From the NCBI GenBank assembly GCA_963767925.1, contig CAVYGB010000008.1:672001-736000 (forward strand): a DNA stretch of 64,000 nt, in the 5' to 3' direction. Of the stretch, positions 1 to 64,000 are shown piece after piece. The position numbers were made by a program, and so were the translations under genes. Source of the DNA: an uncultured delta proteobacterium. Its GTDB lineage: Bacteria > Myxococcota_A > Polyangia > Fen-1088. The notes below the pieces were generated by a model, which saw only the letters and a program-made list of their open reading frames with translations, was not told where the DNA came from and made no database searches. Numbering within the stretch: position 1 is the stretch's first letter; each line of letters starts with the position of its first letter.

Positions 1-407
1 CCCGCGAGCTGCTGGCCCGCCTGGGGGCGATCTTGCGCCGGACGCGGGCCCCGGCGGGGGCGGGAGCTGACGACCCGCCGCCGCTGCGTTTCGGCCGCCT
101 GGAGCTGGACCGGGCCGCCCGCGAGGTCCGGGTGGATGGCGCGCGGCGGGAGCTGACCGGGCGCCAGTTCGACATGCTGGTGCTGCTGGCCGAGCGGGCG
201 GGGCGGGTGCAGTCGCGCGAGCAGATCATGGAGGCCCTCAAGGGGGAGGAGTGGGACAGCGTCGACCGGAGCATCGACGTGCACATCTCCCGTATCCGCA
301 ACGCCATCGAGGACGATCCCCGCCACCCCCGCTTCGTGCAGACGGTGCGCGGGGCCGGCTACGTCTTCCTGGCCGGCAAAGATCGCGAGAGCGGAGGGGC
401 GCCGTGA
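1..407 (+). CDS. OmpR/PhoB-family response regulator, 5'-truncated by the window edge
   Basis: Frame open from the window edge (RELLARLGAILRR); winged-helix motifs LTGRQFDMLVLLA, DRSIDVHISRIR, QTVRGAGY. Confidence 0.93.
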   Translation, partial: RELLARLGAILRRTRAPAGAGADDPPPLRFGRLELDRAAREVRVDGARRELTGRQFDMLVLLAERAGRVQSREQIMEALKGEEWDSVDRSIDVHISRIRNAIEDDPRHPRFVQTVRGAGYVFLAGKDRESGGAP

Positions 408-1705
408 GCCGGCGCCTGTACCTCAAGCTTTACTTGACGTTTCTGGGGGTGGCGGCCCTGGCCCTCGTCTCGGCCGGGCTGGCGGCCAACCACCTGCGCG
501 AGGGGGGCCCGCCGCACTTTCGCTACGTCGGCGCGCTGGCCCGGGTGGTGCTGCGCGAGCCGCCCGGGCCGCCCCGGGACCTGCGCCCGCGCATCCAGGA
601 GCTGGCCGCCGAGCTGGACCTCGACGTCGCGGTCTGGGACGGCGCGGGCCGGCCCCTGGCCGAGGCCAGCCGGGGCCCCTTTCCCCCGCCCGCCCGCTGG
701 CGGGGCGGCTGGCACCGGGGCGGGACCTTCCTGATCCCGCTCGACGGAGGCCGCTACCTCGGGGTGCGCGAGCGGGGACCGAAGCACAACCCGGGCGGGG
801 TCTTCCTGGGGGTGCTGCTGGTTGTGGCGGCGGTGATGGCGGCGGGCCTCTACCCGCTGTCCCGGGGGATCACCCGGCGGCTCGAGCACCTGGCCGACGG
901 CGCCCGGCGCTGGGCCGGCGGGGACCTGGGCCACCGGGTGAAGATCGAGGGCGACGACGAGGTGGCGGCGGTGGCCAGCCGCTTCAACCAGGCGGCCGCC
1001 GCCATCGAGAGCCTCGTCGATCAGCAACGCCAGATGCTGGCCAACGCCTCGCACGAGCTGCGCTCGCCGCTGGCCCGCCTGCGCCTGGCCTTCGAGCTGT
1101 GCGCCGAGGAGCCCGATCCCGAGCGGCGGCGGGCGCTGGTGGACAAGGCTCACGCCGACATCGTCGACCTCGACGCCCTCGTCGAGGACGTCCTGCTGAC
1201 CGCCCGGGCCCAGCCGGGGGTGGCCCGCCGGCCCTTCGAGGAGGTCGACCTCGAGGCCCTGGTCCGGGCCGAGGCCGAGCGGCTGGGGGCCGAGGTGGTG
1301 GGCCAGGCGACGAAGCTGCCCGGCGATGCCACCATGTTGCGCCACCTCGTGCGCAACCTGCTCGGCAACGCCCACCTCCACGGCGGAGGGGCGGAGGTGC
1401 GGGCTCAGATCGAGCGCCAGGGGCCGACGGTGGTCCTCGCCGTCGAGGATCGGGGGCCGGGCGTGCCGGAGGACGAGCGCGAGAAGATCTTCGCCCCCTT
1501 TTACCGGCCGGCCGGCTCGCGGCAAGGGGGGGTGGGGCTGGGGCTGGCCCTCGTGCGGCAGATCGCCCGCTATCACCAGGGGGAGGTGCGCTACCTGCCC
1601 CGGCCCGGCGGGGGCAGCCGCTTCGAGGTCACCTTGCCGGGCCCGCCGCCTACTGGAGCGCCCGGGCCGGCAGATCGCGAGAGAGGGAGCGGGTCGCGCC
1701 GGTGA
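404..1705 (+). CDS. HAMP-domain sensor histidine kinase
   Basis: GTGA overlap with the regulator stop; two TM segments, HAMP, H-box ASHELRSPL, N-box NLLGNA, G1 DRGPG, G2 GVGLGL. Confidence 0.93.
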   Translation: MSRRLYLKLYLTFLGVAALALVSAGLAANHLREGGPPHFRYVGALARVVLREPPGPPRDLRPRIQELAAELDLDVAVWDGAGRPLAEASRGPFPPPARWRGGWHRGGTFLIPLDGGRYLGVRERGPKHNPGGVFLGVLLVVAAVMAAGLYPLSRGITRRLEHLADGARRWAGGDLGHRVKIEGDDEVAAVASRFNQAAAAIESLVDQQRQMLANASHELRSPLARLRLAFELCAEEPDPERRRALVDKAHADIVDLDALVEDVLLTARAQPGVARRPFEEVDLEALVRAEAERLGAEVVGQATKLPGDATMLRHLVRNLLGNAHLHGGGAEVRAQIERQGPTVVLAVEDRGPGVPEDEREKIFAPFYRPAGSRQGGVGLGLALVRQIARYHQGEVRYLPRPGGGSRFEVTLPGPPPTGAPGPADRERGSGSRR

Positions 1706-4592
1706 GGGCGTCGGCGGTCACCGCCACGTCGGGCTCCTTGCCGCTCAGCGAGCCGTGGCAGCCAGCGCAGATGCCGTCGAACAGGTTGCGGGGCACGCCG
1801 GGCGAGATGGCCTCCCCCGGGCCGAGCTGGTGCTCCTCGCGCATGGTGAAGAGCGGCTGGCGATCGCTGCCCTGCAGCTCCAGGATGAGGGGCCGGCCCG
1901 CCGGCAGCAACACCTTGACCGACCCGTCGGACTCGAGCGGCGCGGCCCCGAGCAGCTCGCGCTGGCTGTAGACCTGCTCGCTGCCGCTCAGCATCGTGGG
2001 ATCGAGGGTGGCCGAGGGGGGCGGGCTGACCGCGTAGACGGCGAGGAAGCGGGCGGCGTCGAACCGGGCGACGTTGCGCCCCCGGCGGAGGTTGGCGTCG
2101 AGCAAGGTGGCGAGGGCGGGCAGATCGGGGAAGTGCACGGTCGCCTCGGCGCCGCCGCCGCTGTCGCCGCCGAACACGAGCTGGGGGACGTTGCGGAACA
2201 GCAACCGCGACGAGCGGCGGTAGCCCAGGGTGGCCTCCACCAGCGACAGCGTCCCACCGGCCAGCAGCTCGCGGCGGGCGCCGGTGATGCCGTCGATCGC
2301 CACCAGGTCGTAGCGGGGCAGGTCGGCGGCCGGGTCGGCCACGTTGCCCGCGAACGAGGCGAGGATGGCCCCGTCGGGCAGGGGGAAGGGGGAGCGGTAG
2401 ACGCCCTGGGTCCCGGCCCGGCCGGTGGCCGCTTCGTCGGGCCGGTGCAGCGAGCGCAGGAAGGTCGTGTCGGTGCGGCCCTCCTCGAAGGGCCCGATCG
2501 AGCGGTTGAACACCGCCAGGGCGCCGCCGCCCCCGCGCGCGCCGGCGTCCGAGAGGATGAGGAGGAAGTTGCGGTCGAGCCCCTCGCGGATCTCGGTGGC
2601 CTGCTGGTAGCCGACCGAGGGCGCCAGGTTGCCGTAGCTGTCGTCGGAGCGGGCGCGCTGGGCCAGCAGGGGGTGGTAGTCGGTCAGGTCCCAGTTCAGG
2701 CGCCGGCCCGAGAGCTGGTAGAAGTCGGGGGAGGCCTTCTCGGTCGTGAACGAGAGCTGCCCGTTCTGCATGAAGGCCGGGCCGATCTCGCTGCCCGAGA
2801 GCACGGTCATCGCCTCGGGCTGGCCGAAGTCCAGGGCCGGGCCGACCCGGTACAGGTCGGCGTTGGGCAGCAGCCGCTTCAGGGTGAGCCCGCCCCGGCG
2901 GGTGGAGGCGTAGACCAGGCTGCCGTCGGGGGCGAAGACCGGATCGAAGTTGTGCACCCGCACCGGGCCGGCCAGGTGGCCGCCGTCTTCGGTCAATCGG
3001 CGGCAGCGGCCGGCGGCCGGCTCGAGCAGCCACAGGTCGAGCCCACCGGCTTGCCCCGGCCGGGCGGCGAACACGAGGCGGCTGCCGTCGTGGCTCCACT
3101 CCGGACCCCGCACGTCGAGGTCGCTGCGGCCAGCCAGGCCGGCGCAGGGGCCGAGGGCGTCGCGCGGGTCGACCACCTGCTCGATGCGCCCGTCGGGGCC
3201 CAGGACCGCGTCGGCCAGGCGGAGCTCGGCCCCGCCCCGGAAGGTGTCGAACTCCAGGGGGCCGTCGGGATCGGCCGGGCGGGCGACGAAGGCCAGCGGC
3301 AGGATCGAGCCGGGCTCCTGGGGCGAGACCAGCGCGGCGTGGTCCAGCCGTTCCAGGCGGTGCCACTCCTTGATCGTGCAGAAGGCGGAGGCGCTGCCCG
3401 GCTCGAAGGGGGTGGGGCAGGGGGCGCGGCTGTCGGCGCCCGGGCCCTCGAGCAGGGCGCCGCCCCGGTGGGTGATGCCGCCGTTGAGGGGAAACAGGTT
3501 CTTTTTCACCAGGCGCGACTGGCGCACGTCCGGCGTGTCGAGGGCCATGAACTCGAGCAGGGCGGTCTCGTAGTTGCGGTGCAGGGCGATGGGCGAGAGG
3601 AAGCCCACCGAGCCGGGCCGCAGCCGGAAGTCGTTGAAGCCGTTGGGGCTGTGACAGGTCTCGAGCGCGCAGCCGCGCTTGATCAGCACCGGCATGACGT
3701 GCTGGCCGAAGAAGGCCTCCCCCGTCGATCGCACCGGCGGGGGCAGGGGCTGGGCCTGCACCTCCTCGGCGAAGGCCTGCAGGAGGCGCCAGCCGTCGGC
3801 CGCCCGGTCGTTGAAGAAGGTGCCGCCGGTGTGGCTGAGCCCGCCGGCCCGGGGCGACAGCGGGCGCAGCAGCAGCTCGCTCTGCTCGGGCCGGTCGGGC
3901 GCCGCGGCCACGAAGCTGGCGGCGCGGGCGAAGTTGGCGTCGAGCTGGGCGTCGGTCTCGCCGCAGGTGAGGAAGAAGTCGGCCTGGGGCGAGCTGTGGC
4001 AGTTGGAGAAGGCGCAGGAGGCGCGCAGCAGCGGCGCCAGGTCGCGGGCGAAGCGCTGGTAGGCGGCGCTGCTCCGATCGACGGCGGGCACGGTGGTGCC
4101 GGGGGGCAGAACCTGGGCGCAGGTGCCGGCCCCCGGGCGGGCGGCCGGCGCCGGGCCGAGGCCGTCGCGGGTGGCCCCCTGGTCCATCCAGCGCTTGAGC
4201 TCGAAGAAGGCGTCGGAGGTGGGCGACAGGGTCTTGAGGCCGACGTGACGGATCTCGCTCGGAAGCAGCCGGCCGTCGTAGGGGATGAGGACGCTCTCTT
4301 CGGGGACCGCCTTCAGCAGCAGCAGGGGCTGGGGGTAGGCGCCGTAGTTGCGCAGGACGTCCCGCCGCCGCTGGACCGCCTCGAACGAGCTGAGATCCAG
4401 GTTGCCGAGCGCCACCCCCGTCGCCTCGTCGATCCGGTGACAGGGGGAGGTGTTGCCCACACAGAAGCCGTTGAAGATGGGCTGGATGTGCTCGTCGTAG
4501 TACCGCCGTTCGGGCGTGGCCTGCTTCTGGCAAGCCACGAGCCCGGCGGCGAGGAGCAGGGTCAGCGGGAGCGGTCGCGTCTGGGAGGTCAC
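1650..4592 (-). CDS. Multiheme cytochrome c / TolB-like beta-propeller lipoprotein with hydrazine synthase alpha-like C-terminal domain
   Basis: Lipobox LVAC; CVGNTSPCH, CAFSNCH, CALETCH and CAGCH motifs; PD40-like repeats (PEWSHDGSRLVFAAR, PVFAPDGSLVYAS); DGSVKVLLPAGRPLILEL resembles the HZS-alpha middle domain. Confidence 0.75.
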   Translation of the reverse strand: MTSQTRPLPLTLLLAAGLVACQKQATPERRYYDEHIQPIFNGFCVGNTSPCHRIDEATGVALGNLDLSSFEAVQRRRDVLRNYGAYPQPLLLLKAVPEESVLIPYDGRLLPSEIRHVGLKTLSPTSDAFFELKRWMDQGATRDGLGPAPAARPGAGTCAQVLPPGTTVPAVDRSSAAYQRFARDLAPLLRASCAFSNCHSSPQADFFLTCGETDAQLDANFARAASFVAAAPDRPEQSELLLRPLSPRAGGLSHTGGTFFNDRAADGWRLLQAFAEEVQAQPLPPPVRSTGEAFFGQHVMPVLIKRGCALETCHSPNGFNDFRLRPGSVGFLSPIALHRNYETALLEFMALDTPDVRQSRLVKKNLFPLNGGITHRGGALLEGPGADSRAPCPTPFEPGSASAFCTIKEWHRLERLDHAALVSPQEPGSILPLAFVARPADPDGPLEFDTFRGGAELRLADAVLGPDGRIEQVVDPRDALGPCAGLAGRSDLDVRGPEWSHDGSRLVFAARPGQAGGLDLWLLEPAAGRCRRLTEDGGHLAGPVRVHNFDPVFAPDGSLVYASTRRGGLTLKRLLPNADLYRVGPALDFGQPEAMTVLSGSEIGPAFMQNGQLSFTTEKASPDFYQLSGRRLNWDLTDYHPLLAQRARSDDSYGNLAPSVGYQQATEIREGLDRNFLLILSDAGARGGGGALAVFNRSIGPFEEGRTDTTFLRSLHRPDEAATGRAGTQGVYRSPFPLPDGAILASFAGNVADPAADLPRYDLVAIDGITGARRELLAGGTLSLVEATLGYRRSSRLLFRNVPQLVFGGDSGGGAEATVHFPDLPALATLLDANLRRGRNVARFDAARFLAVYAVSPPPSATLDPTMLSGSEQVYSQRELLGAAPLESDGSVKVLLPAGRPLILELQGSDRQPLFTMREEHQLGPGEAISPGVPRNLFDGICAGCHGSLSGKEPDVAVTADALTGATRSLSRDLPARALQ

Positions 4593-4602
4593 CGTTGCGA
4601 AC

Positions 4603-5466
4603 CTAGCGGGCGAGGCGGGAGCGGGCGGCGTGGGCCAGCGACCGCACCGACGGGTCGCGGTCGTGGCGGGAGGCGACGTCCAGCGGCTGGCCGGCCTGAC
4701 CGGCGGCCGCCCCGATCTCGCCGAGGGCCCAGGCGGCCTTGCGGCGCACGGCCGGGCTGTCGTCGGTCAGGAGGCGGTCGACAAGGGCCGGCGCCAGGGC
4801 GGCGGCGGGGGTCAGGCCGCGGGTGGCGCCGAGGGTGAAGACGGCCTCCGCCCGCACCTTCTCGTCGCGGTCGCGCAGCAGGGGCAGGGCGGCGGTGGGA
4901 TCGAGCGGCCCCCGCAGGTCGCGCAGGGCCACCAGGGCGGCGGCGCGCACCGACGCCTCGGGGGCGCCGAGCGCCTGGCGCAGGGCCGGCTGGGCGGCCG
5001 GCTCGCCGATGCGGCCCAGGGCCGCGGCCATGGCCCCGCGGGCCTCGGCGTCGAAGATCGGGTTCAGCAGGCCGGCCGACAGGGGCTCGACCGCCCGGGG
5101 GTAGCGCAGGCCGCCCAGCACGTCGGCGGCGTTGCGGGCCTTGATCGAGTCGGGCCGGGCCAGGCGCTTCACCATGTCGATGAACAGCTCCGAGCGCAGG
5201 CCCCGCCGGGCCAGCCACCAGCCGGCCACCCGCCGCACCCGGGCGTCGGCGTGATCGATCAGCGGCCGCACCATGGTCACGCAGGCGCTGCACACCAGGC
5301 GCTCGGCCCGCTCCAGCTCGGCGCTGATGGCGTCGACCGAGGTCGATGCGATGGCCCGCCGGATCGCCTCGGCGCTGGAGCCGCGCCCGGCCCGGGCCGG
5401 GGTGGGCAGCGCGACGAGGAGACCGAGGGCGAGCAGGGCGGGGACGGCAACGTTGCAGTGGCGCAT
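4603..5466 (-). CDS. Exported HEAT-repeat protein with CxxC
   Basis: ATG at 5466 after AAGGAG; signal peptide ending PARA; CSAC motif; repeated VRxxAAxALG helical units. Confidence 0.85.
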   Translation of the reverse strand: MRHCNVAVPALLALGLLVALPTPARAGRGSSAEAIRRAIASTSVDAISAELERAERLVCSACVTMVRPLIDHADARVRRVAGWWLARRGLRSELFIDMVKRLARPDSIKARNAADVLGGLRYPRAVEPLSAGLLNPIFDAEARGAMAAALGRIGEPAAQPALRQALGAPEASVRAAALVALRDLRGPLDPTAALPLLRDRDEKVRAEAVFTLGATRGLTPAAALAPALVDRLLTDDSPAVRRKAAWALGEIGAAAGQAGQPLDVASRHDRDPSVRSLAHAARSRLAR

Positions 5467-5519
5467 GGAGAGCTCCTTCCGGTTCACGGGTGTCGACTGG
5501 GGGTTGGTCGCCGGGCGGG

Positions 5520-7710
5520 TCACGGGGTGGCTCCCTTGTTCTCGCGGAAGAAGTACTGGGCGCCCATGTCGAGGTTGAGGATGATCCGGTAGTACTCGTC
5601 GGCGGTCAGCTCCTGGCCCCCGACGTCGCGGGGGTGGACGGCGCCCTCGAACGCCCGCACGTTCGGGTCGACGGTGGGGAAGCGCTGGGGCGGGTTGAGC
5701 TTCTGGATGAGGGCCGACCGGCGGGCGTGCCCCGGCGTCACGTACGACGGCATCCCCTCGGGGCTGATGATGTCGACGTCGTTCTCCCCGAGCTCCATGT
5801 CCAGCCCCAGCAGCGACACGTACGAGGCGGGGTAGTCGTAGTCCTGGCGTTCCCCCACCGTGAGGGCCACCGGCTGCGCCCGCAGGTCGAAGGTGAAGGT
5901 CTGCATGGTGCCCAGAGTGCTGTCCATGATGGTGTAGCTGCGGTTGCCCGCTTTGCTGGCGTCGCCGTCGTGGCAGCTGACGCACTTGCCGTCGAAGATC
6001 GGCTGGATGGCCAGGTTCCAGGGCACGCCCCGGATGCTGCTCGTAGCCGAAGTCCATCGAGACGCGCTCGGCGCGCGGCACGTCCAGGTTGACCGGGCCC
6101 GAGCTGCGCCGCCATCGGTGCTGCCGGGGGCGATGAGGGTCGGCTTGGCCCGGTCCTCGTGGCAGCCGCCGCAGGTGCGCTGCTCCCCCGGCGCGGCCGC
6201 TGATCCAGACGTCCTCGGTGGCCACCGACGAGGGCGAACTTGTCGATGAGCTGCATGTGCAGGGGGACGTTGGCCGGCACCCGCGCCGAGAAGGAGCCGT
6301 CGCTGTAGACCGGCACCTCGCCGTAGCGAGACTGGCCGTCGAACTCGGTCAGGCCGAACATGTCGGGGAAGCCCTCTTCGGCGGAGAAGCCCTCGAGCAG
6401 GCGCACCTTGGCCACCGAGCCGTGGGGCACGTTCTTGACCAGGCTGCTCTCGTAGACGTTGAGCGCGCTCAGCACGAAGCTCTGATCGGCGCCGGGGGCG
6501 GCGGGCGACTGGGTCACCGGCGGCTCGCGCCGGGCCTTCAGCGGGCGGGCCATCACATCCCAGCGCTCGGGGTCGTCGAACAAGCGGATAGCGGCGGCCG
6601 GTCGCCCCGTCCCACTGGAAGAGGTAAAGACCGAAGTTGGGCTTGGTCTGGGCCATGGCGAGCAGCGACGACTCCACCGGGCCATCGGCCCAGGAGGTCA
6701 GGAACTTCAGGTCCTTCGGATCGCCGATCGGCTCGGCGTCGTAGTAGCGGCCGATGCCGGGATCGGAGGGGATGCGATCACCGGGCACCTGGCGGGTCAT
6801 GTCGGTCACCTCGCGACAGCCGCTCGGCCTCGTGCAGGTCGACGAGCAGCAGCTTGCCGGCCTGCAGGGTGTTGTCGCGCGAGGTCGCCACCGTGACGAC
6901 GCGGAAGGTGTCGCGGCCGGAGGCGCCAGCGAGGGTGTCGACGTGGCGGGCCTTGAGGTAGCTGTTGGTGACCCCCCGCTCCTCGCCGCCGAAGGCCTCC
7001 CGCATGCCGGTCATGTCGGTGTTCATGAGGCGCAGGTGGCCGTCGTTGATGTCGCCCAGGTGACGCCACTCGGTGTACAGGACGTTGCCGTCGGGCAGCA
7101 GGGCGGGGGCCACCCGGTGCGAGACGTTGCGCGGCCCCAGCACCTCGCCGCTGCCGTCGACGTTGATGGTGCCGACCTGGGCGGTGGTCTGGCGCTCGTA
7201 TTCGTCCTGGAACTGCTTGGCGCCCGGCCTCCACCGACTTGGAGGTCGTGAACAGGATGCGTTGCCCGGGCAAGAAGATCGGGTACACGTGGTCGTAGCG
7301 GCCCCTCGGTGATCTGGCGCGGGTTGGACCCGTCGACGTTCAGCAGGAAGAGCTGGTAGTGGGCGTCGTCCTTGCGGCGGGCGGCGATGCACGATGGTGC
7401 CCGCGTCGAAGGAGAGATCCCAGGACATGATGTCGGCCTCGGCGAACATGGGATCGCCGGTCAGCGTGGTGAGGCGCCCGTCGGCCGAGGGGGGCTCCAG
7501 CTTCACGAGGCGCGCGCCGGGCTGGTAGCTCGTGTAGTCGAAGACGTTGCCCACCCCGTCGTTGCGGGCGGCCCGCTGCAGGAAGATGATGGCCCGCACG
7601 TCCTCGGGGATGCCCGGGCTCGACGACTGCGACTCGACCGTACATGAGCTGAGAGACGGCGCGAGGGCGGACAACAACGCGGCGGCCGGCAGAGCGCTTC
7701 TGAGCTTCAT
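5520..7710 (-). CDS. Hydrazine synthase alpha-like diheme lipoprotein, broken by about 10 apparent +1 frameshifts
   Basis: Lipobox LSSC; stitched frames give propeller repeats, [20 protein letters not shown]...[11 protein letters not shown] and [13 protein letters not shown]; no in-frame stops seen in the stitched path. Confidence 0.75.
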
Positions 7711-7722
7711 GCCGGGGGGATG

Positions 7723-7738
7723 TGCAAGGGGGTGGCCA
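7723..7738 (-). promoter_or_regulatory. sigma54 (-24/-12) promoter of the heme-protein operon
   Basis: Minus strand TGGCCACCCCCTTGCA: GG-N10-GC spacing, 12 nt upstream of the ATG at 7710. Confidence 0.7.
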
Positions 7739-7804
7739 GGGTCAGGGGGGCCGCCGGCCGCGGTTTTCCGGGCTCGCCGCCGTCAGCGGGGGCGCGGTAG
7801 CGGG

Positions 7805-7845
7805 GGAGTTGCGCAACTGCCCGATCGCGCCGGTTGCGCAACTCC
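7805..7845. promoter_or_regulatory. Paired palindromic operator/enhancer (GTTGCGCAAC x2)
   Basis: GTTGCGCAAC at 7808-7817 and 7833-7842; GGAGTTGCGCAAC...GTTGCGCAACTCC also forms a larger inverted repeat. Confidence 0.65.
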
Positions 7846-7912
7846 GCCTGCTCGCGCCGGGCCGCCGGCCGGGACACACTCAAGGGCGGGGATCGGGGCT
7901 GCGCCGCGGGGC

Positions 7913-9476
7913 ATGAGCGAAACGCGCCGGCTGGGGAAGTATCGACTGGTACGGCGGCTCGCCGTGGGCGGGGTGGCGGAGGTCTACCTGGCGGTGGCCG
8001 AGGGGCTGTCCGGCTTCGAGAAGCGGGTGGTGATCAAGCGGCTCATGCCCGAACACGGGCGGCGATCCGGAGCTGCTCTCGATGTTCCTCGACGAGGCCC
8101 GCCTGATGGCGCTGCTGCACCACCGCCACATCACCGAGGTGTACGACATCGGCGCCGAGGACGGCGAATACTTCTTCGCCCTCGAGCACGTCGACGGCTG
8201 CGACCTGCGCGATCTGCGCGATGGGCGGTCGGGGCAGCCCTTGCCGCTGGCGGCGGCCTTGACGGTGGTGGTGGCGGTGGCCGACGGGCTCGAGCACGCC
8301 CACGGCCAGCGGGGCGAGGACGGCAGCCTGCTGGGGGTCGTCCACCGGGACGTCACCCCCTCCAACGTGCTGTGCGGGCGCGGCGGTGAGGTCAAGCTGG
8401 CCGACTTCGGGGTGGCCAAGTGGACCGCCCAGCGCAGCCGCACCGAGCAGGGGACGATCAAGGGCAAGTTCGCCTACATGTCCCCCGAGCAGTGCCGGGC
8501 CGAGCCTCTCGATCGCCGGAGCGACGTCTTCGCCCTCGGCGTGATCCTCCACGAGCTGACCACCGGGTCCAAGCCGTTCGCGGGGGAGAGCGAGTTCGAG
8601 GTGCTGACCGCCATCGTCGCGGGCCGCAGCATCCCCCCCTCGCGGACGCGCCCGGGCTATCCGCCGGCCCTGGAGGTGGTGGTGGCCCGGGCGCTGAGCA
8701 CCGACCGGGCCGGCCGGTTCGCGACCGCTGGCGAGCTGCGCGACGCCTTGATCGAGACGGGCGCGGCGCTGGGGCTGACCCTCGGACCGGCGGCGGTGGC
8801 CGACATGGTCCAGTCCCGCGTCGCCGAGATGGAGAGATCCCGGACCGAGGAGCCACGTCCCGCACCGCTCGACCGCGGTCGCACCGCCACCGACCGGGCG
8901 GCCGCCCCCCGCCCATCGCCGGGCCCCGACCCGACTGCCGTGGCAACGCTCCGCCCATCGCCGGGCCCCGACCCGGCCGCCGAGCCGACCACCCGCCACC
9001 CGATCGCCCGGGCGGCCGCCGCCCTGGCGCTCGTCGCGCTGGTCGGCTTTGCGATCGGAGTCCGGCGACAACCGCCGCCGTCCGAACCGCCCTTCGCCCG
9101 TCAGCTCCCGACCGCGAGCGCGATCACCCCACCGACCGGCAGGACCCTGGCCGCAGGCACCGGCGAACGCGCCGTGGAGGCCGCCCCCTCCACCGGCACC
9201 GTGCGGCCGGCACCGCCACCCGCCGCGCCGCCCTCGCGAGCGATCGCCAGCGGCGTGGTAGAGCCGTCGAAGCCACCCAGCCTCGGCCCCCCGGCGATTG
9301 CCAAGCAGGGCGGCGCCTTGGATCGGGTCGCCAAGCAGGGCGGCGCCACCGATCGGCCGAAGTCGGTCGGCACCCGGCTCCCCAGCAAGAAGTTAGGCAA
9401 CCGCCTCGCCAGACCCGCCAAGCCCGCCGCCCCCGCCCTGCAGATCTGGGATCCCGACTCGGCGATCCTGCCCTAG
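7913..9476 (+). CDS. Membrane Ser/Thr protein kinase, one frameshift near 8057
   Basis: [33 protein letters not shown] helix; Pro-rich tail ending WDPDSAILP. Confidence 0.9.
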
Positions 9477-9525
9477 CCGCGAGCCCTCCTCGCCGCGTCT
9501 CTCCCGCAAGGCGCCCATGAACATC

Positions 9526-9653
9526 ACCTCTCCCGCGGTCTGCCGTGGGGAGAGGTCGGCGCGTCTGCGCGACGGGTGAGGGGCCTCCGGCGGGGCAACC
9601 GCCCCTCACCCTCGACCCTCTCCCCACGGTCGCAGACGGCCGCGGGGAGAGGG
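9526..9653. repeat. Two head-to-head REP-like palindromic units
   Basis: ACCTCTCCC..GGGAGAGGT (9526-9556) plus GGGTGAGGGG (9574-9583), mirrored by CCCCTCACCC (9602-9611) plus CCCTCTCCCC..GGGGAGAGGG (9616-9653). Confidence 0.75.
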
Positions 9654-9742
9654 CAAACCGGCAGGGGGGGTGTGCGACTGATCAGCACGTGGTCCCCGAG
9701 AGCCTCTGCCTCTGCCCCCCACATCCGTGAGAAAATGAGGCG

Positions 9743-10504
9743 GTGCAGACTCCGCCCAGCTCGCGTGCGCGGCCGCCCTGGCGGGCGGTCGCGGTCGCGG
9801 CGGTGGTCGCGCTGCTGACCTGCGGCCCTCCGCTTGCGGCCCGGGCCTCCGAGCCGGCGACCACCGGGACCGCCGAGGAGCTGTACGAGCTCGGGATGGC
9901 GCACTTTCGCGCGCGGGGGTTCAGCGAGGCGGCCCGCGCGTTCGAGGCGGCGCTGGCCCTCGATCCCCGCCCGGAGATCCTGTTCGCCCTGGCCCAGGCC
10001 ACCCGGCTCTCGGGCGATTGCCCGGCGGCGCGGCCCCTCTACCAGCGGTTCCTGGCCACCGAGCCTCCGCCTCATCAGGTCGAGGCGACCCGGATCGCGC
10101 TCGCCCGCTGCGAGGGCAGAGCGCCGCCCCCCGGACCGGTTGTCGCTCCCCTCCCCGCGCCGCCCGCCGTGCAGGCCGCCGCCGTGCCCCGGCAGCCGCA
10201 GGCGCGGTGGTGGGCCGATCCGCTGGGCGGCGCGCTGGCCGGGGCAGCGGTCCTGAGCCTCGGCGCCGGGGTGGGGCTGCTGGTCGCCGCCCGGCTGGCC
10301 GACGGGGAGCACCGGGAGGCGCTCGCCTACCCGCGCGCGAACGAGCGGCGGGCGGCGGCGCAGAACCGCCAGCGCTGGGCCGCAGTGGCCCTGCTCTCCG
10401 GCGCGGCGCTGGGGGTGGGGGCCGCGGGGCGCTGGTGGTGGCTGGGCGGGTCGGCCGGCGGGCCCGCCGGGCGGGCGGCGCTGGCGCTGGGGGGACGTTT
10501 TTGA
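9743..10504 (+). CDS. Exported TPR-domain protein with C-terminal hydrophobic segments
   Basis: Signal peptide; TPR pair (LYELGMAHF...AARAFEAALALDP; LFALAQATRLSGDC...YQRFL); Pro linker; two hydrophobic helices; ends GGRF. Confidence 0.75.
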   Translation: MQTPPSSRARPPWRAVAVAAVVALLTCGPPLAARASEPATTGTAEELYELGMAHFRARGFSEAARAFEAALALDPRPEILFALAQATRLSGDCPAARPLYQRFLATEPPPHQVEATRIALARCEGRAPPPGPVVAPLPAPPAVQAAAVPRQPQARWWADPLGGALAGAAVLSLGAGVGLLVAARLADGEHREALAYPRANERRAAAQNRQRWAAVALLSGAALGVGAAGRWWWLGGSAGGPAGRAALALGGRF

Positions 10505-10542
10505 TCGGCGGCGCCCGGTCGGCGTACGGGGGCCAGCAGCCC

Positions 10543-12974
10543 GTGCATGCGGGCCAGCCCGTCCGAGCTCGCGTCGTCCTCCGCCACCCGACAGCCGCCG
10601 GCCGACCCGACGCCGGCTGGCCCCCGCTGATCCTCGGACTCGCGCTCCTGGCGCTCGGCACCGGCTGCCTCGCGCGTGGTCGCTTCCGCTGCGAGGTGGA
10701 CAGTCAGTGCCAGCTCGACGGCCGGACCGGCTTCTGCGAGCCGAGCGGGGTGTGCAGCTTCCTCGACGCCACCTGCCCGCTCGGGCGGCGGCACGCCAAT
10801 CTGGCCGACGAGGCGGGCGTCCTGGCCGGCCGCTGCCTGGAGGCCTCCCCCTGCGGGCAGACGCCGGTCGTCGAGGTGGAGGTGGGGGGGAACACGCCTG
10901 CCTGCGGCGGCTCGACGGGGCCGTCGCCTGCTGGGGGCGAAACAGCGACGGGCAGGTCGGGGACGGCACCCGGAGGGCGCGGGCCCGGCCGACCCCGGTG
11001 GCGGCGTTGCCCCCGGTGGGAGCCCTCGCGCTCGGGCAGGCCCACACCTGCGCCATCGCCGGGGAGGCTGGGCAGGTGCTCTGCTGGGGGCGCAACGACG
11101 AGGGGCAGCTCGGGCTGGCGGGGGGCGGATCGGAGGTGGTGCCCGCCGCTGTCCCCGGCCTGCTGGGCGCCAGCGAGCTGGCGCTCGGGCGCGGCTTCTC
11201 CTGTGCCCGCGCCGCCGACGGTGTCTCGTGCTGGGGGGCGGGCGGCGAGGGGCAGCTCGGGCGGGGCGACACAACCGGCAGCGCGGCGCCGGCGCTGGTG
11301 TCCGATCTGGCCGGGGTGGACCAGGTCGTGGCGGGGAACGCCCACGCCTGCGCCCGGCTGCGCGACGGCGGGGTGGCCTGCTGGGGCGCCGGCGCGCAGG
11401 GACAGCTCGGGCTGGGCGACACCTCCGCCCGCCCGCGCCCCCAGCGCATCGCCGGGCTGGGGGAGGTGGTCGAGCTGGCGGCCGGCGCGGCCCACACCTG
11501 CGCCCGCCGGAGCGACGGGACGGTCTCCTGCTGGGGCGAGAACCGGGCCGGCCAGCTCGGGGACGCCACCCTGCTGCGGCGGCTGTCCCCCACCCGCATC
11601 CCGTTGCCCGGGCCCGCGCGCAAGCTGCGCGCCGGCGCCCAGCACACCTGCGTGCTGGGCCCGCTCGAGCGGGTCTCCTGCTGGGGCGAAAATCAGCGCG
11701 GCCAGCTCGGCGACGGCAGCACCATCGCCTATCCCAGCGCGGTCGCCACCGTCGGCGTCCACGACGTGCTGGATCTCGCCGCCGGCGGGGACGTCACCTG
11801 CGCCCTGGGACGGGATGGCGCCGTGTCGTGCTGGGGCGACGATCGCTGGGGGCAGCTCGGCGCGGGCAGCCTCACCTGGCGGGGCCAGCCGGGCCCGCTG
11901 GCGGTGCTCGATCAGGTGACCTCGGTGTCGGCGGGGGAGAGCCACACCTGCGCGACCCGGGCCAGCGCCGAGGCGTTTTGCTGGGGCGGGGGCCAGTTCG
12001 GCCGGCTCGGCGATGGCGCCGACGTCGATCGCTCCACGCCCGCGCTGGTGCGGCTGCCCGGCGGCCTGCTCGACGTCGTCGCCGGCGGCGCCCACGCCTG
12101 CGGGCGCACCCTCGATCGCCGGCTCTGGTGCTGGGGCCTCAACCTCGAGGGCCAGCTCGGCGCCGGCTACGGCGGGAGCGAGGTCCCGCAGCGGCTCGCC
12201 CCGGTGCCGGTCCCCGGCCTGGAGGCGGTCGACCAGGTCGCGCTCGGGCGGGCCCACGGGTGCGCCCGCGCGCGCGGGCGGGTGCTGTGCTGGGGCGCCA
12301 ACCCGTTCGGGCAGACCGGCGAAGCCACCGCCGCGCAGAGCCTGCAGCCGTTCGGCGTGGCCGGCCTGGAGGCGGTCGCCGGGATCGCGGCGGGCGCCGA
12401 CCATAGCTGCGCGCTCGGCGAGCAGGGTCGGGCCTGGTGCTGGGGCCGCGGCGACCTAGGTCAGCTCGGCGACGGCACCGCCACCTCGAGCAGCCGCCCG
12501 CTGGTGGTGGCCCTGCCGGCGGACGTGCCGGTTGTCGAGCTGGCGGCGGGGGTGGCCCACACCTGCGCGCGCCTGCGCGACGGCCGGGTGTTCTGCTGGG
12601 GCGCCGGCCCCGCCCAGCCTGGCCCGGCGGCCCCGCTACAGGCGCGGCCCGCCGCCGTCGCGGGCGTCGCCGGCGCCACCCTCCTGGCCGCCGGCGGCGG
12701 GCACACCTGCGCGGCCACGGCCGATCGGCGGCTGACCTGCTGGGGCGCCGGCGAGCTCGGTCAGAGCGGACCGGACGGCGATCCCGGGCAGCCCCTGCGC
12801 ACCGTGGAGGCGCCTGCCGCCCTCATCGGGCTCGGCGCCGGCGGCGCCCACACCTGCACCGTCGACGCGTCCCGCGCCCTCCGCTGCTTCGGCCTGGACG
12901 CCAGCGGCCAGCTCGGCACTGGCCGGGCGCTCCAGTCTTCCTGGCCCCGCCCGGTCGCCGTGCCTTGCCCGTGA
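10543..12974 (+). CDS. RCC1-repeat lipoprotein with N-terminal Cys-rich domain, frameshift in the G-run at about 10884-10890; start uncertain (10501 or 10543)
   Basis: Lipobox GTGC and Cys-rich FRCEVDSQC...CEPSGVCSF in one frame, followed by many HTCA...CWG.N..GQLG repeats in the next frame. Confidence 0.85.
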
Positions 12975-12983
12975 GCCCGACCG

Positions 12984-13751
12984 CTACTGCCCGAAGTAGA
13001 GGCCGCCGTTGACGTGGATGACCTCGCCGCTGATGTAGCTGGCGGCGGGGGAGGCGAGGAAGGCCACCGCGCCGGCGACGTCCTCGTTGCTGCCCGCGCG
13101 TCCCATCGGGATGCCCTTGATCAGCGCGGCGAACGCCTCGGGCGCGGTGTGCACCTCGTGAAAACGGTTCTGGATGACGCCGGGAGCGACGCTGTTGATG
13201 GTTATTCCCTTCGAGGCGAACTCCTTGGTCAGGCTCCGGGCCAGGTTCGACACCGCCGCCTTGGCCGGGCCGTAGTGCGGCGTGGTCGCCGCCCCTCCGT
13301 TGTGCCCGGCGATCGAGGAGATGTTCACGACGCTGCCCCGCCCCTGCTTGACCATGTGCGGGATCACCGCCTGGCACATCAGCAGCACGCTGGTGAAGTT
13401 GAGCCGCAGCGACTCGTCGATCAGCTCCTCGGTCAGCTCGTGAAGGAGCGCCCGGCGCACCATGCCCCCGGCGTTGTTGACCAGGATGTCGATCTTCCCC
13501 CCGCCGAAGCGGAGCGCCTCGGCCACCAGGCGATCGATGTCGGCCTTGCGGGTCACGTCGGCGGGCACCGCGATTGCGCGCCGGCCGAGGGCGGTGACTT
13601 CGCGGGCCGTGCTCTCGGCCTCCGCGGCGCTGCTCCGGTAGTTGATGACGACGTCCGCTCCCTGCCGGGCGAGCTCGAGCGAGATGGCGCGACCGATGTC
13701 GCGGCCGCCGCCGGTGACGAGAGCAGTCTTTCCAGTTATCGCGAAGGACAT
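12984..13751 (-). CDS. Short-chain dehydrogenase/reductase (SDR)
   Basis: TGGGRDIG, NNAG, catalytic YGPAK, VAPG. Confidence 0.92.
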   Translation of the reverse strand: MSFAITGKTALVTGGGRDIGRAISLELARQGADVVINYRSSAAEAESTAREVTALGRRAIAVPADVTRKADIDRLVAEALRFGGGKIDILVNNAGGMVRRALLHELTEELIDESLRLNFTSVLLMCQAVIPHMVKQGRGSVVNISSIAGHNGGAATTPHYGPAKAAVSNLARSLTKEFASKGITINSVAPGVIQNRFHEVHTAPEAFAALIKGIPMGRAGSNEDVAGAVAFLASPAASYISGEVIHVNGGLYFGQ

Positions 13752-13891
13752 GGGGGGCCGCACTTTCTCACGGGGGTTGGGGGGCGCGACGGGCGCGGGC
13801 CGGTCGCGGATGACAGGGGTGGAAGTGGCCGATGACGCGTCGCCCGGTGCTTGTCTTCTGCAATCAACTCTGGTGCGATGGCGCGCTGAAC

Positions 13892-15682
13892 ATGGGCCCG
13901 CGCCTGCTCTCCGCTGCGCTCCTCCTCGGGCTCTCCTCGGGCGCGGCGGCCGCACCTGCCGATTCGGCCAATCTCGCCACCGTCGCCGAGAAGACGCGCT
14001 TCGAGCAGACCGGGCGCCACGACGAGGTGGTGACCCTGTGCCGCGCGTTTGCCCGGCGCTACCCGCGTCAGGTTCGCTGCCTGGAGTTCGGCCGCTCGCC
14101 CGAGGGGCGCCCGCTGATCGCCCTCGTCGCCTCGGCCGACGGCAAGCTCGACCCGCGCAGCGCCGGCCGGGCGGGGCGGCCCGCGGTCTTCGTGGTGGGC
14201 GGCATCCACGCCGGCGAGATCGACGGCAAGGACGCCGGCTTCATCACCCTGCGCGAGCTGCTCGCCGGCCGGGGACCCGCCGCCGCCCTGCGCGCCGTCA
14301 CCTTCGTCTTCGTGCCGGTCTTCAACGTCGACGGCCACGAGCGGTTCGGCCCCAACCAGCGCCCCAACCAGCGCGGTCCCGCCGAGACAGGCTTTCGCAC
14401 CACCGCCCAGAACCTCAACCTCAACCGCGACTGGGTCAAGGCCGAGTCGCCCGAGATGGTGGCCCTGCTGGGCCTGCTGGGGCGGTGGGATCCGGTGATG
14501 CTGGTCGACCTGCACGTCACCGACGGAGCCAGGTTCGAGCACGACGTCGCGGTCATCGTGTCGCCGGAGGAGCCGCTCGCCCACGGCCTCGACGAGGTGG
14601 CCACCGCGCTGAGCGATGCCCTGATGACCGACCTGCGCGCCCGGGGCCATCTCCCCTTGCCGTTTTACCCCTCGTTCCGATCGGGCAACGATCCGACCAG
14701 CGGCATCGAGCGGACGCCCTCGTCGCCCCGTTTTTCCAACCGCTACCTCGCCGTGCGCAACCGGATCGGCATCCTGGTGGAGACCCATAGCTGGCGGCCC
14801 TATCCCCACCGGGTCCGCACCACGCGCGCGGTGCTGGAGTCGCTGCTCACCCAGGCGATCCTGCAGGCGCCGGCCTGGTCCCGGGCCACGCGAGCGGCCG
14901 ACGGAGCGGGCGCCCGGCTGGCCGGAGCGGAGGTGCCGCTCACCTACCAGGTCGTGCCGCCCGCCCGGACGATCGAGTTCCGGGGCTACGCCTACGACCG
15001 CCAGCCCTCCGACATCTCGGGCAGCCCCATCATCCGCTACGACGAGCGCCGCCCCCAGATCTGGCAGATCCCCTATCACGACCGCATCGCCGTCAAAGCG
15101 GCGCAGCGGGCCCCCGCCGGCGGCTACCTGGTGCCGGCCGCCTTCGCCGGCTGGGTCGGCGAAAAGCTCGCCCTGCACCGGATCCGCCACCAGCACCTCG
15201 ACCGCGATCTGTCCCGCCTGGAGGTCGAGGCCTTCCGGGCCGAGACCGTGCGCTTCGCGACCGCCCCCTTCGAGGGCCGCTTCGGCGCCGAGGTCCAGGG
15301 CGCCTGGAAGGCCGAGACCCGATCCCTCGGGGCGGGCGCGCTCTTCGTCCCCATCGAGCAGGAGCGCGCCTTGCTGGCCATGCACCTGCTCGAGCCCGCC
15401 GCCCCCGACTCGCTGGTCTCCTGGGGCTACTTCCATGCCGCCTTCGAGCAGAAGGAGTACATGGAGGACTACGTGGCCGAGGAGGAAGCCCGCAAGATGC
15501 TGGCCCGCGACCCGAAGCTGCGGGCCGCCTTCGACGCCGAGCTGGCCCGCGACCCCACCCTGGCCAGAGATCCCCGCCGCCGCCTGCGCTTCTTCTACCG
15601 CCGCCATCCCGCCTGGGACGAGCGCTTCAACCTCTACCCCATACTCCGCGTCGGCCAGGCTCCGCTCCCCGCGGGCCGCTGA
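13892..15682 (+). CDS. Exported M14 zinc carboxypeptidase-family protein
   Basis: Signal peptide; GIHAGE, NVDGH, NLNRD, DLH. Confidence 0.9.
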   Translation: MGPRLLSAALLLGLSSGAAAAPADSANLATVAEKTRFEQTGRHDEVVTLCRAFARRYPRQVRCLEFGRSPEGRPLIALVASADGKLDPRSAGRAGRPAVFVVGGIHAGEIDGKDAGFITLRELLAGRGPAAALRAVTFVFVPVFNVDGHERFGPNQRPNQRGPAETGFRTTAQNLNLNRDWVKAESPEMVALLGLLGRWDPVMLVDLHVTDGARFEHDVAVIVSPEEPLAHGLDEVATALSDALMTDLRARGHLPLPFYPSFRSGNDPTSGIERTPSSPRFSNRYLAVRNRIGILVETHSWRPYPHRVRTTRAVLESLLTQAILQAPAWSRATRAADGAGARLAGAEVPLTYQVVPPARTIEFRGYAYDRQPSDISGSPIIRYDERRPQIWQIPYHDRIAVKAAQRAPAGGYLVPAAFAGWVGEKLALHRIRHQHLDRDLSRLEVEAFRAETVRFATAPFEGRFGAEVQGAWKAETRSLGAGALFVPIEQERALLAMHLLEPAAPDSLVSWGYFHAAFEQKEYMEDYVAEEEARKMLARDPKLRAAFDAELARDPTLARDPRRRLRFFYRRHPAWDERFNLYPILRVGQAPLPAGR

Positions 15683-15924
15683 TCCCGCGGCCGCCCGCCC
15701 GAGGGGTTCTGGCGGCCCCTCACCCGGAGCGCGGCTCCCCGCCGGGTCGGTTCACCCGACCGTCGGGCCCGACCAGCGGTCGGAAAATTCGCCGGGTGGA
15801 TTACGCGCGTGACCTGTCGTTCGCCCCAGGTGTCGCCCTCAAAGCCGCAGGAACATTAGTGACATCTTCCATGACCAGAATAAGACATAAGTAATGCAAT
15901 GCATTGCGACTAGATATATGACCG

Positions 15925-16587
15925 ATGTCTCCCAGAAGCCGCTCCAGCGCGGTGGGGAAGCGGGAGGAGGCGTCGTACGTGCTGGTAGATGAAGCCGATC
16001 TGGCCCGGGCGCTGCTCGAGGGGCGGCCGGGAGCTGCGCCTCAGGCGTGGCGACGGTTCTATCCGATCGTCATCTCTACCTTGCGCCGGCTGCTCGGGCC
16101 GGGGGACGACCTGCCCGACCTCGCCCAGGACGTGTTCGCCCGCTTCTTCGCCAAGCTGCGTGATCTGAGGAAGCAGGGCTCGATCCGGGCGTTCGTCACC
16201 GGCATCGCCTTCCGCCGCGCGCGCGAGGAGATGAAGCGCCGTCGGGTGCGCCGGACCTCGGCCAACCTGGTCCTGCACCACCTCAACGAGATCTCGCTGG
16301 CCGGCGTCACCGATCCCGACCGCCGGCATGCCGCCGGCCGCCTCTACGGCATGATGTCGCATCTCAGTGAAAACGATCGCAGCGCCTATACACTGCGGTT
16401 CGTCGAGGGGCTCGAGCTCAACGAGATCGCCACCACCCTCCAGATCTCCCTGTCGACCGTCCGGCGCAGCATCCGGCGGGCGTCGGAGCAGCTCGACCGC
16501 CTCGTGAAGAGCGACCCGATGCTCGCGTCGTTCAGCGAGGCCACCCCCGCCGCGCGCCGGCGTTCACCCGCTCTGCGCCCCCGCTGA
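15925..16587 (+). CDS. ECF RNA polymerase sigma factor
   Basis: sigma2 DLAQDVF...FVTGIA; sigma4 LRFVEGLELNEIA...STVRRSIRRA. Confidence 0.88.
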   Translation: MSPRSRSSAVGKREEASYVLVDEADLARALLEGRPGAAPQAWRRFYPIVISTLRRLLGPGDDLPDLAQDVFARFFAKLRDLRKQGSIRAFVTGIAFRRAREEMKRRRVRRTSANLVLHHLNEISLAGVTDPDRRHAAGRLYGMMSHLSENDRSAYTLRFVEGLELNEIATTLQISLSTVRRSIRRASEQLDRLVKSDPMLASFSEATPAARRRSPALRPR

Positions 16588-17616
16588 GGGGCCGCGCAGC
16601 CGGGCCGAAACCCGCTTGAGCGCCTGCTCGGCCAGCCGGGCGTAGCGCAGCGAGCGGCGGCCGGCGGGCACCGTCTCGATCCCGGGAAACACGCTCAGCG
16701 TCTCGGCCGCGCCCGCCCGCAGCCGCCGGGCCAGCGCGCCCACCGACTCGACCTGCAGCTCGTCGCGGTTGTCCCGCAGGTAGCTGCAGAGCTGCCGCCA
16801 GCGGTGCTGGTTGATCCAGTTGGCGTGTCCGAGCTTCGCTCCCGGGTCGTCCACGAAGAAGAACTCGAAGCAATGGGTCACCACCGTGACCTCGGGGATC
16901 TGCAGCCGCGCCGCCGTCTCCAGGTAGTGGCGCATCTCCGCGAAGGAGATGGCCGTGACCTGCAGGTGGCGGTAGCCGCCGCCCGCCTCGACGAAGTTGC
17001 TCACCGGCAGCTCCCAGACGTCGTCGCTCGCCGAGAACAGGGCGTTGGCCGGGGTGGGCCAGTCGATGGCGCAGCCTCGCGAGAGGTAACTCAGGTTGAG
17101 GTTCGAGGAGACCGAGAGCCCGGTGGAGGCCATGGCCCGCCAGGTGTCGTTGTTGGCCGCGAAGTGCCCGGCCCGGAAGGCCACCAGCTCCTGGGGCCGG
17201 GCACCGGCCTTCTGCAAGATCTCCAGCCCGTCGGCCAGCAGCTTGCTCTGGGCCTCGACGTCGTAGGCCGCCATCTGATCGGCCGGCGGCTGCTCGCCCT
17301 TGCTGGACCAGTCAGCCCGCTGCTGGATGGGGTGGGCGTGGAGCTGGACGTCCTGCCCGGCCGCGCGGAGGGCATGGCAGACGTCCGCCAGCCCCTGGGC
17401 CCCGAAGTACGACGATCCGAACGGCTCGACGAAGAAGGTCGCCACCAGGCCGCAGCGCCGGAGCTCGGCGAGCATCATCGCCAGCCCCAGCTCGCGGCGC
17501 TGGTTGGCGAAGCGCCCCCACACCCGCAGGTCGTAGCCGAGGGGGGGCTGGAGCTGGCCCCCCCGCATGCGCTCCTCGGCGCACTCGACGTCGACCGTGA
17601 GGTAGACCCGGGTCAT
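16564..17616 (-). CDS. Polysaccharide deacetylase-family protein
   Basis: LTVDVE, ATFFV, QLHAH, FRAG motifs; stop/start overlap with wecB. Confidence 0.8.
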   Translation of the reverse strand: MTRVYLTVDVECAEERMRGGQLQPPLGYDLRVWGRFANQRRELGLAMMLAELRRCGLVATFFVEPFGSSYFGAQGLADVCHALRAAGQDVQLHAHPIQQRADWSSKGEQPPADQMAAYDVEAQSKLLADGLEILQKAGARPQELVAFRAGHFAANNDTWRAMASTGLSVSSNLNLSYLSRGCAIDWPTPANALFSASDDVWELPVSNFVEAGGGYRHLQVTAISFAEMRHYLETAARLQIPEVTVVTHCFEFFFVDDPGAKLGHANWINQHRWRQLCSYLRDNRDELQVESVGALARRLRAGAAETLSVFPGIETVPAGRRSLRYARLAEQALKRVSARLRGPSAGAQSG

Positions 17617-18704
17617 CTGAGTCGTTCGACGATCGCCGAGACGATCCGGGGCGCCGTCTTGCCGTCCCACAGCTCGGGGACGGGGTGGGGCGCGCCCACC
17701 TCCAGCTCCAGCGCCCGTCGGGCCTCGCGCGAGATGACCTCGGGATCGGTGCCACACAGCCGGTTCGTGCCCTGCGAGATGGTGACCGGACGTTCCGTGT
17801 TCTCGCGCAGGGTCAGGCAGGGGATACCGAGCACCGTGCTCTCCTCCTGCAAACCGCCCGAGTCGGTCAGCACCAGGCGGGCCTGCGAGGTGAGCGACAG
17901 GAACTCGAGGTAACCCAGGGGGTCGGTGACGATCAGCCCGGGCGTCTTCTCGAGCCGATTGCCCAGCCCCGCGACGCTGGCCTGCCGCCGGGTCCGGGGG
18001 TGGATCGGGAACACCACCGGGACCTTCTGACATATCTCCACGACGGTTTCGAGGATGCGCCCCAGGACCGCCGGGTCGTCGACGTTGGAAGGACGGTGCA
18101 GGGTCAGGACCCCATAGGCGTGGGGTGTCAACCCGAAGCGGTCGGCTACCTTGAGCCCGCGCGCGCGCGGCAGATGCTCGAGCAAGGTGTCGATCATCAC
18201 ATTTCCTACCCGGACGATGCTCTCGGGCGAGCAGCCCTCGCGGCGGAGATTTTCATCGCCGTCGGGCGAGGGGGTCAGCAGCAGGTCGGCGAGGGAGTCG
18301 GTGACGACCCGATTCACCTCCTCCGGCATGGACCAGTCGCCCGAGCGCAGGCCCGCCTCCACATGGGCGCAATAGAGACCCATCTTGGCTGCCACGATGG
18401 ACGCCGCCATGGTGCTGTTGACGTCCCCCACCACCAGGACCGCGCGCGGTCGCTTCTCGGTGAAGAAACGTTCCAGGCCGACCATGACCGCTCCGGTCTG
18501 TTCGGCGTGGCTACCCGAGCCCACACCGAGGTCGACGATGGGCCGGGGCATGCCCAGATCTTCGAAGAAGACCTTCGACATGGCGGCGTCGTAGTGTTGA
18601 CCGGTGTGGATCAGCTCGTGAGCGACCCCCGCCCGGCGAAAGGCGGCGTGTATGGGCGCCGCTTTCATGAAGTTCGGTCTGGCTCCGACGATGGTAACAA
18701 TCAC
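17613..18704 (-). CDS. wecB: UDP-N-acetylglucosamine 2-epimerase (non-hydrolysing)
   Basis: GARPNFMK, HTGQHYD, GDVNST, HVEAGLRS, PEEVNR, TDSGGLQEE, RENTERP. Confidence 0.95.
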   Translation of the reverse strand: MIVTIVGARPNFMKAAPIHAAFRRAGVAHELIHTGQHYDAAMSKVFFEDLGMPRPIVDLGVGSGSHAEQTGAVMVGLERFFTEKRPRAVLVVGDVNSTMAASIVAAKMGLYCAHVEAGLRSGDWSMPEEVNRVVTDSLADLLLTPSPDGDENLRREGCSPESIVRVGNVMIDTLLEHLPRARGLKVADRFGLTPHAYGVLTLHRPSNVDDPAVLGRILETVVEICQKVPVVFPIHPRTRRQASVAGLGNRLEKTPGLIVTDPLGYLEFLSLTSQARLVLTDSGGLQEESTVLGIPCLTLRENTERPVTISQGTNRLCGTDPEVISREARRALELEVGAPHPVPELWDGKTAPRIVSAIVERLR

Positions 18705-18794
18705 AGCAGCAAACCTACCATTGGCAAAGTGGTGTGGCTTCGACGTCGGCGCGCTGTCGCTCCGACCGCCGGAGCGGGATGAGAGAAATTGAGC

Positions 18795-20009
18795 ATGCTC
18801 GAAGGTGAGAACATCGTCTGTTTCGCCAAGGATTGGAGTGAAGATCCGACCAGCAACAACCACGTCATGCGGTTGCTGGCCCGCAAGAACAACGTCCTGT
18901 GGCTCAATTCGATCGGCTTGCGGAAGCCGAAGCTGAGCGATCGGGGCGATCTCCGCAAAATGGCGGAGAAACTGCGGGGGTTCGCCAAGGGCCCGGTCCA
19001 GGTCGACGAACGGATGTGGGTGTTCACACCGCTCGTCGTACCTTTGCCCGCCTCGCCCTGGGCGGGGGCCATCAACCAGCAGATCCTGCGCTACTCGCTG
19101 CGCTGGCTGCGCCGCCGGCTGGGGATGGACCGCTACCAGCTCTGGACCTTCCTGCCGAGCGCGGTCCAGCACCTGGGGGCCCTGGATCCTTCGCTGGTGG
19201 TCTATTACTGCACCGACGAGTTCTCCCAGTTCTCCTATCTGGATCGGGAGAAGATGCAGGCCTGGGATACAGAGCTGTGCCGGCGGGCCGACGTGGTCTT
19301 CACCACCGCCACCCCTCTGCTGGAGAAGCGCAAGCCACTCAACCCGGAGACCCACCTGGCCCTGCACGGGGTCGACCACCAGCACTTCGCCCAGGCGCTG
19401 CGCGAGGACACCGCCGTCGCCTCCGAGCTGTCCGGGGTGGGCAAGCCCATCCTGGGCTTCTTCGGCCTCATCCACGACTGGATCGATCTCGATCTCATCG
19501 CCTACGTCGCCGAGCAGCGGCCGAGCTGGAGCATCGTCCTCATCGGCAAGCCGGGGGTGGACGTCTCGCGCCTGCAGCGGTACTCCAACATCCGCCTGCT
19601 GGGGCGGCGGCCGTACGCCGATCTCCCCCGCTACTGCAAGGGCTTCTCGGTCGGGCTGCTCCCTTTCGCCATCAACGAGCTGACCCGCAACGTGAACCCC
19701 ATCAAGATGCGGGAGTACCTCTCGGCCGGCCTGCCGGTCGTGTCGACCGACCTGCCCGAGGTGCGGTCCCAGAAGCTGTGCCGGGTGGCCGGCACCCGGG
19801 AGGCCTTCCTCGAGGCCTGCGAGCAGGCCATCACCACCGACAGCGAGGTCGAGCGGCGGCGGCGCAGCGAGGCCATGAAGAAGGAGACCTGGGAGGTGAA
19901 GGTCGACGAGATCGGCCGCATCGTGCGGGCGGTGGCCGACCGCAAGCGGGCCGGCACCTCCCAGCCCGGCGCCGCCCGCCAGGGCAGCGTCATCGCGCTG
20001 GCCAAATAG
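18795..20009 (+). CDS. GT-B (GT4-like) glycosyltransferase
   Basis: YYCTDEF, HGVD, GFFGLI, NPIKMREYLSAGLPVVST. Confidence 0.88.
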   Translation: MLEGENIVCFAKDWSEDPTSNNHVMRLLARKNNVLWLNSIGLRKPKLSDRGDLRKMAEKLRGFAKGPVQVDERMWVFTPLVVPLPASPWAGAINQQILRYSLRWLRRRLGMDRYQLWTFLPSAVQHLGALDPSLVVYYCTDEFSQFSYLDREKMQAWDTELCRRADVVFTTATPLLEKRKPLNPETHLALHGVDHQHFAQALREDTAVASELSGVGKPILGFFGLIHDWIDLDLIAYVAEQRPSWSIVLIGKPGVDVSRLQRYSNIRLLGRRPYADLPRYCKGFSVGLLPFAINELTRNVNPIKMREYLSAGLPVVSTDLPEVRSQKLCRVAGTREAFLEACEQAITTDSEVERRRRSEAMKKETWEVKVDEIGRIVRAVADRKRAGTSQPGAARQGSVIALAK

Positions 20010-20127
20010 CCCGCAAAAATAGCCCGCAACATCGTCCGATCGATCCGCCGCCGGTCGCTCCGCCCGTCGGGGCGCCGGCGAGCGGCTCGATCCCACGAGC
20101 GTCCCCCCGTCGGGTAATGTCGGGGCG

Positions 20128-21414
20128 ATGCGTCCTCGGTTCCGCGGGTGTGGCTGGCGGCTCGCCCTGCTGCTCGCCCTTCACCTCCTGCCGGTGGAGT
20201 CCGCGCGGGGTGCCGGGCCGGTGGCCGAGGCCGAGGTGCTGGCCGCCAGCGTCTCGCCCGACGGCGCGGCCCGCCTGGCGGCCACCGCGTCGCTGGCCCG
20301 GCTGGCGACGCCCGCAGCGCGCGACCGCCTGAGGTTGATGGCCCACGCCGACCGCGACCCCCGGGTGCGGGTCTCGGCGATCCGCCTGCTGGCCGGCAGC
20401 CGCGACCCGGAGGTGGGCGGCTTGCTGCGGGCCATCGCGGTCAACGATCCCGACCCCACCGTCCGCGGCGAGGCCGCGGGGGCCCAGGGGCGGGTCGAGG
20501 CCTTCGACCGCCGCCCCGGCCGCGCCGCCGGGTACGGGCTGCTCTGTCCGGGCTGTGGCTACTTCTACCTGCGCCAGCCCGGACAGGCGGCCCGCTACCT
20601 CGGCGCCACCGCGGCGCTGCTGGGGACCGGCCTGGCCTTGCTGGACGGCAGGGGATCGCCGATGGGGGAGGGCCCCGGCCCCCGCATGCAGCCGACCACC
20701 GCACCGCTGGCGCTCCCCCTGCTGAACGCCGCCCAGAACCTGTGGTTCTACGGCGTCTTCGCCAGCTACCGGGACGCGCGCCTGCGCCGGGGCGACGAGG
20801 GCTACACCTACCCGGTCAGCCGGGAAGAGCTCCCCGCGCTCGCCCTGGCCCCCTTCCGTCCCTCGGTGCTGTCCCGCCCCTGGTTCTGGGCCGGCCTGCC
20901 CGTCCTGCTGGGCGCCGCGATCGCCTACTCCGCCGTCCTCGAGCCCGACGAGCCAGGGCGGGGCAACCGCACGCTCGGCGAGGGCGGCGGCGTCTGGTTC
21001 CTCGGCCGCCGCTTCGGCACCCGCACCGGCTTCGCCCTCGGCGAGGCCTACTTCGGCGGCCTGTTCCTGCCGGTGGGGGTGGGAGAAGAGGCGCTGTTCC
21101 GGGGGGTCCTCCAGCCGGGACTGAGCGAACAGCTCGGGCTGTGGCCGGGCTGGGCGCTCGCCTCGGTCATCTTCGGCGCGATCCACACCTTCAACTTCCT
21201 CGGCGAGGAGGACGGCCTGCGCATCGCCGCCCGGGCGGTCCCCTTCATCACCGCCACCGGGTCGTACCTCGGCCTGGTGGCCATCCGGACCGGCTTCCAG
21301 CTCGAGACCAGCGTGGCGTTGCACTTCTGGTACAACTTTCTCCTGGGAACGACGGGCTTCCTTTTCGACCCGGATAACCAGCCGTTCGCCCTGCGTTTCG
21401 GATTGCCGTTTTGA
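20128..21414 (+). CDS. HEAT-repeat plus CPBP (Abi/CAAX-like) intramembrane protease
   Basis: Signal peptide; HEAT repeats; EEALFRG, FGAIH, HFWYN. Confidence 0.8.
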   Translation: MRPRFRGCGWRLALLLALHLLPVESARGAGPVAEAEVLAASVSPDGAARLAATASLARLATPAARDRLRLMAHADRDPRVRVSAIRLLAGSRDPEVGGLLRAIAVNDPDPTVRGEAAGAQGRVEAFDRRPGRAAGYGLLCPGCGYFYLRQPGQAARYLGATAALLGTGLALLDGRGSPMGEGPGPRMQPTTAPLALPLLNAAQNLWFYGVFASYRDARLRRGDEGYTYPVSREELPALALAPFRPSVLSRPWFWAGLPVLLGAAIAYSAVLEPDEPGRGNRTLGEGGGVWFLGRRFGTRTGFALGEAYFGGLFLPVGVGEEALFRGVLQPGLSEQLGLWPGWALASVIFGAIHTFNFLGEEDGLRIAARAVPFITATGSYLGLVAIRTGFQLETSVALHFWYNFLLGTTGFLFDPDNQPFALRFGLPF

Positions 21415-21417
21415 TAT

Positions 21418-22719
21418 ATGGTCGCCGTGGCCCCCGCTCCGGTTGCTGCTCTCCTCGTCGCGATCGACATGGGCTACGGCCACCTGCGCGCGGCCATCGC
21501 GCTCGGCAGCGCCCTCGGCCTGCCGGTCTCCTGCATCGATGAGGAGCCCCTGGCCGACGCGGCCGAGCGCCGGATCTGGGACCGGACACGCCGGGTTTAC
21601 GAGTTCGTGTCGCGGGCGTCACAACTTCCGCTGGTCGGTGGTCCCTTCGACTTCGCGCTCGGCACCCTCACCTCGATCCCCGCGCTCTACCCGATGCGCG
21701 ATCTGTCGGCCCCCACCATGCCGGTCCGCTACCTGGCGCGGTCGGCGCGCAAGGGCCTGGGCCGCGGCCTGGTCGAGCACCTGCGCCGGACCGGCGATGC
21801 CCTGCTGACGACCTTCTACGCGCCGGCGGTGCTCGCCGACATGGCCGGCTGCGAGCGGGTCTTCTGCGTCGTCACCGACGCCGACGTCAACCGGATCTGG
21901 GCGCCGCCCGACGTGACCAAGACCCGGATCCGCTACCTGGTCCCGGGGCACCGGACCGCCCGCCGGCTGCAGGCCTACGGGGTGCCCGCCAGCCAGATCT
22001 CGCTCACCGGCTTTCCCCTGCCGCCCGAGCTGCTCGGGGGGCGCGACCTGCCGGTGCTCAAGCAAAATCTGGCTGCCCGCCTCAGCCGCCTCGATCCCAC
22101 CGGCGCCTTCCGGGGCGCCTACGGCGACGAAGTGGACCACTTCCTGGCCACCGCGCCTTCCCCCCAGGCCAGCCGCATCCCGCTCGTCACCTTCGCGGTG
22201 GGCGGGGCGGGGGCCCAGGCCGGCCTGTCCCGGCGGTTCTTGCCCGGGTTTCGCCGGCCCATCGAGGAGGGGCGGCTGCGGCTGGCCCTGGTGGCGGGCA
22301 TCCGGAGCGAGGTGGCGGGCATCTTCCAGCACGCGCTCGAGGAGGCGGGCCTCGCCGGGCACCTGGGCAAGGGGGTCGAGATCCTCCACGAGCCCGATCA
22401 CCTCCGCTACTTCCGGCGCTTTCACGCCCTGCTGGCCGAGACCGACGTGCTCTGGACCAAGCCGAGCGAGATGACCTTCTTCGGGGCCCTGGGCCTGCCC
22501 CTGCTGCTGGCGCCCCCCGTGGGGCGCCACGAGTCCTACAACCTGCGCTGGGCGCGCGAGGCCGGAGTGGGGCTCAAGCAGCGCGACGCCCGCTTCGTGG
22601 CCGAGCGGCTGCTCGACTGGATCGACGACGGCACCCTGGCGGGCGCCGCCTGGTCCGGCTTCATGCGGCTGCCGAAGTTCGGGACCTACCGGATCGCCGA
22701 CCTGGTCACAGCCGGTTGA
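21418..22719 (+). CDS. Putative GT-B fold glycosyltransferase-like protein (MGDG-synthase-like)
   Basis: DMGYGHLRAA, VVTDAD, TGFP, TKPSE, E..N motifs. Confidence 0.6.
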   Translation: MVAVAPAPVAALLVAIDMGYGHLRAAIALGSALGLPVSCIDEEPLADAAERRIWDRTRRVYEFVSRASQLPLVGGPFDFALGTLTSIPALYPMRDLSAPTMPVRYLARSARKGLGRGLVEHLRRTGDALLTTFYAPAVLADMAGCERVFCVVTDADVNRIWAPPDVTKTRIRYLVPGHRTARRLQAYGVPASQISLTGFPLPPELLGGRDLPVLKQNLAARLSRLDPTGAFRGAYGDEVDHFLATAPSPQASRIPLVTFAVGGAGAQAGLSRRFLPGFRRPIEEGRLRLALVAGIRSEVAGIFQHALEEAGLAGHLGKGVEILHEPDHLRYFRRFHALLAETDVLWTKPSEMTFFGALGLPLLLAPPVGRHESYNLRWAREAGVGLKQRDARFVAERLLDWIDDGTLAGAAWSGFMRLPKFGTYRIADLVTAG

Positions 22720-24112
22720 GCGGCCCGGTCCCCATCGCGGTGTAGCCGTAGCTGTCCACCGAGACGCCCAGGCTGCGGGCGATGCTCACCAGCAGCTTGG
22801 CGTGGGTCTCGTTCTTGCCGCCCATGCCCTGGTTCTTGTAGCTGAGGAAGCGCCCGCCCCGCAGGCCGGCCCGGGCGCCGCCCGCCAGCACGAAGGGCAT
22901 CTGGTTGTGGTCGTGCAGGTCCCCGTCGTTGATGTCCGAGCAGAGGAACAGCACCGTGTGGTCGAGCAGGTTGCTGTCTCCGTAGGGCACCGCCTTCAGG
23001 CGCTGCACCAGCTCCGCGAAGCGCTCCATGAAGAAGCGGCGGTATTTCGTGTAGAGGACGGCGTTGGCCCCGGCGGGATTGACCCCGTAGTGGGAGGCGT
23101 CGTGGTTGCCGAGGTTGCCGTTGAGGCCCGGCACCTTGGTGGGGCTGACCGCGTGAGACCACATCAAGGTGGTGACGTGGGTGAGGCTGCAGGAGAGGGC
23201 CAGCACCATGAGGTCGGTCTGCAGTTGCCCGACCACCGTGAAGTTTTCGGCCTTGTGGTAGCTCTTGGGGTAACCGGTGTCGACGTTGCGGTAGCCCACC
23301 CGGTTGAAGCTGCTGGCGTCGCAGGCGGGGGCGGGGGTGCCGCCGCTGCCAACCGGAGGCATCACCAGCCCCGAGAGCCTGTTCTCCACTTCGCGCAGGG
23401 ACTGCAGGTGGGTGTCGAGGCGGGCCTTCTCGGCGGTGCCGAGGCGGGACTGCAGCGACGTGAGATCGCCCCGCATGGCATCGAGGATGCTCTTCTTCTG
23501 CTTGCCCACCAGATCGACGCCCCCGCCCGGCATGCCCCCGCCCGGGGCCGGCAGCTGCCCTCCGAACACCCGGTTGAACACGTTGAGGGGATTGTCGTCG
23601 GGCTTCACCTCCTGGCCGGTGCCGATGAAGGAGAAGCTGCCCGAGCCGTTCTCGAAGTTGGTGGCCACCCCGAGCTGGAGCGAGTCGAAGGGAGCCGAGC
23701 CCTTGAGCTTCTGGCCCAGGAAGACGTCGAGCGACTGGGGCGCGGTCGCCGTGAGCACCTTCTTGGTGCCGCCGGGGTGGGTGGGCTCGCCGCCGGGCAT
23801 GCCCACCCCCTCGAAGAAGATGCAGTCGTTGCGGATGGCCGAGAGCGGCTCGCTCATGGTCGGCAGGGTGAAGTCGGTCTCGCTGCCCTGGGGGTACCAG
23901 AGGGAGGGGACCACCCCGTCGGGCACGAAGATCGCCACGAAGTTCAGGGGCGCCGCCGCCTGTGCCTTCGAGGTGCGGCCCAGCCAGGGGAGCTGCAAGG
24001 CGGCGCCGCTGGCGATCGCCCTGTGCAGGAAGCCCCGGCGCGAGATCCGGTTGTGCGAGGAGCTGACCGCCCGGATCGCCGGCTGCGGCCTCTGCGGCTT
24101 GTCGTATTTCAT
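22706..24112 (-). CDS. DUF1552 (HXXSHH-type) Tat-exported protein
   Basis: SRRGFL Tat motif; FVPDG, NHDASH, LLDHT...H.H.QMPFVLAGG. Confidence 0.88.
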   Translation of the reverse strand: MKYDKPQRPQPAIRAVSSSHNRISRRGFLHRAIASGAALQLPWLGRTSKAQAAAPLNFVAIFVPDGVVPSLWYPQGSETDFTLPTMSEPLSAIRNDCIFFEGVGMPGGEPTHPGGTKKVLTATAPQSLDVFLGQKLKGSAPFDSLQLGVATNFENGSGSFSFIGTGQEVKPDDNPLNVFNRVFGGQLPAPGGGMPGGGVDLVGKQKKSILDAMRGDLTSLQSRLGTAEKARLDTHLQSLREVENRLSGLVMPPVGSGGTPAPACDASSFNRVGYRNVDTGYPKSYHKAENFTVVGQLQTDLMVLALSCSLTHVTTLMWSHAVSPTKVPGLNGNLGNHDASHYGVNPAGANAVLYTKYRRFFMERFAELVQRLKAVPYGDSNLLDHTVLFLCSDINDGDLHDHNQMPFVLAGGARAGLRGGRFLSYKNQGMGGKNETHAKLLVSIARSLGVSVDSYGYTAMGTGPLNRL

Positions 24113-24115
24113 CAG

Positions 24116-25840
24116 CTAGGACCCCCCGCGGGCGAGGAAGGACTTCTGTCGCACCACCTCGAGCATCAGGCTGCGGATGTCGAAGCCGCTCTGCACGAAG
24201 GCGGTCTGGAGCTGGCGGATGGCGCAGGAGTCGCGCCCGCCGTCTTCACCGCCGCGGGCGTAGCGGAACATCTGGCGGGCGAAGCAGGCCTGGGCGTTGG
24301 GGCTGCCGGCCAGGATGCGGGCCAGATCGGCCGGCCCGTCGAAGGGCTGGCTCGTGTCGGCGTTCAGATCCTCGAGCCCGTTGACCTGCCCGCTCGCGTC
24401 GATGGGCTGGCCGTGCTCCTCGGAGCGGTAGGCGGCCACCCCGTCGTAGCGCTCGAACCCGAACCCGATGGGGTCGATGAACTTGTGGCAGCCCTTGCAC
24501 ACCTCATCGGTCGAGTGGCGGGCGAAGCGGGTCCGGGTGGTCAAGGTGGGATCGAGCCCGGGGGGCATGATGTTCAGGCTCTCGGGCGGCGGGGGCAGGG
24601 TCTGGCACATCAGCCGGGCCCGCACGAAGACGCCGCGCCGGACGGGGGAGGACTCGTTGGGGTGGGCGTGCATCCCGAGGACGCTGCCCAGGAGCAGGAC
24701 GCCGCCCCGGGGGCCGGCCTGGGGCGTGGTGCGAGACGGGATCTTCTGGGCGGTGGCGCCGCCCCCGGCCAGCCCGTAAAAGCGGGCCAGCGGCTGGCTG
24801 GCGAACACGTAGTCGGCGTTGAACAGCTCCTCGAGCTTGCCGGTCCCCTCGAACACGGCGTGGCTGACGAAGGCGTCCTGTTCCTCCACCATGGCCCGGC
24901 GGACGGCGTCGTCGAAGCCCGGGTAGACGGTGGCGTCCTTGTTGGTGAAGAGGAACCCGTCGGTGCCCAGCCACTGCCGGAAGAAGGCCAGCACGGCGGG
25001 CCGGCTGCGGGGATCGGCGATCAGGCGGCGGGCCGCGGCCTCGAAGCCGTCGGGGCGGCCGAGGGCGCCCGAGCGCGCCGCCTCCAGGAGCTGGTCGTCG
25101 GGGGTGGTGCCCCACAGGAAGTACGACATCGCGGTGGCGACCTCGTAAGGGCTCAGCTTGTAGGTGCCGTCGGCCGTCCGTTCACCCATCTCCGAGCGGT
25201 AGAGGAAGTAGGGTGAGCTGAGCATCGCCCGGACCACCAGCTCGATCCCCTTGTCGAACGACCCGCCGGTGACGGCGGGGGCGAACATGGCCAGATAACG
25301 CGTGATCTCCTCGTTCGAGAGGGGGCGGCGGAAGGCCCGCTGCCCGAAGCTGGTCACGAAGGTGCGGTCGCAGCCCGCGGCGGGCGCACAGGGCGCCAGG
25401 CGGGTGCGGCTGAGCGGGATCGCCGCCACCGCCAGCCGTTCGGCGGTCGCCAGGTATTCGTCGAGGTGGCGGTTGGTCACCACCGAGGCGCCGGCGTTGT
25501 TGTCGAACCCGTCGACAACCGATTCGACCGGGAGGTTGTCCACGCTGGGGCGGGGGACGCCGAGCAGATCGGTCACGGTGCTGGCGTATTCGGCGCGGGT
25601 GAGCAGCCGCAGGCGGCGCGGCCCGGGCACCTCCTCGCCCTGGCAAGCGGCCATCGCCCCGGTCGTGGGCGGGGCGGACGCCGGCGGGGGCGGTACCGGG
25701 TTGGCGGGGTCCGAGGGATCGGAGGGATCGCCGGGGGGACGCACGCCGGTCGGGGGCTCGAAGGGAACCGGTCCGATGACCGCCCCGTTGCAAGCGAGCG
25801 GCAGCAGGGCGACGAGACCGAGGCGGAACATTTGCGTCAT
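24116..25840 (-). CDS. DUF1592/DUF1588-family cytochrome-like lipoprotein
   Basis: Lipobox PLAC; RLLTRAEY, SPYFLYRSE, SSPVRRG, CKGCH...IDPIGFGFERYD. Confidence 0.9.
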   Translation of the reverse strand: MTQMFRLGLVALLPLACNGAVIGPVPFEPPTGVRPPGDPSDPSDPANPVPPPPASAPPTTGAMAACQGEEVPGPRRLRLLTRAEYASTVTDLLGVPRPSVDNLPVESVVDGFDNNAGASVVTNRHLDEYLATAERLAVAAIPLSRTRLAPCAPAAGCDRTFVTSFGQRAFRRPLSNEEITRYLAMFAPAVTGGSFDKGIELVVRAMLSSPYFLYRSEMGERTADGTYKLSPYEVATAMSYFLWGTTPDDQLLEAARSGALGRPDGFEAAARRLIADPRSRPAVLAFFRQWLGTDGFLFTNKDATVYPGFDDAVRRAMVEEQDAFVSHAVFEGTGKLEELFNADYVFASQPLARFYGLAGGGATAQKIPSRTTPQAGPRGGVLLLGSVLGMHAHPNESSPVRRGVFVRARLMCQTLPPPPESLNIMPPGLDPTLTTRTRFARHSTDEVCKGCHKFIDPIGFGFERYDGVAAYRSEEHGQPIDASGQVNGLEDLNADTSQPFDGPADLARILAGSPNAQACFARQMFRYARGGEDGGRDSCAIRQLQTAFVQSGFDIRSLMLEVVRQKSFLARGGS

Positions 25841-25992
25841 CACGGGAGAGCGTTCCTCCATCGCACCTTTATCTATTGTCACGGGGCCCCGGCTTGTCTC
25901 ACGGCCGAACGGCTCATTGGGCCGGATCTTTCTGGTCCGGACGCGCGTCGCGTTGCCTGGTCGAGCAGCGCCGACTATCATCGGAGCGCCCG

Positions 25993-26739
25993 ATGCCGGA
26001 AACCATCACCGCCGATAACCTGGTCGACCGGACCTTCAAGAGCAAGGGCGGTCTGTCGCTGCCGTACCGCCTCCACGTCCCGCTCGACTACCTGCAATCG
26101 AAACGTTATCCGCTGCTGCTCGTCCTGCACGGCTCGGGAGAGAAGGGGACCGACAACCGTAAGCAGCTCGCCAACGGCGTGCTCGCCTTCTGCGATCCGC
26201 GGCTGCAGCGCAAGCAGGCCGCGTTCGTGATCTATCCACAATGTCCCGAGTCGGCCCGCTGGGTGGAGGCGCCCTGGGCCGAGGGCCGCTACGACCTCAC
26301 GCAGGTGCCGCTGAGCGCGCCGATGTCCGCGGCCCTCGAGCTGCTCTCCGCGCTCGAACAGGAGTTCACGATCGATCCTGCGCGCCTGCTGGTGGCGGGG
26401 CTGTCGATGGGTGGCTACGGCACCTGGGACGCGATCGTCCGCTACCCCGATCGCTTCGCGGGGGCGATGCCGATCTGTGGCGGCGGGGATCCCACCCAGG
26501 CGGCCGCGGCCAAACGGGTGCCGGTCTGGGCCTTTCACGGGGCCAGGGACACGGTCGTGCCGGTCGCGGCCTCGCGCTCGATGGTCCAGGCCCTGCGCAA
26601 GGTGGGCGGTCGCGTCCGCTACACCGAATTCGCCGGCGTCGGCCACGACGCCTGGAACAAGGCCTTCGCCGACAGCAAGGCGCTGGCCTGGCTGCTCGGG
26701 CAACGCCGCCGCCCGGCGCCGCCGGCCCGCGGCGGCTGA
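25993..26739 (+). CDS. Alpha/beta-hydrolase (predicted peptidase/phospholipase)
   Basis: LHGSGE, GLSMGG nucleophile elbow, HGARD, GHDAW. Confidence 0.88.
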   Translation: MPETITADNLVDRTFKSKGGLSLPYRLHVPLDYLQSKRYPLLLVLHGSGEKGTDNRKQLANGVLAFCDPRLQRKQAAFVIYPQCPESARWVEAPWAEGRYDLTQVPLSAPMSAALELLSALEQEFTIDPARLLVAGLSMGGYGTWDAIVRYPDRFAGAMPICGGGDPTQAAAAKRVPVWAFHGARDTVVPVAASRSMVQALRKVGGRVRYTEFAGVGHDAWNKAFADSKALAWLLGQRRRPAPPARGG

Positions 26740-26885
26740 TCCCCGACCTCGCCGCCCGCATCGTGCGTCGAGCCGTCCGGCTCCCTGCGACGGAAGCACG
26801 ACAAAGCTGACAGACCCCCCTCAAAGTCGCGTGGTGAACGCGAGGGTCGGGGCGGTCCCCGGGCGGTCGGGGGCGTTTTTCTGCG

Positions 26886-26901
26886 AGGCACGGCCCTTGC
26901 T
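26886..26901 (+). promoter_or_regulatory. sigma54 (-24/-12) promoter
   Basis: AGGCACGGCCCTTGCT, near consensus, upstream of the GGAGG SD and ATG at 26925. Confidence 0.75.
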
Positions 26902-26924
26902 GAGCCCATGGCCCGGAGGCGTTC

Positions 26925-29900
26925 ATGGCTCACTCCCTGAAGAACAAGCTGATCTTTCTGGCCTGCGCGGTCGGCCTCGCGTCCTGTGGCGACGCGGCAG
27001 GTCCTGGCGGCAATCCCACCGGCGGTGGACCGAACCCGGGGAGCAACCAGCCGCCCGCCCAGCCCGGTCAGACCGACTTCACGACCGAGGAAGCCGGCGG
27101 CAACGGCCGCCCCGAAAATACCTCGACCGGCAACGGAGGCGCCGCCGGTCCCCTCACCCCGCCCGCCGCGGCGCCCACCCCCGGCGGGGCCCCCGGCGAT
27201 GGCCGGGCTGCCGCGCCCACGCCGCCCGCCGGCCGGCTCGGCGACGTCGAGGAAGCGGACATCTACAAGGTCGACGGCAACCGCCTCTTTTATCTGAACA
27301 CCTACCGCGGCTTCATGATCTACGACGTCAACGACCCCAAGAACCCGCAGCGGGTCGCGCGGTTGCCGGTCTACGGCTACCCGATCGAGATGTTCATCTC
27401 CGGCAACACGGTCTACGCCCTGCTGCGGGACGCGCTCTACCTGACCCAGGTGGGCGATCGTCCCCAGTTCGAGCGGCACAACGTCTCGCAGCTCGTGGTC
27501 ATCGACATCGCCGACCTGGCCAACCCCAAGGTGGTGCAGACCGTCGACATCCGGGGGCAGCTCCGGGAGGGCGTCTCCCGCAAGGTCGAGAACACGATCT
27601 ACGTCGTCTCCTACTACCCCCGCAGCTACTACTGGGGCTGGCAGCCCGATCCCAACCAGATGAAGGAGCAGGCCTGGGTCTATTCGTTCGACGTGGCCCA
27701 GGCCCAGAACGTCCGCAAGGCCGGTGAGCTCAAGATCTTCGAGGGGGGCAGCGTCACCATCCAGCAGGACGGCTACCACTACGACCGCAGCTTCTCGAGC
27801 GTGGCCATCTCCGCCACCGCGAACGCCCTCATGGTGGTGGAGAACTGGTCCATCAACGCCTACTCCAGCGGCCCGGCCGGAAACCGGGGCGAGTGGAGCT
27901 GTGGCAGCTACAACAGCACGCAGCTCGCCAAGGTGTCGCTGGTCGACATCAGCGATCCCAGCGGGGCGATCAAGCTGCACGCCCAGTTCGAGACCGCCGG
28001 GGCCCTCACCGACCAGTTCAAGATGACCTACGACAACGACCCCCAGGCCCGCACGGGGACGTTCTACGGCATCTTCGCCCGCCAGGTCTGGGCCTCACGC
28101 GGCTGCCAGGGAGAGTCGTACACCCAGAACACGCTCGAGTCCTGGGACGTCAGCGTGCGGGGCAGCCCCAAGCGGCTCGACGAGCTGGCCTTCGGCAAGC
28201 CCAACGAGACCGTGCGGGGCAGCGCCTTCGACACCGACCGCAAGGTGGCCTACGCCATCACCGCCGAGCAGATCGATCCGATGTACGCCCTCGGCTTCGC
28301 CGACCGGACCGACCTGAAGAAGCTGTCGGAGATCGACGGGCTGTCCGGGGACATGTCGGTCTTCCGGCTGGTGGGGGACAAGAAGTACCTGCTGGCGGTC
28401 GGGCAGGACGCCAGCGTCGCCTGCACCGGGTTCCAGGACAGCGAGGGCTGGCGGGCTACCCGCATCGCGGTGAGCCTCATCGACGTGCAGAACCTGAACG
28501 ACATCCGGCTGGTGCAGCGCCAGTGCGTGGCGGTCAAGAACGCCGACTGGATCGGCTCGGACGTGTCCAACAACCTCGACCAGGCCCACAAGATGCTGGG
28601 CATGCACTTCGACGGGCAGGTCAACGTCATCACCGTGCCGGTCTATTACTCCCGGCGCATCGGCCAGGAGAGCGACTGGTCCTGGGGTCACCGCTGGGAG
28701 ACCGCGGTCGGCCTCATGACCTGGGACCTGGCCAAATACAACCCCCAGCTCGCGCCCCAGCAGCAGAACGTGATCGAGAACTTCGGCACCTTCGTGCACC
28801 CGCACGGTGAGGTGAAGCGCTCGATCGTGTTCACCCACCAGGGTGCCACCCCTCGCCGCATGATGATCAACCTCTCGGACACCCACGTGTCGGTGGCGGA
28901 TCTGGCAGACATGCGCAACCCGACCCTGCAGGCCGAGATCGAGGTGGCGCCCTATTACAACCAGATCTACAGCTTCGGCTCGTACCTGGTCGAACAGGTG
29001 CAGGCCAAGCCCAGCGCCTGGGGCAACCCCGGCCAGGACCTGCTCACCTTCCGGGTCAAGAAGGCGGGCGGGAACCTCGACGAGGCCCCCATCGTCGCCA
29101 GCCTCGACGTGGGCCGGGTGTACCGCGTGCTCAAGCACGACAGCAGCCTCGTGCTCTTCCGCCAGCTCGACCAGGGCCGGGTCGATCAGCGGGGCATCTA
29201 CCTGCCGCCCACCAACGAGGCGGTCGTGCTCGACCTGACAGATCCCACCCGGCCCCGGCTGGCCGGGCGGATCAGCGTGCCCCTGCTGCAGGTGCCCTAT
29301 TACCGCTTCTGGTGCGGCATGGACGCCTATTTCGGCGGGTTCTGGTTCGACCAGGTCAACAACTTCGCCATGACCGAGCGGGGGCTGGCCTTTCAGGTGA
29401 GCGAGTGGCGCTCGGACAACGACCGGTCCTGGATGGTCAACAAGCTGGTCTTCCTCGATCTGCGCGACCCCGACGCCCCCGCCGTCAGCGAGCAGGCGCT
29501 CCCCGACACCGGGAGCTACGAGTGGGGCAGCTTCGGCATGGTGGCCGACCCGATGGCCCCCGACGGCTTCTGGGTGAGCTACCGCCGCAAGATCGGGGAG
29601 ATGACCACCCGCGAAGGGCTGGTCTACACCCGCTACAAGTACTTCGCCCAGCGCTGGGAGCCGGAGGGCGCGGGCTGGGCCGCCCGGTACGACATCAACA
29701 CGCCCGGGCGCCTGATCCGCACCTGGCAAAAGGGCGGGGGCGCCGGCGCGGGCGCGCGGATGTTCCTGGCCCAGGACTCCTCGTACCGCGTGGTCACCGA
29801 GGGGCAGAACAGCAGCTACGTCTCCGACTACCGGCTGTCTCTCCTCCGCCAGGTCGAGGTCGGCGGCAAGCCGGCCGCCGAGTTGCTGGGCAGCCGCGTG

Positions 29901-30446
29901 CTGGAGAACCTCTCGCCGGGGGGCCTCATCCTCGAGGGCGACACCCTGCTGATCAACGGCAAGCCCGGGCTCAACGCGTTCTGGGGCGTCGGCGGTGGAG
30001 GCGGGGTCGCCCCTCCCGGCATCTCCCGTCCGGCGGTGGGGGCGGTGACCTCCGCCCTCCTCGAGACCCCGGGCTGGGAGACGACCTCCGACCGGCTCAT
30101 GATCTTCGACCTGTCGGACAGCCAGCTCGCGCTGGTCTACGACGAGCCCACCCGCATGTACAACATGCAGCTCATGGCGGCCCACGAGGGCAAGCTGTTC
30201 GTCAACCTCGGCGGCAACGCGGGCTACTACGACCCCTACGGCGGCGCCGGCGGCGGTGACGGCATCCTGGTTGTCGACGTCAGCAACAGCCAGGCTCCGA
30301 AGGGCATCAAGTTCCTGCGCACCCTGGGCTTCGCCACCCACCTCGAGTTCTTCGGCAACGACGTCTACGTGGCGGCCGGTCACTTCGGCCTGTTCCACCT
30401 CGACCTGGCCGCCGCCCCGGCCATCCCGGCCGAGCCCATCCAGTAA
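26925..30446 (+). CDS. Large beta-propeller-domain lipoprotein (Beta_propel family)
   Basis: Lipobox LASC; Pro/Gly linker; VEEADIYKVDG motif; repeated (I/V)D(V/I).DP..P blades. Confidence 0.8.
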   Translation: MAHSLKNKLIFLACAVGLASCGDAAGPGGNPTGGGPNPGSNQPPAQPGQTDFTTEEAGGNGRPENTSTGNGGAAGPLTPPAAAPTPGGAPGDGRAAAPTPPAGRLGDVEEADIYKVDGNRLFYLNTYRGFMIYDVNDPKNPQRVARLPVYGYPIEMFISGNTVYALLRDALYLTQVGDRPQFERHNVSQLVVIDIADLANPKVVQTVDIRGQLREGVSRKVENTIYVVSYYPRSYYWGWQPDPNQMKEQAWVYSFDVAQAQNVRKAGELKIFEGGSVTIQQDGYHYDRSFSSVAISATANALMVVENWSINAYSSGPAGNRGEWSCGSYNSTQLAKVSLVDISDPSGAIKLHAQFETAGALTDQFKMTYDNDPQARTGTFYGIFARQVWASRGCQGESYTQNTLESWDVSVRGSPKRLDELAFGKPNETVRGSAFDTDRKVAYAITAEQIDPMYALGFADRTDLKKLSEIDGLSGDMSVFRLVGDKKYLLAVGQDASVACTGFQDSEGWRATRIAVSLIDVQNLNDIRLVQRQCVAVKNADWIGSDVSNNLDQAHKMLGMHFDGQVNVITVPVYYSRRIGQESDWSWGHRWETAVGLMTWDLAKYNPQLAPQQQNVIENFGTFVHPHGEVKRSIVFTHQGATPRRMMINLSDTHVSVADLADMRNPTLQAEIEVAPYYNQIYSFGSYLVEQVQAKPSAWGNPGQDLLTFRVKKAGGNLDEAPIVASLDVGRVYRVLKHDSSLVLFRQLDQGRVDQRGIYLPPTNEAVVLDLTDPTRPRLAGRISVPLLQVPYYRFWCGMDAYFGGFWFDQVNNFAMTERGLAFQVSEWRSDNDRSWMVNKLVFLDLRDPDAPAVSEQALPDTGSYEWGSFGMVADPMAPDGFWVSYRRKIGEMTTREGLVYTRYKYFAQRWEPEGAGWAARYDINTPGRLIRTWQKGGGAGAGARMFLAQDSSYRVVTEGQNSSYVSDYRLSLLRQVEVGGKPAAELLGSRVLENLSPGGLILEGDTLLINGKPGLNAFWGVGGGGGVAPPGISRPAVGAVTSALLETPGWETTSDRLMIFDLSDSQLALVYDEPTRMYNMQLMAAHEGKLFVNLGGNAGYYDPYGGAGGGDGILVVDVSNSQAPKGIKFLRTLGFATHLEFFGNDVYVAAGHFGLFHLDLAAAPAIPAEPIQ

Positions 30447-30518
30447 GCTTCCGCGGGAGCAGAGCGCCGGCCGGATGGTTTTCGGCCCCGTCGTGCCGGC
30501 GCTCGGCTCTCTTTCTTT

Positions 30519-32444
30519 TCAGTCGAGGGTGGGCCAGGACAGCAGCAGGGTCTTCCGGAGCACGGTGGGCTGGGTCTGTCCGGGCGGGGGGCTCTGGTCG
30601 ACGATCTCGTAGACCTCGAAGCTGGTGATGCGATCTTCGGGCCGGCCGGTGCGGCGGTGGTAGGCCTGGATCCAGTCCGAGAGGGGAGGGTGGTAGGCGC
30701 CCTGGCCGGCGATCCGCTGCATGTAGTCGCAGAAGTATTCGTCCTGGTTCAGGTACTCGGGGATCACGCTGGTGGGGGCCGGCGCCACCCGGCTGCCCCG
30801 TTCGTTGAGGGGGTCGACGTGGCGGCCGTCCGAGGTGACGGCGTCGACGAAGATGTTGTGGTCCTCGGTGGGGGCGTTGGGGGCGAACATGCTCCAGCCC
30901 TGGAACAGCCGGGGGTATTCCACGACCATCCGCATCCAGAGGGCCTGGCCCAGCTTGAGGCTCTCGGGCACCGCCCGGTTCTCCATCAGCACCTGGCTGC
31001 CGAGGGCGATCATCAGCAGGACCACGCCCACCTCGCGCACCCGGCTCGCCTGCAGGCGCCACCAGCCCCGCCAGGGGGCCTCCGGGGCCGGGGCGACCGG
31101 GGAGGACCCGTCGAGGGCGGTCCAGCCCAGCCAGGCCGACAGCGGACCCCGCCCCCGGGCGACCATCCGGTAGAGCCGCTCGAGCAGGGCGCCGAGCAGG
31201 GGGGCTCGCAGGAGGAGGGCGATGGGCCGGCCGAAGGGGACCGCCGCGAAGGCGGAGGCCAGCGCCCGCCGGCCCTGCAGCCGCTTGCCGCCGTCCTCGA
31301 CGATCAGGTCGGGCTCGGACCGTCCGGGGGCGAAGCGGAGCTGCTGGTAGCGGTCCAGGCGGGCGAGGACCCGGGCGAGCGCCAGGCACACGCCGCTCGT
31401 CTCGTCGATCACGACTCGCCGCACGCGCGCCACCCGGGGGGCGAACCGTCGGGCCAGCCGATCCCAGTCGCGGTCCGGGATGAGCAGCAGGAAAAACCCG
31501 ATCATGTTGAAGGAGAACAGCCCCAGGTTCAGGAGGGCGGCGAAGCCGAGGTGCAACCCGGTGATGAGGACGACGGCGAGCCGCCGGCTGGTCCGCCAGC
31601 CGAAGGGGTTGAGCACCAGCAGGGGCGCCAGGGCCTCGAGGGCGAGCGAGGCATAGCTCATGACCTGCGAGAGGGTCGGAGTCAGGTGCGGGCGGATCTT
31701 CCAGCCCAGCCAGGTCACCAGGCGATCCTGGTGCAGGGCATAGTGGACCGCGCTGCCCTCGCTCCAGGTCTCGCCGCCCTTGTGGACGACGTTGAAGTAG
31801 TAGATGAGGCTCACCTGCAGCAGGAGGGCAACCACGGCAAGAGAGACCACCGGCCGGGTCTCGAGCGGCAGGTCGTCGCGCCGGTCGAGGTCGGCCAGCG
31901 TCCGCTCCCGCCGGGCCCGCAGGCTGGCCCGCAGCGAGTCGATCGAGAAGCGCGCCCCCATCGGCAGAAACAGGGTCCAGGTGCACAGGATGTTGAGGAC
32001 GACGTCGCCCCCGTTCTCCAGGAAGATCACCCGGTCGTGCAGGCTGACCAGGCAGAGCAGGCTGAGGGCGTGAAACAGGCGGGTCCGGTAGCCGATGAGG
32101 AAGCAGAAGAAGACCAGCCCGCAGATCCCGAACAGCACCGCCACCTCGGCGGTCCAGGACGCCCCGAAGAAGAACGAGAGCTGATACTGGGCGCCTGGCC
32201 GCCAGAGCAGGGTGTGGTTGGGGAGCAGCCCGCTGTTCGTGTACCAGATCTGCAGATCGGGGACCCGCCGGAGCAGGTCGGCCAGCAAGAGCAGCCCGAG
32301 GTAGATGCGGCCCAGGCCCAGGCTGCGCGGATCGAGCGCCAGGTACCGCTGGGTAAAGGCGGGAAAGCGCGCGGCGAAGCGGGCCAGCAAGGGGGGCGTC
32401 GTGCTGGCGCTCGTCACGGGCGGGCCCCCATCCCCGTTCCCCAC
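30519..32444 (-). CDS. HTTM-domain membrane protein with internal DCC/DUF393-like domain
   Basis: DPRSLGLGRI, LP.GARFSID, HKGGETW..G.A, QGWSMFAP; VIDETSGVC insert. Confidence 0.78.
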   Translation of the reverse strand: MGNGDGGPPVTSASTTPPLLARFAARFPAFTQRYLALDPRSLGLGRIYLGLLLLADLLRRVPDLQIWYTNSGLLPNHTLLWRPGAQYQLSFFFGASWTAEVAVLFGICGLVFFCFLIGYRTRLFHALSLLCLVSLHDRVIFLENGGDVVLNILCTWTLFLPMGARFSIDSLRASLRARRERTLADLDRRDDLPLETRPVVSLAVVALLLQVSLIYYFNVVHKGGETWSEGSAVHYALHQDRLVTWLGWKIRPHLTPTLSQVMSYASLALEALAPLLVLNPFGWRTSRRLAVVLITGLHLGFAALLNLGLFSFNMIGFFLLLIPDRDWDRLARRFAPRVARVRRVVIDETSGVCLALARVLARLDRYQQLRFAPGRSEPDLIVEDGGKRLQGRRALASAFAAVPFGRPIALLLRAPLLGALLERLYRMVARGRGPLSAWLGWTALDGSSPVAPAPEAPWRGWWRLQASRVREVGVVLLMIALGSQVLMENRAVPESLKLGQALWMRMVVEYPRLFQGWSMFAPNAPTEDHNIFVDAVTSDGRHVDPLNERGSRVAPAPTSVIPEYLNQDEYFCDYMQRIAGQGAYHPPLSDWIQAYHRRTGRPEDRITSFEVYEIVDQSPPPGQTQPTVLRKTLLLSWPTLD

Positions 32445-32459
32445 CGGATCATCGGGCGG

Positions 32460-33197
32460 TCAGGGAGCGGAGGGAGGGTCGTTGTCGCTGGAGCCGTCGC
32501 CGTCGCTACCTTGGGAGGTCGACGGGGGCGCGGGGCGCCGCTTTCGCGAGAGCAACATCAGGACGGCCGCCGCGGCGACCAGCACCCCCAGCGACACGCT
32601 CCAGCTGCTGGCGGCCTCGCCGCCGCCGGCGGGCGCCACCCCCTCGACCCGGTTGAGGGCGATCTTGGGCCAGCCCTTGGGACACTCGGCGAAGGCCGCG
32701 AACTCGCCGACGCTGAACAGGTGGTCTCCGTCCTTGGCGGTCAGGCGCAGGTGGCGGGCCTTGCCGTTGACCTCGCCCTGGCGCAGGCGCATGCCCGCCC
32801 CCTCGACCCCCGGCGCCTCCCAGAGCGTCTGCCAGGTCTTGCCGTCGGCCGAGCCGGAGAGGATGTAGACGTCGTTGTTGTCCCCCTGCACCAGGGCGCA
32901 GCGGACCGGCTGCTCGCTCCCCAGGTCCCAGGTAACGCTCCCCTCGGGGTTGTCGAAGCGGGCCGTCAGGGCGGAGTCCCAGGGCTCACCCTCGAGCGGC
33001 AGCTCGCCGTCCACCAGGCGCGAGATGTTCGGCACGCCCCTGTTCTGCGCCTTGACCCCGACCAGGAGGTTGCCGGGGATGGGGTCGGTGGACTCCTCCA
33101 CGCAGGCCGGGAGCAGGGCGATCACCAGGAGCGAGACGGCGGCGCGGCCCCGGCGGGCGAGCCTCGAGGTTGCTGCGCGGCAAACTGGGTCGAACAT
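32460..33197 (-). CDS. Lipoprotein with discoidin (F5/8C)-like domain and C-terminal TM helix
   Basis: Lipobox LPAC; TWDLGS...SADGKTWQ...ARHLRL; TM followed by RKRR. Confidence 0.65.
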   Translation of the reverse strand: MFDPVCRAATSRLARRGRAAVSLLVIALLPACVEESTDPIPGNLLVGVKAQNRGVPNISRLVDGELPLEGEPWDSALTARFDNPEGSVTWDLGSEQPVRCALVQGDNNDVYILSGSADGKTWQTLWEAPGVEGAGMRLRQGEVNGKARHLRLTAKDGDHLFSVGEFAAFAECPKGWPKIALNRVEGVAPAGGGEAASSWSVSLGVLVAAAAVLMLLSRKRRPAPPSTSQGSDGDGSSDNDPPSAP

Positions 33198-33297
33198 CGG
33201 CGGGATGTTAAAGGAAAGGGATCCGGCTGCCAACCCCGGGGGACCCGGGTCGAGGTTGGCGCGCCGGCCGGTCCAGGGTTTTGCTAAAAAGGGGCGC

Positions 33298-35589
33298 TTG
33301 TCGGTCTCCCCCGGTTTCCTCCTCGAGCTGCTGAGCCGCTACGCGAAGGCTCTCTCGGACGCGCGCTGGCTCGCCGCCATCGCGCTGACCGTCACCCTGG
33401 CCCTCTCGGTGCTGGCCGCGGCGCGCGTGCTCCGGCGCATCAGCGGCTACCGCCGCGCGCTGGTGCTGGTGCTGCTGGCCGGCGGCGCCCTGTGGTGGGC
33501 CTGGCAGCTCAAGTGGCTGTGCGACGACGCGTATATCTCCTTCCGCTACGCCGACAACTGGGCCCGCGGGCAGGGGCTGGTGTTCAACGCGGGCGAGCGG
33601 GTGGAGGGCTACACCAACTTCCTCTGGACCGCGTTGATGGCCGGCTTCATCAAGCTCGGCGCCGACCCGGGCCAGGCCGCCATCGTGGTGGGGCTGGCCT
33701 GTTTCGTGGTCATGCTGCTGCTGCTCGATCGCCTGGGCAGCCGCCTGGGCGCCCAGCGCGGGCAGGGGGGGATTGGTCTGGCCCCCTTCCTGGCGGCCGC
33801 CAGCTACACCGTGGCTTCGTTCGCCACCTCGGGCCTGGAGACCATGTTCGCCGCCACCCTCGCGCTGCTGGCCGTAGAGCGGGCCGAGGCGGGGCGCCCG
33901 TTCGTGGCCGGGCTGGCCGGGATCGCCGCGGCCATGGCCCACCCCGACCACGGGATCTTCTACGCCGCGCTCGGCGCCGCTCTCGCCCTGGGGGGCCGGG
34001 ATCGCCGCCGCGAGCTGATGATCTACGCCGTCCCCTTCTTCGTCTTGTTCGTGCCCTATTTCTTCTGGCGCTGGCGCTACTACGGCGACCTCTTCCCCAA
34101 CACCTACTACGCCAAGTCGGCCGGCGAGACCTACTTCCGCCAGGGCGGCGTCTATCTGGTCGTCACCACGGTGGTGGCCGGGCTGTGGGCCGCCGCGCCC
34201 CTGGCCCTGATCGGCGCTTACCGCTTCCGGGGCACGGTCACCGGGCGCTGCTTCATCATCGGGCTGCCCCTGTTCCTGGTCTACGTCGCCAAGGTGGGCG
34301 GCGACTTCATGCTCGGGCGCCTGCTGGTCCCGGTGATCGCCCTCGTCGTCCTGTTCGCCGACCTGGGCTGGCGCGAGCTGCAAGCCCGGCGGCGCCCGGT
34401 GCTGGCGGGCGGGCTGGCCATGCTGGCCGCCCTGGTGGCGGTGCCCGCCCAGGCCATCCGCCCGGGTGAGAAGATCTGGAACCTGGCCGACGAGCGCACC
34501 TTCTACCCTCTGCAGAAGTTCGATCCGCCCACCGTGGGGGTCATCTACACCGAGCAGGCCAGGAGCCTGAAGGCCGCCCTCGAGCCGCGCGGCCTGCGGC
34601 CCAAGGTGGCGGTCGGCTGCGTCGGGATCGTCGGCTACCACACCCGCCTGCCGATCTTCGACCTGTTCGGGCTGACCAGCCGCAGCGTGGCCCACATGCC
34701 GATCCCTCACCGGGGCCGGCCGGGGCACGAGAAGCTCGGGACCATCGGGCACGTCATGGCTGCCGGCGTGGATCTGTCGGAGTTCGCGCTCTACCCGCCG
34801 CCCTTCGCCAGCCTGACCACCGTGCAGATCGGCGCCTTCACCTATCACCTGGGCCGTTACGATGCGCCGCTGATCCGCGCGCTGGCCGGCGCCGCCACCG
34901 TCGCCGACCTGCCGGCGTACCTGGCGTCATTGGGGCAGCAGACCGAGCCGGTTGCGCCCGAGACCCTGGCCTGCGAGATGTGGTTCCTCGAGTCGTACTA
35001 TTTTTCCAGGAACCCCGATCCGCCGACCCGCCAGACCCTGATCGATCGCGCCCTGCGCTGGGACTCGACCCTGCGGGGGCTCGAGCCGCTGCTGTTTTCC
35101 TCGCAGCCGCTCGAGGCGTCCGGCTACCAGCCGCTGCGGCGCTTCTCCTTCGAGCGCCGCGAGCCCTTCGTGACCACCGGCGAGGCCTTCGCCGGCTGGC
35201 CCTCCGAGGCGTCGGTCCCGGGGCAGGGCGCCGTCTACGGCAACCACGGCCGCTTCATCAACAGCTTCCGGCCGGGGTCGACCGACAGCGCCCGGGGCCT
35301 GCTCAGGCTGCCGCCCTTCGCCGTCCGGGGGGACGTCCTCTCCCTGCTCATCGGGGGCGGTCGGGACACGAAGAACCTGCGGGTCTCCCTCATCGTCGAT
35401 GGCCAGCCGGTCCGCCAGGTCACCGGCTGCACCAGCGAGGTGCTGGGGCGGAGGTTGTGGAACGTGCGCGACTACGCCGGCCGCACGGCGCACATCGAGA
35501 TCCTCGACGACAGCGCCGGCGGCTGGGGCCACATCGTCGTCGACGAGATCACCGAATGGCGCGCCCCCCCGGCGCCGTCCGGCCCGTGA
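33298..35589 (+). CDS. GT-C type membrane glycosyltransferase (AftB-like) with C-terminal beta-sandwich domain; start approximate
   Basis: DDAYISFRYA...GLVFN.GERVEGYTNFLW, SGLET, YYGDLFPNTYYAK, PGHEK; multiple TM helices. Confidence 0.78.
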   Translation: MSVSPGFLLELLSRYAKALSDARWLAAIALTVTLALSVLAAARVLRRISGYRRALVLVLLAGGALWWAWQLKWLCDDAYISFRYADNWARGQGLVFNAGERVEGYTNFLWTALMAGFIKLGADPGQAAIVVGLACFVVMLLLLDRLGSRLGAQRGQGGIGLAPFLAAASYTVASFATSGLETMFAATLALLAVERAEAGRPFVAGLAGIAAAMAHPDHGIFYAALGAALALGGRDRRRELMIYAVPFFVLFVPYFFWRWRYYGDLFPNTYYAKSAGETYFRQGGVYLVVTTVVAGLWAAAPLALIGAYRFRGTVTGRCFIIGLPLFLVYVAKVGGDFMLGRLLVPVIALVVLFADLGWRELQARRRPVLAGGLAMLAALVAVPAQAIRPGEKIWNLADERTFYPLQKFDPPTVGVIYTEQARSLKAALEPRGLRPKVAVGCVGIVGYHTRLPIFDLFGLTSRSVAHMPIPHRGRPGHEKLGTIGHVMAAGVDLSEFALYPPPFASLTTVQIGAFTYHLGRYDAPLIRALAGAATVADLPAYLASLGQQTEPVAPETLACEMWFLESYYFSRNPDPPTRQTLIDRALRWDSTLRGLEPLLFSSQPLEASGYQPLRRFSFERREPFVTTGEAFAGWPSEASVPGQGAVYGNHGRFINSFRPGSTDSARGLLRLPPFAVRGDVLSLLIGGGRDTKNLRVSLIVDGQPVRQVTGCTSEVLGRRLWNVRDYAGRTAHIEILDDSAGGWGHIVVDEITEWRAPPAPSGP

Positions 35590-35708
35590 AGCGCCGGGTT
35601 CGTGTGATCCCGGCTGCGGCGGTCGACGATTTTCGAAGAAACCAGGGGCGCAGCGGCGTCGTATGAAGCATAGGAGGCTCGTGGCGGTTGGCTGACCCGA
35701 GCTCGACC

Positions 35709-35897
35709 ATGCGAAAAGAAGAGGACTCCCAGCTTCCCTCTCTCAAGGGGATGGTTACCGAGGCGGACTTACCGCTCGCGGAGGAGACGTGGCCAGGGCT
35801 GCGCGACTTCCTCCGCCGCATCCCCTCGAACCAGCGCCCCGCGACCTTCCTCGACCTGGTCTGGCGCTTCGAGTGCTGGCGCAACCGCTTCGCCTGA
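35709..35897 (+). CDS. Small hypothetical protein
   Basis: 62-codon ORF with protein-like composition in an otherwise empty gap. Confidence 0.5.
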   Translation: MRKEEDSQLPSLKGMVTEADLPLAEETWPGLRDFLRRIPSNQRPATFLDLVWRFECWRNRFA

Positions 35898-35907
35898 AAA
35901 ACCCTCT

Positions 35908-36072
35908 CTAGTCCCCTGGAACGGTGAAGGCTTGCATATGTCGGCGAGGCATCTTCGTTCCTGGCAAGGCGCGAGGAGGGCGAATACCTGGCGTATTTAA
36001 CCGACGAGCAACGCAGCCAGGGACGAAGAGGACCGGCGAGATATGCAAGAAATCACCGTTCCAGGGGACTAG
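35908..36072. mobile_element. MITE-like long inverted-repeat element (a structured RNA is an alternative)
   Basis: Perfect 20-bp inverted repeat CTAGTCCCCTGGAACGGTGA / TCACCGTTCCAGGGGACTAG with further nested stems; CTAG at both ends. Confidence 0.6.
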
Positions 36073-36851
36073 CAGGGGCCGCCGCTCATGCAGGCGGCGC
36101 CGGAGACCCGCGTCACGCAGGTGGTGGTCGTCAAGGTGACCGGGCCCAGCACCCGGCTGGCGCCGCTGAACACCGAGAGGGTCGCGGCCGATCGGGCGGG
36201 GGGCACCGTCCTCGTGTCCGGACCGGTGATCTCGTAGCGGCGGCCGCCGGCGTTGATCACCAGCTTGTCGGTGCAGTTGTGCCGCGAGCCCATGTAGAAG
36301 GTCGGCGAGTTGATCTGCGCCTCGTCGCTGATGCAGACGTTGGTGCCGTCGACCTCCAGCGCCAGGCGGTAGGGCAGCCAGCCGTAGGTCCCGGAGGTCC
36401 CGATCCGTCCGTCCGTCTCGAGGGCGATGCGCAGGCGCACCTTGCCGTCGGCGCTCACCTTGGTGGCGATCTGATAGCTGTCGCGGCCCATCCGTAGCCC
36501 GGCGAAGCAGGTGTCGAGGCCCGGGCTGGCGTTGCCGCCATCGCCGGCGGCCGCGTCGGCGGGCCGGCTGTCGGGACCCCGGTCGGGGCGGGCGTCGCCG
36601 GGCCGAGCATCGGAGCCGCCGCTGCCGCCCGCGCCGGCCCCGCCGCCGGTACCGCCCGTGCCGCCGGCACCCCCCCTGCCGCCGCTGCCCCCCGCGCCGC
36701 CACTGCCGCCCCGGCCTCCGGCGCCGCCGGACCCACCCGCCCCGCCGCCTCCGCCGTCGGGCGTGGGCTGGGGATCGGACGGGCAGCCGGCGAGGAGGAG
36801 AGATCCGGCGAGCGACAGGCAAAGGGTCCAGGAACGCAGGGGATGGTTCAT
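36069..36851 (-). CDS. Lipoprotein with Gly-rich linker and Cys-containing C-terminal domain
   Basis: Lipobox LAGC; GGAGGSGG repeats; GGAGG SD; 16 bp downstream of the dikinase-like gene. Confidence 0.75.
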   Translation of the reverse strand: MNHPLRSWTLCLSLAGSLLLAGCPSDPQPTPDGGGGGAGGSGGAGGRGGSGGAGGSGGRGGAGGTGGTGGGAGAGGSGGSDARPGDARPDRGPDSRPADAAAGDGGNASPGLDTCFAGLRMGRDSYQIATKVSADGKVRLRIALETDGRIGTSGTYGWLPYRLALEVDGTNVCISDEAQINSPTFYMGSRHNCTDKLVINAGGRRYEITGPDTRTVPPARSAATLSVFSGASRVLGPVTLTTTTCVTRVSGAACMSGGPC

Positions 36852-36867
36852 CGAGGCCTCCAGGGGG

Positions 36868-39054
36868 TCAGGGCGCGGGGTAGGGGCGCGCCTGCTTGAT
36901 GACGACGCGGTCGTCGGCGGTGAGCTTGATCTCGAGATCGAGGCTCAAGCTCGGGATGTGGGGGTAAACAGCGCTGGCGAAGTGGTCCTGCACCAGGAAG
37001 AGGAGGCCGCCGAGCTCGCGCAGGCGCGCCTCGCTCCAGAGCGGCTCGGGCGACAGCGAGGAGGGGACCAGCACGCGTGCGTCTGCGACCTGGTCGCCGG
37101 CAGCGCGCCGGAAGGTGAGGGTCTCCGCCACCACCCCGGGGTCGGGCGGGCGGACCACGGGCTGCCCATCGCGCTGCGAGACCAGGCGATAAAGCGGCCC
37201 GGCCGGGCCGGCCTCGAGCTGGGTGACCGCCACGCTGTCCAGCTTCTCGAGCACGAACGACGGGTTGACCGCCACCCCCATGAAGGCCTCGCGGTGGTTC
37301 ATCCCCCAGTACTCCCGCTCCTCGAAGGCCCGCTCGGTCCAGAGGCTGGCATAGACCCGCTTCAAGGCCCGGGCCACCGTCCGCTCCTTGCCGAGATCGC
37401 TGGCCAGGTCGTCGATGATCTCGACCAGCCAGATCCGGTCGGGATGGGCCGTCCACTCGGCCCGCCGCCGGGCCAGCTCGGGCTCGAGCCGCGCCCGCTC
37501 CTCGGCCGACAGACAGGCCGATGGGCCCTTGTCGTCGGCGTCGGCGTCGTCCGCGAAGCAGCCGCGCGCCGAATCATACAGGCCGGCGCCCGTGGCCAGC
37601 TCTCCGTCCTCGACGTTGCTGCTGCTGCGGAAGCGGGTGGGCAGGCGGGCGTGATCCGCGCCGAACGCGATCCGGGCGGTGGCGGCCAGCCGCTCGATCA
37701 GCCCGGACTCGACCGGCGCCGCCTCGATCGCCTCGCGCACGGCCGCCAGGCGCGCGCGCCGGAAGGGCGCCTCGGTGGCGGTGCGCGGGTCGTCCAGGAG
37801 CGCGAGGACCTGGGCCTCGAGGCCGCTCGCGCGCAGGAAGTCCCGGTAGGCCGAGAAGGGGACGGCGAAGCCCGGGGCGCGGTTGGCGGCCGGCAAGAGG
37901 CGATGGAGCTCCCCCAGGTTGGCCGCCTTGGCCCCCACCGTCAGGGCGTCCGCGGCGCCGAGCTCGCCGAACGGACGGACCCGCGTCTCGGTGAGATTGG
38001 AGCGCAGCGGCCGCGGCGGGGGGCGCCTGGACGCCCAGAACGCCTCCGCCTCGGCCAGCGTCGCCGGCTGCAGGCGGGCCTCCGTCTCCGATACGGTCAG
38101 GCGCGCCACCTTGCCGTCGAGCAGGGCGACAACCTGGTCCTCGTAGACGCTGGGCAGCCGGGCGTTGGGGATCTGCTTTTCGCGCAGCCGCAGGTTCACG
38201 TGGCTGTGCGGGCTCTGAGGCAGGGCGGTCACCAGCCCGGCCACCAGGCGCAGGTCATCGAAGGATCCCTGGGTCACCAGGATGTCGCGGGGGCCGTAGT
38301 CGGTCGGCCGCTCGGTCCGGGGAATCAGGCGGAGGAAGCCGTACGCTTCACCGAGGCTGTAGCCCTCGGCCCCGGCGCCCGGCCGCAGCGTCGCCGGGTC
38401 GGCCACCTCGATGCCCCGGGCGCGCAGGGCCGGGGCCAGCGCGGCGAAGCTCGCCACCTGCCGGGGATCGGCGCCCACCAGCACCAGCAGCTCCCGGGCG
38501 AACGGCGCGCATTCGCCCAGGCGGCCGTGGAGCTCGGCGAGCTGGTCGACGCCGAGGGTCTCGCTGGGATCGGCGTAGACGAAGGTGGCCACCACCCCCC
38601 GCTGGCCAGTGCGCGGGTGCTCGGCCCCGGGGATGAGCTGCAGCTCCCCCGCCCACCAGACACGGCTGGCGCCCTTGGTTGTCAGGGCGATGTAGCTGTC
38701 CCAGTCGATGTGGGCCAGCGCCGGGAAGCTGCGCAGGAAGGCGAGGTGCAGCGGGTAAAGGCCGGTGTTCTGGAAGAGGCAGCGTCGATCGAGGGGCGGC
38801 GGCGCCTCCCGGCCGGTGACCTCGCCGAGGTACTTCACGGCCCAGCCTTCTCCGGCCAGGCGGGTGAAGTCGTCGCTGCTCGCGAGCCGCTCCAGGAAGT
38901 TTGCGCTGCCGCCGTCCGGCGCTGCGTCGGGGTTGCTCCCGCTCCCGCCGCCGCAGGCCGCGAGCCCCACCGCCACGAAGGCGAGGGCGAGCGCGAGCGC
39001 GACCGGCCAGCCGCCGCGGGCCGTGGAAATCTGAGAGTGCGAGCGAGGAGGCAT
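36868..39054 (-). CDS. Lipoprotein with phosphohistidine swivel domain and PPDK_N ATP-grasp domain (dikinase-like)
   Basis: Lipobox LAAC; SHVNLRLREKQIP; GAKAANLGEL; RFRSSSNVED...GAGLYDS; DLEIK...IKQARP. Confidence 0.82.
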   Translation of the reverse strand: MPPRSHSQISTARGGWPVALALALAFVAVGLAACGGGSGSNPDAAPDGGSANFLERLASSDDFTRLAGEGWAVKYLGEVTGREAPPPLDRRCLFQNTGLYPLHLAFLRSFPALAHIDWDSYIALTTKGASRVWWAGELQLIPGAEHPRTGQRGVVATFVYADPSETLGVDQLAELHGRLGECAPFARELLVLVGADPRQVASFAALAPALRARGIEVADPATLRPGAGAEGYSLGEAYGFLRLIPRTERPTDYGPRDILVTQGSFDDLRLVAGLVTALPQSPHSHVNLRLREKQIPNARLPSVYEDQVVALLDGKVARLTVSETEARLQPATLAEAEAFWASRRPPPRPLRSNLTETRVRPFGELGAADALTVGAKAANLGELHRLLPAANRAPGFAVPFSAYRDFLRASGLEAQVLALLDDPRTATEAPFRRARLAAVREAIEAAPVESGLIERLAATARIAFGADHARLPTRFRSSSNVEDGELATGAGLYDSARGCFADDADADDKGPSACLSAEERARLEPELARRRAEWTAHPDRIWLVEIIDDLASDLGKERTVARALKRVYASLWTERAFEEREYWGMNHREAFMGVAVNPSFVLEKLDSVAVTQLEAGPAGPLYRLVSQRDGQPVVRPPDPGVVAETLTFRRAAGDQVADARVLVPSSLSPEPLWSEARLRELGGLLFLVQDHFASAVYPHIPSLSLDLEIKLTADDRVVIKQARPYPAP

Positions 39055-39158
39055 CGAAAGAGCTAGGGTTGGAGATCGCGGAGAACGGGTATCACGGGGA
39101 GCTTGCAACGATGTGCCACCCGCCCGCCACCTTGTCGTGATCGGATGACGCAAGAGCC

Positions 39159-39701
39159 ATGCCGCTGACCGCCTTGTTCCTCCTGACGCTCGCCGCGCAG
39201 GCGGGTGGTGCCGAGCTGCGCGGCGCCGACCGCGCGCGGAGCGAAACGGCCGGGCTGGCCCTGGCCGTGGAGGCGGGGCGATACGGTGGCGGGTACGGCC
39301 TCGACGCGCTCTTTTACCTCCCGGTGGCCGCGCTGCTGCCGGGGGCCGCCGCGTTGCCGGTGACCGTCTGGGTCCAGGCCGGCGCGGGCGTGTCGGGCCA
39401 GGTGCCGCGGGCGCTGGCCGCCGGGGCCAGCCTCGGCGCCAGCCTGGGCCGGCGGCATCGCGCCACCGCGGCCCTGGGCTGGGGGGCCATCGACCGTTCG
39501 GTCCTTTCGCTGCACGGGACGGTTGTGGCCGATCGCTCGCTCCACGGTCCCGACGCCGCGCTCGGATACGAATACCTCTCCGACCGGGGGCTGCTGTGCC
39601 GGGCGCTGGCCGGCGCGGCCTATCTGCCTCGATCCTGGCAGGAGACGTTGGCCCGGTTCCGGCCGACCCTCAGCGTGGCCTTCGGGTGGAAGCTCTGGTG
39701 A
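39159..39701 (+). CDS. Exported protein, possible small outer-membrane beta-barrel
   Basis: Signal peptide; alternating amphipathic strands; ends LSVAFGWKLW. Confidence 0.55.
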   Translation: MPLTALFLLTLAAQAGGAELRGADRARSETAGLALAVEAGRYGGGYGLDALFYLPVAALLPGAAALPVTVWVQAGAGVSGQVPRALAAGASLGASLGRRHRATAALGWGAIDRSVLSLHGTVVADRSLHGPDAALGYEYLSDRGLLCRALAGAAYLPRSWQETLARFRPTLSVAFGWKLW

Positions 39702-41035
39702 GCCGGAGGCGCCGGCCGCTCGGCGTTTTGGCCCTGGCGCTGGCCCTGGCCTCCGGGGCCTGCGCGCCCGAGCCTCCCTGTGGCCTGCGCCTGTGCGACA
39801 TCCGCGAGCCGGCCTGCCAGGACGAGGTCGCCAGCGCCACCGCCTGCCTGCGCGGGCTCCCGACCGCCGAGGTGCCGATCCGGGTGCTGTCGCAGGAGCG
39901 GTACCTGGCCGAGTCGATCGCGGCCGGCGAGGGGAACGTCGACTTGCCCCTCTTCACCCGCTGGATGGCGGGCCTGGCCCTGCTGCGCCTGGCCGCGCCC
40001 GACGTCAGCGTCGCCGAGGCCTCCCAGGAGGGGGCGGCCTGGGTGGCCGCCTTCTACGATCCGGGGACCCGGAGCATCACCATCATCGACCGCGGCCGGC
40101 CGCTCGACGCCCGCGGCGCGATCACCCTGCTGGTTCACGAATACACCCACGCCCTGCAGGACCGCACGGTGGGGCTGGACCGGTTCCGGGCGCGCCTGCC
40201 GAACGACCTCGACCGCGTGCTCGCCTCGAAGGCGGTCACCGAGGGGGAGGCCAGCCTGGTCGAGGACCTGGCGGCGCTCGGCCTGTTCGGCGAGGCGGAG
40301 CGGGCGATCGACTGGCCGCAGGTCTTCGGGACCTGGCAGGGGCGCGCCCGGGAGGCGGCGGTGGAGACCCGGCTGCCTGTCGATCAGTCGTTCGGCCACT
40401 TTCCCTATCCGTTCGGGATGCCCTACGTTCATGGGGCTTACCGCTCGGGAGGGTTCGCCGCCGTCGACCGGCTCTACGACGAGCCGCCGGCCTCGGTGGC
40501 GCAGGTGCTGGCCGGGTTCGGCACCGCCGAGCCCTCCGGAGGCGCCTGGGCCGAGGAGCTGGGAGCCGATGCGGTGCCGGTGTTGCCCGAACGCTTCGCC
40601 CTGGTCGACAGCGACCGCCTCGGCGCCTGGCTGCTCGAGGTCTTCGTCGACCGGGTGCTGGCCTCGGCGCCCCCCGGGCTGGATCGCGATCGGGCCCGCG
40701 CGGATCTCGCCGGCCTGGGGCGCGGGCTGCGGGCGGATCGCCTGAGCATCTGGCGCGATCTCCAGACCGATCGCACCGTCGCCTGCTGGCGCCTGCGGCT
40801 GGCCTCGGCCGAGCAGGCCGACCGGCTCGCGCACCACCTGGACGGAGCGGGACCCTGGGTGGCCTCGTCGCGAGAGCGGGACGTGGTGCTGGTGGCCAGC
40901 GCCGACCCGGAGGTGCTCGCCCTGGCGGGTCCGGATCTGACCTTCGGGCCGCTGCCGCCAGCGGGGGTGGCCCTCGCCGGGGCGGCCCTCCCGGCCCTCG
41001 CCCGGGGTTGTCCCGGCCGCACCTTCGGACACTGA
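39698..41035 (+). CDS. Zincin-like metallopeptidase lipoprotein
   Basis: GTGA overlap; lipobox ASGAC; HEYTHALQD and downstream EGEA. Confidence 0.75.
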   Translation: MSRRRRPLGVLALALALASGACAPEPPCGLRLCDIREPACQDEVASATACLRGLPTAEVPIRVLSQERYLAESIAAGEGNVDLPLFTRWMAGLALLRLAAPDVSVAEASQEGAAWVAAFYDPGTRSITIIDRGRPLDARGAITLLVHEYTHALQDRTVGLDRFRARLPNDLDRVLASKAVTEGEASLVEDLAALGLFGEAERAIDWPQVFGTWQGRAREAAVETRLPVDQSFGHFPYPFGMPYVHGAYRSGGFAAVDRLYDEPPASVAQVLAGFGTAEPSGGAWAEELGADAVPVLPERFALVDSDRLGAWLLEVFVDRVLASAPPGLDRDRARADLAGLGRGLRADRLSIWRDLQTDRTVACWRLRLASAEQADRLAHHLDGAGPWVASSRERDVVLVASADPEVLALAGPDLTFGPLPPAGVALAGAALPALARGCPGRTFGH

Positions 41036-41138
41036 CGGCAGACCTCCCGAACGACCTGTGCCAGCGATCGCGCTGGCAGAGTTCGTAACAATTGTAAGTA
41101 CTTTACGCGTAACGCGTCCCCATGACACAGTACGCGCC

Positions 41139-41912
41139 ATGTTGAGAAAAGTCCTTGGCACCGTCCTTCTGCTCTCTGTCGCGGGAGTGGCTTGCGACGA
41201 CGACGATCCGCCGCGTCCCCGCGATGCCAGCGCCGACTCCCGGCGCGACTCCGGAACCGACGCCCGCGACGGCGCCTCGGATCGCATGCCGGATACCCGC
41301 CTGCCGGACGCTGGCGCGGTCGATGCCCCTGCCGTCGACGCCCCCGCGGTCGACGCCCCCCCGGACACCGCCAGCGATCGCCCGGCCGACACCGCGGTGG
41401 ATGCGCCACCCGACACGGTCCCGGCCGACACCGCGCTGCCCGACACCGCGACTCCGGACACGGCACTCCCGGACACGGCGCTGCCCGACACCGCCCCGCC
41501 CGACACCGCTGCGCCGGACACGGCGATCGACACCCTCGCGCCCGACACGACGCCCGCCGATGCCCAGCCCTTCGAGCCGCTCAACGGGTGCACGGACGAG
41601 GCCGACTTCGAGGACGCGACCGACGAGGACCAGTTCTTCCTCGACTGGGCCAACGACTTCGCGGACCCGATCTGCATCAAGATCCGGGCCGGCACCGCGG
41701 TGGTCTGGGGCGTGGCCGACGGTCAGACCTTCGCCACCCTCCCGGTCGCGAAGTTCCCCGCGGCGCCGCCCAGCCCGATCACCGGCAAGAACACCGCCGA
41801 CGGCGAGCCCTACGAGGTCGAGTTTCCCAACCCCGGCACCTTCGGCTTCCACTGCCCACTGAACGCGGGAACGATGGAGACGATGGCCGGCGCCGTCTGG
41901 GTCGTTCCCTAG
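41139..41912 (+). CDS. Lipoprotein with acidic DTA/PD repeat stalk and degenerate cupredoxin domain
   Basis: Lipobox GVAC; PICIKIRAGTAVVW...FPNPGTFGFHC...MAGAVWV. Confidence 0.72.
   Translation: MLRKVLGTVLLLSVAGVACDDDDPPRPRDASADSRRDSGTDARDGASDRMPDTRLPDAGAVDAPAVDAPAVDAPPDTASDRPADTAVDAPPDTVPADTALPDTATPDTALPDTALPDTAPPDTAAPDTAIDTLAPDTTPADAQPFEPLNGCTDEADFEDATDEDQFFLDWANDFADPICIKIRAGTAVVWGVADGQTFATLPVAKFPAAPPSPITGKNTADGEPYEVEFPNPGTFGFHCPLNAGTMETMAGAVWVVP
41310..41565 (+). repeat. Degenerate 15-nt coding tandem repeats (VDAPA / PDTAL / PDTAP)
   Basis: Recurring CC(G/C)GACAC(C/G)GC units. Confidence 0.75.
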
Positions 41913-41969
41913 GCAGCCGCTTGCAGAGAACAGCCGGGTCCCCGCGCTGTGCTCGGGCCCGGCCAGGCC

Positions 41970-43229
41970 TCAGCTTCTTCCGGGCGTGGGCCGGCTGGTG
42001 CTCCGGCTCGGCGCCCGGGGGATCAAGATCAGCGTCCCCGGCGTGACCTCGGTATCGTCGGTCACGCCGTTGAGGCGGCGCAGCCGATCGCGCACCAGCC
42101 GCCGGTCCTTGGCGATCCGGGCCAGGGTGTCGCCGGGGCGGACGCGCAGGGGCGCCACGTCGGTCATCCTCAGATCGGCCAGGCCGCGCGTGCGTTCGGG
42201 CGGCACCCGCACGAGGGCGGTGGGTCGGTCGGGCGGCGTGCGCTTGCGGAGGTAGGCAGGGTTCAGGGCGGCCAGCTCGTCGACCGAGACGCCCGCCCGG
42301 TTGGCGATGGCCTCGAAGGCGACACCGCCGGCGACCTCGACCTCGACCGACGGGCGCGGGGGATTGGGGTCGCCTTCCTCGAACCCGAAGGCCTTCCGGT
42401 TCCGCTCGACAACGCCGACCGCCATCACCTTCGGCACGTATTCGGTGGTCTCCCAGGGCAGGCCGGCCTCGAGCTGACAGAGGGTCCAGAAGTCGTTGGT
42501 GTTGAAGCGCAGCACCGAGGAGAGGACGGCGTGGAACCCGGCGTTGTAGCCGGCCAGGGCCAGCTCCCAGGTGCCGAAGCGGTGGTACAGATCGCCGAGG
42601 TAGATGGCCGCGGCGGCGGTGCTCTTGGCCAGATCGCGGCGCTCGTCGACCCAGAAGCTGACCTCCAGGCCGTAGCCGCGGGCCACGTCGGCCCGGAACT
42701 GCCAGAAGCCGCCGGCCCCCCGGTTGGAGAGCGCGGCCGACGAGAACCCACTCTCGATCATGGCGACGAAGATCAGGCCGCGGGGGAGCCCCTGGCGGGC
42801 CAGGGCCGCCTCCATGGGGATGCGGTGGCCGTCCAGGCGCCGCAGCCAGCCGCGCATGATGTCGCGGTAGCGGGGATCGGACTTGTAGAGCAAGAGGTAC
42901 CGCGTGGTCTTGGGATACCAGCGCAGCGGCACGTCGGGGCGCTCGAAGCCGCGCATCCAGGCGGGCTTGTCCTCCTCGGGCACCTCGCCCTTGCTCGGGC
43001 GGGCGGGTGCGGGCGGCGGCGCCGTCGCCTCGGGGGGCGGCTCGGGCGGCTCCGGCTCGACCGGGGGGGCGGTCCAGCCCTGCTCGGTGGGGGGAGGGTC
43101 GGGAGGCGGCTCGGCGGCCGGGCGGATCCGCAGCAGGGTGCCGCACGCCGCGGTGGCCAGGACGACCAGGACGACGGCCACCCGGGGGCCGTGCCGACGG
43201 GCAGGGCGGAGGGGCACGGGGCGCGACAC
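41970..43229 (-). CDS. MltD-like lytic transglycosylase with LysM domain; start approximate
   Basis: MIESGF, AGGFWQF, DERRD, AGYNAG, ETTEYVPK, VRPGDTLARIA. Confidence 0.88.
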   Translation of the reverse strand: MSRPVPLRPARRHGPRVAVVLVVLATAACGTLLRIRPAAEPPPDPPPTEQGWTAPPVEPEPPEPPPEATAPPPAPARPSKGEVPEEDKPAWMRGFERPDVPLRWYPKTTRYLLLYKSDPRYRDIMRGWLRRLDGHRIPMEAALARQGLPRGLIFVAMIESGFSSAALSNRGAGGFWQFRADVARGYGLEVSFWVDERRDLAKSTAAAAIYLGDLYHRFGTWELALAGYNAGFHAVLSSVLRFNTNDFWTLCQLEAGLPWETTEYVPKVMAVGVVERNRKAFGFEEGDPNPPRPSVEVEVAGGVAFEAIANRAGVSVDELAALNPAYLRKRTPPDRPTALVRVPPERTRGLADLRMTDVAPLRVRPGDTLARIAKDRRLVRDRLRRLNGVTDDTEVTPGTLILIPRAPSRSTSRPTPGRS

Positions 43230-43261
43230 GGTCCTACCGGTGTACCATGCTCGCACCGTCC

Positions 43262-44599
43262 ATGGACCCCGCACTTGTCGACCTGCTCGCCTGCCCGCGC
43301 TGTCGGGCCGACCTCCAGATCTCGGCCTCGGGGGCCGAATGCCGCGGCTGTCAAACCGAGTTCCCCGAGCCGGGTGGCGTCCTCTGCCTGATGTCCGAGC
43401 CGACCCGGGCGCTCGATGGGTGGCGCCGCGAAGCGCAGCGCCTTGTCGAGCTGATCGAGGAGAGCGTGGCGGCGATGGACGAGCAGCGCAAGCGCGTCGA
43501 CCTCCTGCCCAGCACGCGCAAGCGCCTCGACGACCTGCGCGCCGCCCACGCGGAGAACGCCCGGCGGGTGGGGGAGATGTTCCGCGCCGCCGGCCTGGCG
43601 CCGGACGCCCGCAGCAAGGCCACCGGCAGCGAGTTCTCCTTGATCGAATATTACGAGCAGGTCCTGCGCGACTGGGCCTGGGACGCCACCGGCGGCAAGG
43701 AGAACGCCCGGGCGCTCGAGCTGGTCGCGGCGACCCTGGGCCCGGACACGAAGCTCGGCCGCACCCTGGTGCTGGGCGCGGGGCCCGCCCGCCTGGCCCA
43801 CGACCTGCACACCCGGTTCTCGGCCCCGCTCACGGTGGCCCTCGATCTCAACCCCTTCCTGCTGCTCTCGGCGCGACAGGTGCTGTTCGGTGGCGGGCTG
43901 AAGCTCTACGAATTCCCCTCCGACCCGACCGGGATCGCCACCACCCACGTCGATCACGAGCTGCGCGCGCCCGGTCCACCGCCGGCGGGGTTTCACCTCG
44001 TGCTGGCCGACGCCTTCGCCGCCCCTTTCAAGCCGGGCTCCTTCGACACCGTCGTCACCCCCTGGTTCATCGACATCGTGCCGCGGGACCTGCGCGAGAC
44101 CATCCCCCTCATTCACCGGCTGCTGGCGCCGGGCGGGCGCTGGCTGAACTACGGCCCGCTCAGCTACCCCAAGGAGACCCCCCACGCCCAGCGCTACAGC
44201 TTCGAGGAGCTGTACGAGCTGATCCGTCTCGGCGGGTTCGAGCTGGGCCCCACCACCCTCACGACCATCGACTACATGCACTCGCGCGCCATGGCCCGGG
44301 CCCGGACCGCCGACGTGTTGACCTTCGCCGCCCGCCGGCAGGAGGCCAGCGCCGCGCCCGGCGGTGACCCGCCGGCCTGGTTGCTGCTGGGGCACCTGCC
44401 GATCGAGCGCTTCTCCGGGCTCGACCGCTACAAGCCGGAGCACCCCATGCTGGGGTACCTGGCCGGCCTCATCGACGGCCGCCGCACCCTGGAGGATCTC
44501 GCCGCCCGGATGATCGAGGACCACGGCGCCCGTCCCGACGCCGCCCTGGGGGGCACCCGGGCCGCGTTAGCCCTCCTGTGGCAGACCGCCCGCGGCTAG
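43262..44599 (+). CDS. Class I SAM methyltransferase, carnosine N-methyltransferase (N2227)-like, with N-terminal Zn ribbon and C-terminal PqqD-like domain
   Basis: CPRC..CRGC; LRDWAW; VLGAGPARL; FDTVVTPWFID; LAPGGRWLNYGPL; LIDGRRTLEDLA. Confidence 0.72.
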   Translation: MDPALVDLLACPRCRADLQISASGAECRGCQTEFPEPGGVLCLMSEPTRALDGWRREAQRLVELIEESVAAMDEQRKRVDLLPSTRKRLDDLRAAHAENARRVGEMFRAAGLAPDARSKATGSEFSLIEYYEQVLRDWAWDATGGKENARALELVAATLGPDTKLGRTLVLGAGPARLAHDLHTRFSAPLTVALDLNPFLLLSARQVLFGGGLKLYEFPSDPTGIATTHVDHELRAPGPPPAGFHLVLADAFAAPFKPGSFDTVVTPWFIDIVPRDLRETIPLIHRLLAPGGRWLNYGPLSYPKETPHAQRYSFEELYELIRLGGFELGPTTLTTIDYMHSRAMARARTADVLTFAARRQEASAAPGGDPPAWLLLGHLPIERFSGLDRYKPEHPMLGYLAGLIDGRRTLEDLAARMIEDHGARPDAALGGTRAALALLWQTARG

Positions 44600-45943
44600 G
44601 GCATCGGCGGCGCGGCGCCGGCGGTGCCAGGCGCGCAGGATGACGATGAGGGTGGCCGAGGTGGCGGAGGTGGCGGCCAGGAACAGGATGCCGCCCTTGA
44701 AAGAACCGCTGGCCTTCTCGATCTCGCCGAGCGCGAAGGGCCCCACGAAGCCGCCGAGGTTGGCGATGGCGTTGATGAGCCCGATGCTGCCGGCCGCCGC
44801 CGTGCCCTGGAGGAACAGCCGCGGCAACGCGTAGAAGGGGGCCAGGTAGCTGCGGATGCCGGCCAGCGCGATCGCGAAGCAGACCAGCGACAGCACCAGG
44901 CTCCCCTGCGACAGGGGCGTGAGCAGGAGGGCGGCCGCCCCCGCGTACATCGGCACGGCGGTGTGCCACCAGCGCTCCTTGGTCCGGTCGGAGCTCCAGC
45001 TCACCCCGATCTGGCCGAGCAACATGGCCACGAAGGGGAGCATGACCAGCCAGGTGATCGACCCGAGGCGCAGCCCGTACCACTGCTGCAAGATGGTGGG
45101 GAGGAAGAACTCCACCCCGTAGTGGCCGCACACGATGAAGAAGTTGGCCGCGGCCAGCATGAGCACCCAGGGGCTGCGCATCGCCTGCAGCACGCCGAGG
45201 TGCACCACCTTGCCCGCCAGCGCGGCCCGCTCCCGGGCCAGCTCCCCCTCGAGGGCCTCCTTCTCCTCGGCGGTGAGCCAGCGGGCCTGGCTGGGCCGGT
45301 CGACGAGGCGGAACAGCACCACCACCCCCAGCACCACCGCCGGGATCCCCCAGGCGATGTACACCAGCTGCCAGCCTTGCAGCCCCCACAGCGCGGGCAT
45401 CGTCACCGCCACGCCATCGATCACCTCGGTGGTGCCGAGGCGCAGGAGGGGATAAGAGAGGCGAGGGCTCACGATCTGGGCCACCGGCGCGGCGATGATG
45501 AAGAAGGCCAGCGCCCGGGCCCGATCCCGGTCGGGGAACCAGTGGTTGAGGTAGACGATGACCGCCGGGAAAAATCCCCCCTCGGCCAGCCCCAGCAGCA
45601 GGCGCATCAGGTAAAACTGCCCCGGCGTCTTCACCGCCGCGTTGAGGGCGGCGATGATCCCCCAGGTGATCATGATGCGGCTGATCCACTTTCGCGCGCT
45701 CCAGCGCTCGACGATGATCGGCCCCGGGATCTCGGGCAGGAAATAGCCGATGAAGAAGATCCCGGCCGCCCGGGCGAAGACCGCGTTGTCGAAGCCCAGG
45801 TCGGTCGCCATCGTGAGCTTGGCGATCGCCACGTTCGAACGGTCGATGTAGGCGATCACGTACGACAGAAAGACCAGCGGGATCAGGCGCCGGTACGCCT
45901 TGTGGCGGGCCCGATCGAGCGCGGAGAGGGCGGCTTGTCGCAC
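44567..45943 (-). CDS. MFS transporter, anion:cation symporter (tartrate/TtuB-like); start approximate
   Basis: YIDRSNV, GIFFIGYFL.EIP, LGLAEGGFFP, WFP..DRARA, GLINAIANLGGFVGP. Confidence 0.9.
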   Translation of the reverse strand: MRQAALSALDRARHKAYRRLIPLVFLSYVIAYIDRSNVAIAKLTMATDLGFDNAVFARAAGIFFIGYFLPEIPGPIIVERWSARKWISRIMITWGIIAALNAAVKTPGQFYLMRLLLGLAEGGFFPAVIVYLNHWFPDRDRARALAFFIIAAPVAQIVSPRLSYPLLRLGTTEVIDGVAVTMPALWGLQGWQLVYIAWGIPAVVLGVVVLFRLVDRPSQARWLTAEEKEALEGELARERAALAGKVVHLGVLQAMRSPWVLMLAAANFFIVCGHYGVEFFLPTILQQWYGLRLGSITWLVMLPFVAMLLGQIGVSWSSDRTKERWWHTAVPMYAGAAALLLTPLSQGSLVLSLVCFAIALAGIRSYLAPFYALPRLFLQGTAAAGSIGLINAIANLGGFVGPFALGEIEKASGSFKGGILFLAATSATSATLIVILRAWHRRRRAADALAAGGLPQEG

Positions 45944-46074
45944 GCGGCGTCGCCACCTTAACACGCCGCCCGGCGCGCGCGGCAAGGCCCGCTGCAAACT
46001 TTGCGTCAATCCGTTCGTGCGCGCAGCCGAGTTTCATCAACACTTTTGATTCCCTCGTTGGTTGGTTTCCTCGT

Positions 46075-47559
46075 TTGATTGAACGTCCGTTACAACGAAA
46101 GCGCCGCCCGGCGAGCGAACGCCCCGGCCGCGGCCTCAGCCGGCGCGCGGCGCTCGAGCGGTTCGGGGTGTTGCTCGGCTCGGCCCTGGTGCCCGCCAGC
46201 TCCTGCGGCCTCGGTCCCCAGGTTTGCACCGGGGAGCCCCCCGCCCCGGCGGCGCCGCTGGGCCCCCGCGACGTCGAGGCCCGAGCGCTGCTCGACCACC
46301 TCGACACCTTCGTGGTCGTGATGCTGGAGAACCGCTCCTTCGATCACTTCCTGGGTGGCCTCCGCCTGGACCGGCGCTACCCCGGGGTCGGGGCGATCAA
46401 CGGCCTCACCGGCCGGGAGGCCAACCTGGACGGGGAGGGGCGGCTAATCCGGGTGACGCGCATGCCGGGCGACGGCCGGGGGGCCTTCATCCCGGCCCAC
46501 GACTGGTCGCGGGTGCTCGAGACCTTCAACAGGGGCAAGAATGACCGCTTCGTCGCGGTCAACCAGGGCCCCTTCGAGGCCGAGGTGATGACCTACCTCG
46601 CCCGCGATCAGCTCCCCTATTTTCACGCGCTCGCGGATCGCTTCACGGTCTTCGATCGCTGGTTCGCCTCCTACATGGGACAGACCTGGCCCAACCGCTA
46701 TTACCTGCAGGCCACCACCTCGGCCGGGCGCCGGGTCAACCGGCCGCTGGGCCCGTCCGCGCCGTTGAGCATCTGGGAGCGCATGGCCGAGCGCTGCCAC
46801 AGCACGCGCAACTACGCCGCCGGCAAGGTGCTGTGGTATTCGGTGGCCTTTCCCACCCGGCTGTTCTCGGGCGAGAGCGCGGTGGTGCCGGGGCAGATCG
46901 AGGACTTCTTCCAGGACGCCCGCAGCGGCAATCTACCGAGCTTCTCGATCATCGATCCCGACTTCACCGTCAACGACGCCTACCCGATGCGGAGCCTGGC
47001 CCTGTGCGAGGCCTTCGTGGCCAGCATCGTGCGGGCTCTGGCCGAGAGCCCGCAGTGGGGCCGCTCGCTGCTGCTGATCCTGTTCGACGAGCACGGGGGC
47101 TACTACGACCACGTCCCCCCACCGCTGGCCGTCGACCCGCGGCCCGACTTCCGCCAGCTCGGCTTCCGGGTGCCGGCCCTGGCGGTGGGACCCACCGTGG
47201 GCCGGGGACGGGTGGTCTCCACCCAGCTCGAGCACGTGTCGGTGGCGGCCACCTTGCGCGCGCGCTTCGGCATCGAGACCCTCTCGCCGCGCATGGACGC
47301 CACCTGCGACGTCTCGGATTGCATCGATCCCGCCCGGATCCTCGACCCCACCCCGCCGCCGCGTGACCTTCCGCTGGTGGATCTGGCGCCCGTCGCCCGC
47401 ATCGCCGCCGAGTGCGCCAGCAGCCAGGCGGAGATCGACGAGGCCCTGCGGGCCGGCCAGGTGCGCCCCGACCTGGTGGACCCGCGCAGCGATCACGACC
47501 GGATCGCGAGCTGGCTGCGCCGGGCCCAGGAGCTGGAGGCGGTGCGGATCCGCGGATGA
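46075..47559 (+). CDS. Phospholipase C / phosphoesterase family protein, Tat-type signal
   Basis: SRRAAL; MLENRSFDH; QTWPNR; FDEHGGYYDHV; GFRVP. Confidence 0.88.
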   Translation: MIERPLQRKRRPASERPGRGLSRRAALERFGVLLGSALVPASSCGLGPQVCTGEPPAPAAPLGPRDVEARALLDHLDTFVVVMLENRSFDHFLGGLRLDRRYPGVGAINGLTGREANLDGEGRLIRVTRMPGDGRGAFIPAHDWSRVLETFNRGKNDRFVAVNQGPFEAEVMTYLARDQLPYFHALADRFTVFDRWFASYMGQTWPNRYYLQATTSAGRRVNRPLGPSAPLSIWERMAERCHSTRNYAAGKVLWYSVAFPTRLFSGESAVVPGQIEDFFQDARSGNLPSFSIIDPDFTVNDAYPMRSLALCEAFVASIVRALAESPQWGRSLLLILFDEHGGYYDHVPPPLAVDPRPDFRQLGFRVPALAVGPTVGRGRVVSTQLEHVSVAATLRARFGIETLSPRMDATCDVSDCIDPARILDPTPPPRDLPLVDLAPVARIAAECASSQAEIDEALRAGQVRPDLVDPRSDHDRIASWLRRAQELEAVRIRG

Positions 47560-48332
47560 GGCCCCGCGCTTCGATCCTGGCGGGCCTGGTGGCCCTCGTC
47601 GCCCTGGCCGCGCTCCTGCCGGCTCGGGCGGCCCGGGCCGAGGGGACGTCGCTGCTGGCGCCGGCGCTGCAGCGGGGCATGACCCGGGTGCGGGCCACGG
47701 TGCGCCCGTTCCTCAGCGTGTTCGGAAAAGGGGCCGGCACCGTCGTCGATCTCGCGGTCGATCACTACCTGGCCGCGCCGGTCCGCCTGTCGCTCGAGCT
47801 GGCCCCGCTGGCCCTGGCCGCGGACGGAGAGGGGACCGGGGCCATCGGCCACTTCCGGATCGCCGCCGCCTACGCGGGCGACTACATCGAGCTCGGCGGG
47901 GCGGCGGGCAGCCGCGTGCAGAACTACGGCGGCGACGGGATCTCCCTGGCGGCCTTCCTGCGCCTCGGCGCTCTCGACGGCCTCAACTTCACCTTCACCA
48001 ACGGCTACGTCTGGAAGCGCAACCGCTACACCGGCCGGCCGACGCTGGGGCTGGCCAGCGGCCAGGGGACCTTGCAGATCCCCCTCTCGCGGCGGTTCGC
48101 CCTGGTCACCGAGGGGGCCTTCAGCACCGACCACTGGCTGTACGCCACCGCCGGCCTCCGCCACCGCCTCTCGGGCGAGGGGGCCGCCGGCACCTGGTTC
48201 CTGTCCGGGGCGCTCGGGCTGGCCTGGGTCGTCGACCGAGCCGACTGCGTCCACCCTGGCACGGGCTGGTGCACCGGCTCGGCCTGGGCCGCGGGCCCGA
48301 CCGTCGCGTTCGGTCTGGAACGCCGCTTCTGA
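47556..48332 (+). CDS. Exported protein, probable outer-membrane beta-barrel
   Basis: ATGA overlap; signal peptide; amphipathic strands; C-terminal VAFGLERRF. Confidence 0.6.
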   Translation: MRPRASILAGLVALVALAALLPARAARAEGTSLLAPALQRGMTRVRATVRPFLSVFGKGAGTVVDLAVDHYLAAPVRLSLELAPLALAADGEGTGAIGHFRIAAAYAGDYIELGGAAGSRVQNYGGDGISLAAFLRLGALDGLNFTFTNGYVWKRNRYTGRPTLGLASGQGTLQIPLSRRFALVTEGAFSTDHWLYATAGLRHRLSGEGAAGTWFLSGALGLAWVVDRADCVHPGTGWCTGSAWAAGPTVAFGLERRF

Positions 48333-48545
48333 GCGGGCGCCGGCTCGCTTGATCGGGGCCGGCTTCCGGAACGAGACCGGCAGCTCCCGCCGCCTGATCG
48401 GCGACTTCGTCGGGGGCGCCGCGCTGCCGCCAGGGCTGAATTCGGAAGGCGCGGTACTGGGTTCGGAGCATCGGGGGCAAACCCGCTGCCAGGGGCGGGC
48501 ACCGGACCCACAGTGCATCCGAACAGGAAGGGGAGGACATCCGGT

Positions 48546-49097
48546 ATGGACGTTGGCAACACGACCGAGGGCAGGACAAGGCAGGCGTTGTGGGGTGGAA
48601 CCGTCGCGGGGCTGATCGGCGGCGTCGCCCTGGCGGCGTTCAATCTGGCGGTGGAAGCCGCGCGTGGCGGGGACCTGTGGGCCGGGCTGAAGCTTGCCGC
48701 CTTCCCTTTCCTGCGCGACCGGGCGCTGGCCCCGGGCTTCGACCTGGGCGCGATCCTGCAGGGGGCCACCACCCACCTCGGCATCTCGGTCATCTGCGGC
48801 GTGCTGTTCGGCCTGATCGCCTTCGGCATGTCCCGTCCGGCCACGGTGTCCCTCGGGATCCTCTGGGGCGCGGTGGTGTGGATGGCGATGCTCTTCGTCG
48901 TGTTGCCGCTGGCCTCGGCCGGGATGCTCATGCGGGGCGCGCCGACCCTGCTGGCTCTCGGCCAGCACCTGCTGTTCGGGCTGGCGGTGGGCCTGGGGTT
49001 CTTGCCCTATCAACGGCCCACCTTCCGCCGGACGGTCTGGGCCCAGTACGTGACCAACGTGTCGGTGCCCGTGCCCCGGACCCAGGAGCCGGCCTGA
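48546..49097 (+). CDS. Four-TM hypothetical membrane protein
   Basis: GGAGG SD; four hydrophobic helices, two with intramembrane His (THLGIS, QHLLFG). Confidence 0.7.
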   Translation: MDVGNTTEGRTRQALWGGTVAGLIGGVALAAFNLAVEAARGGDLWAGLKLAAFPFLRDRALAPGFDLGAILQGATTHLGISVICGVLFGLIAFGMSRPATVSLGILWGAVVWMAMLFVVLPLASAGMLMRGAPTLLALGQHLLFGLAVGLGFLPYQRPTFRRTVWAQYVTNVSVPVPRTQEPA

Positions 49098-49144
49098 GGG
49101 CCGGCCCGGTTTCCCGGGCCCGACCGCGACCGTATACTCCTGGC

Positions 49145-50146
49145 GTGCCACCACGCAAAGGCAAGCCCAGTGGAACGCCCCGCAAGCGCAAGGGGGTCAA
49201 GCTCAAGCCGACCGACCTGGGTCCTCGGGCCCTCGCCCTCGAAGATCCGAGCCCCGAGCTGAAGGCCCTCGCCGCCCAGGTGGAGTCGGACGGCGGGGCC
49301 GTGCTGGCCATCTACCGCGAGCCCCTCGGGGGCCACGCCTTGCTCCTCGTGGCCCTGCCCATCGATGAGGTGGTCCCTACCCCGTTCCAGCGGGACATCT
49401 CCGACGCCCACGTGCGCCGCCTGACCCAGGCGATGGACAAGACGAAGCGGTTCCTCGATCCGGTCATCGCCGTGCGGGAGGAGCGCGGGCGCGACGGGAA
49501 AGACGGAGAGAAGGGCCGCTACTGGATCCCCAACGGGTACCACCGGCTGACCGCCCTCAAGGAGCTCGGCGCCAAGAGCCTGCTCGCGCTGCTGGTCCCC
49601 GAGCCCGAGGTTGCCTACCAGATCCTCGCCCTCAACATCGAGAAGGCTCACAACCTGCGGGAGAAGGCCCTCGGCGTGGTGCGGATGTACCGCGACCTCA
49701 TCGAGTCCGGCAGCAAGACCAGCGAGGAGGACCGCGCGCTCGAGTTCGAGGAGCCGGCCCTGGCCACCCTCGGCTTCGCCTACGAGAAGCGCCCCCGCCT
49801 GTCCGGCGGCGCCTACCACCCGGTCCTGCGCAAGGTCGACGTCTGGATCGACGGCACCCTGGCCAGGTCGGTGGATGACCGCGAGGGCCGCGCCGACGCC
49901 CTGCTGGCCCTCGACGACGCTGTCAACGACGCCATCGCCGGCCTGAAGGAGCGGGGCTTCAACAGCCCCTACCTGCGCGCCTTCGTCGTCGCCCGGATCA
50001 ACCCGCTGCGCTTCATGAAGGGCAAGGCGCCCCCCCTCGACGAGCTGCTGGCCGGCATGACCAAACGCGCCCGGGGCATGGACCTCGGCCGCATCAAGCC
50101 CGCCGACGTCGCCCGCACCGGCGGCCCCCCCGAGGCCACCGAATGA
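49145..50146 (+). CDS. ParB/Srx N-terminal domain protein
   Basis: PTPFQRD, FLDPVIA, NGYHRLTA, ALNIEK. Confidence 0.75.
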   Translation: MPPRKGKPSGTPRKRKGVKLKPTDLGPRALALEDPSPELKALAAQVESDGGAVLAIYREPLGGHALLLVALPIDEVVPTPFQRDISDAHVRRLTQAMDKTKRFLDPVIAVREERGRDGKDGEKGRYWIPNGYHRLTALKELGAKSLLALLVPEPEVAYQILALNIEKAHNLREKALGVVRMYRDLIESGSKTSEEDRALEFEEPALATLGFAYEKRPRLSGGAYHPVLRKVDVWIDGTLARSVDDREGRADALLALDDAVNDAIAGLKERGFNSPYLRAFVVARINPLRFMKGKAPPLDELLAGMTKRARGMDLGRIKPADVARTGGPPEATE

Positions 50147-50162
50147 GGCCCCTCTCGCCCTG

Positions 50163-50182
50163 ACCCCCGGAGAAGGGGGTTT

Positions 50183-50183
<1 letters not shown>
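50163..50183 (+). terminator. Short intrinsic terminator-like hairpin
   Basis: ACCCCC-GGAGAA-GGGGGT followed by TTT, between convergent ParB-like gene and tRNA. Confidence 0.45.
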
Positions 50184-50258
<75 letters not shown>

Positions 50259-50349
50259 GTGCCACCCGCCTTGCGACGAGTGGGGGCGAAGTCTACTTAT
50301 TCGGCCGGGGTTTGCAAAGGCGAAACGGCCTTGCTCTGATGGGTGGGCG

Positions 50350-51132
50350 ATGACGAGACCTCCGGCGCCGGAGCGCGCGCGGCCGCCGGTGGGGCGGGGG
50401 GGGAAGGTGCGGGCGGACCTCGCGGTGGTGGACCAGGGGCTGGCCCCCTCGCGGGAGCGGGCCCGAGCCCTGATCCTGGCGGGTGAGGTGCTGGAGGGGG
50501 ATCGGCCGGTGGCAAAGGCGGGCGAGCTGGTGGGGGCCGAGGCGACCCTGCGGCTGCGGAGCGAGCCGATGCCCTACGTGTCACGGGGCGGGTTGAAGCT
50601 GGCGCACGCGCTCGCGACCTTCGCGGTCGACGTGAGAGGACGGGTGGCGGTCGACGTGGGGGCCTCCACCGGGGGGTTCACCGATTGTCTGCTGCAGGCG
50701 GGCGCCGGCCGGGTGTATTGCGTGGACGTGGGGCAGGGGCAGCTCGACTGGAAGGTCGCCTCGGATCCGCGGGTGGTGGTGATGGATCGGACCAACGCGC
50801 GGCATCTCACCCCGGATCGGCTGCCCGAGCCGTGCGATCTGGCGGTTGTCGATGTCTCTTTCATCTCCTTGCGGCTCGTGTTGCCGGCGGTGGTGCCGCT
50901 CCTGCGCCCCGGGGCGCCGCTGGTCACCCTGGTCAAGCCGCAGTTCGAGGTCGGGCGCGAGCGGGTCGGAAAGGGCGGCATCGTGCGCGACGAGGGGGCC
51001 CGGGCCGACGCGGTCGCCGGGGTGGCGGAGGCCGCCCGGACCCTCGGGCTGTCGGTGCTCGGCCAGACCCAGTCCCCGATCACCGGTCAGAAGGGGAACG
51101 TCGAGTTCCTCCTCCACCTGCTGCGACCCTAG
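50350..51132 (+). CDS. tlyA: TlyA family rRNA 2'-O-methyltransferase
   Basis: S4 domain; YVSRGGLKL, DVGASTGGFTDCLLQ, KPQFE, GNVEF. Confidence 0.93.
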   Translation: MTRPPAPERARPPVGRGGKVRADLAVVDQGLAPSRERARALILAGEVLEGDRPVAKAGELVGAEATLRLRSEPMPYVSRGGLKLAHALATFAVDVRGRVAVDVGASTGGFTDCLLQAGAGRVYCVDVGQGQLDWKVASDPRVVVMDRTNARHLTPDRLPEPCDLAVVDVSFISLRLVLPAVVPLLRPGAPLVTLVKPQFEVGRERVGKGGIVRDEGARADAVAGVAEAARTLGLSVLGQTQSPITGQKGNVEFLLHLLRP

Positions 51133-51220
51133 CCGCGGCCCGGGCGCTATCGGCCGGAACGCCGACGCTCCCCGTCGGAAACGCTTTTGGGCGCTCGGCC
51201 ATCCGACGTATCCTCGAAGC

Positions 51221-52192
51221 ATGGTCGTCCTGGTGACGGGCAGCGCGGGCTTCATCGGATCGCATCTGGCCGAGCGGCTCACCGGGCGAGGCGACCGGGT
51301 GGTGGGGCTCGACAACTTCGACGGGTTCTATCCGCGCCCGATCAAGGAGGCGAACCTCGAGGGCCTGCGTGGCCAGGCCGGGTTCTCGCTTGTCGAGGGG
51401 GACATCCGGGTGCCGGGCGACCTCGATCGGGCCCTCGCCGCGGCCGGCTCGGTCGACGTGGTCGTGCACCTGGCGGCGCTGGCCGGGGTGCGCCCCTCGC
51501 TGCGCGAGCCGGAGCGGTTCTACGACGTCAACGTGATGGGGACCCTGCGCCTCCTCGATGCCGCCCGGCGAGCGGGGGTCCGGCGGGTCGTGTTCGCCTC
51601 CTCCTCCTCGGTCTACGGGGCGGACAGCAAGCCTCCCTTCCAGGAGGAAGACCCCTGCGGCCGGCCGCTGTCGCCTTATGCGGCGACAAAACGCATGGGT
51701 GAGCTGACCGCCTGGAACGCCCACCACCTGGACGGCATGGCCCTGACCTGCTTGCGGTTCTTCACCGCCTACGGTCCCCGGCAGCGGCCCGATCTGGCCA
51801 TCCACAAGTTCACCGCCCGCATCGCCCGGGGCGAGCCGATCGAGCTGTTCGGCGACGGCAGCAGCTCGCGGGACTACACCTTCATCGACGACCTGATCGA
51901 CGGGGTGGTGGCGGCCATCGACAAGCAGGCCGCCGATCGCGAGCCGCGCTACTGCATCTACAACCTCGGCGGGTCGCACACCACCTCGCTGACCGAGATG
52001 GTCGAGCAGGTGGCGGCGGCCCTGGGCCGCCGTCCCGAGGTGGTCCGGGTGCCCGCCCCGCCCGGGGAGATGCCCGAGACGCTGGCCGACATCGGGCTGG
52101 CCGGACGGGAGCTGGGCTATGCCCCCCGGGTCCCCCTCCGCGAGGGACTGGCCCGCTTCGTCGCCTGGTGGAAACGCCGATCCGAGCCCTGA
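51221..52192 (+). CDS. NAD-dependent nucleotide-sugar epimerase (UDP-glucuronate 4-epimerase-like)
   Basis: GSAGFIG, HLAALAGVR, ASSSSVYG, YAATK, RFFT.YGP.QRPD. Confidence 0.9.
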   Translation: MVVLVTGSAGFIGSHLAERLTGRGDRVVGLDNFDGFYPRPIKEANLEGLRGQAGFSLVEGDIRVPGDLDRALAAAGSVDVVVHLAALAGVRPSLREPERFYDVNVMGTLRLLDAARRAGVRRVVFASSSSVYGADSKPPFQEEDPCGRPLSPYAATKRMGELTAWNAHHLDGMALTCLRFFTAYGPRQRPDLAIHKFTARIARGEPIELFGDGSSSRDYTFIDDLIDGVVAAIDKQAADREPRYCIYNLGGSHTTSLTEMVEQVAAALGRRPEVVRVPAPPGEMPETLADIGLAGRELGYAPRVPLREGLARFVAWWKRRSEP

Positions 52193-52214
52193 CCCGTCGA
52201 GTGCCCGGCGAGCC

Positions 52215-53522
52215 CTAGGCGTGGGGGCGGCCGATGCCGTAGTAGGTGAAGCCGGCGGCCCGCAGGGTCTCCGGATCCCACTGGTTGCGCCCGTCGAACA
52301 CGACCGGCTCCTTCATCGCCCGCTTGAGGCGCTCGAGGTTGGGGCGGCGGTATTCGTGCCACTCGGTGACCAGCGCCAGGGCGTCGGCGCCCTCGGCGCA
52401 GCGGTAGGCCCCGGTCTCGAAGCGGACCCGGTCACCAAGCACCTTGCGGGCCGGGGCCAGGGCCTGCGGATCGGTGACCGTGACCTCGGCCCCCGCCGCC
52501 AGGAGCTGGTCGACCAGCACCAGGGCCGGCGCTTCCCGGATGTCATCGGTGCCCGGCTTGAAGGCGATCCCCCAGACGGCGATGCGCCGTCCGGCGAGCT
52601 TGCCCTCGAAGTGCCGGAGGAGGTCCTCCCCCAGCCGGAGCTTCTGCCGATCGTTGACCCGGTTGACCGCCTCGAGGAGCTGCATCGGCACCCCCGCCTC
52701 GCGCCCGCTGCTCAGCGCCGCCCGCAGGTCCTTCGGGAAGCAGCTCCCGCCGAAGCCCACCCCGGCGTAGAGGAACTTCGGCCCGATGCGGGCGTCCGAG
52801 CCCATGCCCCGCCGGACCAGCTCGATGTCGGCCCCCAGGGCGTCACACAGGTTGGCGAGCTCGTTCATGAAGGAGATGCGGGTGGCCAGCATGGCGTTGG
52901 CCGCGTATTTGGTGAGCTCGGCCGATCGCCGGTCCATCAGCATCACGCGATCGCTCGAGCGGGTGAAGGGGGCATACAGGGCCTTGAGGGTCTTGATGGC
53001 CCGCTTGTCCGAGCAGCCGATGATGATCCGGTCGGGCTTCATGAAGTCGTTGACCGCGTCCCCTTCCTTGAGGAACTCCGGATTGGAGGCTACCGCCACC
53101 TCGTGCTGGCTCACCGATCGGACCAGGGCCTCGATCTTGTCGCCGGTGCCCACCGGCACCGTCGACTTGGTGACGAGGACCGCCCAGCCGGTGAGGGCGC
53201 GCGCCGCCGACTCGGCGGCCTGGAAGATGTACGAGAGGTCGGCCGACCCGTCCGGCCCGGGCGGGGTCCCCACCGCCAGCACCACCACCTCGGCGCCCGC
53301 CACCGAGCCGGGCACGTCGGTCGTGAACGCCAGCCGCTGCTCGGCGACGTTGTGGGCGACCAGGCGATCGAGGCCTGGTTCGAAGATCGGGATCTGCCCC
53401 CGCTGCAACATGGCGATCTTCTCGGCGTCGATGTCACAGCACACCACGTCCTGGCCCATGTCCGCGAAGCCTGCGCCTGCGACGAGCCCCACATACCCGG
53501 TGCCGATCACACAGATTTTCAT
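52215..53522 (-). CDS. ugd: UDP-glucose 6-dehydrogenase
   Basis: IGTGYVG, KSTVPVGT, NPEFLKEG, GFGGSCFPKD, FKPGTDDIRE, DGRN. Confidence 0.95.
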   Translation of the reverse strand: MKICVIGTGYVGLVAGAGFADMGQDVVCCDIDAEKIAMLQRGQIPIFEPGLDRLVAHNVAEQRLAFTTDVPGSVAGAEVVVLAVGTPPGPDGSADLSYIFQAAESAARALTGWAVLVTKSTVPVGTGDKIEALVRSVSQHEVAVASNPEFLKEGDAVNDFMKPDRIIIGCSDKRAIKTLKALYAPFTRSSDRVMLMDRRSAELTKYAANAMLATRISFMNELANLCDALGADIELVRRGMGSDARIGPKFLYAGVGFGGSCFPKDLRAALSSGREAGVPMQLLEAVNRVNDRQKLRLGEDLLRHFEGKLAGRRIAVWGIAFKPGTDDIREAPALVLVDQLLAAGAEVTVTDPQALAPARKVLGDRVRFETGAYRCAEGADALALVTEWHEYRRPNLERLKRAMKEPVVFDGRNQWDPETLRAAGFTYYGIGRPHA

Positions 53523-53570
53523 GGCCCGGGCAGTCTAACACGACCATTGGCGCCGGTGTTACGGTAGGCC

Positions 53571-54572
53571 ATGCAGGTGATGTTGCTCGCGGCCGGACGC
53601 TCCACGCGCCTCGGCGCGCTCGGGCTGGCCCGGCCCAAACCTCTGGTCCCGATCTGCGGGTACCCCGCGCTGGCCTACGGGCTGCAACGGTGCGCCCAGG
53701 CCGGCCTGCGACAGGTCGTCATCAACCTACATCACCACGGCGAGCAGATCCGCGCAGCGGTCGGCGACGGCGCGGCCTTTGGCCTCTCGGTGCGCTACTC
53801 GGAGGAGGTCGAGCTGCTGGGGACCGGCGGCGGGATCGCCCAGGCGCGGCCCCTGTTCGTCCCGGGGCCGGTGCTGATCATCAACGGCAAGGTGGTGGCC
53901 GACATCGATTTCCGCTCGGTGATCGCCGCCCATCGGGGCGCACCCGCAGGCACGGTCGCGACGATGGTCGTGCGCCCGCTCGACGAGCCCGGACGCTTCG
54001 CGCCGGTCACCGTCGACGAACAGGGGCGGGTTGTCGGCCTCCGGGGTCGGCCTGGCAAGGTGGCGCCCCGGGGGAAGATCGCCGACCGGATGTTCACCGG
54101 GATTCACATCCTCGAGCCCAGCTTGCTCGATCGCCTGCCGGTGGCCGGCGTCTCCGACGTCATTGCCGACGCCTACCAGCCGGCGCTCGAGGAGGGGGCC
54201 CACGTGCAGGCCCTCGATCACGCGGGCTACTTCGAGGAGCACTCCACGCCCGCGACCTATCTGCAGGGGAACTTCGCGCTCCTGCGGCGTCCCGAGCTGC
54301 TCGGCTCGTCACCGGGGCCGCTCACCGGGATCGATCCGACCGCGCAGGTGCACCCCGCCGCCACCGTCGTGCCGCCGGTGCGGATCGCGGCCGGAGCGAC
54401 GATCGAGGCCGGCGTCCGACTCGGCCCCGACGTCGTCATCGGGGCCGGCGCACGCGTGCACGCGGGGGCCCACCTCGAGCGGGCGGTAGTCTGGGAGGGG
54501 GCGAGCGCCAGCGGCACCGTGACCGACGCGGTGGTGACCCGCGAAGGCCTGGTTGCCGCTGGCGGAGGCTGA
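53571..54572 (+). CDS. Sugar-phosphate nucleotidyltransferase with C-terminal hexapeptide repeats
   Basis: LAAGRSTRL...PKPL, LGTGGG; left-handed beta-helix tail. Confidence 0.87.
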   Translation: MQVMLLAAGRSTRLGALGLARPKPLVPICGYPALAYGLQRCAQAGLRQVVINLHHHGEQIRAAVGDGAAFGLSVRYSEEVELLGTGGGIAQARPLFVPGPVLIINGKVVADIDFRSVIAAHRGAPAGTVATMVVRPLDEPGRFAPVTVDEQGRVVGLRGRPGKVAPRGKIADRMFTGIHILEPSLLDRLPVAGVSDVIADAYQPALEEGAHVQALDHAGYFEEHSTPATYLQGNFALLRRPELLGSSPGPLTGIDPTAQVHPAATVVPPVRIAAGATIEAGVRLGPDVVIGAGARVHAGAHLERAVVWEGASASGTVTDAVVTREGLVAAGGG

Positions 54573-54573
54573 G

Positions 54574-54939
54574 CTAGGGGACCAGGCCGTTGCGCAGCCG
54601 GGCGCCCCCGCCCATGTCCATCCGGACGGCGCCGTCGCGGCGCACGGCCGTGTCGCTGCGGCCGGCATCGCGCGCGCCGGCGTCGCGCGAGGTGGCGGCG
54701 TCCCGGCGGACGGCCGCATCGGGCGTCCGGCCTCCGGAGGCGGGCGTACCGCCGCCGCCACCGGAGCCGCCGCCACCAGCGGAGCCCGCGCTGCCGCCGG
54801 TTCCTCCGCTGGCCGGTCCCCGGGCGGCGTCGGCGGCGCGGCCTCCGTCCCCACTGCCCCGATCGACGGCCTCGACACAACCGAAAAGCAGGAGGCACGT
54901 CACGGCCAGGGTCCGGGTCATCAAACGCGTCGGCATCAT
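54574..54939 (-). CDS. Small low-complexity lipoprotein
   Basis: AAGGAG SD; lipobox LFGC; Gly/Asp-Ala-rich. Confidence 0.55.
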   Translation of the reverse strand: MMPTRLMTRTLAVTCLLLFGCVEAVDRGSGDGGRAADAARGPASGGTGGSAGSAGGGGSGGGGGTPASGGRTPDAAVRRDAATSRDAGARDAGRSDTAVRRDGAVRMDMGGGARLRNGLVP

Positions 54940-55120
54940 CTATCTCTCCTTCGTTCGTCCTTCGTCCTGCGAGATCGCTGAAAACCGCCTGAAACAGCGA
55001 GATTTCCCGCGGCGGCGCCGACCTTAACCGAAGTTCGGGGCGAAAGGAATCCATCGCCGGGGGTCGCCGCCCCGCGGGTGACAGCCAATCCGGGCGCGGA
55101 GCGCGCTCGATCGCCCGGGT

Positions 55121-57313
55121 TTACCAGGCGGTCGGGGCGACGCCGTTTGCCGGCAACTTCTTGGTTACGGAATCGGCGGTCGGCGAGCCAGGATCCAGCA
55201 ACCCGGCCACGGCATCGGCCAGCAGCCGCTTGGGCGTGGCCTTCGGGAGCACGGCGTTCGCCCCGGCGGCGAGCGCTTGCCGCCGGGTTGGATGCACAGT
55301 GGCCCGGGACGAGAGCACGATCACAGGCAGCTCCTTGAGCGTGGGCTCGGTCCGGATCTTCTCGATCAGCTCGAGCCCGCCGATGCGGGGCATCTCCAGA
55401 TCGGTGACGACGGCGTCGAAGCGGCGCTCGGAGAGCAGCTCCCAGGCGTCCCATCCGTCGGCGGCGGTGACCGCCTGGAAGCCGGAGGCCACCAGCACGC
55501 GGGCGGTGGCCTCCCGGGCCAGGCGCGAATCGTCGACAACCAGGACCCGCTGGGTCCGCCGGGTCAGCGACTGGCCGGGGCGGTTCTGGGAGAACGCCGC
55601 ATCCGCCAGGGCGTTCAGGTCGAAGATGAGCTGCGCCTTCCCCGCGCCGGAGATGGTGGCGCCCGCGTAGAGGCCGAGGCCGCTCAGCACCGGGTCGAGC
55701 GGGCGCACCACGATGGTCCGGGGTCCGATGATCTTGTCGCAGGTGGCGACGAAGCTGCGCTGGCCCGAGCGGAGGTGCAGGGCGGCCGCCCGGCGCAGCG
55801 GCGGCATCTCCACCCCCAGCAGGGCCTGCAGGCGCAGCACCGGCACCCGCCGCTGCCCCGCCTTGGACCCGGCCGCGCGCAGGGCATCGGGCCGCAGCGG
55901 CAGCGCCTCGACCACCTGGGCGGCCGGCACCGCGTAGACCTGTCCGCCAACCTTGAAGAGGACCGCCTCGGTGATGGTGGTGGTGAGCGGGACCGTCAGC
56001 CGGAACCGGGCCCCCTCGCCGGAGGGCGACTCCAGCTTCACCTCGCCCCCGATCCGACCCAGGGAGCGCTTGACGATGTCGAGCCCCATGCCCCGCCCGG
56101 CGAGGCCGTCGGCCTTGGTCCGGGTGGAGAAGCCGGGGAGAAAGAGGGTGGCCAGCAGCCCCTCGTCGCCCGGGCTGGCGGACGCCTGCCGGCGTTCGAG
56201 GGCCCGTTTCACCAGCTCGCGGTCGACGCCGCGGCCGTCGTCCTCGAAGCGGATCAGCAGGCCCTGTTCGCCCCGCTCGGCCGAGACGGTGAGCCGGCCT
56301 CGGGCCGGCTTGCCCTGGGCCACCCGCTCGAGGGGGAGCTCGATCCCGTGGGCCATCGCGTTCCGCAGCAGGTGCAGCAGGGCCTCGCCCAGTTGCTCGC
56401 ACAGGCGGTGGTCGACCTCGATCTCACCCCCGCTGATCGCCAGGTCGGCCTGGATGCCGGTGCTCCGCTCCAGCTCGCGCAGGGCGTGGGGCAGTCGCTG
56501 GAAGGCCCAGTCCAGGGGGAGCAGGCGGGCCCGCCGGAGCTGCTCGTCGAGGTCGGCCGCCGTCCGGCGCAGCGAGCCCGCCTCGCCGCCCAGCGCCCGG
56601 GTGGCCCGATCGACGTGGCTGGTGGCGGTGCCGAGCTCCAGCTCGACGTCGCCGAGGCGGTCGAGCCAGCCCGGCGAGCGGGCGGCCTGGGGACCGATCC
56701 GGCTCCCCTCCACCAGGGCCTCGCGCAGGCGGGCCCTCGTCTGGTGCAGGTCGCGCAGCACGCTCTCCAGCTCCTGCAGCCGGCGTTCGATCCGGGTCCC
56801 CAGGATCACCAGGTCGCCCACCCCGTCGAGCAGCGAATCGAGCCGGCCGGCGTCGACCCGCCAGCTCGGCTCGTCGGCCGTGCGGCGATCGAGGCCCCGC
56901 CGGCGATCGGGCGCCCGCCGGCGCTCGATGGGGCTGCTCGAGCGGACCCCCGGGGCGGGGGCCGAGCGGGCCCCGTCGACGAGCGCCCGCAGGGTCGTCA
57001 AGCCCTCCTCGATCCGCTCGAGGATCCCCGCGGTCGCCGCCAGCCGCCCGGCCCGGATCTCGGCGCACAGCTCCTCGGTCTCGTGGGCCGCCCGGGCGAT
57101 GGCGTCGATGCCCACCGAGCCGGCGGCGCCCTTGAGCCGATGCAGGCAGCGCAGGAGCGTGGTGGCGGCCTCGGTGGCCGGTCCGCCCTCGGCCACCCGG
57201 CGCAGGGCCCGCTGCCCCTCGGCCAGGGCGGTCAGGTGGTGCTCCACCTCCTCGAGGAAGAGGCCCCGCACCAGGTCGGCCTCGGGGTCGAGCGGCTGCG
57301 AACGGCTGCCCAT
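55121..57313 (-). CDS. Hybrid CheA-like kinase (Hpt-dimerisation-HATPase-CheW-REC)
   Basis: LHRLKGAA; HLLRNAMAHGIE; DDGRG; PGFST; GRGMGLD; C-terminal VVDDS...TDLEMP. Confidence 0.92.
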   Translation of the reverse strand: MGSRSQPLDPEADLVRGLFLEEVEHHLTALAEGQRALRRVAEGGPATEAATTLLRCLHRLKGAAGSVGIDAIARAAHETEELCAEIRAGRLAATAGILERIEEGLTTLRALVDGARSAPAPGVRSSSPIERRRAPDRRRGLDRRTADEPSWRVDAGRLDSLLDGVGDLVILGTRIERRLQELESVLRDLHQTRARLREALVEGSRIGPQAARSPGWLDRLGDVELELGTATSHVDRATRALGGEAGSLRRTAADLDEQLRRARLLPLDWAFQRLPHALRELERSTGIQADLAISGGEIEVDHRLCEQLGEALLHLLRNAMAHGIELPLERVAQGKPARGRLTVSAERGEQGLLIRFEDDGRGVDRELVKRALERRQASASPGDEGLLATLFLPGFSTRTKADGLAGRGMGLDIVKRSLGRIGGEVKLESPSGEGARFRLTVPLTTTITEAVLFKVGGQVYAVPAAQVVEALPLRPDALRAAGSKAGQRRVPVLRLQALLGVEMPPLRRAAALHLRSGQRSFVATCDKIIGPRTIVVRPLDPVLSGLGLYAGATISGAGKAQLIFDLNALADAAFSQNRPGQSLTRRTQRVLVVDDSRLAREATARVLVASGFQAVTAADGWDAWELLSERRFDAVVTDLEMPRIGGLELIEKIRTEPTLKELPVIVLSSRATVHPTRRQALAAGANAVLPKATPKRLLADAVAGLLDPGSPTADSVTKKLPANGVAPTAW

Positions 57314-57366
57314 GGCGATCGCGCCCGTCCTTTCTCGCTGTCTCGCCTGTCCCGCTTGCTCGGCGG

Positions 57367-58227
57367 TCAGCCCGCGTGCGGCTCGGTCGCCGCCAGGCTC
57401 CCGGGCTGGTCCAGCGCCGAGAGCGCCAGGCGCAGGCCGCGCAGGGCCTGCGCCACCGGGGTGGGTCGCAGATCGGGATCGTCGATCAGCGTCCCCAGCC
57501 CGCCGAGCGCGCGCTCGAGGTCGGGCCGCCGCTCGCGCAGCAGCCTGACCAGGTCCGCCTCCCGCCCGGGCGGGGCGCGGAACCGGCTCACGCCCTGCCA
57601 CAGCCCGTGGGCCGAGGTGGTGAGCCGGCCGGCGGCCTGGGCGGTCTGGCCCGCCCCCTGGGTGATCTCCTCGGCCAGCGCGCGGACCCCCTCCATGGCC
57701 CGGGCGCTGTCGCCGGTGCTGGCGTCGAGGAGCTGGATGAAGGCGCCGATGTCCTTGCTGGCGGCCCCCGAACGCTCCGCCAGCTTGCGGACCTCGTCCG
57801 CCACCAGGCCGAACCCCTTGCCCTGGGTGCCCGCGCGCGACGCTTCGATGGCGGCGTTGAGGGCCAGGATGTTGGTCTCGGAGGCCACGTCCTCGAGCAG
57901 CTCCACGATCTGCCCCACCTCCTCCGAGCGGGCCCCCAGCGCCTGCAGCGTCCGGGCGATCTCGTTGATCGACTGGGCCTGGGTCTCGGCGCTGCGGGCG
58001 AGCTGGCGGACGGCGCCGTCGATCTGATCGGCCAGGGCGCCCATCTCGGCCGAGGCGGCCGCCATCTTCTGCAGGTCGCGGGCCAGCCCGTCGAGCGCCT
58101 CGTCGAGCGCCTGGCCGACCGGGTGAAGCTCGCCCGGGAGGGCGCCGCAACGCTGTGCCAGATCCCCTCGCTTGACCGCCTCGACGACAGCCAGCAGCCG
58201 TTCCACGGATGACCCGCTCTTGCTCAC
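57367..58227 (-). CDS. Soluble methyl-accepting chemotaxis protein without sensor domain
   Basis: [35 protein letters not shown]; no TM segment. Confidence 0.9.
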
Positions 58228-58727
58228 GACGCCTCCTCCCGGCTCAGGCTCTGTCGCAAGGTCTCCAGCGCCAGGGTCGCGTCGAGCAGCAGAGCCGGGC
58301 CCTCGACGTCGAACACGGTGGCGCTCACGAAGCGGAGCTGGGACGGCGGCCGCCGGGCGTGCTCCTGGTGGATGCTGCCCAGCCGGCTGATCCGGCTCGC
58401 GGCGAAGGCCAGCCGGCACAGGGCCGGGCGGGCCCGGGAGGAGGGCGCGGCCCCGGCGGGGGCGGCCGTCTCCACCACCACGATGTGATCCTGTTCGGTC
58501 CCCAGGTAGCGGGCCGCCTCGGCCGGGTCGCCGGCGCCCGCGCCGAGCTGCGCGCCGAGGTCGAGCAGGGGCAACACCTGCCCCCGCACCGGCACCAGGC
58601 CGCGCAGCAGGGCGGGGGAGAGAGGCACCGGGGTGACCGCCGGCGTGGCCAGGACCTCGCGCACCACCTCGATGGGGAGCGCGCAGCGCCGTCCCCGCAC
58701 CTCGAAGAACAGCACCTGCAGGTTCAT
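58224..58727 (-). CDS. CheW-like protein
   Basis: [10 protein letters not shown]...TPVP...[15 protein letters not shown]. Confidence 0.88.
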
Positions 58728-58728
58728 G

Positions 58729-59949
58729 TCAGAGCTCCGAGACCGCGACCGGAGCCACGCGATGCCGGATCAGCCCTGCCTCGAGGAGGCGGTAGAGCAT
58801 GCGCATGGCCCCCCAGGCCCCCAGCCCCGAAGCGTCGACGATCTGGCGGACGGTGCGCCGGCCGTCAGTCAGGTCGAGCACCGCCCCTTCCTCGGAGGTG
58901 AGCCGACCCCGCCCCAGGTTCGCCACCATGCCCTCGTTGCGCACGAAGACCCGCTCGAGGTCCCCGAGCTCGCGCTGGATGAGCCGCCACTGCTCGACCC
59001 GCCGGAACCCTTCGAGCAGCAGCGCCGGCAGGGCCAGGGCCAGCGCCGCCTCGGCCGCCGCCAGCGTCGGCTCAGCCGTGCGCTCGAAGACGAAGCGCCC
59101 CTCTTGCCAGCGCAGGGCCTCGTAGAGCAGCGCCGCCGTCTGCAGCGACAGCACACGGGCCAGGTCCTCGCCGGTGATGAGGCCGCAATCCACGAGGAAC
59201 CGCCCCAGCAAGGGCAGCGAGCCGTCGCTGCCCCGGCGGGCCCGGCGGGCCTCCAGCCCCCCCAGCAAGGTGGGCGTGTCGAGGGCGCCCGCCCGCACGA
59301 GGAAACGGCCGAGCAGGAACTCCTCGGTGACGCCCTCGGCGGTGGCGAGGTCGAGGCGACCGTGGCGCAGGTGCAGCCGCAGCCGGGTCTCGCCGTTGAC
59401 GACCGAGACGACCCCGCTCTGCGCCTCCCGCTCGAGGAGCATGAGGACATCGGCCAGCGCCACCGCCGCCAGATCCCCGGCGAGGGCCACCCCCAGCGGA
59501 CGGGTCGGGCGCGGCTCCGGCTCGGGCGGTCGGGGCGGGCCCGGCCAGGGCGGCGGCTCGTCGCCTTCGCCCGGCGCCGCCCGGTTCAGCGCCTGCGAGA
59601 CGACGGCGAGCAGGGCCTGGGGGGTGAAGGGCTTGGCGATCGCGTCGACGACGTTGCTGCGAGGGCCCCGCAGGTTGCCCTCCGCCGACCCGGGCTCACC
59701 CAGCAGCACCACGGGAACCGAGGCGCAGGCCCGATCGGCCCGCAGCGCCGCGCAAACCGCCTCCCCCTCCATGTCGGGCAAGATCGCGTCCACCAGGATG
59801 AGCGCCGGCCGCACCGCACGCGCCACCTCGAGGCCTTCCTCGGCCCTTCCGGCCACGGCCACCTGATACTCGGCCTCGCCAAGGACGACTTGCACCAGCC
59901 GCAACACGGTCGGGCTGTCGTCGATGACGAGAATGCGCTCCCGCGACAT
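58729..59949 (-). CDS. Response regulator with DUF4388 (PATAN) domain
   Basis: ILVIDDS...KPF receiver; LAGDLAAVALADVLMLL...SG; W.EGRFVF; LLLEGFRRVEQW. Confidence 0.88.
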   Translation of the reverse strand: MSRERILVIDDSPTVLRLVQVVLGEAEYQVAVAGRAEEGLEVARAVRPALILVDAILPDMEGEAVCAALRADRACASVPVVLLGEPGSAEGNLRGPRSNVVDAIAKPFTPQALLAVVSQALNRAAPGEGDEPPPWPGPPRPPEPEPRPTRPLGVALAGDLAAVALADVLMLLEREAQSGVVSVVNGETRLRLHLRHGRLDLATAEGVTEEFLLGRFLVRAGALDTPTLLGGLEARRARRGSDGSLPLLGRFLVDCGLITGEDLARVLSLQTAALLYEALRWQEGRFVFERTAEPTLAAAEAALALALPALLLEGFRRVEQWRLIQRELGDLERVFVRNEGMVANLGRGRLTSEEGAVLDLTDGRRTVRQIVDASGLGAWGAMRMLYRLLEAGLIRHRVAPVAVSEL

Positions 59950-60273
59950 GTCCTCGCCCTTCCTGAAAGGTGGGAAAATAGCTCGGCCAGCGTAACACGA
60001 CTGGCGAGACGGGGATCGCCTGCCTGGGGGCAAAACCCACTTCCGGGGGGACGCGCCTCGGGGTGCGAGGTGTGGTGCGAGGTGAACGAACTTCTGGTGA
60101 ACGGCCTTCGCGGTCGGGGCCTCAGCCGAGGATGGTCGCCAAAGCGACGGCAATTGTGGACCAGGTTCGGGGGAGTGCCGCCGATAGACAGGGGGAGGTG
60201 ACCTTCGCGAAGATGACGAGCGCTGGTGTCCTGACGCCACGCAAGGGACGGGTTTAGGAGGGGTCCTTCGTTC

Positions 60274-63064
<2,791 letters not shown>

Positions 63065-63148
63065 GGTTTTTCACCCGTCCATCGACGGCGGCTAGCCCCC
63101 TCCGGTCGGCTGAGATAGTGTACGAAGCCGCTCGGACTCTCGCTGCTG

Positions 63149-64000
63149 ATGACGGGGCGCTTCCCGCGACAATTCGGAAAGTACGTTCTCCTGAAGGCTC
63201 TCGCCAAGGGAGGTATGGGAGAGATCTATCTGGCGGTCGGGGGCGACGTCGGCGGCTTCGAGAAGCTCTGCGTGATCAAGAAGGTGATCACCGAGAAGGC
63301 CGACCGGACCAAGTCCAACCGGTTCCTGGACGAGGCCAAGGTGGTCCTGCGCCTGGCTCACTCGGCCCTCGTCAACACCTTCGACGCGGGTGAGGTCGCC
63401 GGCGAGTTTTACATCGCCATGGAGCTGGTCGAGGGCAAGGACCTGCGCGAGGTCTGGAACCGCTGCGTCCGCACCCGCCAGCGCATCCCCCTCGACGTCG
63501 CCCTGCACGTGGTGCGGGAGGTGGCCCGGGCGCTGGCCTACGTCCACAACTACGGCGACCTCAAGCTGGTCCACCGCGACGTGGCCCCGCCCAACATGTT
63601 GCTCTCGTACGTGGGCGACGTGAAGCTGACCGACTTCGGCCTGGCCCGCAGCGTGCTCAAGCAGGAGCACACCGCCCCCGGGGTTGTGTTCGGGCGGGCG
63701 GCTTACCTGGCGCCCGAGCAGGCCCGGGGCGAGATGGCCGACGCCCGGACCGACGTCTACACCCTGGGGATCGTGCTCTGGGAGCTGCTCACCGGGCAGC
63801 AGTACCTGCAGCTCAGCGGGCTGGATCCGGCGGCGGCGCTGGCCCTCGTGCGCCACCCCCGGGTGATCGCCCCCTCGACCCGGGCCCCCTGGATCACCCC
63901 CGCCCTCGACCAGGTCACGCTGCTGGCCCTGGCCCCCGATCGCGAGCGGCGCTTCCGCTCGGCCGAGGAGATGCGGCAAGCGCTCACAACCGTGATCGCC
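63149..64000 (+). CDS. Ser/Thr protein kinase, 3'-truncated by the window edge
   Basis: MTGRFPRQFGKYVLLKALAKGGMGEIY; HRDVAPPN; DFG; YLAPEQ; absent from the ORF track because there is no stop in the window. Confidence 0.9.
   Translation, partial: MTGRFPRQFGKYVLLKALAKGGMGEIYLAVGGDVGGFEKLCVIKKVITEKADRTKSNRFLDEAKVVLRLAHSALVNTFDAGEVAGEFYIAMELVEGKDLREVWNRCVRTRQRIPLDVALHVVREVARALAYVHNYGDLKLVHRDVAPPNMLLSYVGDVKLTDFGLARSVLKQEHTAPGVVFGRAAYLAPEQARGEMADARTDVYTLGIVLWELLTGQQYLQLSGLDPAAALALVRHPRVIAPSTRAPWITPALDQVTLLALAPDRERRFRSAEEMRQALTTVIA

Follow-up and report, generated by a model that had tools for sequence, protein, structure and literature searches.

The closest described system is the alpha subunit of hydrazine synthase (HzsA) of Kuenenia stuttgartiensis (5C2V chain A; model NF052339), in which Tyr591 is the proximal ligand that defines hydrazine synthase (PMC12607021; PMC12758564). 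Homologues of HZS alpha outside the anammox bacteria are already in print. Those grouped as clades I-IV (Hagglund et al., Genome Biol Evol 2025, PMC12758564), whose function is given there as unknown, resemble the proteins presented here in being distant homologues with a canonical heme pocket and no Tyr591, but they were chosen for a co-located fused beta-gamma homologue, often together with an FG-GAP protein, neither of which is found at the present locus. Myxococcota and Polyangia are absent from the main text of that paper, whose supplementary tables may list such homologues. A further set, the divergent 'HzsA' of cold-seep MAGs (Nat Commun 2025, PMC11828985), comprises HZS_alpha-domain proteins from outside Brocadiales, recognized by sequence and structure and taken as potential anammox genes; Myxococcota are not among the phyla listed there, and the evidence for the Polyangia family does not support that reading.

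Other known systems share single features with the locus. TolB, of the Tol-Pal system, has the six-bladed PD40 propeller fold in common (Z 23.1, rmsd 3.5, 264 residues aligned), but lacks heme domains, and the operon protein reaches 18.7 bits with TIGR02800, whose cut-off is 343. The E/F-type bilin lyases and NblB are similar to the HEAT protein of the operon in their HEAT_PBS repeats, and the latter matches the NblB, CpeY and CpcE models weakly, at 39.7 bits far under the equivalog cut-off of 300 in the case of NblB; it differs in being exported, in carrying a Cys pair and in having no phycobiliprotein context. Finally, extended heme c sites are known as CX4CH, CX11CH, CX15CH and CX17CH (listed in PMC11492766). 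The gene 1 motifs likewise have two Cys and then a His, the spacer being both widened and variable, but the spacers of 6 and 8 residues in gene 1, and of 5 and 7 in relatives, are outside that list, and heme is putative here.

Operon layout, candidate promoter and host range

The 64-kb stretch of DNA analysed (the window) contains three close, co-directional genes in the order gene 3 - HEAT - gene 1 (Table 1), as the first-pass annotation had described. The order is kept in 10/10 related loci and then in 60/60 related loci with enough flank, and is therefore beyond chance; the HEAT gene itself was found in all 66 related loci having at least 1000 nt of flank. The three genes thus do co-occur in other genomes, and the three-gene heme-lipoprotein operon is real and uncharacterised. 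Among the genomes sampled the family is confined to one Myxococcota class, Polyangia, and the carriers of the operon are soil myxobacteria of this class.

Table 1. Features of the operon and its upstream region (positions in the window)
Feature	Position	Strand	Remarks
Gene 3, HZS-alpha-like diheme lipoprotein	5520..7710	minus	ATG 7710, stop 5520; about 730 aa with breaks bridged; lipobox LSSC 7642-7653; CGGCH 6159-6173; CVSCH 5970-5984
Exported HEAT-repeat protein	4603..5466	minus	287 aa; CSAC 5281-5292
Gene 1, HZS-alpha-like lipoprotein	1650..4592	minus	980 aa, frame intact; lipobox LVAC 4530-4541; CAGCH 1755-1769
Gene 1 N-terminal module, three cytochrome-like domains	3318..4517	minus	residues 26-425; CX6CH 4437-4463; CX4CH 3996-4016; CX4CH 3651-3671
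Sigma-54-type -24/-12 element TGGCCACCCCCTTGCA	7723..7738	minus	comparative evidence and rpoN in genome
Palindrome GTTGCGCAAC, two exact copies	7808-7817, 7833-7842		candidate enhancer-binding-protein sites
Divergent Ser/Thr protein kinase gene	7916..9476	plus	Pkinase E 1e-29; frameshift near 8080
Gene 3 frameshift sites	7389, 7298, 7225, 6813, 6584, 6229, 6192, 6106, 6036		

The sigma-54 control proposed from the sequence of this single locus gains comparative support. The window holds 2 matches to the -24/-12 pattern vs 0.79 expected by chance, so that a lone site would be weak evidence and its weight comes from the comparison between loci: an element of this type lies upstream of gene 3 in 9/11 loci and in 42/59 of a larger set (in the other 17 the pattern was not found), vs a background rate of 319/6540 windows (4.9%). 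The genome has rpoN, a gene itself split by a frameshift. From the last base of TGGCCACCCCCTTGCA to the ATG there are 12 bases, and 13 from the C of the -12 GC. Further upstream, the two copies of GTTGCGCAAC are the only exact ones in the window; a similar site precedes gene 3 in 33/59 related loci, all of them in the kinase-linked clade, and no enhancer-binding-protein gene is present within the window. The Pkinase match of the divergent gene lies in the 8082 frame and begins at position 46 of the profile, with an N-terminal stretch of 13 letters in another frame. Such a divergent kinase is found upstream in 31/80 loci (L023 to L071), all in the same clade, and should be considered a conserved clade neighbour and a possible regulatory partner.

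Domain build of the three proteins

Gene 3 displays the full three-domain build of the alpha subunit, i.e. a six-bladed propeller, the PF18582 middle domain, which carries CGGCH, and at the C-terminus a cytochrome c domain bearing CVSCH, hence two canonical CXXCH sites. In a 44-sequence alignment the lipobox Cys and every CXXCH Cys and His are invariant. With the Pfam HZS_alpha model (hmmscan) the piece of gene 3 found here scores 25.3 bits, just below the cut-off of 26.6, while an intact orthologue (P0124) reaches 52.4 bits. Five collinear stretches connect the profile of the gene 3 family with 5C2V_A (E 7.1e-19), and a Foldseek search with the model of a gene 3 orthologue retrieves the same chain at E 1.4e-28 (TM 0.64/0.60), the runner-up being TolB at 1.1e-9.

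Gene 1 consists of an N-terminal module of three domains, a PD40 propeller (E 2.9e-8, hmmscan), which bears out the TolB-like repeats noted earlier, and a middle domain of the HZS-alpha type that ends in CAGCH, with no C-terminal cytochrome domain. Its HZS_alpha score is also just below the cut-off (24.3 bits, hmmscan), and the six-frame genome search gave 28.2 and 27.5 bits. The gene 1 model matches 5C2V_A at E 1.1e-19 over 623 columns (runner-up TolB, 5e-10), so that for both large proteins the best solved-structure match is hydrazine synthase alpha, and the proposed kinship is upheld by profile and structure alike. Compared with hhalign, the two families align at 96.4% and E 1.1e-9 over 455 columns ending at the CXXCH; gene 1 is, as had been suggested, a paralogue of gene 3, and retained the propeller and the middle-domain CXXCH. 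With respect to HzsA, gene 3 has the same three domains, collinear over the whole chain, whereas gene 1 has the propeller and middle domain in common; identity is about 18% for the gene 3 orthologue and 13% for gene 1. Both operon proteins are lipoproteins, as the lipoboxes had indicated, and their host is a myxobacterium; in place of beta- and gamma-subunit genes there are the HEAT protein and the second paralogue.

The extra heme-like motifs that the first-pass annotation had mentioned are located in the N-terminal module of gene 1, and appear to mark an uncatalogued domain, cytochrome-like and with a widened CXnCH, in three copies. With E allowed up to 10, no Pfam family was found for the module. 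In hhalign, repeats 2 and 3 match each other at 96.4%, and repeat 1 aligns, with modest support (80.5%, E 1.3e-5), to the C-terminal cytochrome domain of gene 3, placing CX6CH over CXXCH, whereas its similarity to the other two repeats is weak (23% and 3%). All three motifs are invariant, each followed 55-64 residues on by an invariant His (H116, H254 and H375), and in the 44-sequence alignment of gene 1 neither the lipobox Cys nor any Cys or His of the CXXCH/CXnCH motifs varies. It is precisely in the loops of the motifs and of the His that the pLDDT of the gene 1 model drops under 50, which is counted in favour of heme domains.

A HEAT protein that has a signal peptide and a conserved pair of Cys is always encoded between the two large genes. 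Its signal peptide ends at ARA|GRG, the Cys pair (CSAC) is located in the first repeat, and the matches to HEAT_2 (E 7.1e-28) and to HEAT_PBS repeats (1.7e-10) agree with the exported HEAT/CxxC protein of the earlier description. In 63/65 extracted orthologues the pair is present, as CX2C in 58 and CX3C in 5 (of the other two, one is truncated and one was not inspected), and C59 and C62 are invariant in the alignment.

Proposed function and its alternatives

With moderate confidence, we regard the locus as a sigma-54-driven Polyangia operon for an exported, lipid-anchored heme module that comes from common stock with HZS alpha and is not a hydrazine synthase. Transcription would start at the -24/-12 element, here practically at the ATG, giving a leaderless or near-leaderless mRNA, and would be activated by an enhancer-binding protein acting from the two GTTGCGCAAC dyads, perhaps with the divergent Ser/Thr kinase in control. 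The gene 1 and gene 3 products would be exported by Sec and lipidated (neither lipoprotein has a Lys at position +2), and would then have heme attached by the cytochrome c maturation system of the host, whose genome contains cytochrome c assembly genes. The two middle-domain hemes, which would lie between propeller and middle domain like heme alpha-I in HZS, may act on a small substrate with ordinary His rather than Tyr ligation. Electrons would pass to or from them by way of the three N-terminal gene 1 domains and the domain at the C-terminus of gene 3, and the HEAT protein could serve as structural partner or maturation helper. The three proteins may, as the first-pass annotation inferred, assemble into one heteromeric complex.

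Hydrazine-synthase-like nitrogen chemistry at the middle-domain heme (hydroxylamine plus ammonia, or other N-N bond formation) might be expected from the overall HZS-alpha fold and domain order and from the invariant alpha-I CXXCH, but we consider it extremely improbable. The Tyr591 ligand is missing from both family alignments, since the residue four after the CXXCH His, a Tyr in HZS (CSGCHYGSY), is variable in gene 3 and a Ser in gene 1 (CGGCHGSISG); the two large proteins score 84.7 and 19.1 bits with the hydrazine_alpha equivalog NF052339, vs a cut-off of 800; and no hzsB/hzsC (beta/gamma) genes are adjacent, as previously noticed, the neighbours being kinases and the nearest CCP_MauG match lying about 626 kb from the operon. 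What PMC12758564 reports on other non-anammox homologues is equally negative. Tyr loss, equivalog scores and missing adjacent partners rule out the operon as a hydrazine synthase, and it almost certainly does not make hydrazine. A non-enzymatic role, either as an envelope electron conduit or as a redox sensor read by the neighbouring kinase, would agree with the many putative electron-transfer heme sites, the lipid anchors of both large proteins and the kinase linkage in this clade. It is nevertheless unlikely: in the Haliangiales/Nannocystaceae clade the triplet adjoins mutS and the kinase is not linked, and conservation of the propeller and middle domains is very strong (51% and 56% mean column identity), many charged and His residues being invariant, which is more in keeping with an active site than with a wire.

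Within the favoured reading, that of a lipid-anchored heme module, the gene 1 motifs CX4CH, CX6CH and CX8CH could still be free of heme, their Cys pairs forming a metal site or else disulfides, as the oxidising periplasm would allow, in which case gene 1 would be a single-heme protein. The lack of a Pfam cytochrome match points that way, as do the spacers, given that heme sites with 5 to 8 residues were not found in the literature searched. This alternative is possible but doubtful. In all three repeats the His that directly follows the second Cys never varies, nor does the later His; the spacers follow the pattern 6,4,4,2 in 62/71 orthologues and 8,4,4,2 in 6/71, the first thus shifting from 6 to 8 while Cys and Cys-His stay fixed; the module aligns to a canonical cytochrome domain; relatives such as P0451 show CX4CH at the alpha-II position; and the pattern is like that of the extended sites listed in PMC11492766. 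From these sequence patterns we infer heme binding at the three kinds of motif.

A last point concerns the state of gene 3, split in this assembly into five reading-frame pieces. Nine shifts within 1.4 kb, with none in gene 1 (2.9 kb) or in the HEAT gene, and a lower G+C there (about 0.70 vs 0.75) could be taken as signs of a true pseudogene in a decaying local system, which we judge very unlikely. A frameshift-aware alignment to an intact same-genus orthologue needs eight shifts with one surplus base and one with two, and gives 570/654 identical residues and no in-frame stop. Independent contigs cover just 2/9 of the sites, and at both of them, 6812/6814 and 6588, near-identical short-read contigs (one with 1 other letter in 196) are without the surplus base. 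The frames are intact in relatives, and the kinase gene, rpoN and several enhancer-binding-protein genes are split likewise in this assembly of 13 contigs and 83.8% completeness. Consensus errors in an indel-rich assembly are the likeliest origin of the nine shifts.

A conserved operon with two homologues of hydrazine synthase's alpha subunit

Since the G+C content of the window is about 75%, a third-position G+C plot was used to choose the true reading frames. Three genes lie head-to-tail on the minus strand, read as gene 3, a HEAT-repeat gene and gene 1 (see the table below), with gaps of 53 nt (gene 3/HEAT) and 10 nt (HEAT/gene 1) in the window and gaps of 2-9 nt, or a 4-nt gene overlap, in relatives. 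The triplet is flanked by a histidine kinase plus response regulator and by a Ser/Thr kinase. The order gene 3-HEAT-gene 1 is kept in all 10 relatives' loci fetched and in 60/60 loci where 3400 nt or more are available upstream of gene 1, and the HEAT gene is present in 66/66 loci with at least 1000 nt there. The first-pass annotation had proposed a co-directional set of two lipoproteins and an exported HEAT protein, and had made its reading depend on the co-occurrence of the three genes in other genomes; with ORFs, lipoboxes and signal peptide located and the order conserved, the set is real on both counts.

Features of the triplet and of its surroundings in the window
Feature	Position	Strand	Description
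Gene 1	1650-4592	-	intact ORF, 980 aa (protein P0001); lipoprotein signal ends LVAC, 4530-4541
HEAT gene	4603-5466	-	287 aa; signal peptide ends ARA/GRG; CSAC at 5281-5292
Gene 3	ATG 7710, stop 5520	-	begins MKLRS; lipobox LSSC at 7642-7653; five reading-frame pieces
-24/-12 element	7723-7738	-	TGGCCACCCCCTTGCA; pattern match, upstream of gene 3
Palindrome, two copies	7808 and 7833		GTTGCGCAAC; exact, with no further exact copy in the window
Second -24/-12 pattern match	62955-62970	-	TGGCGGTACTGTTGCA
Ser/Thr kinase gene	7916-9476	+	divergent from the operon; broken near 8080
Coding stretch	9743-12974	+	TPR piece 9743-10504; an unassigned middle piece; RCC1-repeat protein 10707-12974

Both large proteins are homologous to HzsA, the alpha subunit of hydrazine synthase (HZS) from Kuenenia stuttgartiensis (5C2V_A). 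By hmmscan the window copies score 24.3 bits (gene 1) and 25.3 bits (a piece of gene 3) with PF18582 (HZS_alpha), both under the 26.6-bit gathering cut-off, and a six-frame search of the genome gives 28.2 and 27.5 bits, above the cut-off, as the sole two matches in it. Gene 1 also matches PD40 (E 2.9e-8, Pfam, window copy). An intact gene 3 orthologue from a relative, P0124, reaches 52.4 bits with PF18582, which is present in 120/120 gene 3 relatives among the matches listed. Against solved structures the single P0124 sequence finds 5C2V_A at E 1.7e-8, and a gene 3 profile built from 44 sequences does so with E 7.1e-19, the match being made up of five collinear segments that run from chain residue 22 to 767 and do not cover the Cys303 region. 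With the AlphaFold model of P0124 (pLDDT 82.9), Foldseek returns 5C2V_A at E 1.4e-28 (TM 0.64/0.60) and TolB second at 1.1e-9, and for the gene 1 model (pLDDT 75.6) it finds 5C2V_A with E 1.1e-19 in an alignment of 623 columns. The gene 1 and gene 3 families align with each other (hhalign 96.4%, E 1.1e-9) over 455 columns, from the start of the propeller to the middle-domain CXXCH, and by this comparison are paralogues. The likeness to HZS alpha and the paralogy claimed for the two proteins at first reading are both borne out.

As the sequence, profile and structure comparisons all lead to 5C2V_A, gene 3 has the complete alpha-subunit build, namely a six-bladed propeller, a middle domain and a C-terminal cytochrome c domain, with two invariant CXXCH sites in the family alignment. 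Gene 1 comprises in this region a propeller plus a middle domain that bears a single invariant CXXCH, after which the chain ends with no third domain; PF26549 is annotated on some of its relatives. The CXXCH of haem alpha-I, with which the middle domain ends, is invariant in both families (C502, C505 and H506 in the gene 3 alignment; C942, C945 and H946 in that of gene 1). Also invariant is H678 of P0124, which sits five residues before the column aligned to chain His745, equivalent to the distal ligand His772 of the bis-His haem alpha-II. We infer that the operon proteins would be exported and loaded with haem, and that they may carry electrons, form a complex and act as a catalyst.

Concerning the range of the operon, 238 of 279 candidate stretches from a search of genome contigs encode a gene 1 relative. 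The best 80 of these 238 loci all come from MAGs, titled Polyangia, Myxococcales, Kofleriaceae, Nannocystaceae, Haliangium, Haliangiales or with broader proteobacterial names. A 3234-nt contig among these 80, L053, is titled Vicinamibacterales (Acidobacteriota), all others being myxobacterial, and on a contig of this shortness faulty binning probably accounts for the title. Of 301 genomes sampled evenly across the phylum, 28 (the genome under study, G000, included) match the gene 1 profile at E <=1e-50; full-length matches all fall within the class of G000, and the two outside it are partial, with E near 1e-51. Six Polyangia genomes carry two gene 1 profile matches each, both full-length in G031, G162, G226, G310 and G335, the second being partial (query 180-614) in G142. 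The gene 3 C-terminus is found in 23/41 related genomes (G000 included) and in 19/24 of the window's own family.

In the Haliangiales/Nannocystaceae clades (L017, L018, L019) the triplet stands between mutS and a gene downstream of gene 1 for a secreted 330-360 aa protein with no Pfam family. This was considered as a fourth operon gene and rejected, its homologue in G000 being about 480 kb off, where it lies together with mutS, a DUF882-like gene and holA (C8:1157120-1161049, L102). Placed beside mutS in those clades and apart from it in G000, the triplet has thus changed its position from clade to clade.

Reading frames of gene 3 and its upstream region

When the intact same-genus gene 3 orthologue (locus L003) is aligned to the minus strand with frameshifts allowed, the alignment requires nine of them, eight of +1 base and one of +2 bases, at 7389, 7298, 7225, 6813, 6584, 6229, 6192, 6106 and 6036, and then yields 570/654 identical residues and zero in-frame stops. 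The surplus bases lie mostly outside homopolymers and crowd into 1.4 kb of gene 3, where G+C is lower too. We read the shifts as consensus errors, not decay, because all nine are surplus bases, because contigs from soil metagenomes lack the surplus base at the two sites they cover, because other genes of window and genome are likewise split, and because the assembly, in 13 contigs, is only 83.8% complete. The public metagenome contigs, which cover 2/9 of the sites and match shares of 0.05-0.09 of the stretch per run, are one base shorter at 6812 (in a contig of 196 nt that differs by 1 other letter), 6814 and 6588. In relatives the gene 3 frames are open (724-972 aa), the exception being one frame of 395 aa in a genome that is 70% complete. 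That gene 3 is a true pseudogene in G000 we consider very unlikely.

Splits of the same type occur in the neighbouring kinase gene, in rpoN and in several enhancer-binding-protein genes. The kinase has its N-terminal stretch and its Pkinase match, which begins at profile position 46, in different frames, which looks like the same kind of indel error as in gene 3. The rpoN DNA-binding domain is spread over two overlapping frames (G000:C8:278763-279240, L103/L104), and the split enhancer-binding-protein genes are carriers of Sigma54_activat. Indel errors seem to abound throughout the assembly and may also account for its incompleteness. It should be mentioned that contigs of one metagenome run, X2, join across 115 bases (6078-6194) and 82 bases (7216-7299), with short sides of 24 and 21; these joints might reflect the sequences of relatives or a misassembly. 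Beyond the kinase the coding signal of the stretch with TPR and RCC1 repeats crosses three frames; the stretch is either a single gene with frameshifts or several genes.

Between the last base of the -24/-12 element upstream of gene 3 and the ATG there are 12 bases (13 if counted from the C in its -12 GC). Taken alone the window site is weak, the window yielding 2 pattern matches versus 0.79 expected by chance, and it is the comparative data that make a sigma-54-type promoter convincing: a like element precedes gene 3 in 9/11 loci, and a slightly looser pattern is found in 42/59 loci versus 319/6540 (4.9%) background windows of equal size. rpoN is present in G000, as are 68 Sigma54_activat matches genome-wide, 0 of which fall in the window, where an enhancer-binding-protein gene was not found. 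The sigma-54 control that had been proposed for the operon thus agrees with the conserved element and with the presence of rpoN. In ten sequences, window included, 12-13 nt separate the motif end and the start codon, a distance so short that the mRNA would have no leader or almost none; another sub-clade has motif and start about 30 nt apart, with a GGAG-type ribosome-binding site. Sites of the GTTGCGCAAC type are found upstream of gene 3 in 33/59 loci, all in the clade with the divergent Ser/Thr kinase, and the pair in the window would represent candidate activator sites. The transcription start of the operon, and an activator acting on it, are predictions from such elements. Polyangia, aerobic soil myxobacteria, retain class-wide two diverged HZS alpha copies, under tight selection and apparently under dedicated sigma-54 control.

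Comparison with hydrazine synthase

To our knowledge, HZS was long believed to be without relatives. Gene 3 has in common with HzsA the three-domain build and the CXXCH of haem alpha-I, whereas gene 1 shares only propeller and middle domain. In HZS, as described in PMC12607021 and PMC12758564, the proximal ligand of haem alpha-I is Tyr591, four residues past the CXXCH His, while that His binds zinc; the zinc site is formed by His587 and Cys303, and according to PMC12758564 this Cys is missing from other homologues and is not shared by every anammox bacterium either. Where HZS reads CSGCHYGSY, gene 1 reads CGGCHGSISG, and the Tyr is kept in neither gene 1 nor gene 3. With NF052339, the NCBIfam equivalog of HzsA, P0124 scores 84.7 bits and P0001 19.1 bits (cut-off 800). 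Beta or gamma subunit genes were not found beside the triplet, whose neighbours are kinases and a regulator, and the five CCP_MauG matches in G000 are all distant from it, in line with the first-pass statement that hzsB/hzsC-like genes are not adjacent. Because Tyr591 is absent, the NF052339 scores are far under the cut-off, the neighbours are not beta/gamma and CCP_MauG is distant, the operon product, as judged from sequence, is not a hydrazine synthase: Tyr591, the equivalog score and the co-encoded beta/gamma subunits are HZS features with no counterpart here.

HZS-alpha homologues beyond anammox bacteria are already known. Divergent HzsA has been reported in ten phyla beyond Planctomycetota (PMC11828985), Myxococcota not being among the phyla named, although the supplement of that work may list such matches. 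PMC12758564 describes distant homologues in other phyla, which were chosen by co-location with beta-gamma homologues and in which Tyr591 is missing. In its clades I-IV the alpha homologue stands beside a fused beta-gamma homologue, with an FG-GAP protein in clades I-III; in contrast, fused beta-gamma and FG-GAP genes were not found in the window or in the loci of 10 relatives. Neither Myxococcota nor Polyangia appears in the main text of that paper, whose supplementary tables may list such matches. A literature search on PF18582, HZS_alpha or hzsA-like genes, and on hydrazine synthase with Myxococcota, found no account of the triplet. The interpretation made at first reading is supported, and the finding is real. 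HZS_alpha-domain genes in metagenomes should, as a caution, not be taken as anammox markers, and the operon, having no beta and gamma subunits, is a simpler setting in which to study the role of the ancestral propeller-haem module.

The N-terminal module of gene 1 and the HEAT protein

For residues 26-425 of gene 1, a Pfam search up to E 10 finds no family. They form three repeats, each with an invariant Cys-Xn-Cys-His (C44/C51/H52, C193/C198/H199 and C308/C313/H314), that is CX6CH, CX4CH and CX4CH, and each motif is trailed by an invariant His 55-64 residues on (H116, H254, H375). Among the 71 orthologues with the N-terminus present, the spacers, the middle-domain site included, are 6,4,4,2 in 62 and 8,4,4,2 in 6, all of Nannocystaceae type, the other 3 being truncated or over-extended.

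None of the three motifs is the canonical CXXCH of a class I-type cytochrome c domain. Repeats 2 and 3 resemble each other (hhalign 96.4%), repeat 1 resembles both weakly, and repeat 1 aligns with gene 3's C-terminal cytochrome domain (hhalign 80.5%, E 1.3e-5) with its CX6CH placed over the CXXCH. A protein atlas yielded no more than leads, at 0.90-0.91, to cytochrome c, PSCyt1 and Paired_CXXCH. In the gene 1 model pLDDT drops below 50 exactly at the motif loops, as expected where a cofactor is absent from the model; Foldseek and VIA-align of the whole 980-residue model gave match lists filled by the propeller. The repeats would be diverged cytochrome c domains of the alpha-II type with a putative widened haem site. 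Extended haem c sites of the CX3CH, CX4CH, CX11CH, CX15CH and CX17CH kinds are listed in PMC11492766; the putative 6- and 8-residue spacers of the gene 1 family lie beyond that list, and a literature search for CX5CH to CX8CH haem sites found no paper. That the Cys form disulfides or a metal site instead is a reading we consider rather unlikely. If haem is indeed bound, this uncatalogued cytochrome-like domain with its widened CXnCH would add to the kinds of haem c attachment site now known.

The HEAT protein matches HEAT_2 (7.1e-28) and HEAT_PBS (1.7e-10), and resembles E/F-type bilin lyases and NblB weakly, below every equivalog cut-off (NblB 39.7, cut-off 300; CpeY 27, 600; CpcE 20.9, 330). 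Bilin lyases form Cys-vinyl thioethers. Its Cys pair is a CX2C at the same place in 58/65 extracted orthologues and a CX3C in 5/65 (L070, L072, L073, L076, L085), the rest being a truncated sequence (L062) and one without CX2C. Prediction of a complex between gene 1 residues 22-425 and the mature HEAT protein gave a score of 0.25 and a mark of 0.32, which speaks neither for nor against a complex. In the most far-reaching interpretation, gene 1 would carry three haems at widened sites that form a class of their own (CX4CH, CX6CH/CX8CH, with CX5CH and CX7CH in relatives), and the HEAT protein, as a bilin-lyase relative with an invariant Cys pair, would serve specifically these sites in the periplasm by holding haem or attaching it; soil myxobacteria would then have a lipoprotein enzyme with six haems and as yet undescribed chemistry. 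To this combination as a whole we give only a slim chance.

A final observation relates to the distribution of the module, whose profile finds 1128 cluster representatives at E <=0.001 and 382 at <=1e-10. A search for shorter relatives gave 105 apparent fragments of the same family, with no informative names. Other builds exist: P0434 and P0437 have five repeats with spacers of 4, 5 and 7 and no Pfam family, and P0451, P0456, P0461 and P0418 combine CXnCH repeats, propeller, HZS_alpha domain and C-terminal cytochrome domain in one chain, P0451 having a CX4CH at the alpha-II position.

Follow-up and report, generated by a model that had tools for sequence, protein, structure and literature searches.

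The locus and its two lipoprotein genes

The window, a stretch of 64,000 nucleotides from the genome of an uncultured member of the Myxococcota, carries two genes on one strand that code for predicted lipoproteins, here gene A and gene B. The following features were assigned:

36868..39054, minus strand: gene A, dikinase-like lipoprotein with predicted export (P0001), 728 aa and stop codon
38953..39054, minus strand: lipoprotein signal peptide, residues 1-34, lipobox LAAC with Cys34, read from the sequence
38377..38907, minus strand: N-domain, residues ~50-226, alpha/beta, family-specific, presumed acceptor-binding, from model and conservation
38020..38376, minus strand: phosphohistidine swivel domain, residues ~227-345, from VIA-align, Foldseek and hhalign
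38200..38202, minus strand: codon of His285, the predicted phospho-carrier, from conservation and alignment
36871..37992, minus strand: C-terminal PPDK_N-type ATP-grasp, residues ~355-728, Pfam PF01326 with E 1e-16
37384..37560, minus strand: clade-specific insert in the ATP-grasp, residues 499-557, from the alignment
36852..36867, minus strand: spacer of 16 nt between the genes, with GGAGG ahead of the gene B ATG, from the sequence
36069..36851, minus strand: gene B, lipoprotein of 260 aa (P0002) with lipobox LLAGC, a Gly-rich linker and a 150-aa C-terminal domain with six Cys

The reading frame of gene A stays open upstream to a TTG at 39153; the start was placed at the Met at 39054 because the N-termini of the homologs support it. 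All motifs quoted in the sequence-only reading are present in the translation. Judged by sequence and predicted structure, the product consists of a lipoprotein signal, an alpha/beta N-domain, a phosphohistidine swivel domain and a C-terminal PPDK_N ATP-grasp. The sole Pfam match covered residues 372-596 (PF01326). A pyruvate-binding barrel had been reported as absent, which agrees with the lack of a PEP-utilizers_C match (PF02896) in the Pfam search and with the end of the protein straight after the ATP-grasp.

The gene B product had no Pfam or NCBIfam family, and a scan for promoters and terminators between 35500 and 39700 detected neither. Gene B had been proposed to encode a possible partner of the dikinase. 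The adjacency of the two genes is confined to the closest relatives: gene B adjoins a dikinase ortholog only in G001, G012 and L002. Another dikinase subfamily is accompanied by a different Cys-rich lipoprotein, and BLAST revealed no similarity between this protein and the gene B product. Eight close loci presented no conserved enzymatic neighbour, no common theme and no phosphate-starvation genes beside the gene; genes of aromatic catabolism were found neither near gene A nor in these eight loci. Secreted CotH-type kinases and LTD proteins adjoin some family members.

Export signals and domains of the protein family

The N-terminus of the gene A product starts with positive charges, followed by a hydrophobic helix and an acidic linker; in the predicted model a helix spans residues 18-33 and a disordered linker residues 34-46. 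The charged N-region, hydrophobic core and lipobox Cys of an SPase II lipoprotein were all present, and lipidation is predicted. For counts of conservation, 117 full-length homologs were aligned with MAFFT, namely the 120 family proteins minus three shorter than 650 aa. The lipobox column held a Cys in 112 of the 117. A signal-peptide heuristic was positive for 91 of the 118 close homologs, as well as for 102 of the 140 representatives and 86 of the 112 long forms, but for none of 13 cytoplasmic RPH- or PEPS-like controls. Homologs mostly without signal peptides would have spoken against export; overwhelmingly, they have export signals. Both paralogs in the same genome are lipoproteins, and T9SS tails were carried by L031 and by 3 of 41 family representatives. 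In the mature protein the alignment revealed four conserved cysteines (Cys92, Cys182, Cys499 and Cys514), consistent with disulfides.

The family is large. A profile of the N-domain and His-domain matched end to end in 1153 clusters (50 % identity, E<=1e-30) from many phyla, including phyla not known as predators and monoderm lineages; identity among the homologs listed is 45-81 %. Within the family, fusions to domains of extracellular type (dockerin, FG-GAP, fn3, cadherin and LTD) were observed, as well as fusions to sulfatase, GH20, SusE and F5/8-C domains, the latter hinting at a polymer or glycan setting. In giant members the dikinase core is internal; one of them, P0419, is fused to a purple-acid-phosphatase/metallophosphoesterase module, and some are located among hydrolases. 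Signal peptides, lipoboxes, T9SS tails and extracellular-type fusions are distributed across the family, therefore export appears to characterise the family as a whole.

The assignment of the region around the motif SHVNLRLREKQIP (residues 284-296) as a phosphohistidine swivel domain was borne out by structural comparison. VIA-align gave a Z-score of 12.0 to Enzyme I and likewise 12.0 to the swivel of RPH (residues 765-867; rmsd 2.6 Å over 98 residues, 24 % identity), and 9.3 to the carrier domain of PPDK; Foldseek also matched the N-half model to RPH. His285 opens a helix (residues 285-292) in the model and aligns with the catalytic histidines of PEP synthase and RPH-like proteins. A variable His would have counted against the assignment, yet His285 was retained in 117/117 homologs and Ser284 in 116/117. 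Among the ORFs of 80 loci, His285 was present in 78, the exceptions being a contig-end fragment and a frame-split gene.

The ATP-grasp motifs GAKAAN (374-379), RSSSNVED (476-483), GAGLYDS (489-495) and QARP (721-724) follow downstream. Lys376, Arg476, Gln721 and Arg723 were each retained in all 117 homologs; together with Glu708 they were retained in the same 78 locus ORFs as His285. The family profile matched PEP synthase 8a8e in the ATP-grasp with E 1.9e-30, and Foldseek aligned the ATP-grasp to RPH 5hv1 with E 1.9e-13. By sequence and model, the domain is homologous to the ATP-grasps of PEP synthase, RPH and PPDK. Both structural marks of the superfamily are thus present, the PPDK_N ATP-grasp residues and a beta/beta/alpha swivel domain with the His at a helix start; the proposed order, a swivel domain upstream of an ATP-grasp with intact motif residues, stands. 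The insert at residues 499-557 begins with an acidic loop between Cys499 and Cys514 (C-x-A-D-D-x-D-x-D-x-x-G-P-S-x-C), in which both cysteines as well as Asp502, Asp505 and Asp507 were found in 117/117 homologs. This segment is missing from PEP synthase and from a sister family of ~980 aa.

The N-domain was modelled as an alpha/beta fold of ~180 aa with six strands, in blocks of pLDDT >90. Pfam and Atlas gave no match, the Atlas search returning one unnamed cluster (0.78), and a PDB sequence profile yielded only noise at E 0.25. Searches with the N-half model in Foldseek and VIA-align gave match lists filled by the swivel domain. All of 54 diverse members compared have His103, and at least 90 % of them retain Arg131 and Gly136. 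The domain is presumed to bind the acceptor, with His103 as a candidate catalytic and Arg131 as a candidate phosphate-binding residue.

Comparison with characterised dikinases

To the extent that the sequence can tell, gene A belongs to a large, unstudied family as a member with predicted export; the kind of enzyme is already known, the exported variant appears to be new. A full-text literature search found no account of an exported dikinase. The earlier observation of an exported dikinase-like lipoprotein as such was confirmed from sequence, domains and conservation.

Two reports describe GWD and PWD as composed of a substrate-side domain, a His domain and a C-terminal PPDK_N ATP-binding domain, without a PEP/pyruvate barrel (PMC13553574, PMC11986951). 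This domain order is common to GWD1/PWD of plants and algae (EC 2.7.9.4, 2.7.9.5) and the gene A product, and in both the link between the preceding domain and the His domain is short. The GWD ATP-binding domain resembles best that of RPH (PMC13553574), as does, by Foldseek, that of the gene A product. The central domain before the His domain in StGWD1 is all-helical, with 20 helices in 440 aa (PMC13553574), whereas the corresponding domain here has ~180 aa and an alpha/beta fold. A starch-binding module CBM45/CBM20 as in GWD/PWD was not found in the gene A product (Pfam, E<=1), and GWD is a plastid enzyme, in contrast to the predicted exported lipoprotein. Among family members, 9 of 44 and 8 of 41 proteins gave sub-threshold matches to the GWD1_pHisD profile (PF22973) across the His region, the best with E 0.0014 and 0.00097, respectively. 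The cut-off of this profile is 27 bits; the four matches that were inspected reached 14.6-18.7 bits. The gene A product itself had no GWD1_pHisD match in the Pfam search. In searches for longer relatives, all proteins listed were bacterial family members and none bore the name GWD, a result weakened by word-based crowding, and among the matches of the PDB sequence searches was no sequence of the catalytic part of GWD. The proposed likeness to glucan, water dikinases thus holds for the order of His domain and ATP-grasp. Judged by profile and description of GWD, the sub-threshold matches give no more than a hint of a specific kinship, and the N-domain differs.

The rifampin phosphotransferase RPH-Lm (PDB 5HV1, 5FBS and others) was the best structural match to both catalytic domains. 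RPH presents the order ATP-grasp, rifampin-binding domain and swivel, which is reversed in the gene A product. In hhalign comparisons of RPH-like proteins with the N-half, the swivel domain alone aligned; a central rifampin-binding domain was thus not found, and the RPH family NF041857 scored 37.7 bits against a cut-off of 999. Unlike the gene A family, the RPH-like proteins carry no export signal (0/13). PEP synthase (PpsA) and PPDK share with the gene A product a homologous ATP-grasp, an aligned carrier His and, presumably, the chemistry of the partial reactions. Their ATP-grasp, however, comes first and a PEP/pyruvate TIM barrel is present, while the gene A product is permuted, barrel-less and predicted to be exported; its NCBIfam score was 59.7 bits against a cut-off of 598.

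A similar layout is found in the uncharacterised bacterial family of ~980 aa (P0147-P0167) with PF00391 before PF01326. Its His domain passes PF00391, and it is colinear with the gene A product over His domain and ATP-grasp (hhalign probability 99.9, E 3.9e-37). It is also export-like by the signal-peptide heuristic (17 of 20), but has an unrelated N-terminal region of ~470 aa and lacks the 499-557 insert. Split small-molecule dikinases carry the His-bearing part and the ATP part on separate proteins. The ATP-grasp subunit HpeI (PDB 9GOJ) of this group, which includes phenylphosphate synthase and HpeHI, was among the top matches (sequence E 4.4e-7, Foldseek E 8.0e-12); the parts that are separate there are fused in gene A into one chain with predicted export.

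Possible function outside the cytoplasm

The reading we prefer, with slightly better than even confidence, is that gene A encodes a Sec/Lol-exported histidine-swivel dikinase of three domains, an acceptor-side N-domain, the swivel and the ATP-grasp, whose activity is predicted. The ATP-grasp would bind a nucleoside triphosphate with Mg2+. His285 of the swivel domain would attack the beta-phosphate, with release of AMP and transfer of the gamma-phosphate to water. The swivel domain would then pivot to the N-domain and pass its phosphate to a hydroxyl group of an extracytoplasmic molecule. We infer the activity, ATP as donor and the acceptor; our guess for the acceptor is a polymer of the cell envelope or the cell exterior, for example a glycan. 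Extended to the family, the proposal is tentative: bacteria of many phyla may export a GWD-like enzyme that phosphorylates an extracellular or envelope polymer at the expense of extracytoplasmic ATP or another nucleotide. The polymer could be a matrix polysaccharide, extracellular DNA or, e.g., an insoluble glycan.

The supply of ATP is the difficulty, as we know of no ATP pool outside the cytoplasm. The search for a TLC ATP/ADP translocase was negative in the source genome (84 % complete), with no signal from the control genomes either, and in all seven related genomes with the ortholog, and none of the nine polytopic membrane neighbours in 80 loci is such a translocase. Prey lysate had been suggested as the source. 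This idea is not specific, because monoderm lineages and phyla without known predators also carry the family.

Water could be the only acceptor: an extracellular scavenger would convert stray ATP to AMP and two phosphates and harvest phosphorus or nucleotides at the cell surface. Dikinases transfer the gamma-phosphate to water in any case, the giant P0419 is joined to a phosphatase module with other giants among hydrolases, and the Pfam search of the gene A product revealed no carbohydrate-binding module that could serve as acceptor-binding module. We regard this as unlikely, however, since water alone would hardly account for a third domain that is conserved and has an invariant His and an almost invariant Arg, far simpler apyrases and nucleotidases already do such work, and phosphate-starvation genes do not adjoin the gene in the eight close loci.

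Decidedly unlikely is the use of another donor outside the cell, pyrophosphate or polyphosphate, or a reverse reaction that takes phosphate off a phosphorylated polymer. PPDK-type enzymes can run their partial reactions in both directions and accept PPi or Pi in the same site, and the translocase searches found no ATP supply route. The nucleotide-side motif residues common to PEP synthase and RPH are nevertheless invariant, which argues for a nucleotide ligand, and the reverse direction calls for extracellular AMP, which is at least as hard to account for.

ATP would be plentiful if the lipoprotein were passed to another cell, by myxobacterial outer-membrane exchange or vesicles, and acted in the recipient cytoplasm with the adjoining lipoprotein as helper or protector. 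The gene A lipoprotein is encoded in a Myxococcota genome and a small lipoprotein gene adjoins in two subfamilies, but such a delivered effector is very improbable: the family is conserved rather than polymorphic, the core is internal in giant proteins and not a C-terminal toxin tip, the members are spread over many phyla with adhesin-type fusions and T9SS tails, and the neighbouring protein is itself predicted to be exported. That the export signal was misread and gene A codes for an ordinary cytoplasmic small-molecule dikinase is barely credible; all characterised dikinases are, to our knowledge, cytoplasmic or plastidial, but the conserved lipobox Cys and N-terminal layout, the relatives with T9SS tails and dockerin, fn3 or cadherin fusions, the conserved Cys pairs and the export-negative controls stand against it.

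ATP-dependent phosphotransfer is treated as cytoplasmic, and the periplasm and the cell exterior are taught to be free of ATP. The present family, with more than 1000 sequence clusters, has a complete and strongly conserved ATP-grasp and phosphohistidine apparatus, and yet is predicted to be exported. If the family is active, there would be a usable nucleotide outside cells, a fold with a new donor or a new delivery route. The family has cultured carriers in Maribellus sp. YY47 and Ferruginibacter sp. HRS2-29, therefore the question is directly testable. The family may also bear on the origin of the permuted GWD/PWD architecture. Plant starch phosphorylation loosens crystalline polymer surfaces; the polymer-phosphorylating reading, if true, would describe a bacterial counterpart of this process and imply an unrecognised extracellular ATP economy, possibly common to the CotH-type kinases and LTD proteins beside some members.

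Domain architecture of P0001

The window has a G+C content of about 72 %. The genes of the dikinase-like lipoprotein P0001 and of its neighbor P0002 are located among the following open reading frames:

30519-32459 (-): 646 aa, HTTM (vitamin-K-carboxylase-like membrane domain, E 2.1e-7) and DCC1-like thiol-disulfide oxidoreductase domain (E 1.5e-5)
33205-35589 (+): large polytopic membrane protein, ~790 aa, C-terminal part soluble; no Pfam match at E<=0.01
36069-36851 (-): P0002, 260 aa, beginning 16 nt downstream of the P0001 gene with GGAGG ahead
36868-39054 (-): P0001, 728 aa, frame open from 39153, start Met at 39054
39596-41035 (+): 479 aa, hydrophobic-plus-Cys N-terminus, HEYTH (HExxH-type) motif, no Pfam family; may be an unclassified exported metalloprotease
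41058-41912 (+): 284 aa, short Asp/Thr/Ala/Pro-rich repeat runs (DAPAV, PDTA-like units), then a C-terminal domain; no Pfam family

The start Met at 39054 agrees with the N-termini of the homologs. All motifs cited in the sequence-only reading were found at their positions in the P0001 translation, and the claimed lack of a pyruvate-binding barrel was borne out: Pfam detected PPDK_N alone (residues 372-596, E 1e-16) and no PEP/pyruvate barrel. NCBIfam provided partial matches only, far under the cut-offs, and a PDB sequence search yielded matches confined to the ATP-grasp of PEP synthases.

An AlphaFold2 model (mean pLDDT 89.6) was obtained with 78 of 120 family proteins as input. Foldseek matched its C-terminal half to the ATP-grasp domains of rifampin phosphotransferase (RPH; 5hv1, E 1.9e-13), HpeI (9goj, E 8.0e-12), PEP synthase (2ols, E 4.2e-11) and PPDK (1kbl, E 6.6e-7). 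A second model of residues 50-352 (mean pLDDT 95.1) was based on the window and 53 of 80 related loci, those with an alignment to P0001 beginning by residue 100. Its residues 178-282, which are residues 227-331 of P0001, aligned structurally to Enzyme I (Z 12.0, rmsd 2.7 A, 97 residues), the RPH swivel domain (chain residues 765-867; Z 12.0, rmsd 2.6 A, 98 residues, 24 % identity), the extra C-domain of Bacillus pyruvate kinase (Z 11.1) and the phosphoryl-carrier domain of PPDK (Z 9.3); the Foldseek matches for this model were consistent with these alignments. His285 was aligned by the family profile to the catalytic His of PEP synthase, with a weak second domain match, and to the His of RPH-like proteins (hhalign E 0.0014). 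The family is colinear across the His domain and the ATP-grasp with a bacterial family of ~980 aa (hhalign probability 99.9, E 3.9e-37), in which the His domain passes Pfam PF00391 ahead of PF01326. With structural and sequence matches of both domains and this colinear family, the proposed order of swivel domain and then ATP-grasp is real.

The N-domain (residues ~50-226) is a confident alpha/beta domain in the models; searches against Pfam, PDB sequences and the Atlas revealed no match. In 54 diverse members His103 was invariant, and Arg131 and Gly136 were each kept in at least 90 %.

StGWD1 is described with two CBM45 modules, an all-helical central domain of 440 aa, a His domain (His992) after a four-residue link, and an ATP-binding domain that aligns best to RPH (PMC13553574); PPDK_N is C-terminal in the plant glucan dikinases GWD and PWD (PMC11986951). 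P0001 has the same domain order and an RPH-like ATP-grasp, but a CBM is absent and its His domain is preceded by a domain of another fold class. Pfam GWD1_pHisD (PF22973) had no match to P0001. It matched 9/44 and 8/41 family members (PF00391: 1/44 and 1/41); four inspected matches were over the His region with 14.6-18.7 bits versus a cut-off of 27. A related bacterial cluster in the Atlas has PF22973 on 15 % of its members. These observations are a lead towards GWD kinship, short of a demonstration. P0001 is placed in the dikinase superfamily, outside the GWD family.

Conservation and extent of the family

Two hundred eighty relatives were obtained in a word-seeded search at E<=0.001. The best 120 of these had identities of 45-81 % and sizes of 489-785 aa; source names, where given, were Polyangia, Polyangiaceae, Sandaracinaceae, Bradymonadales, Myxococcota and unclassified Deltaproteobacteria. 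Three proteins below 650 aa were left out, thus 117 full-length proteins were aligned. The proposed carrier His285 was kept in 117/117, as were Gly374, Lys376, Arg476, Glu482, Asp483, Lys720, Gln721, Arg723 and Pro724, while Ser284 was present in 116 and the lipobox Cys34 in 112. Cys92, Cys499 and Cys514 were each kept in 117/117 and Cys182 in 111/117. An invariant acidic loop between Cys499 and Cys514 opens a 59-residue insert that is missing from PEP synthase and from the ~980-aa sister family.

A genome scan revealed at least 585 relative-encoding stretches among at least 603 pattern matches. The best 80 loci were labelled Myxococcota, Planctomycetota, Verrucomicrobiota, Bacteroidota, Fibrobacterota, Dehalococcoidia, Terriglobia, Latescibacterota and an Acidimicrobiia-type lineage. 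Seven of them (L030, L032, L048, L053, L063, L065, L075) came from one Planctomycetota chromosome, suggesting that paralogs have expanded greatly there; six encode forms of ~1800 aa and L065 a form of 1070 aa. FG-GAP/VCBS and dockerin domains were present on ~1800-aa proteins of this 9.18-Mb contig. The carrier His together with Lys376, Arg476, Glu708, Gln721 and Arg723 was present in 78/80 ORFs. The exceptions were L010, a fragment at a contig end, and L031 (6083-8628 (+)), whose gene is split across two frames directly ahead of a T9SS sorting tail, either by a frameshift or by an assembly error. In an exhaustive HMMER search with a profile of N-domain plus His domain, the number of cluster representatives was 3267 at E<=0.001, falling to 2409 at E<=1e-10 and to 1153 at E<=1e-30; of the best 150 of the 3267, most matched the profile end to end. 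From the residue conservation and these end-to-end matches, the three-domain core is a constant unit of the family. In the metagenome protein P0177 (1937 aa), a single chain comprises, in this order, a PEP-utilizers domain, a low-molecular-weight phosphotyrosine-phosphatase domain and PPDK_N.

Export and gene neighborhood

Export had been proposed for P0001, and its homologs agreed: nearly all close homologs have a hydrophobic stretch followed by Cys, and distant members have signal peptides or lipoboxes. A crude heuristic (11-residue window with a mean Kyte-Doolittle hydropathy >=2.0 within the first 70 residues, Lys/Arg just ahead; only proteins beginning with M, V or L scored) was positive for 91/118 close homologs, 102/140 unbiased representatives, 86/112 long forms and 17/20 proteins of the ~980-aa sister family, and for 0/13 cytoplasmic RPH/PEPS-like controls. 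Many of the negatives shown had truncated starts, with the hydrophobic stretch and Cys still present. A T9SS sorting domain was found in 3/41 representatives and forms the tail of L031 (PF18962, E 3.9e-8). Among the domains on long forms are FG-GAP/VCBS, dockerin, fn3, cadherin, Ig and Lcl_C, and fusions include two sulfatase domains (P0352), a GH20 hexosaminidase (P0394) and a metallophosphoesterase with a purple-acid-phosphatase N-domain (P0419). The genome of the window encodes two paralogs, both predicted lipoproteins, one of which also bears an LTD domain (PF00932, E 6.3e-15). A mis-read export signal is one rival explanation; as judged from the sequences, export is a trait of the whole family.

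Neighbors of the P0001 and P0002 genes are the HTTM/DCC1 protein, an F5/8-C protein, an SLT-LysM transglycosylase and a polytopic membrane protein that has no assignment. Neither terminator-like nor sigma-70-like sites were found in 35500-39700, therefore co-transcription of the two genes is plausible. Three orthologs have a P0002-like gene beside them: it lies downstream in the same-genus genome G001 (contig end) and in G012, whose ortholog is 59 % identical to P0001, and upstream in L002. Apart from L002, tblastn found none in the 80 loci. In the ortholog-bearing genomes G004, G005, G006 and G030 the P0002 C-domain had no match at E<=1e-8; G004 matched in the linker region only. The Gly-rich linker that follows the lipobox of P0002 is common in its own genome: most of the 26 matches there span only residues 10-115, and two dozen or more further predicted lipoproteins have this linker.

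A Cys-rich lipoprotein unrelated to P0002 adjoins the dikinase gene in 5/80 loci, and in one more, L018, it is no further than 1.4 kb away. This Cys-rich lipoprotein, which has a Gly linker, follows own-genome paralog 1 (687 aa, lipoprotein) at L095 ~5330-6490 (+) on contig C10, and its homologs are beside or near dikinase genes in L018, L021, L023, L052 and L057. LTD-domain proteins are encoded within 6 kb in 8/80 loci, Pfam-confirmed in L006, L012, L024, L025, L027 and L028 and by clustering only in L031 and L046. In L012, an Akkermansiaceae MAG, a 1375-aa LTD and CotH kinase protein (1862-5989 (+)) ends one base ahead of the open frame of the dikinase homolog; this locus thus pairs two folds that use ATP, each of them apparently exported. 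The neighbors of eight close orthologs had no shared functional theme.

Nucleotide source and proposed function

The ATP/ADP translocase PF03219 was not found in the genome of the window (84 % complete), nor in 14 control genomes; it was present in 9/31 related genomes. Among seven genomes with an ortholog at E<=1e-40 (G000, G001, G004, G005, G006, G012, G030; 84-100 % complete) 0/7 had a match, and none of nine polytopic membrane neighbors in the 80 loci was a TLC protein. Therefore, the nucleotide source in the present clade is unexplained by a PF03219/TLC translocase in the genomes and loci searched. The family includes members labelled Dehalococcoidia and Acidimicrobiia-type. Since these lineages are monoderm, a periplasmic ATP pool cannot be the general answer for them. 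Further rival explanations are nucleotide scavenging with water as sole acceptor, a different donor or a reaction that runs in reverse, and the delivery of P0001 into another cell. In a full-text literature search of main texts, no publication about an exported dikinase was found. The best-supported reading of sequences and models is that P0001 would be a histidine-relay dikinase acting outside the cytoplasm, with the N-domain as putative acceptor site. Because of the fusion partners in the family, a surface or extracellular polymer is the most natural guess for the acceptor.
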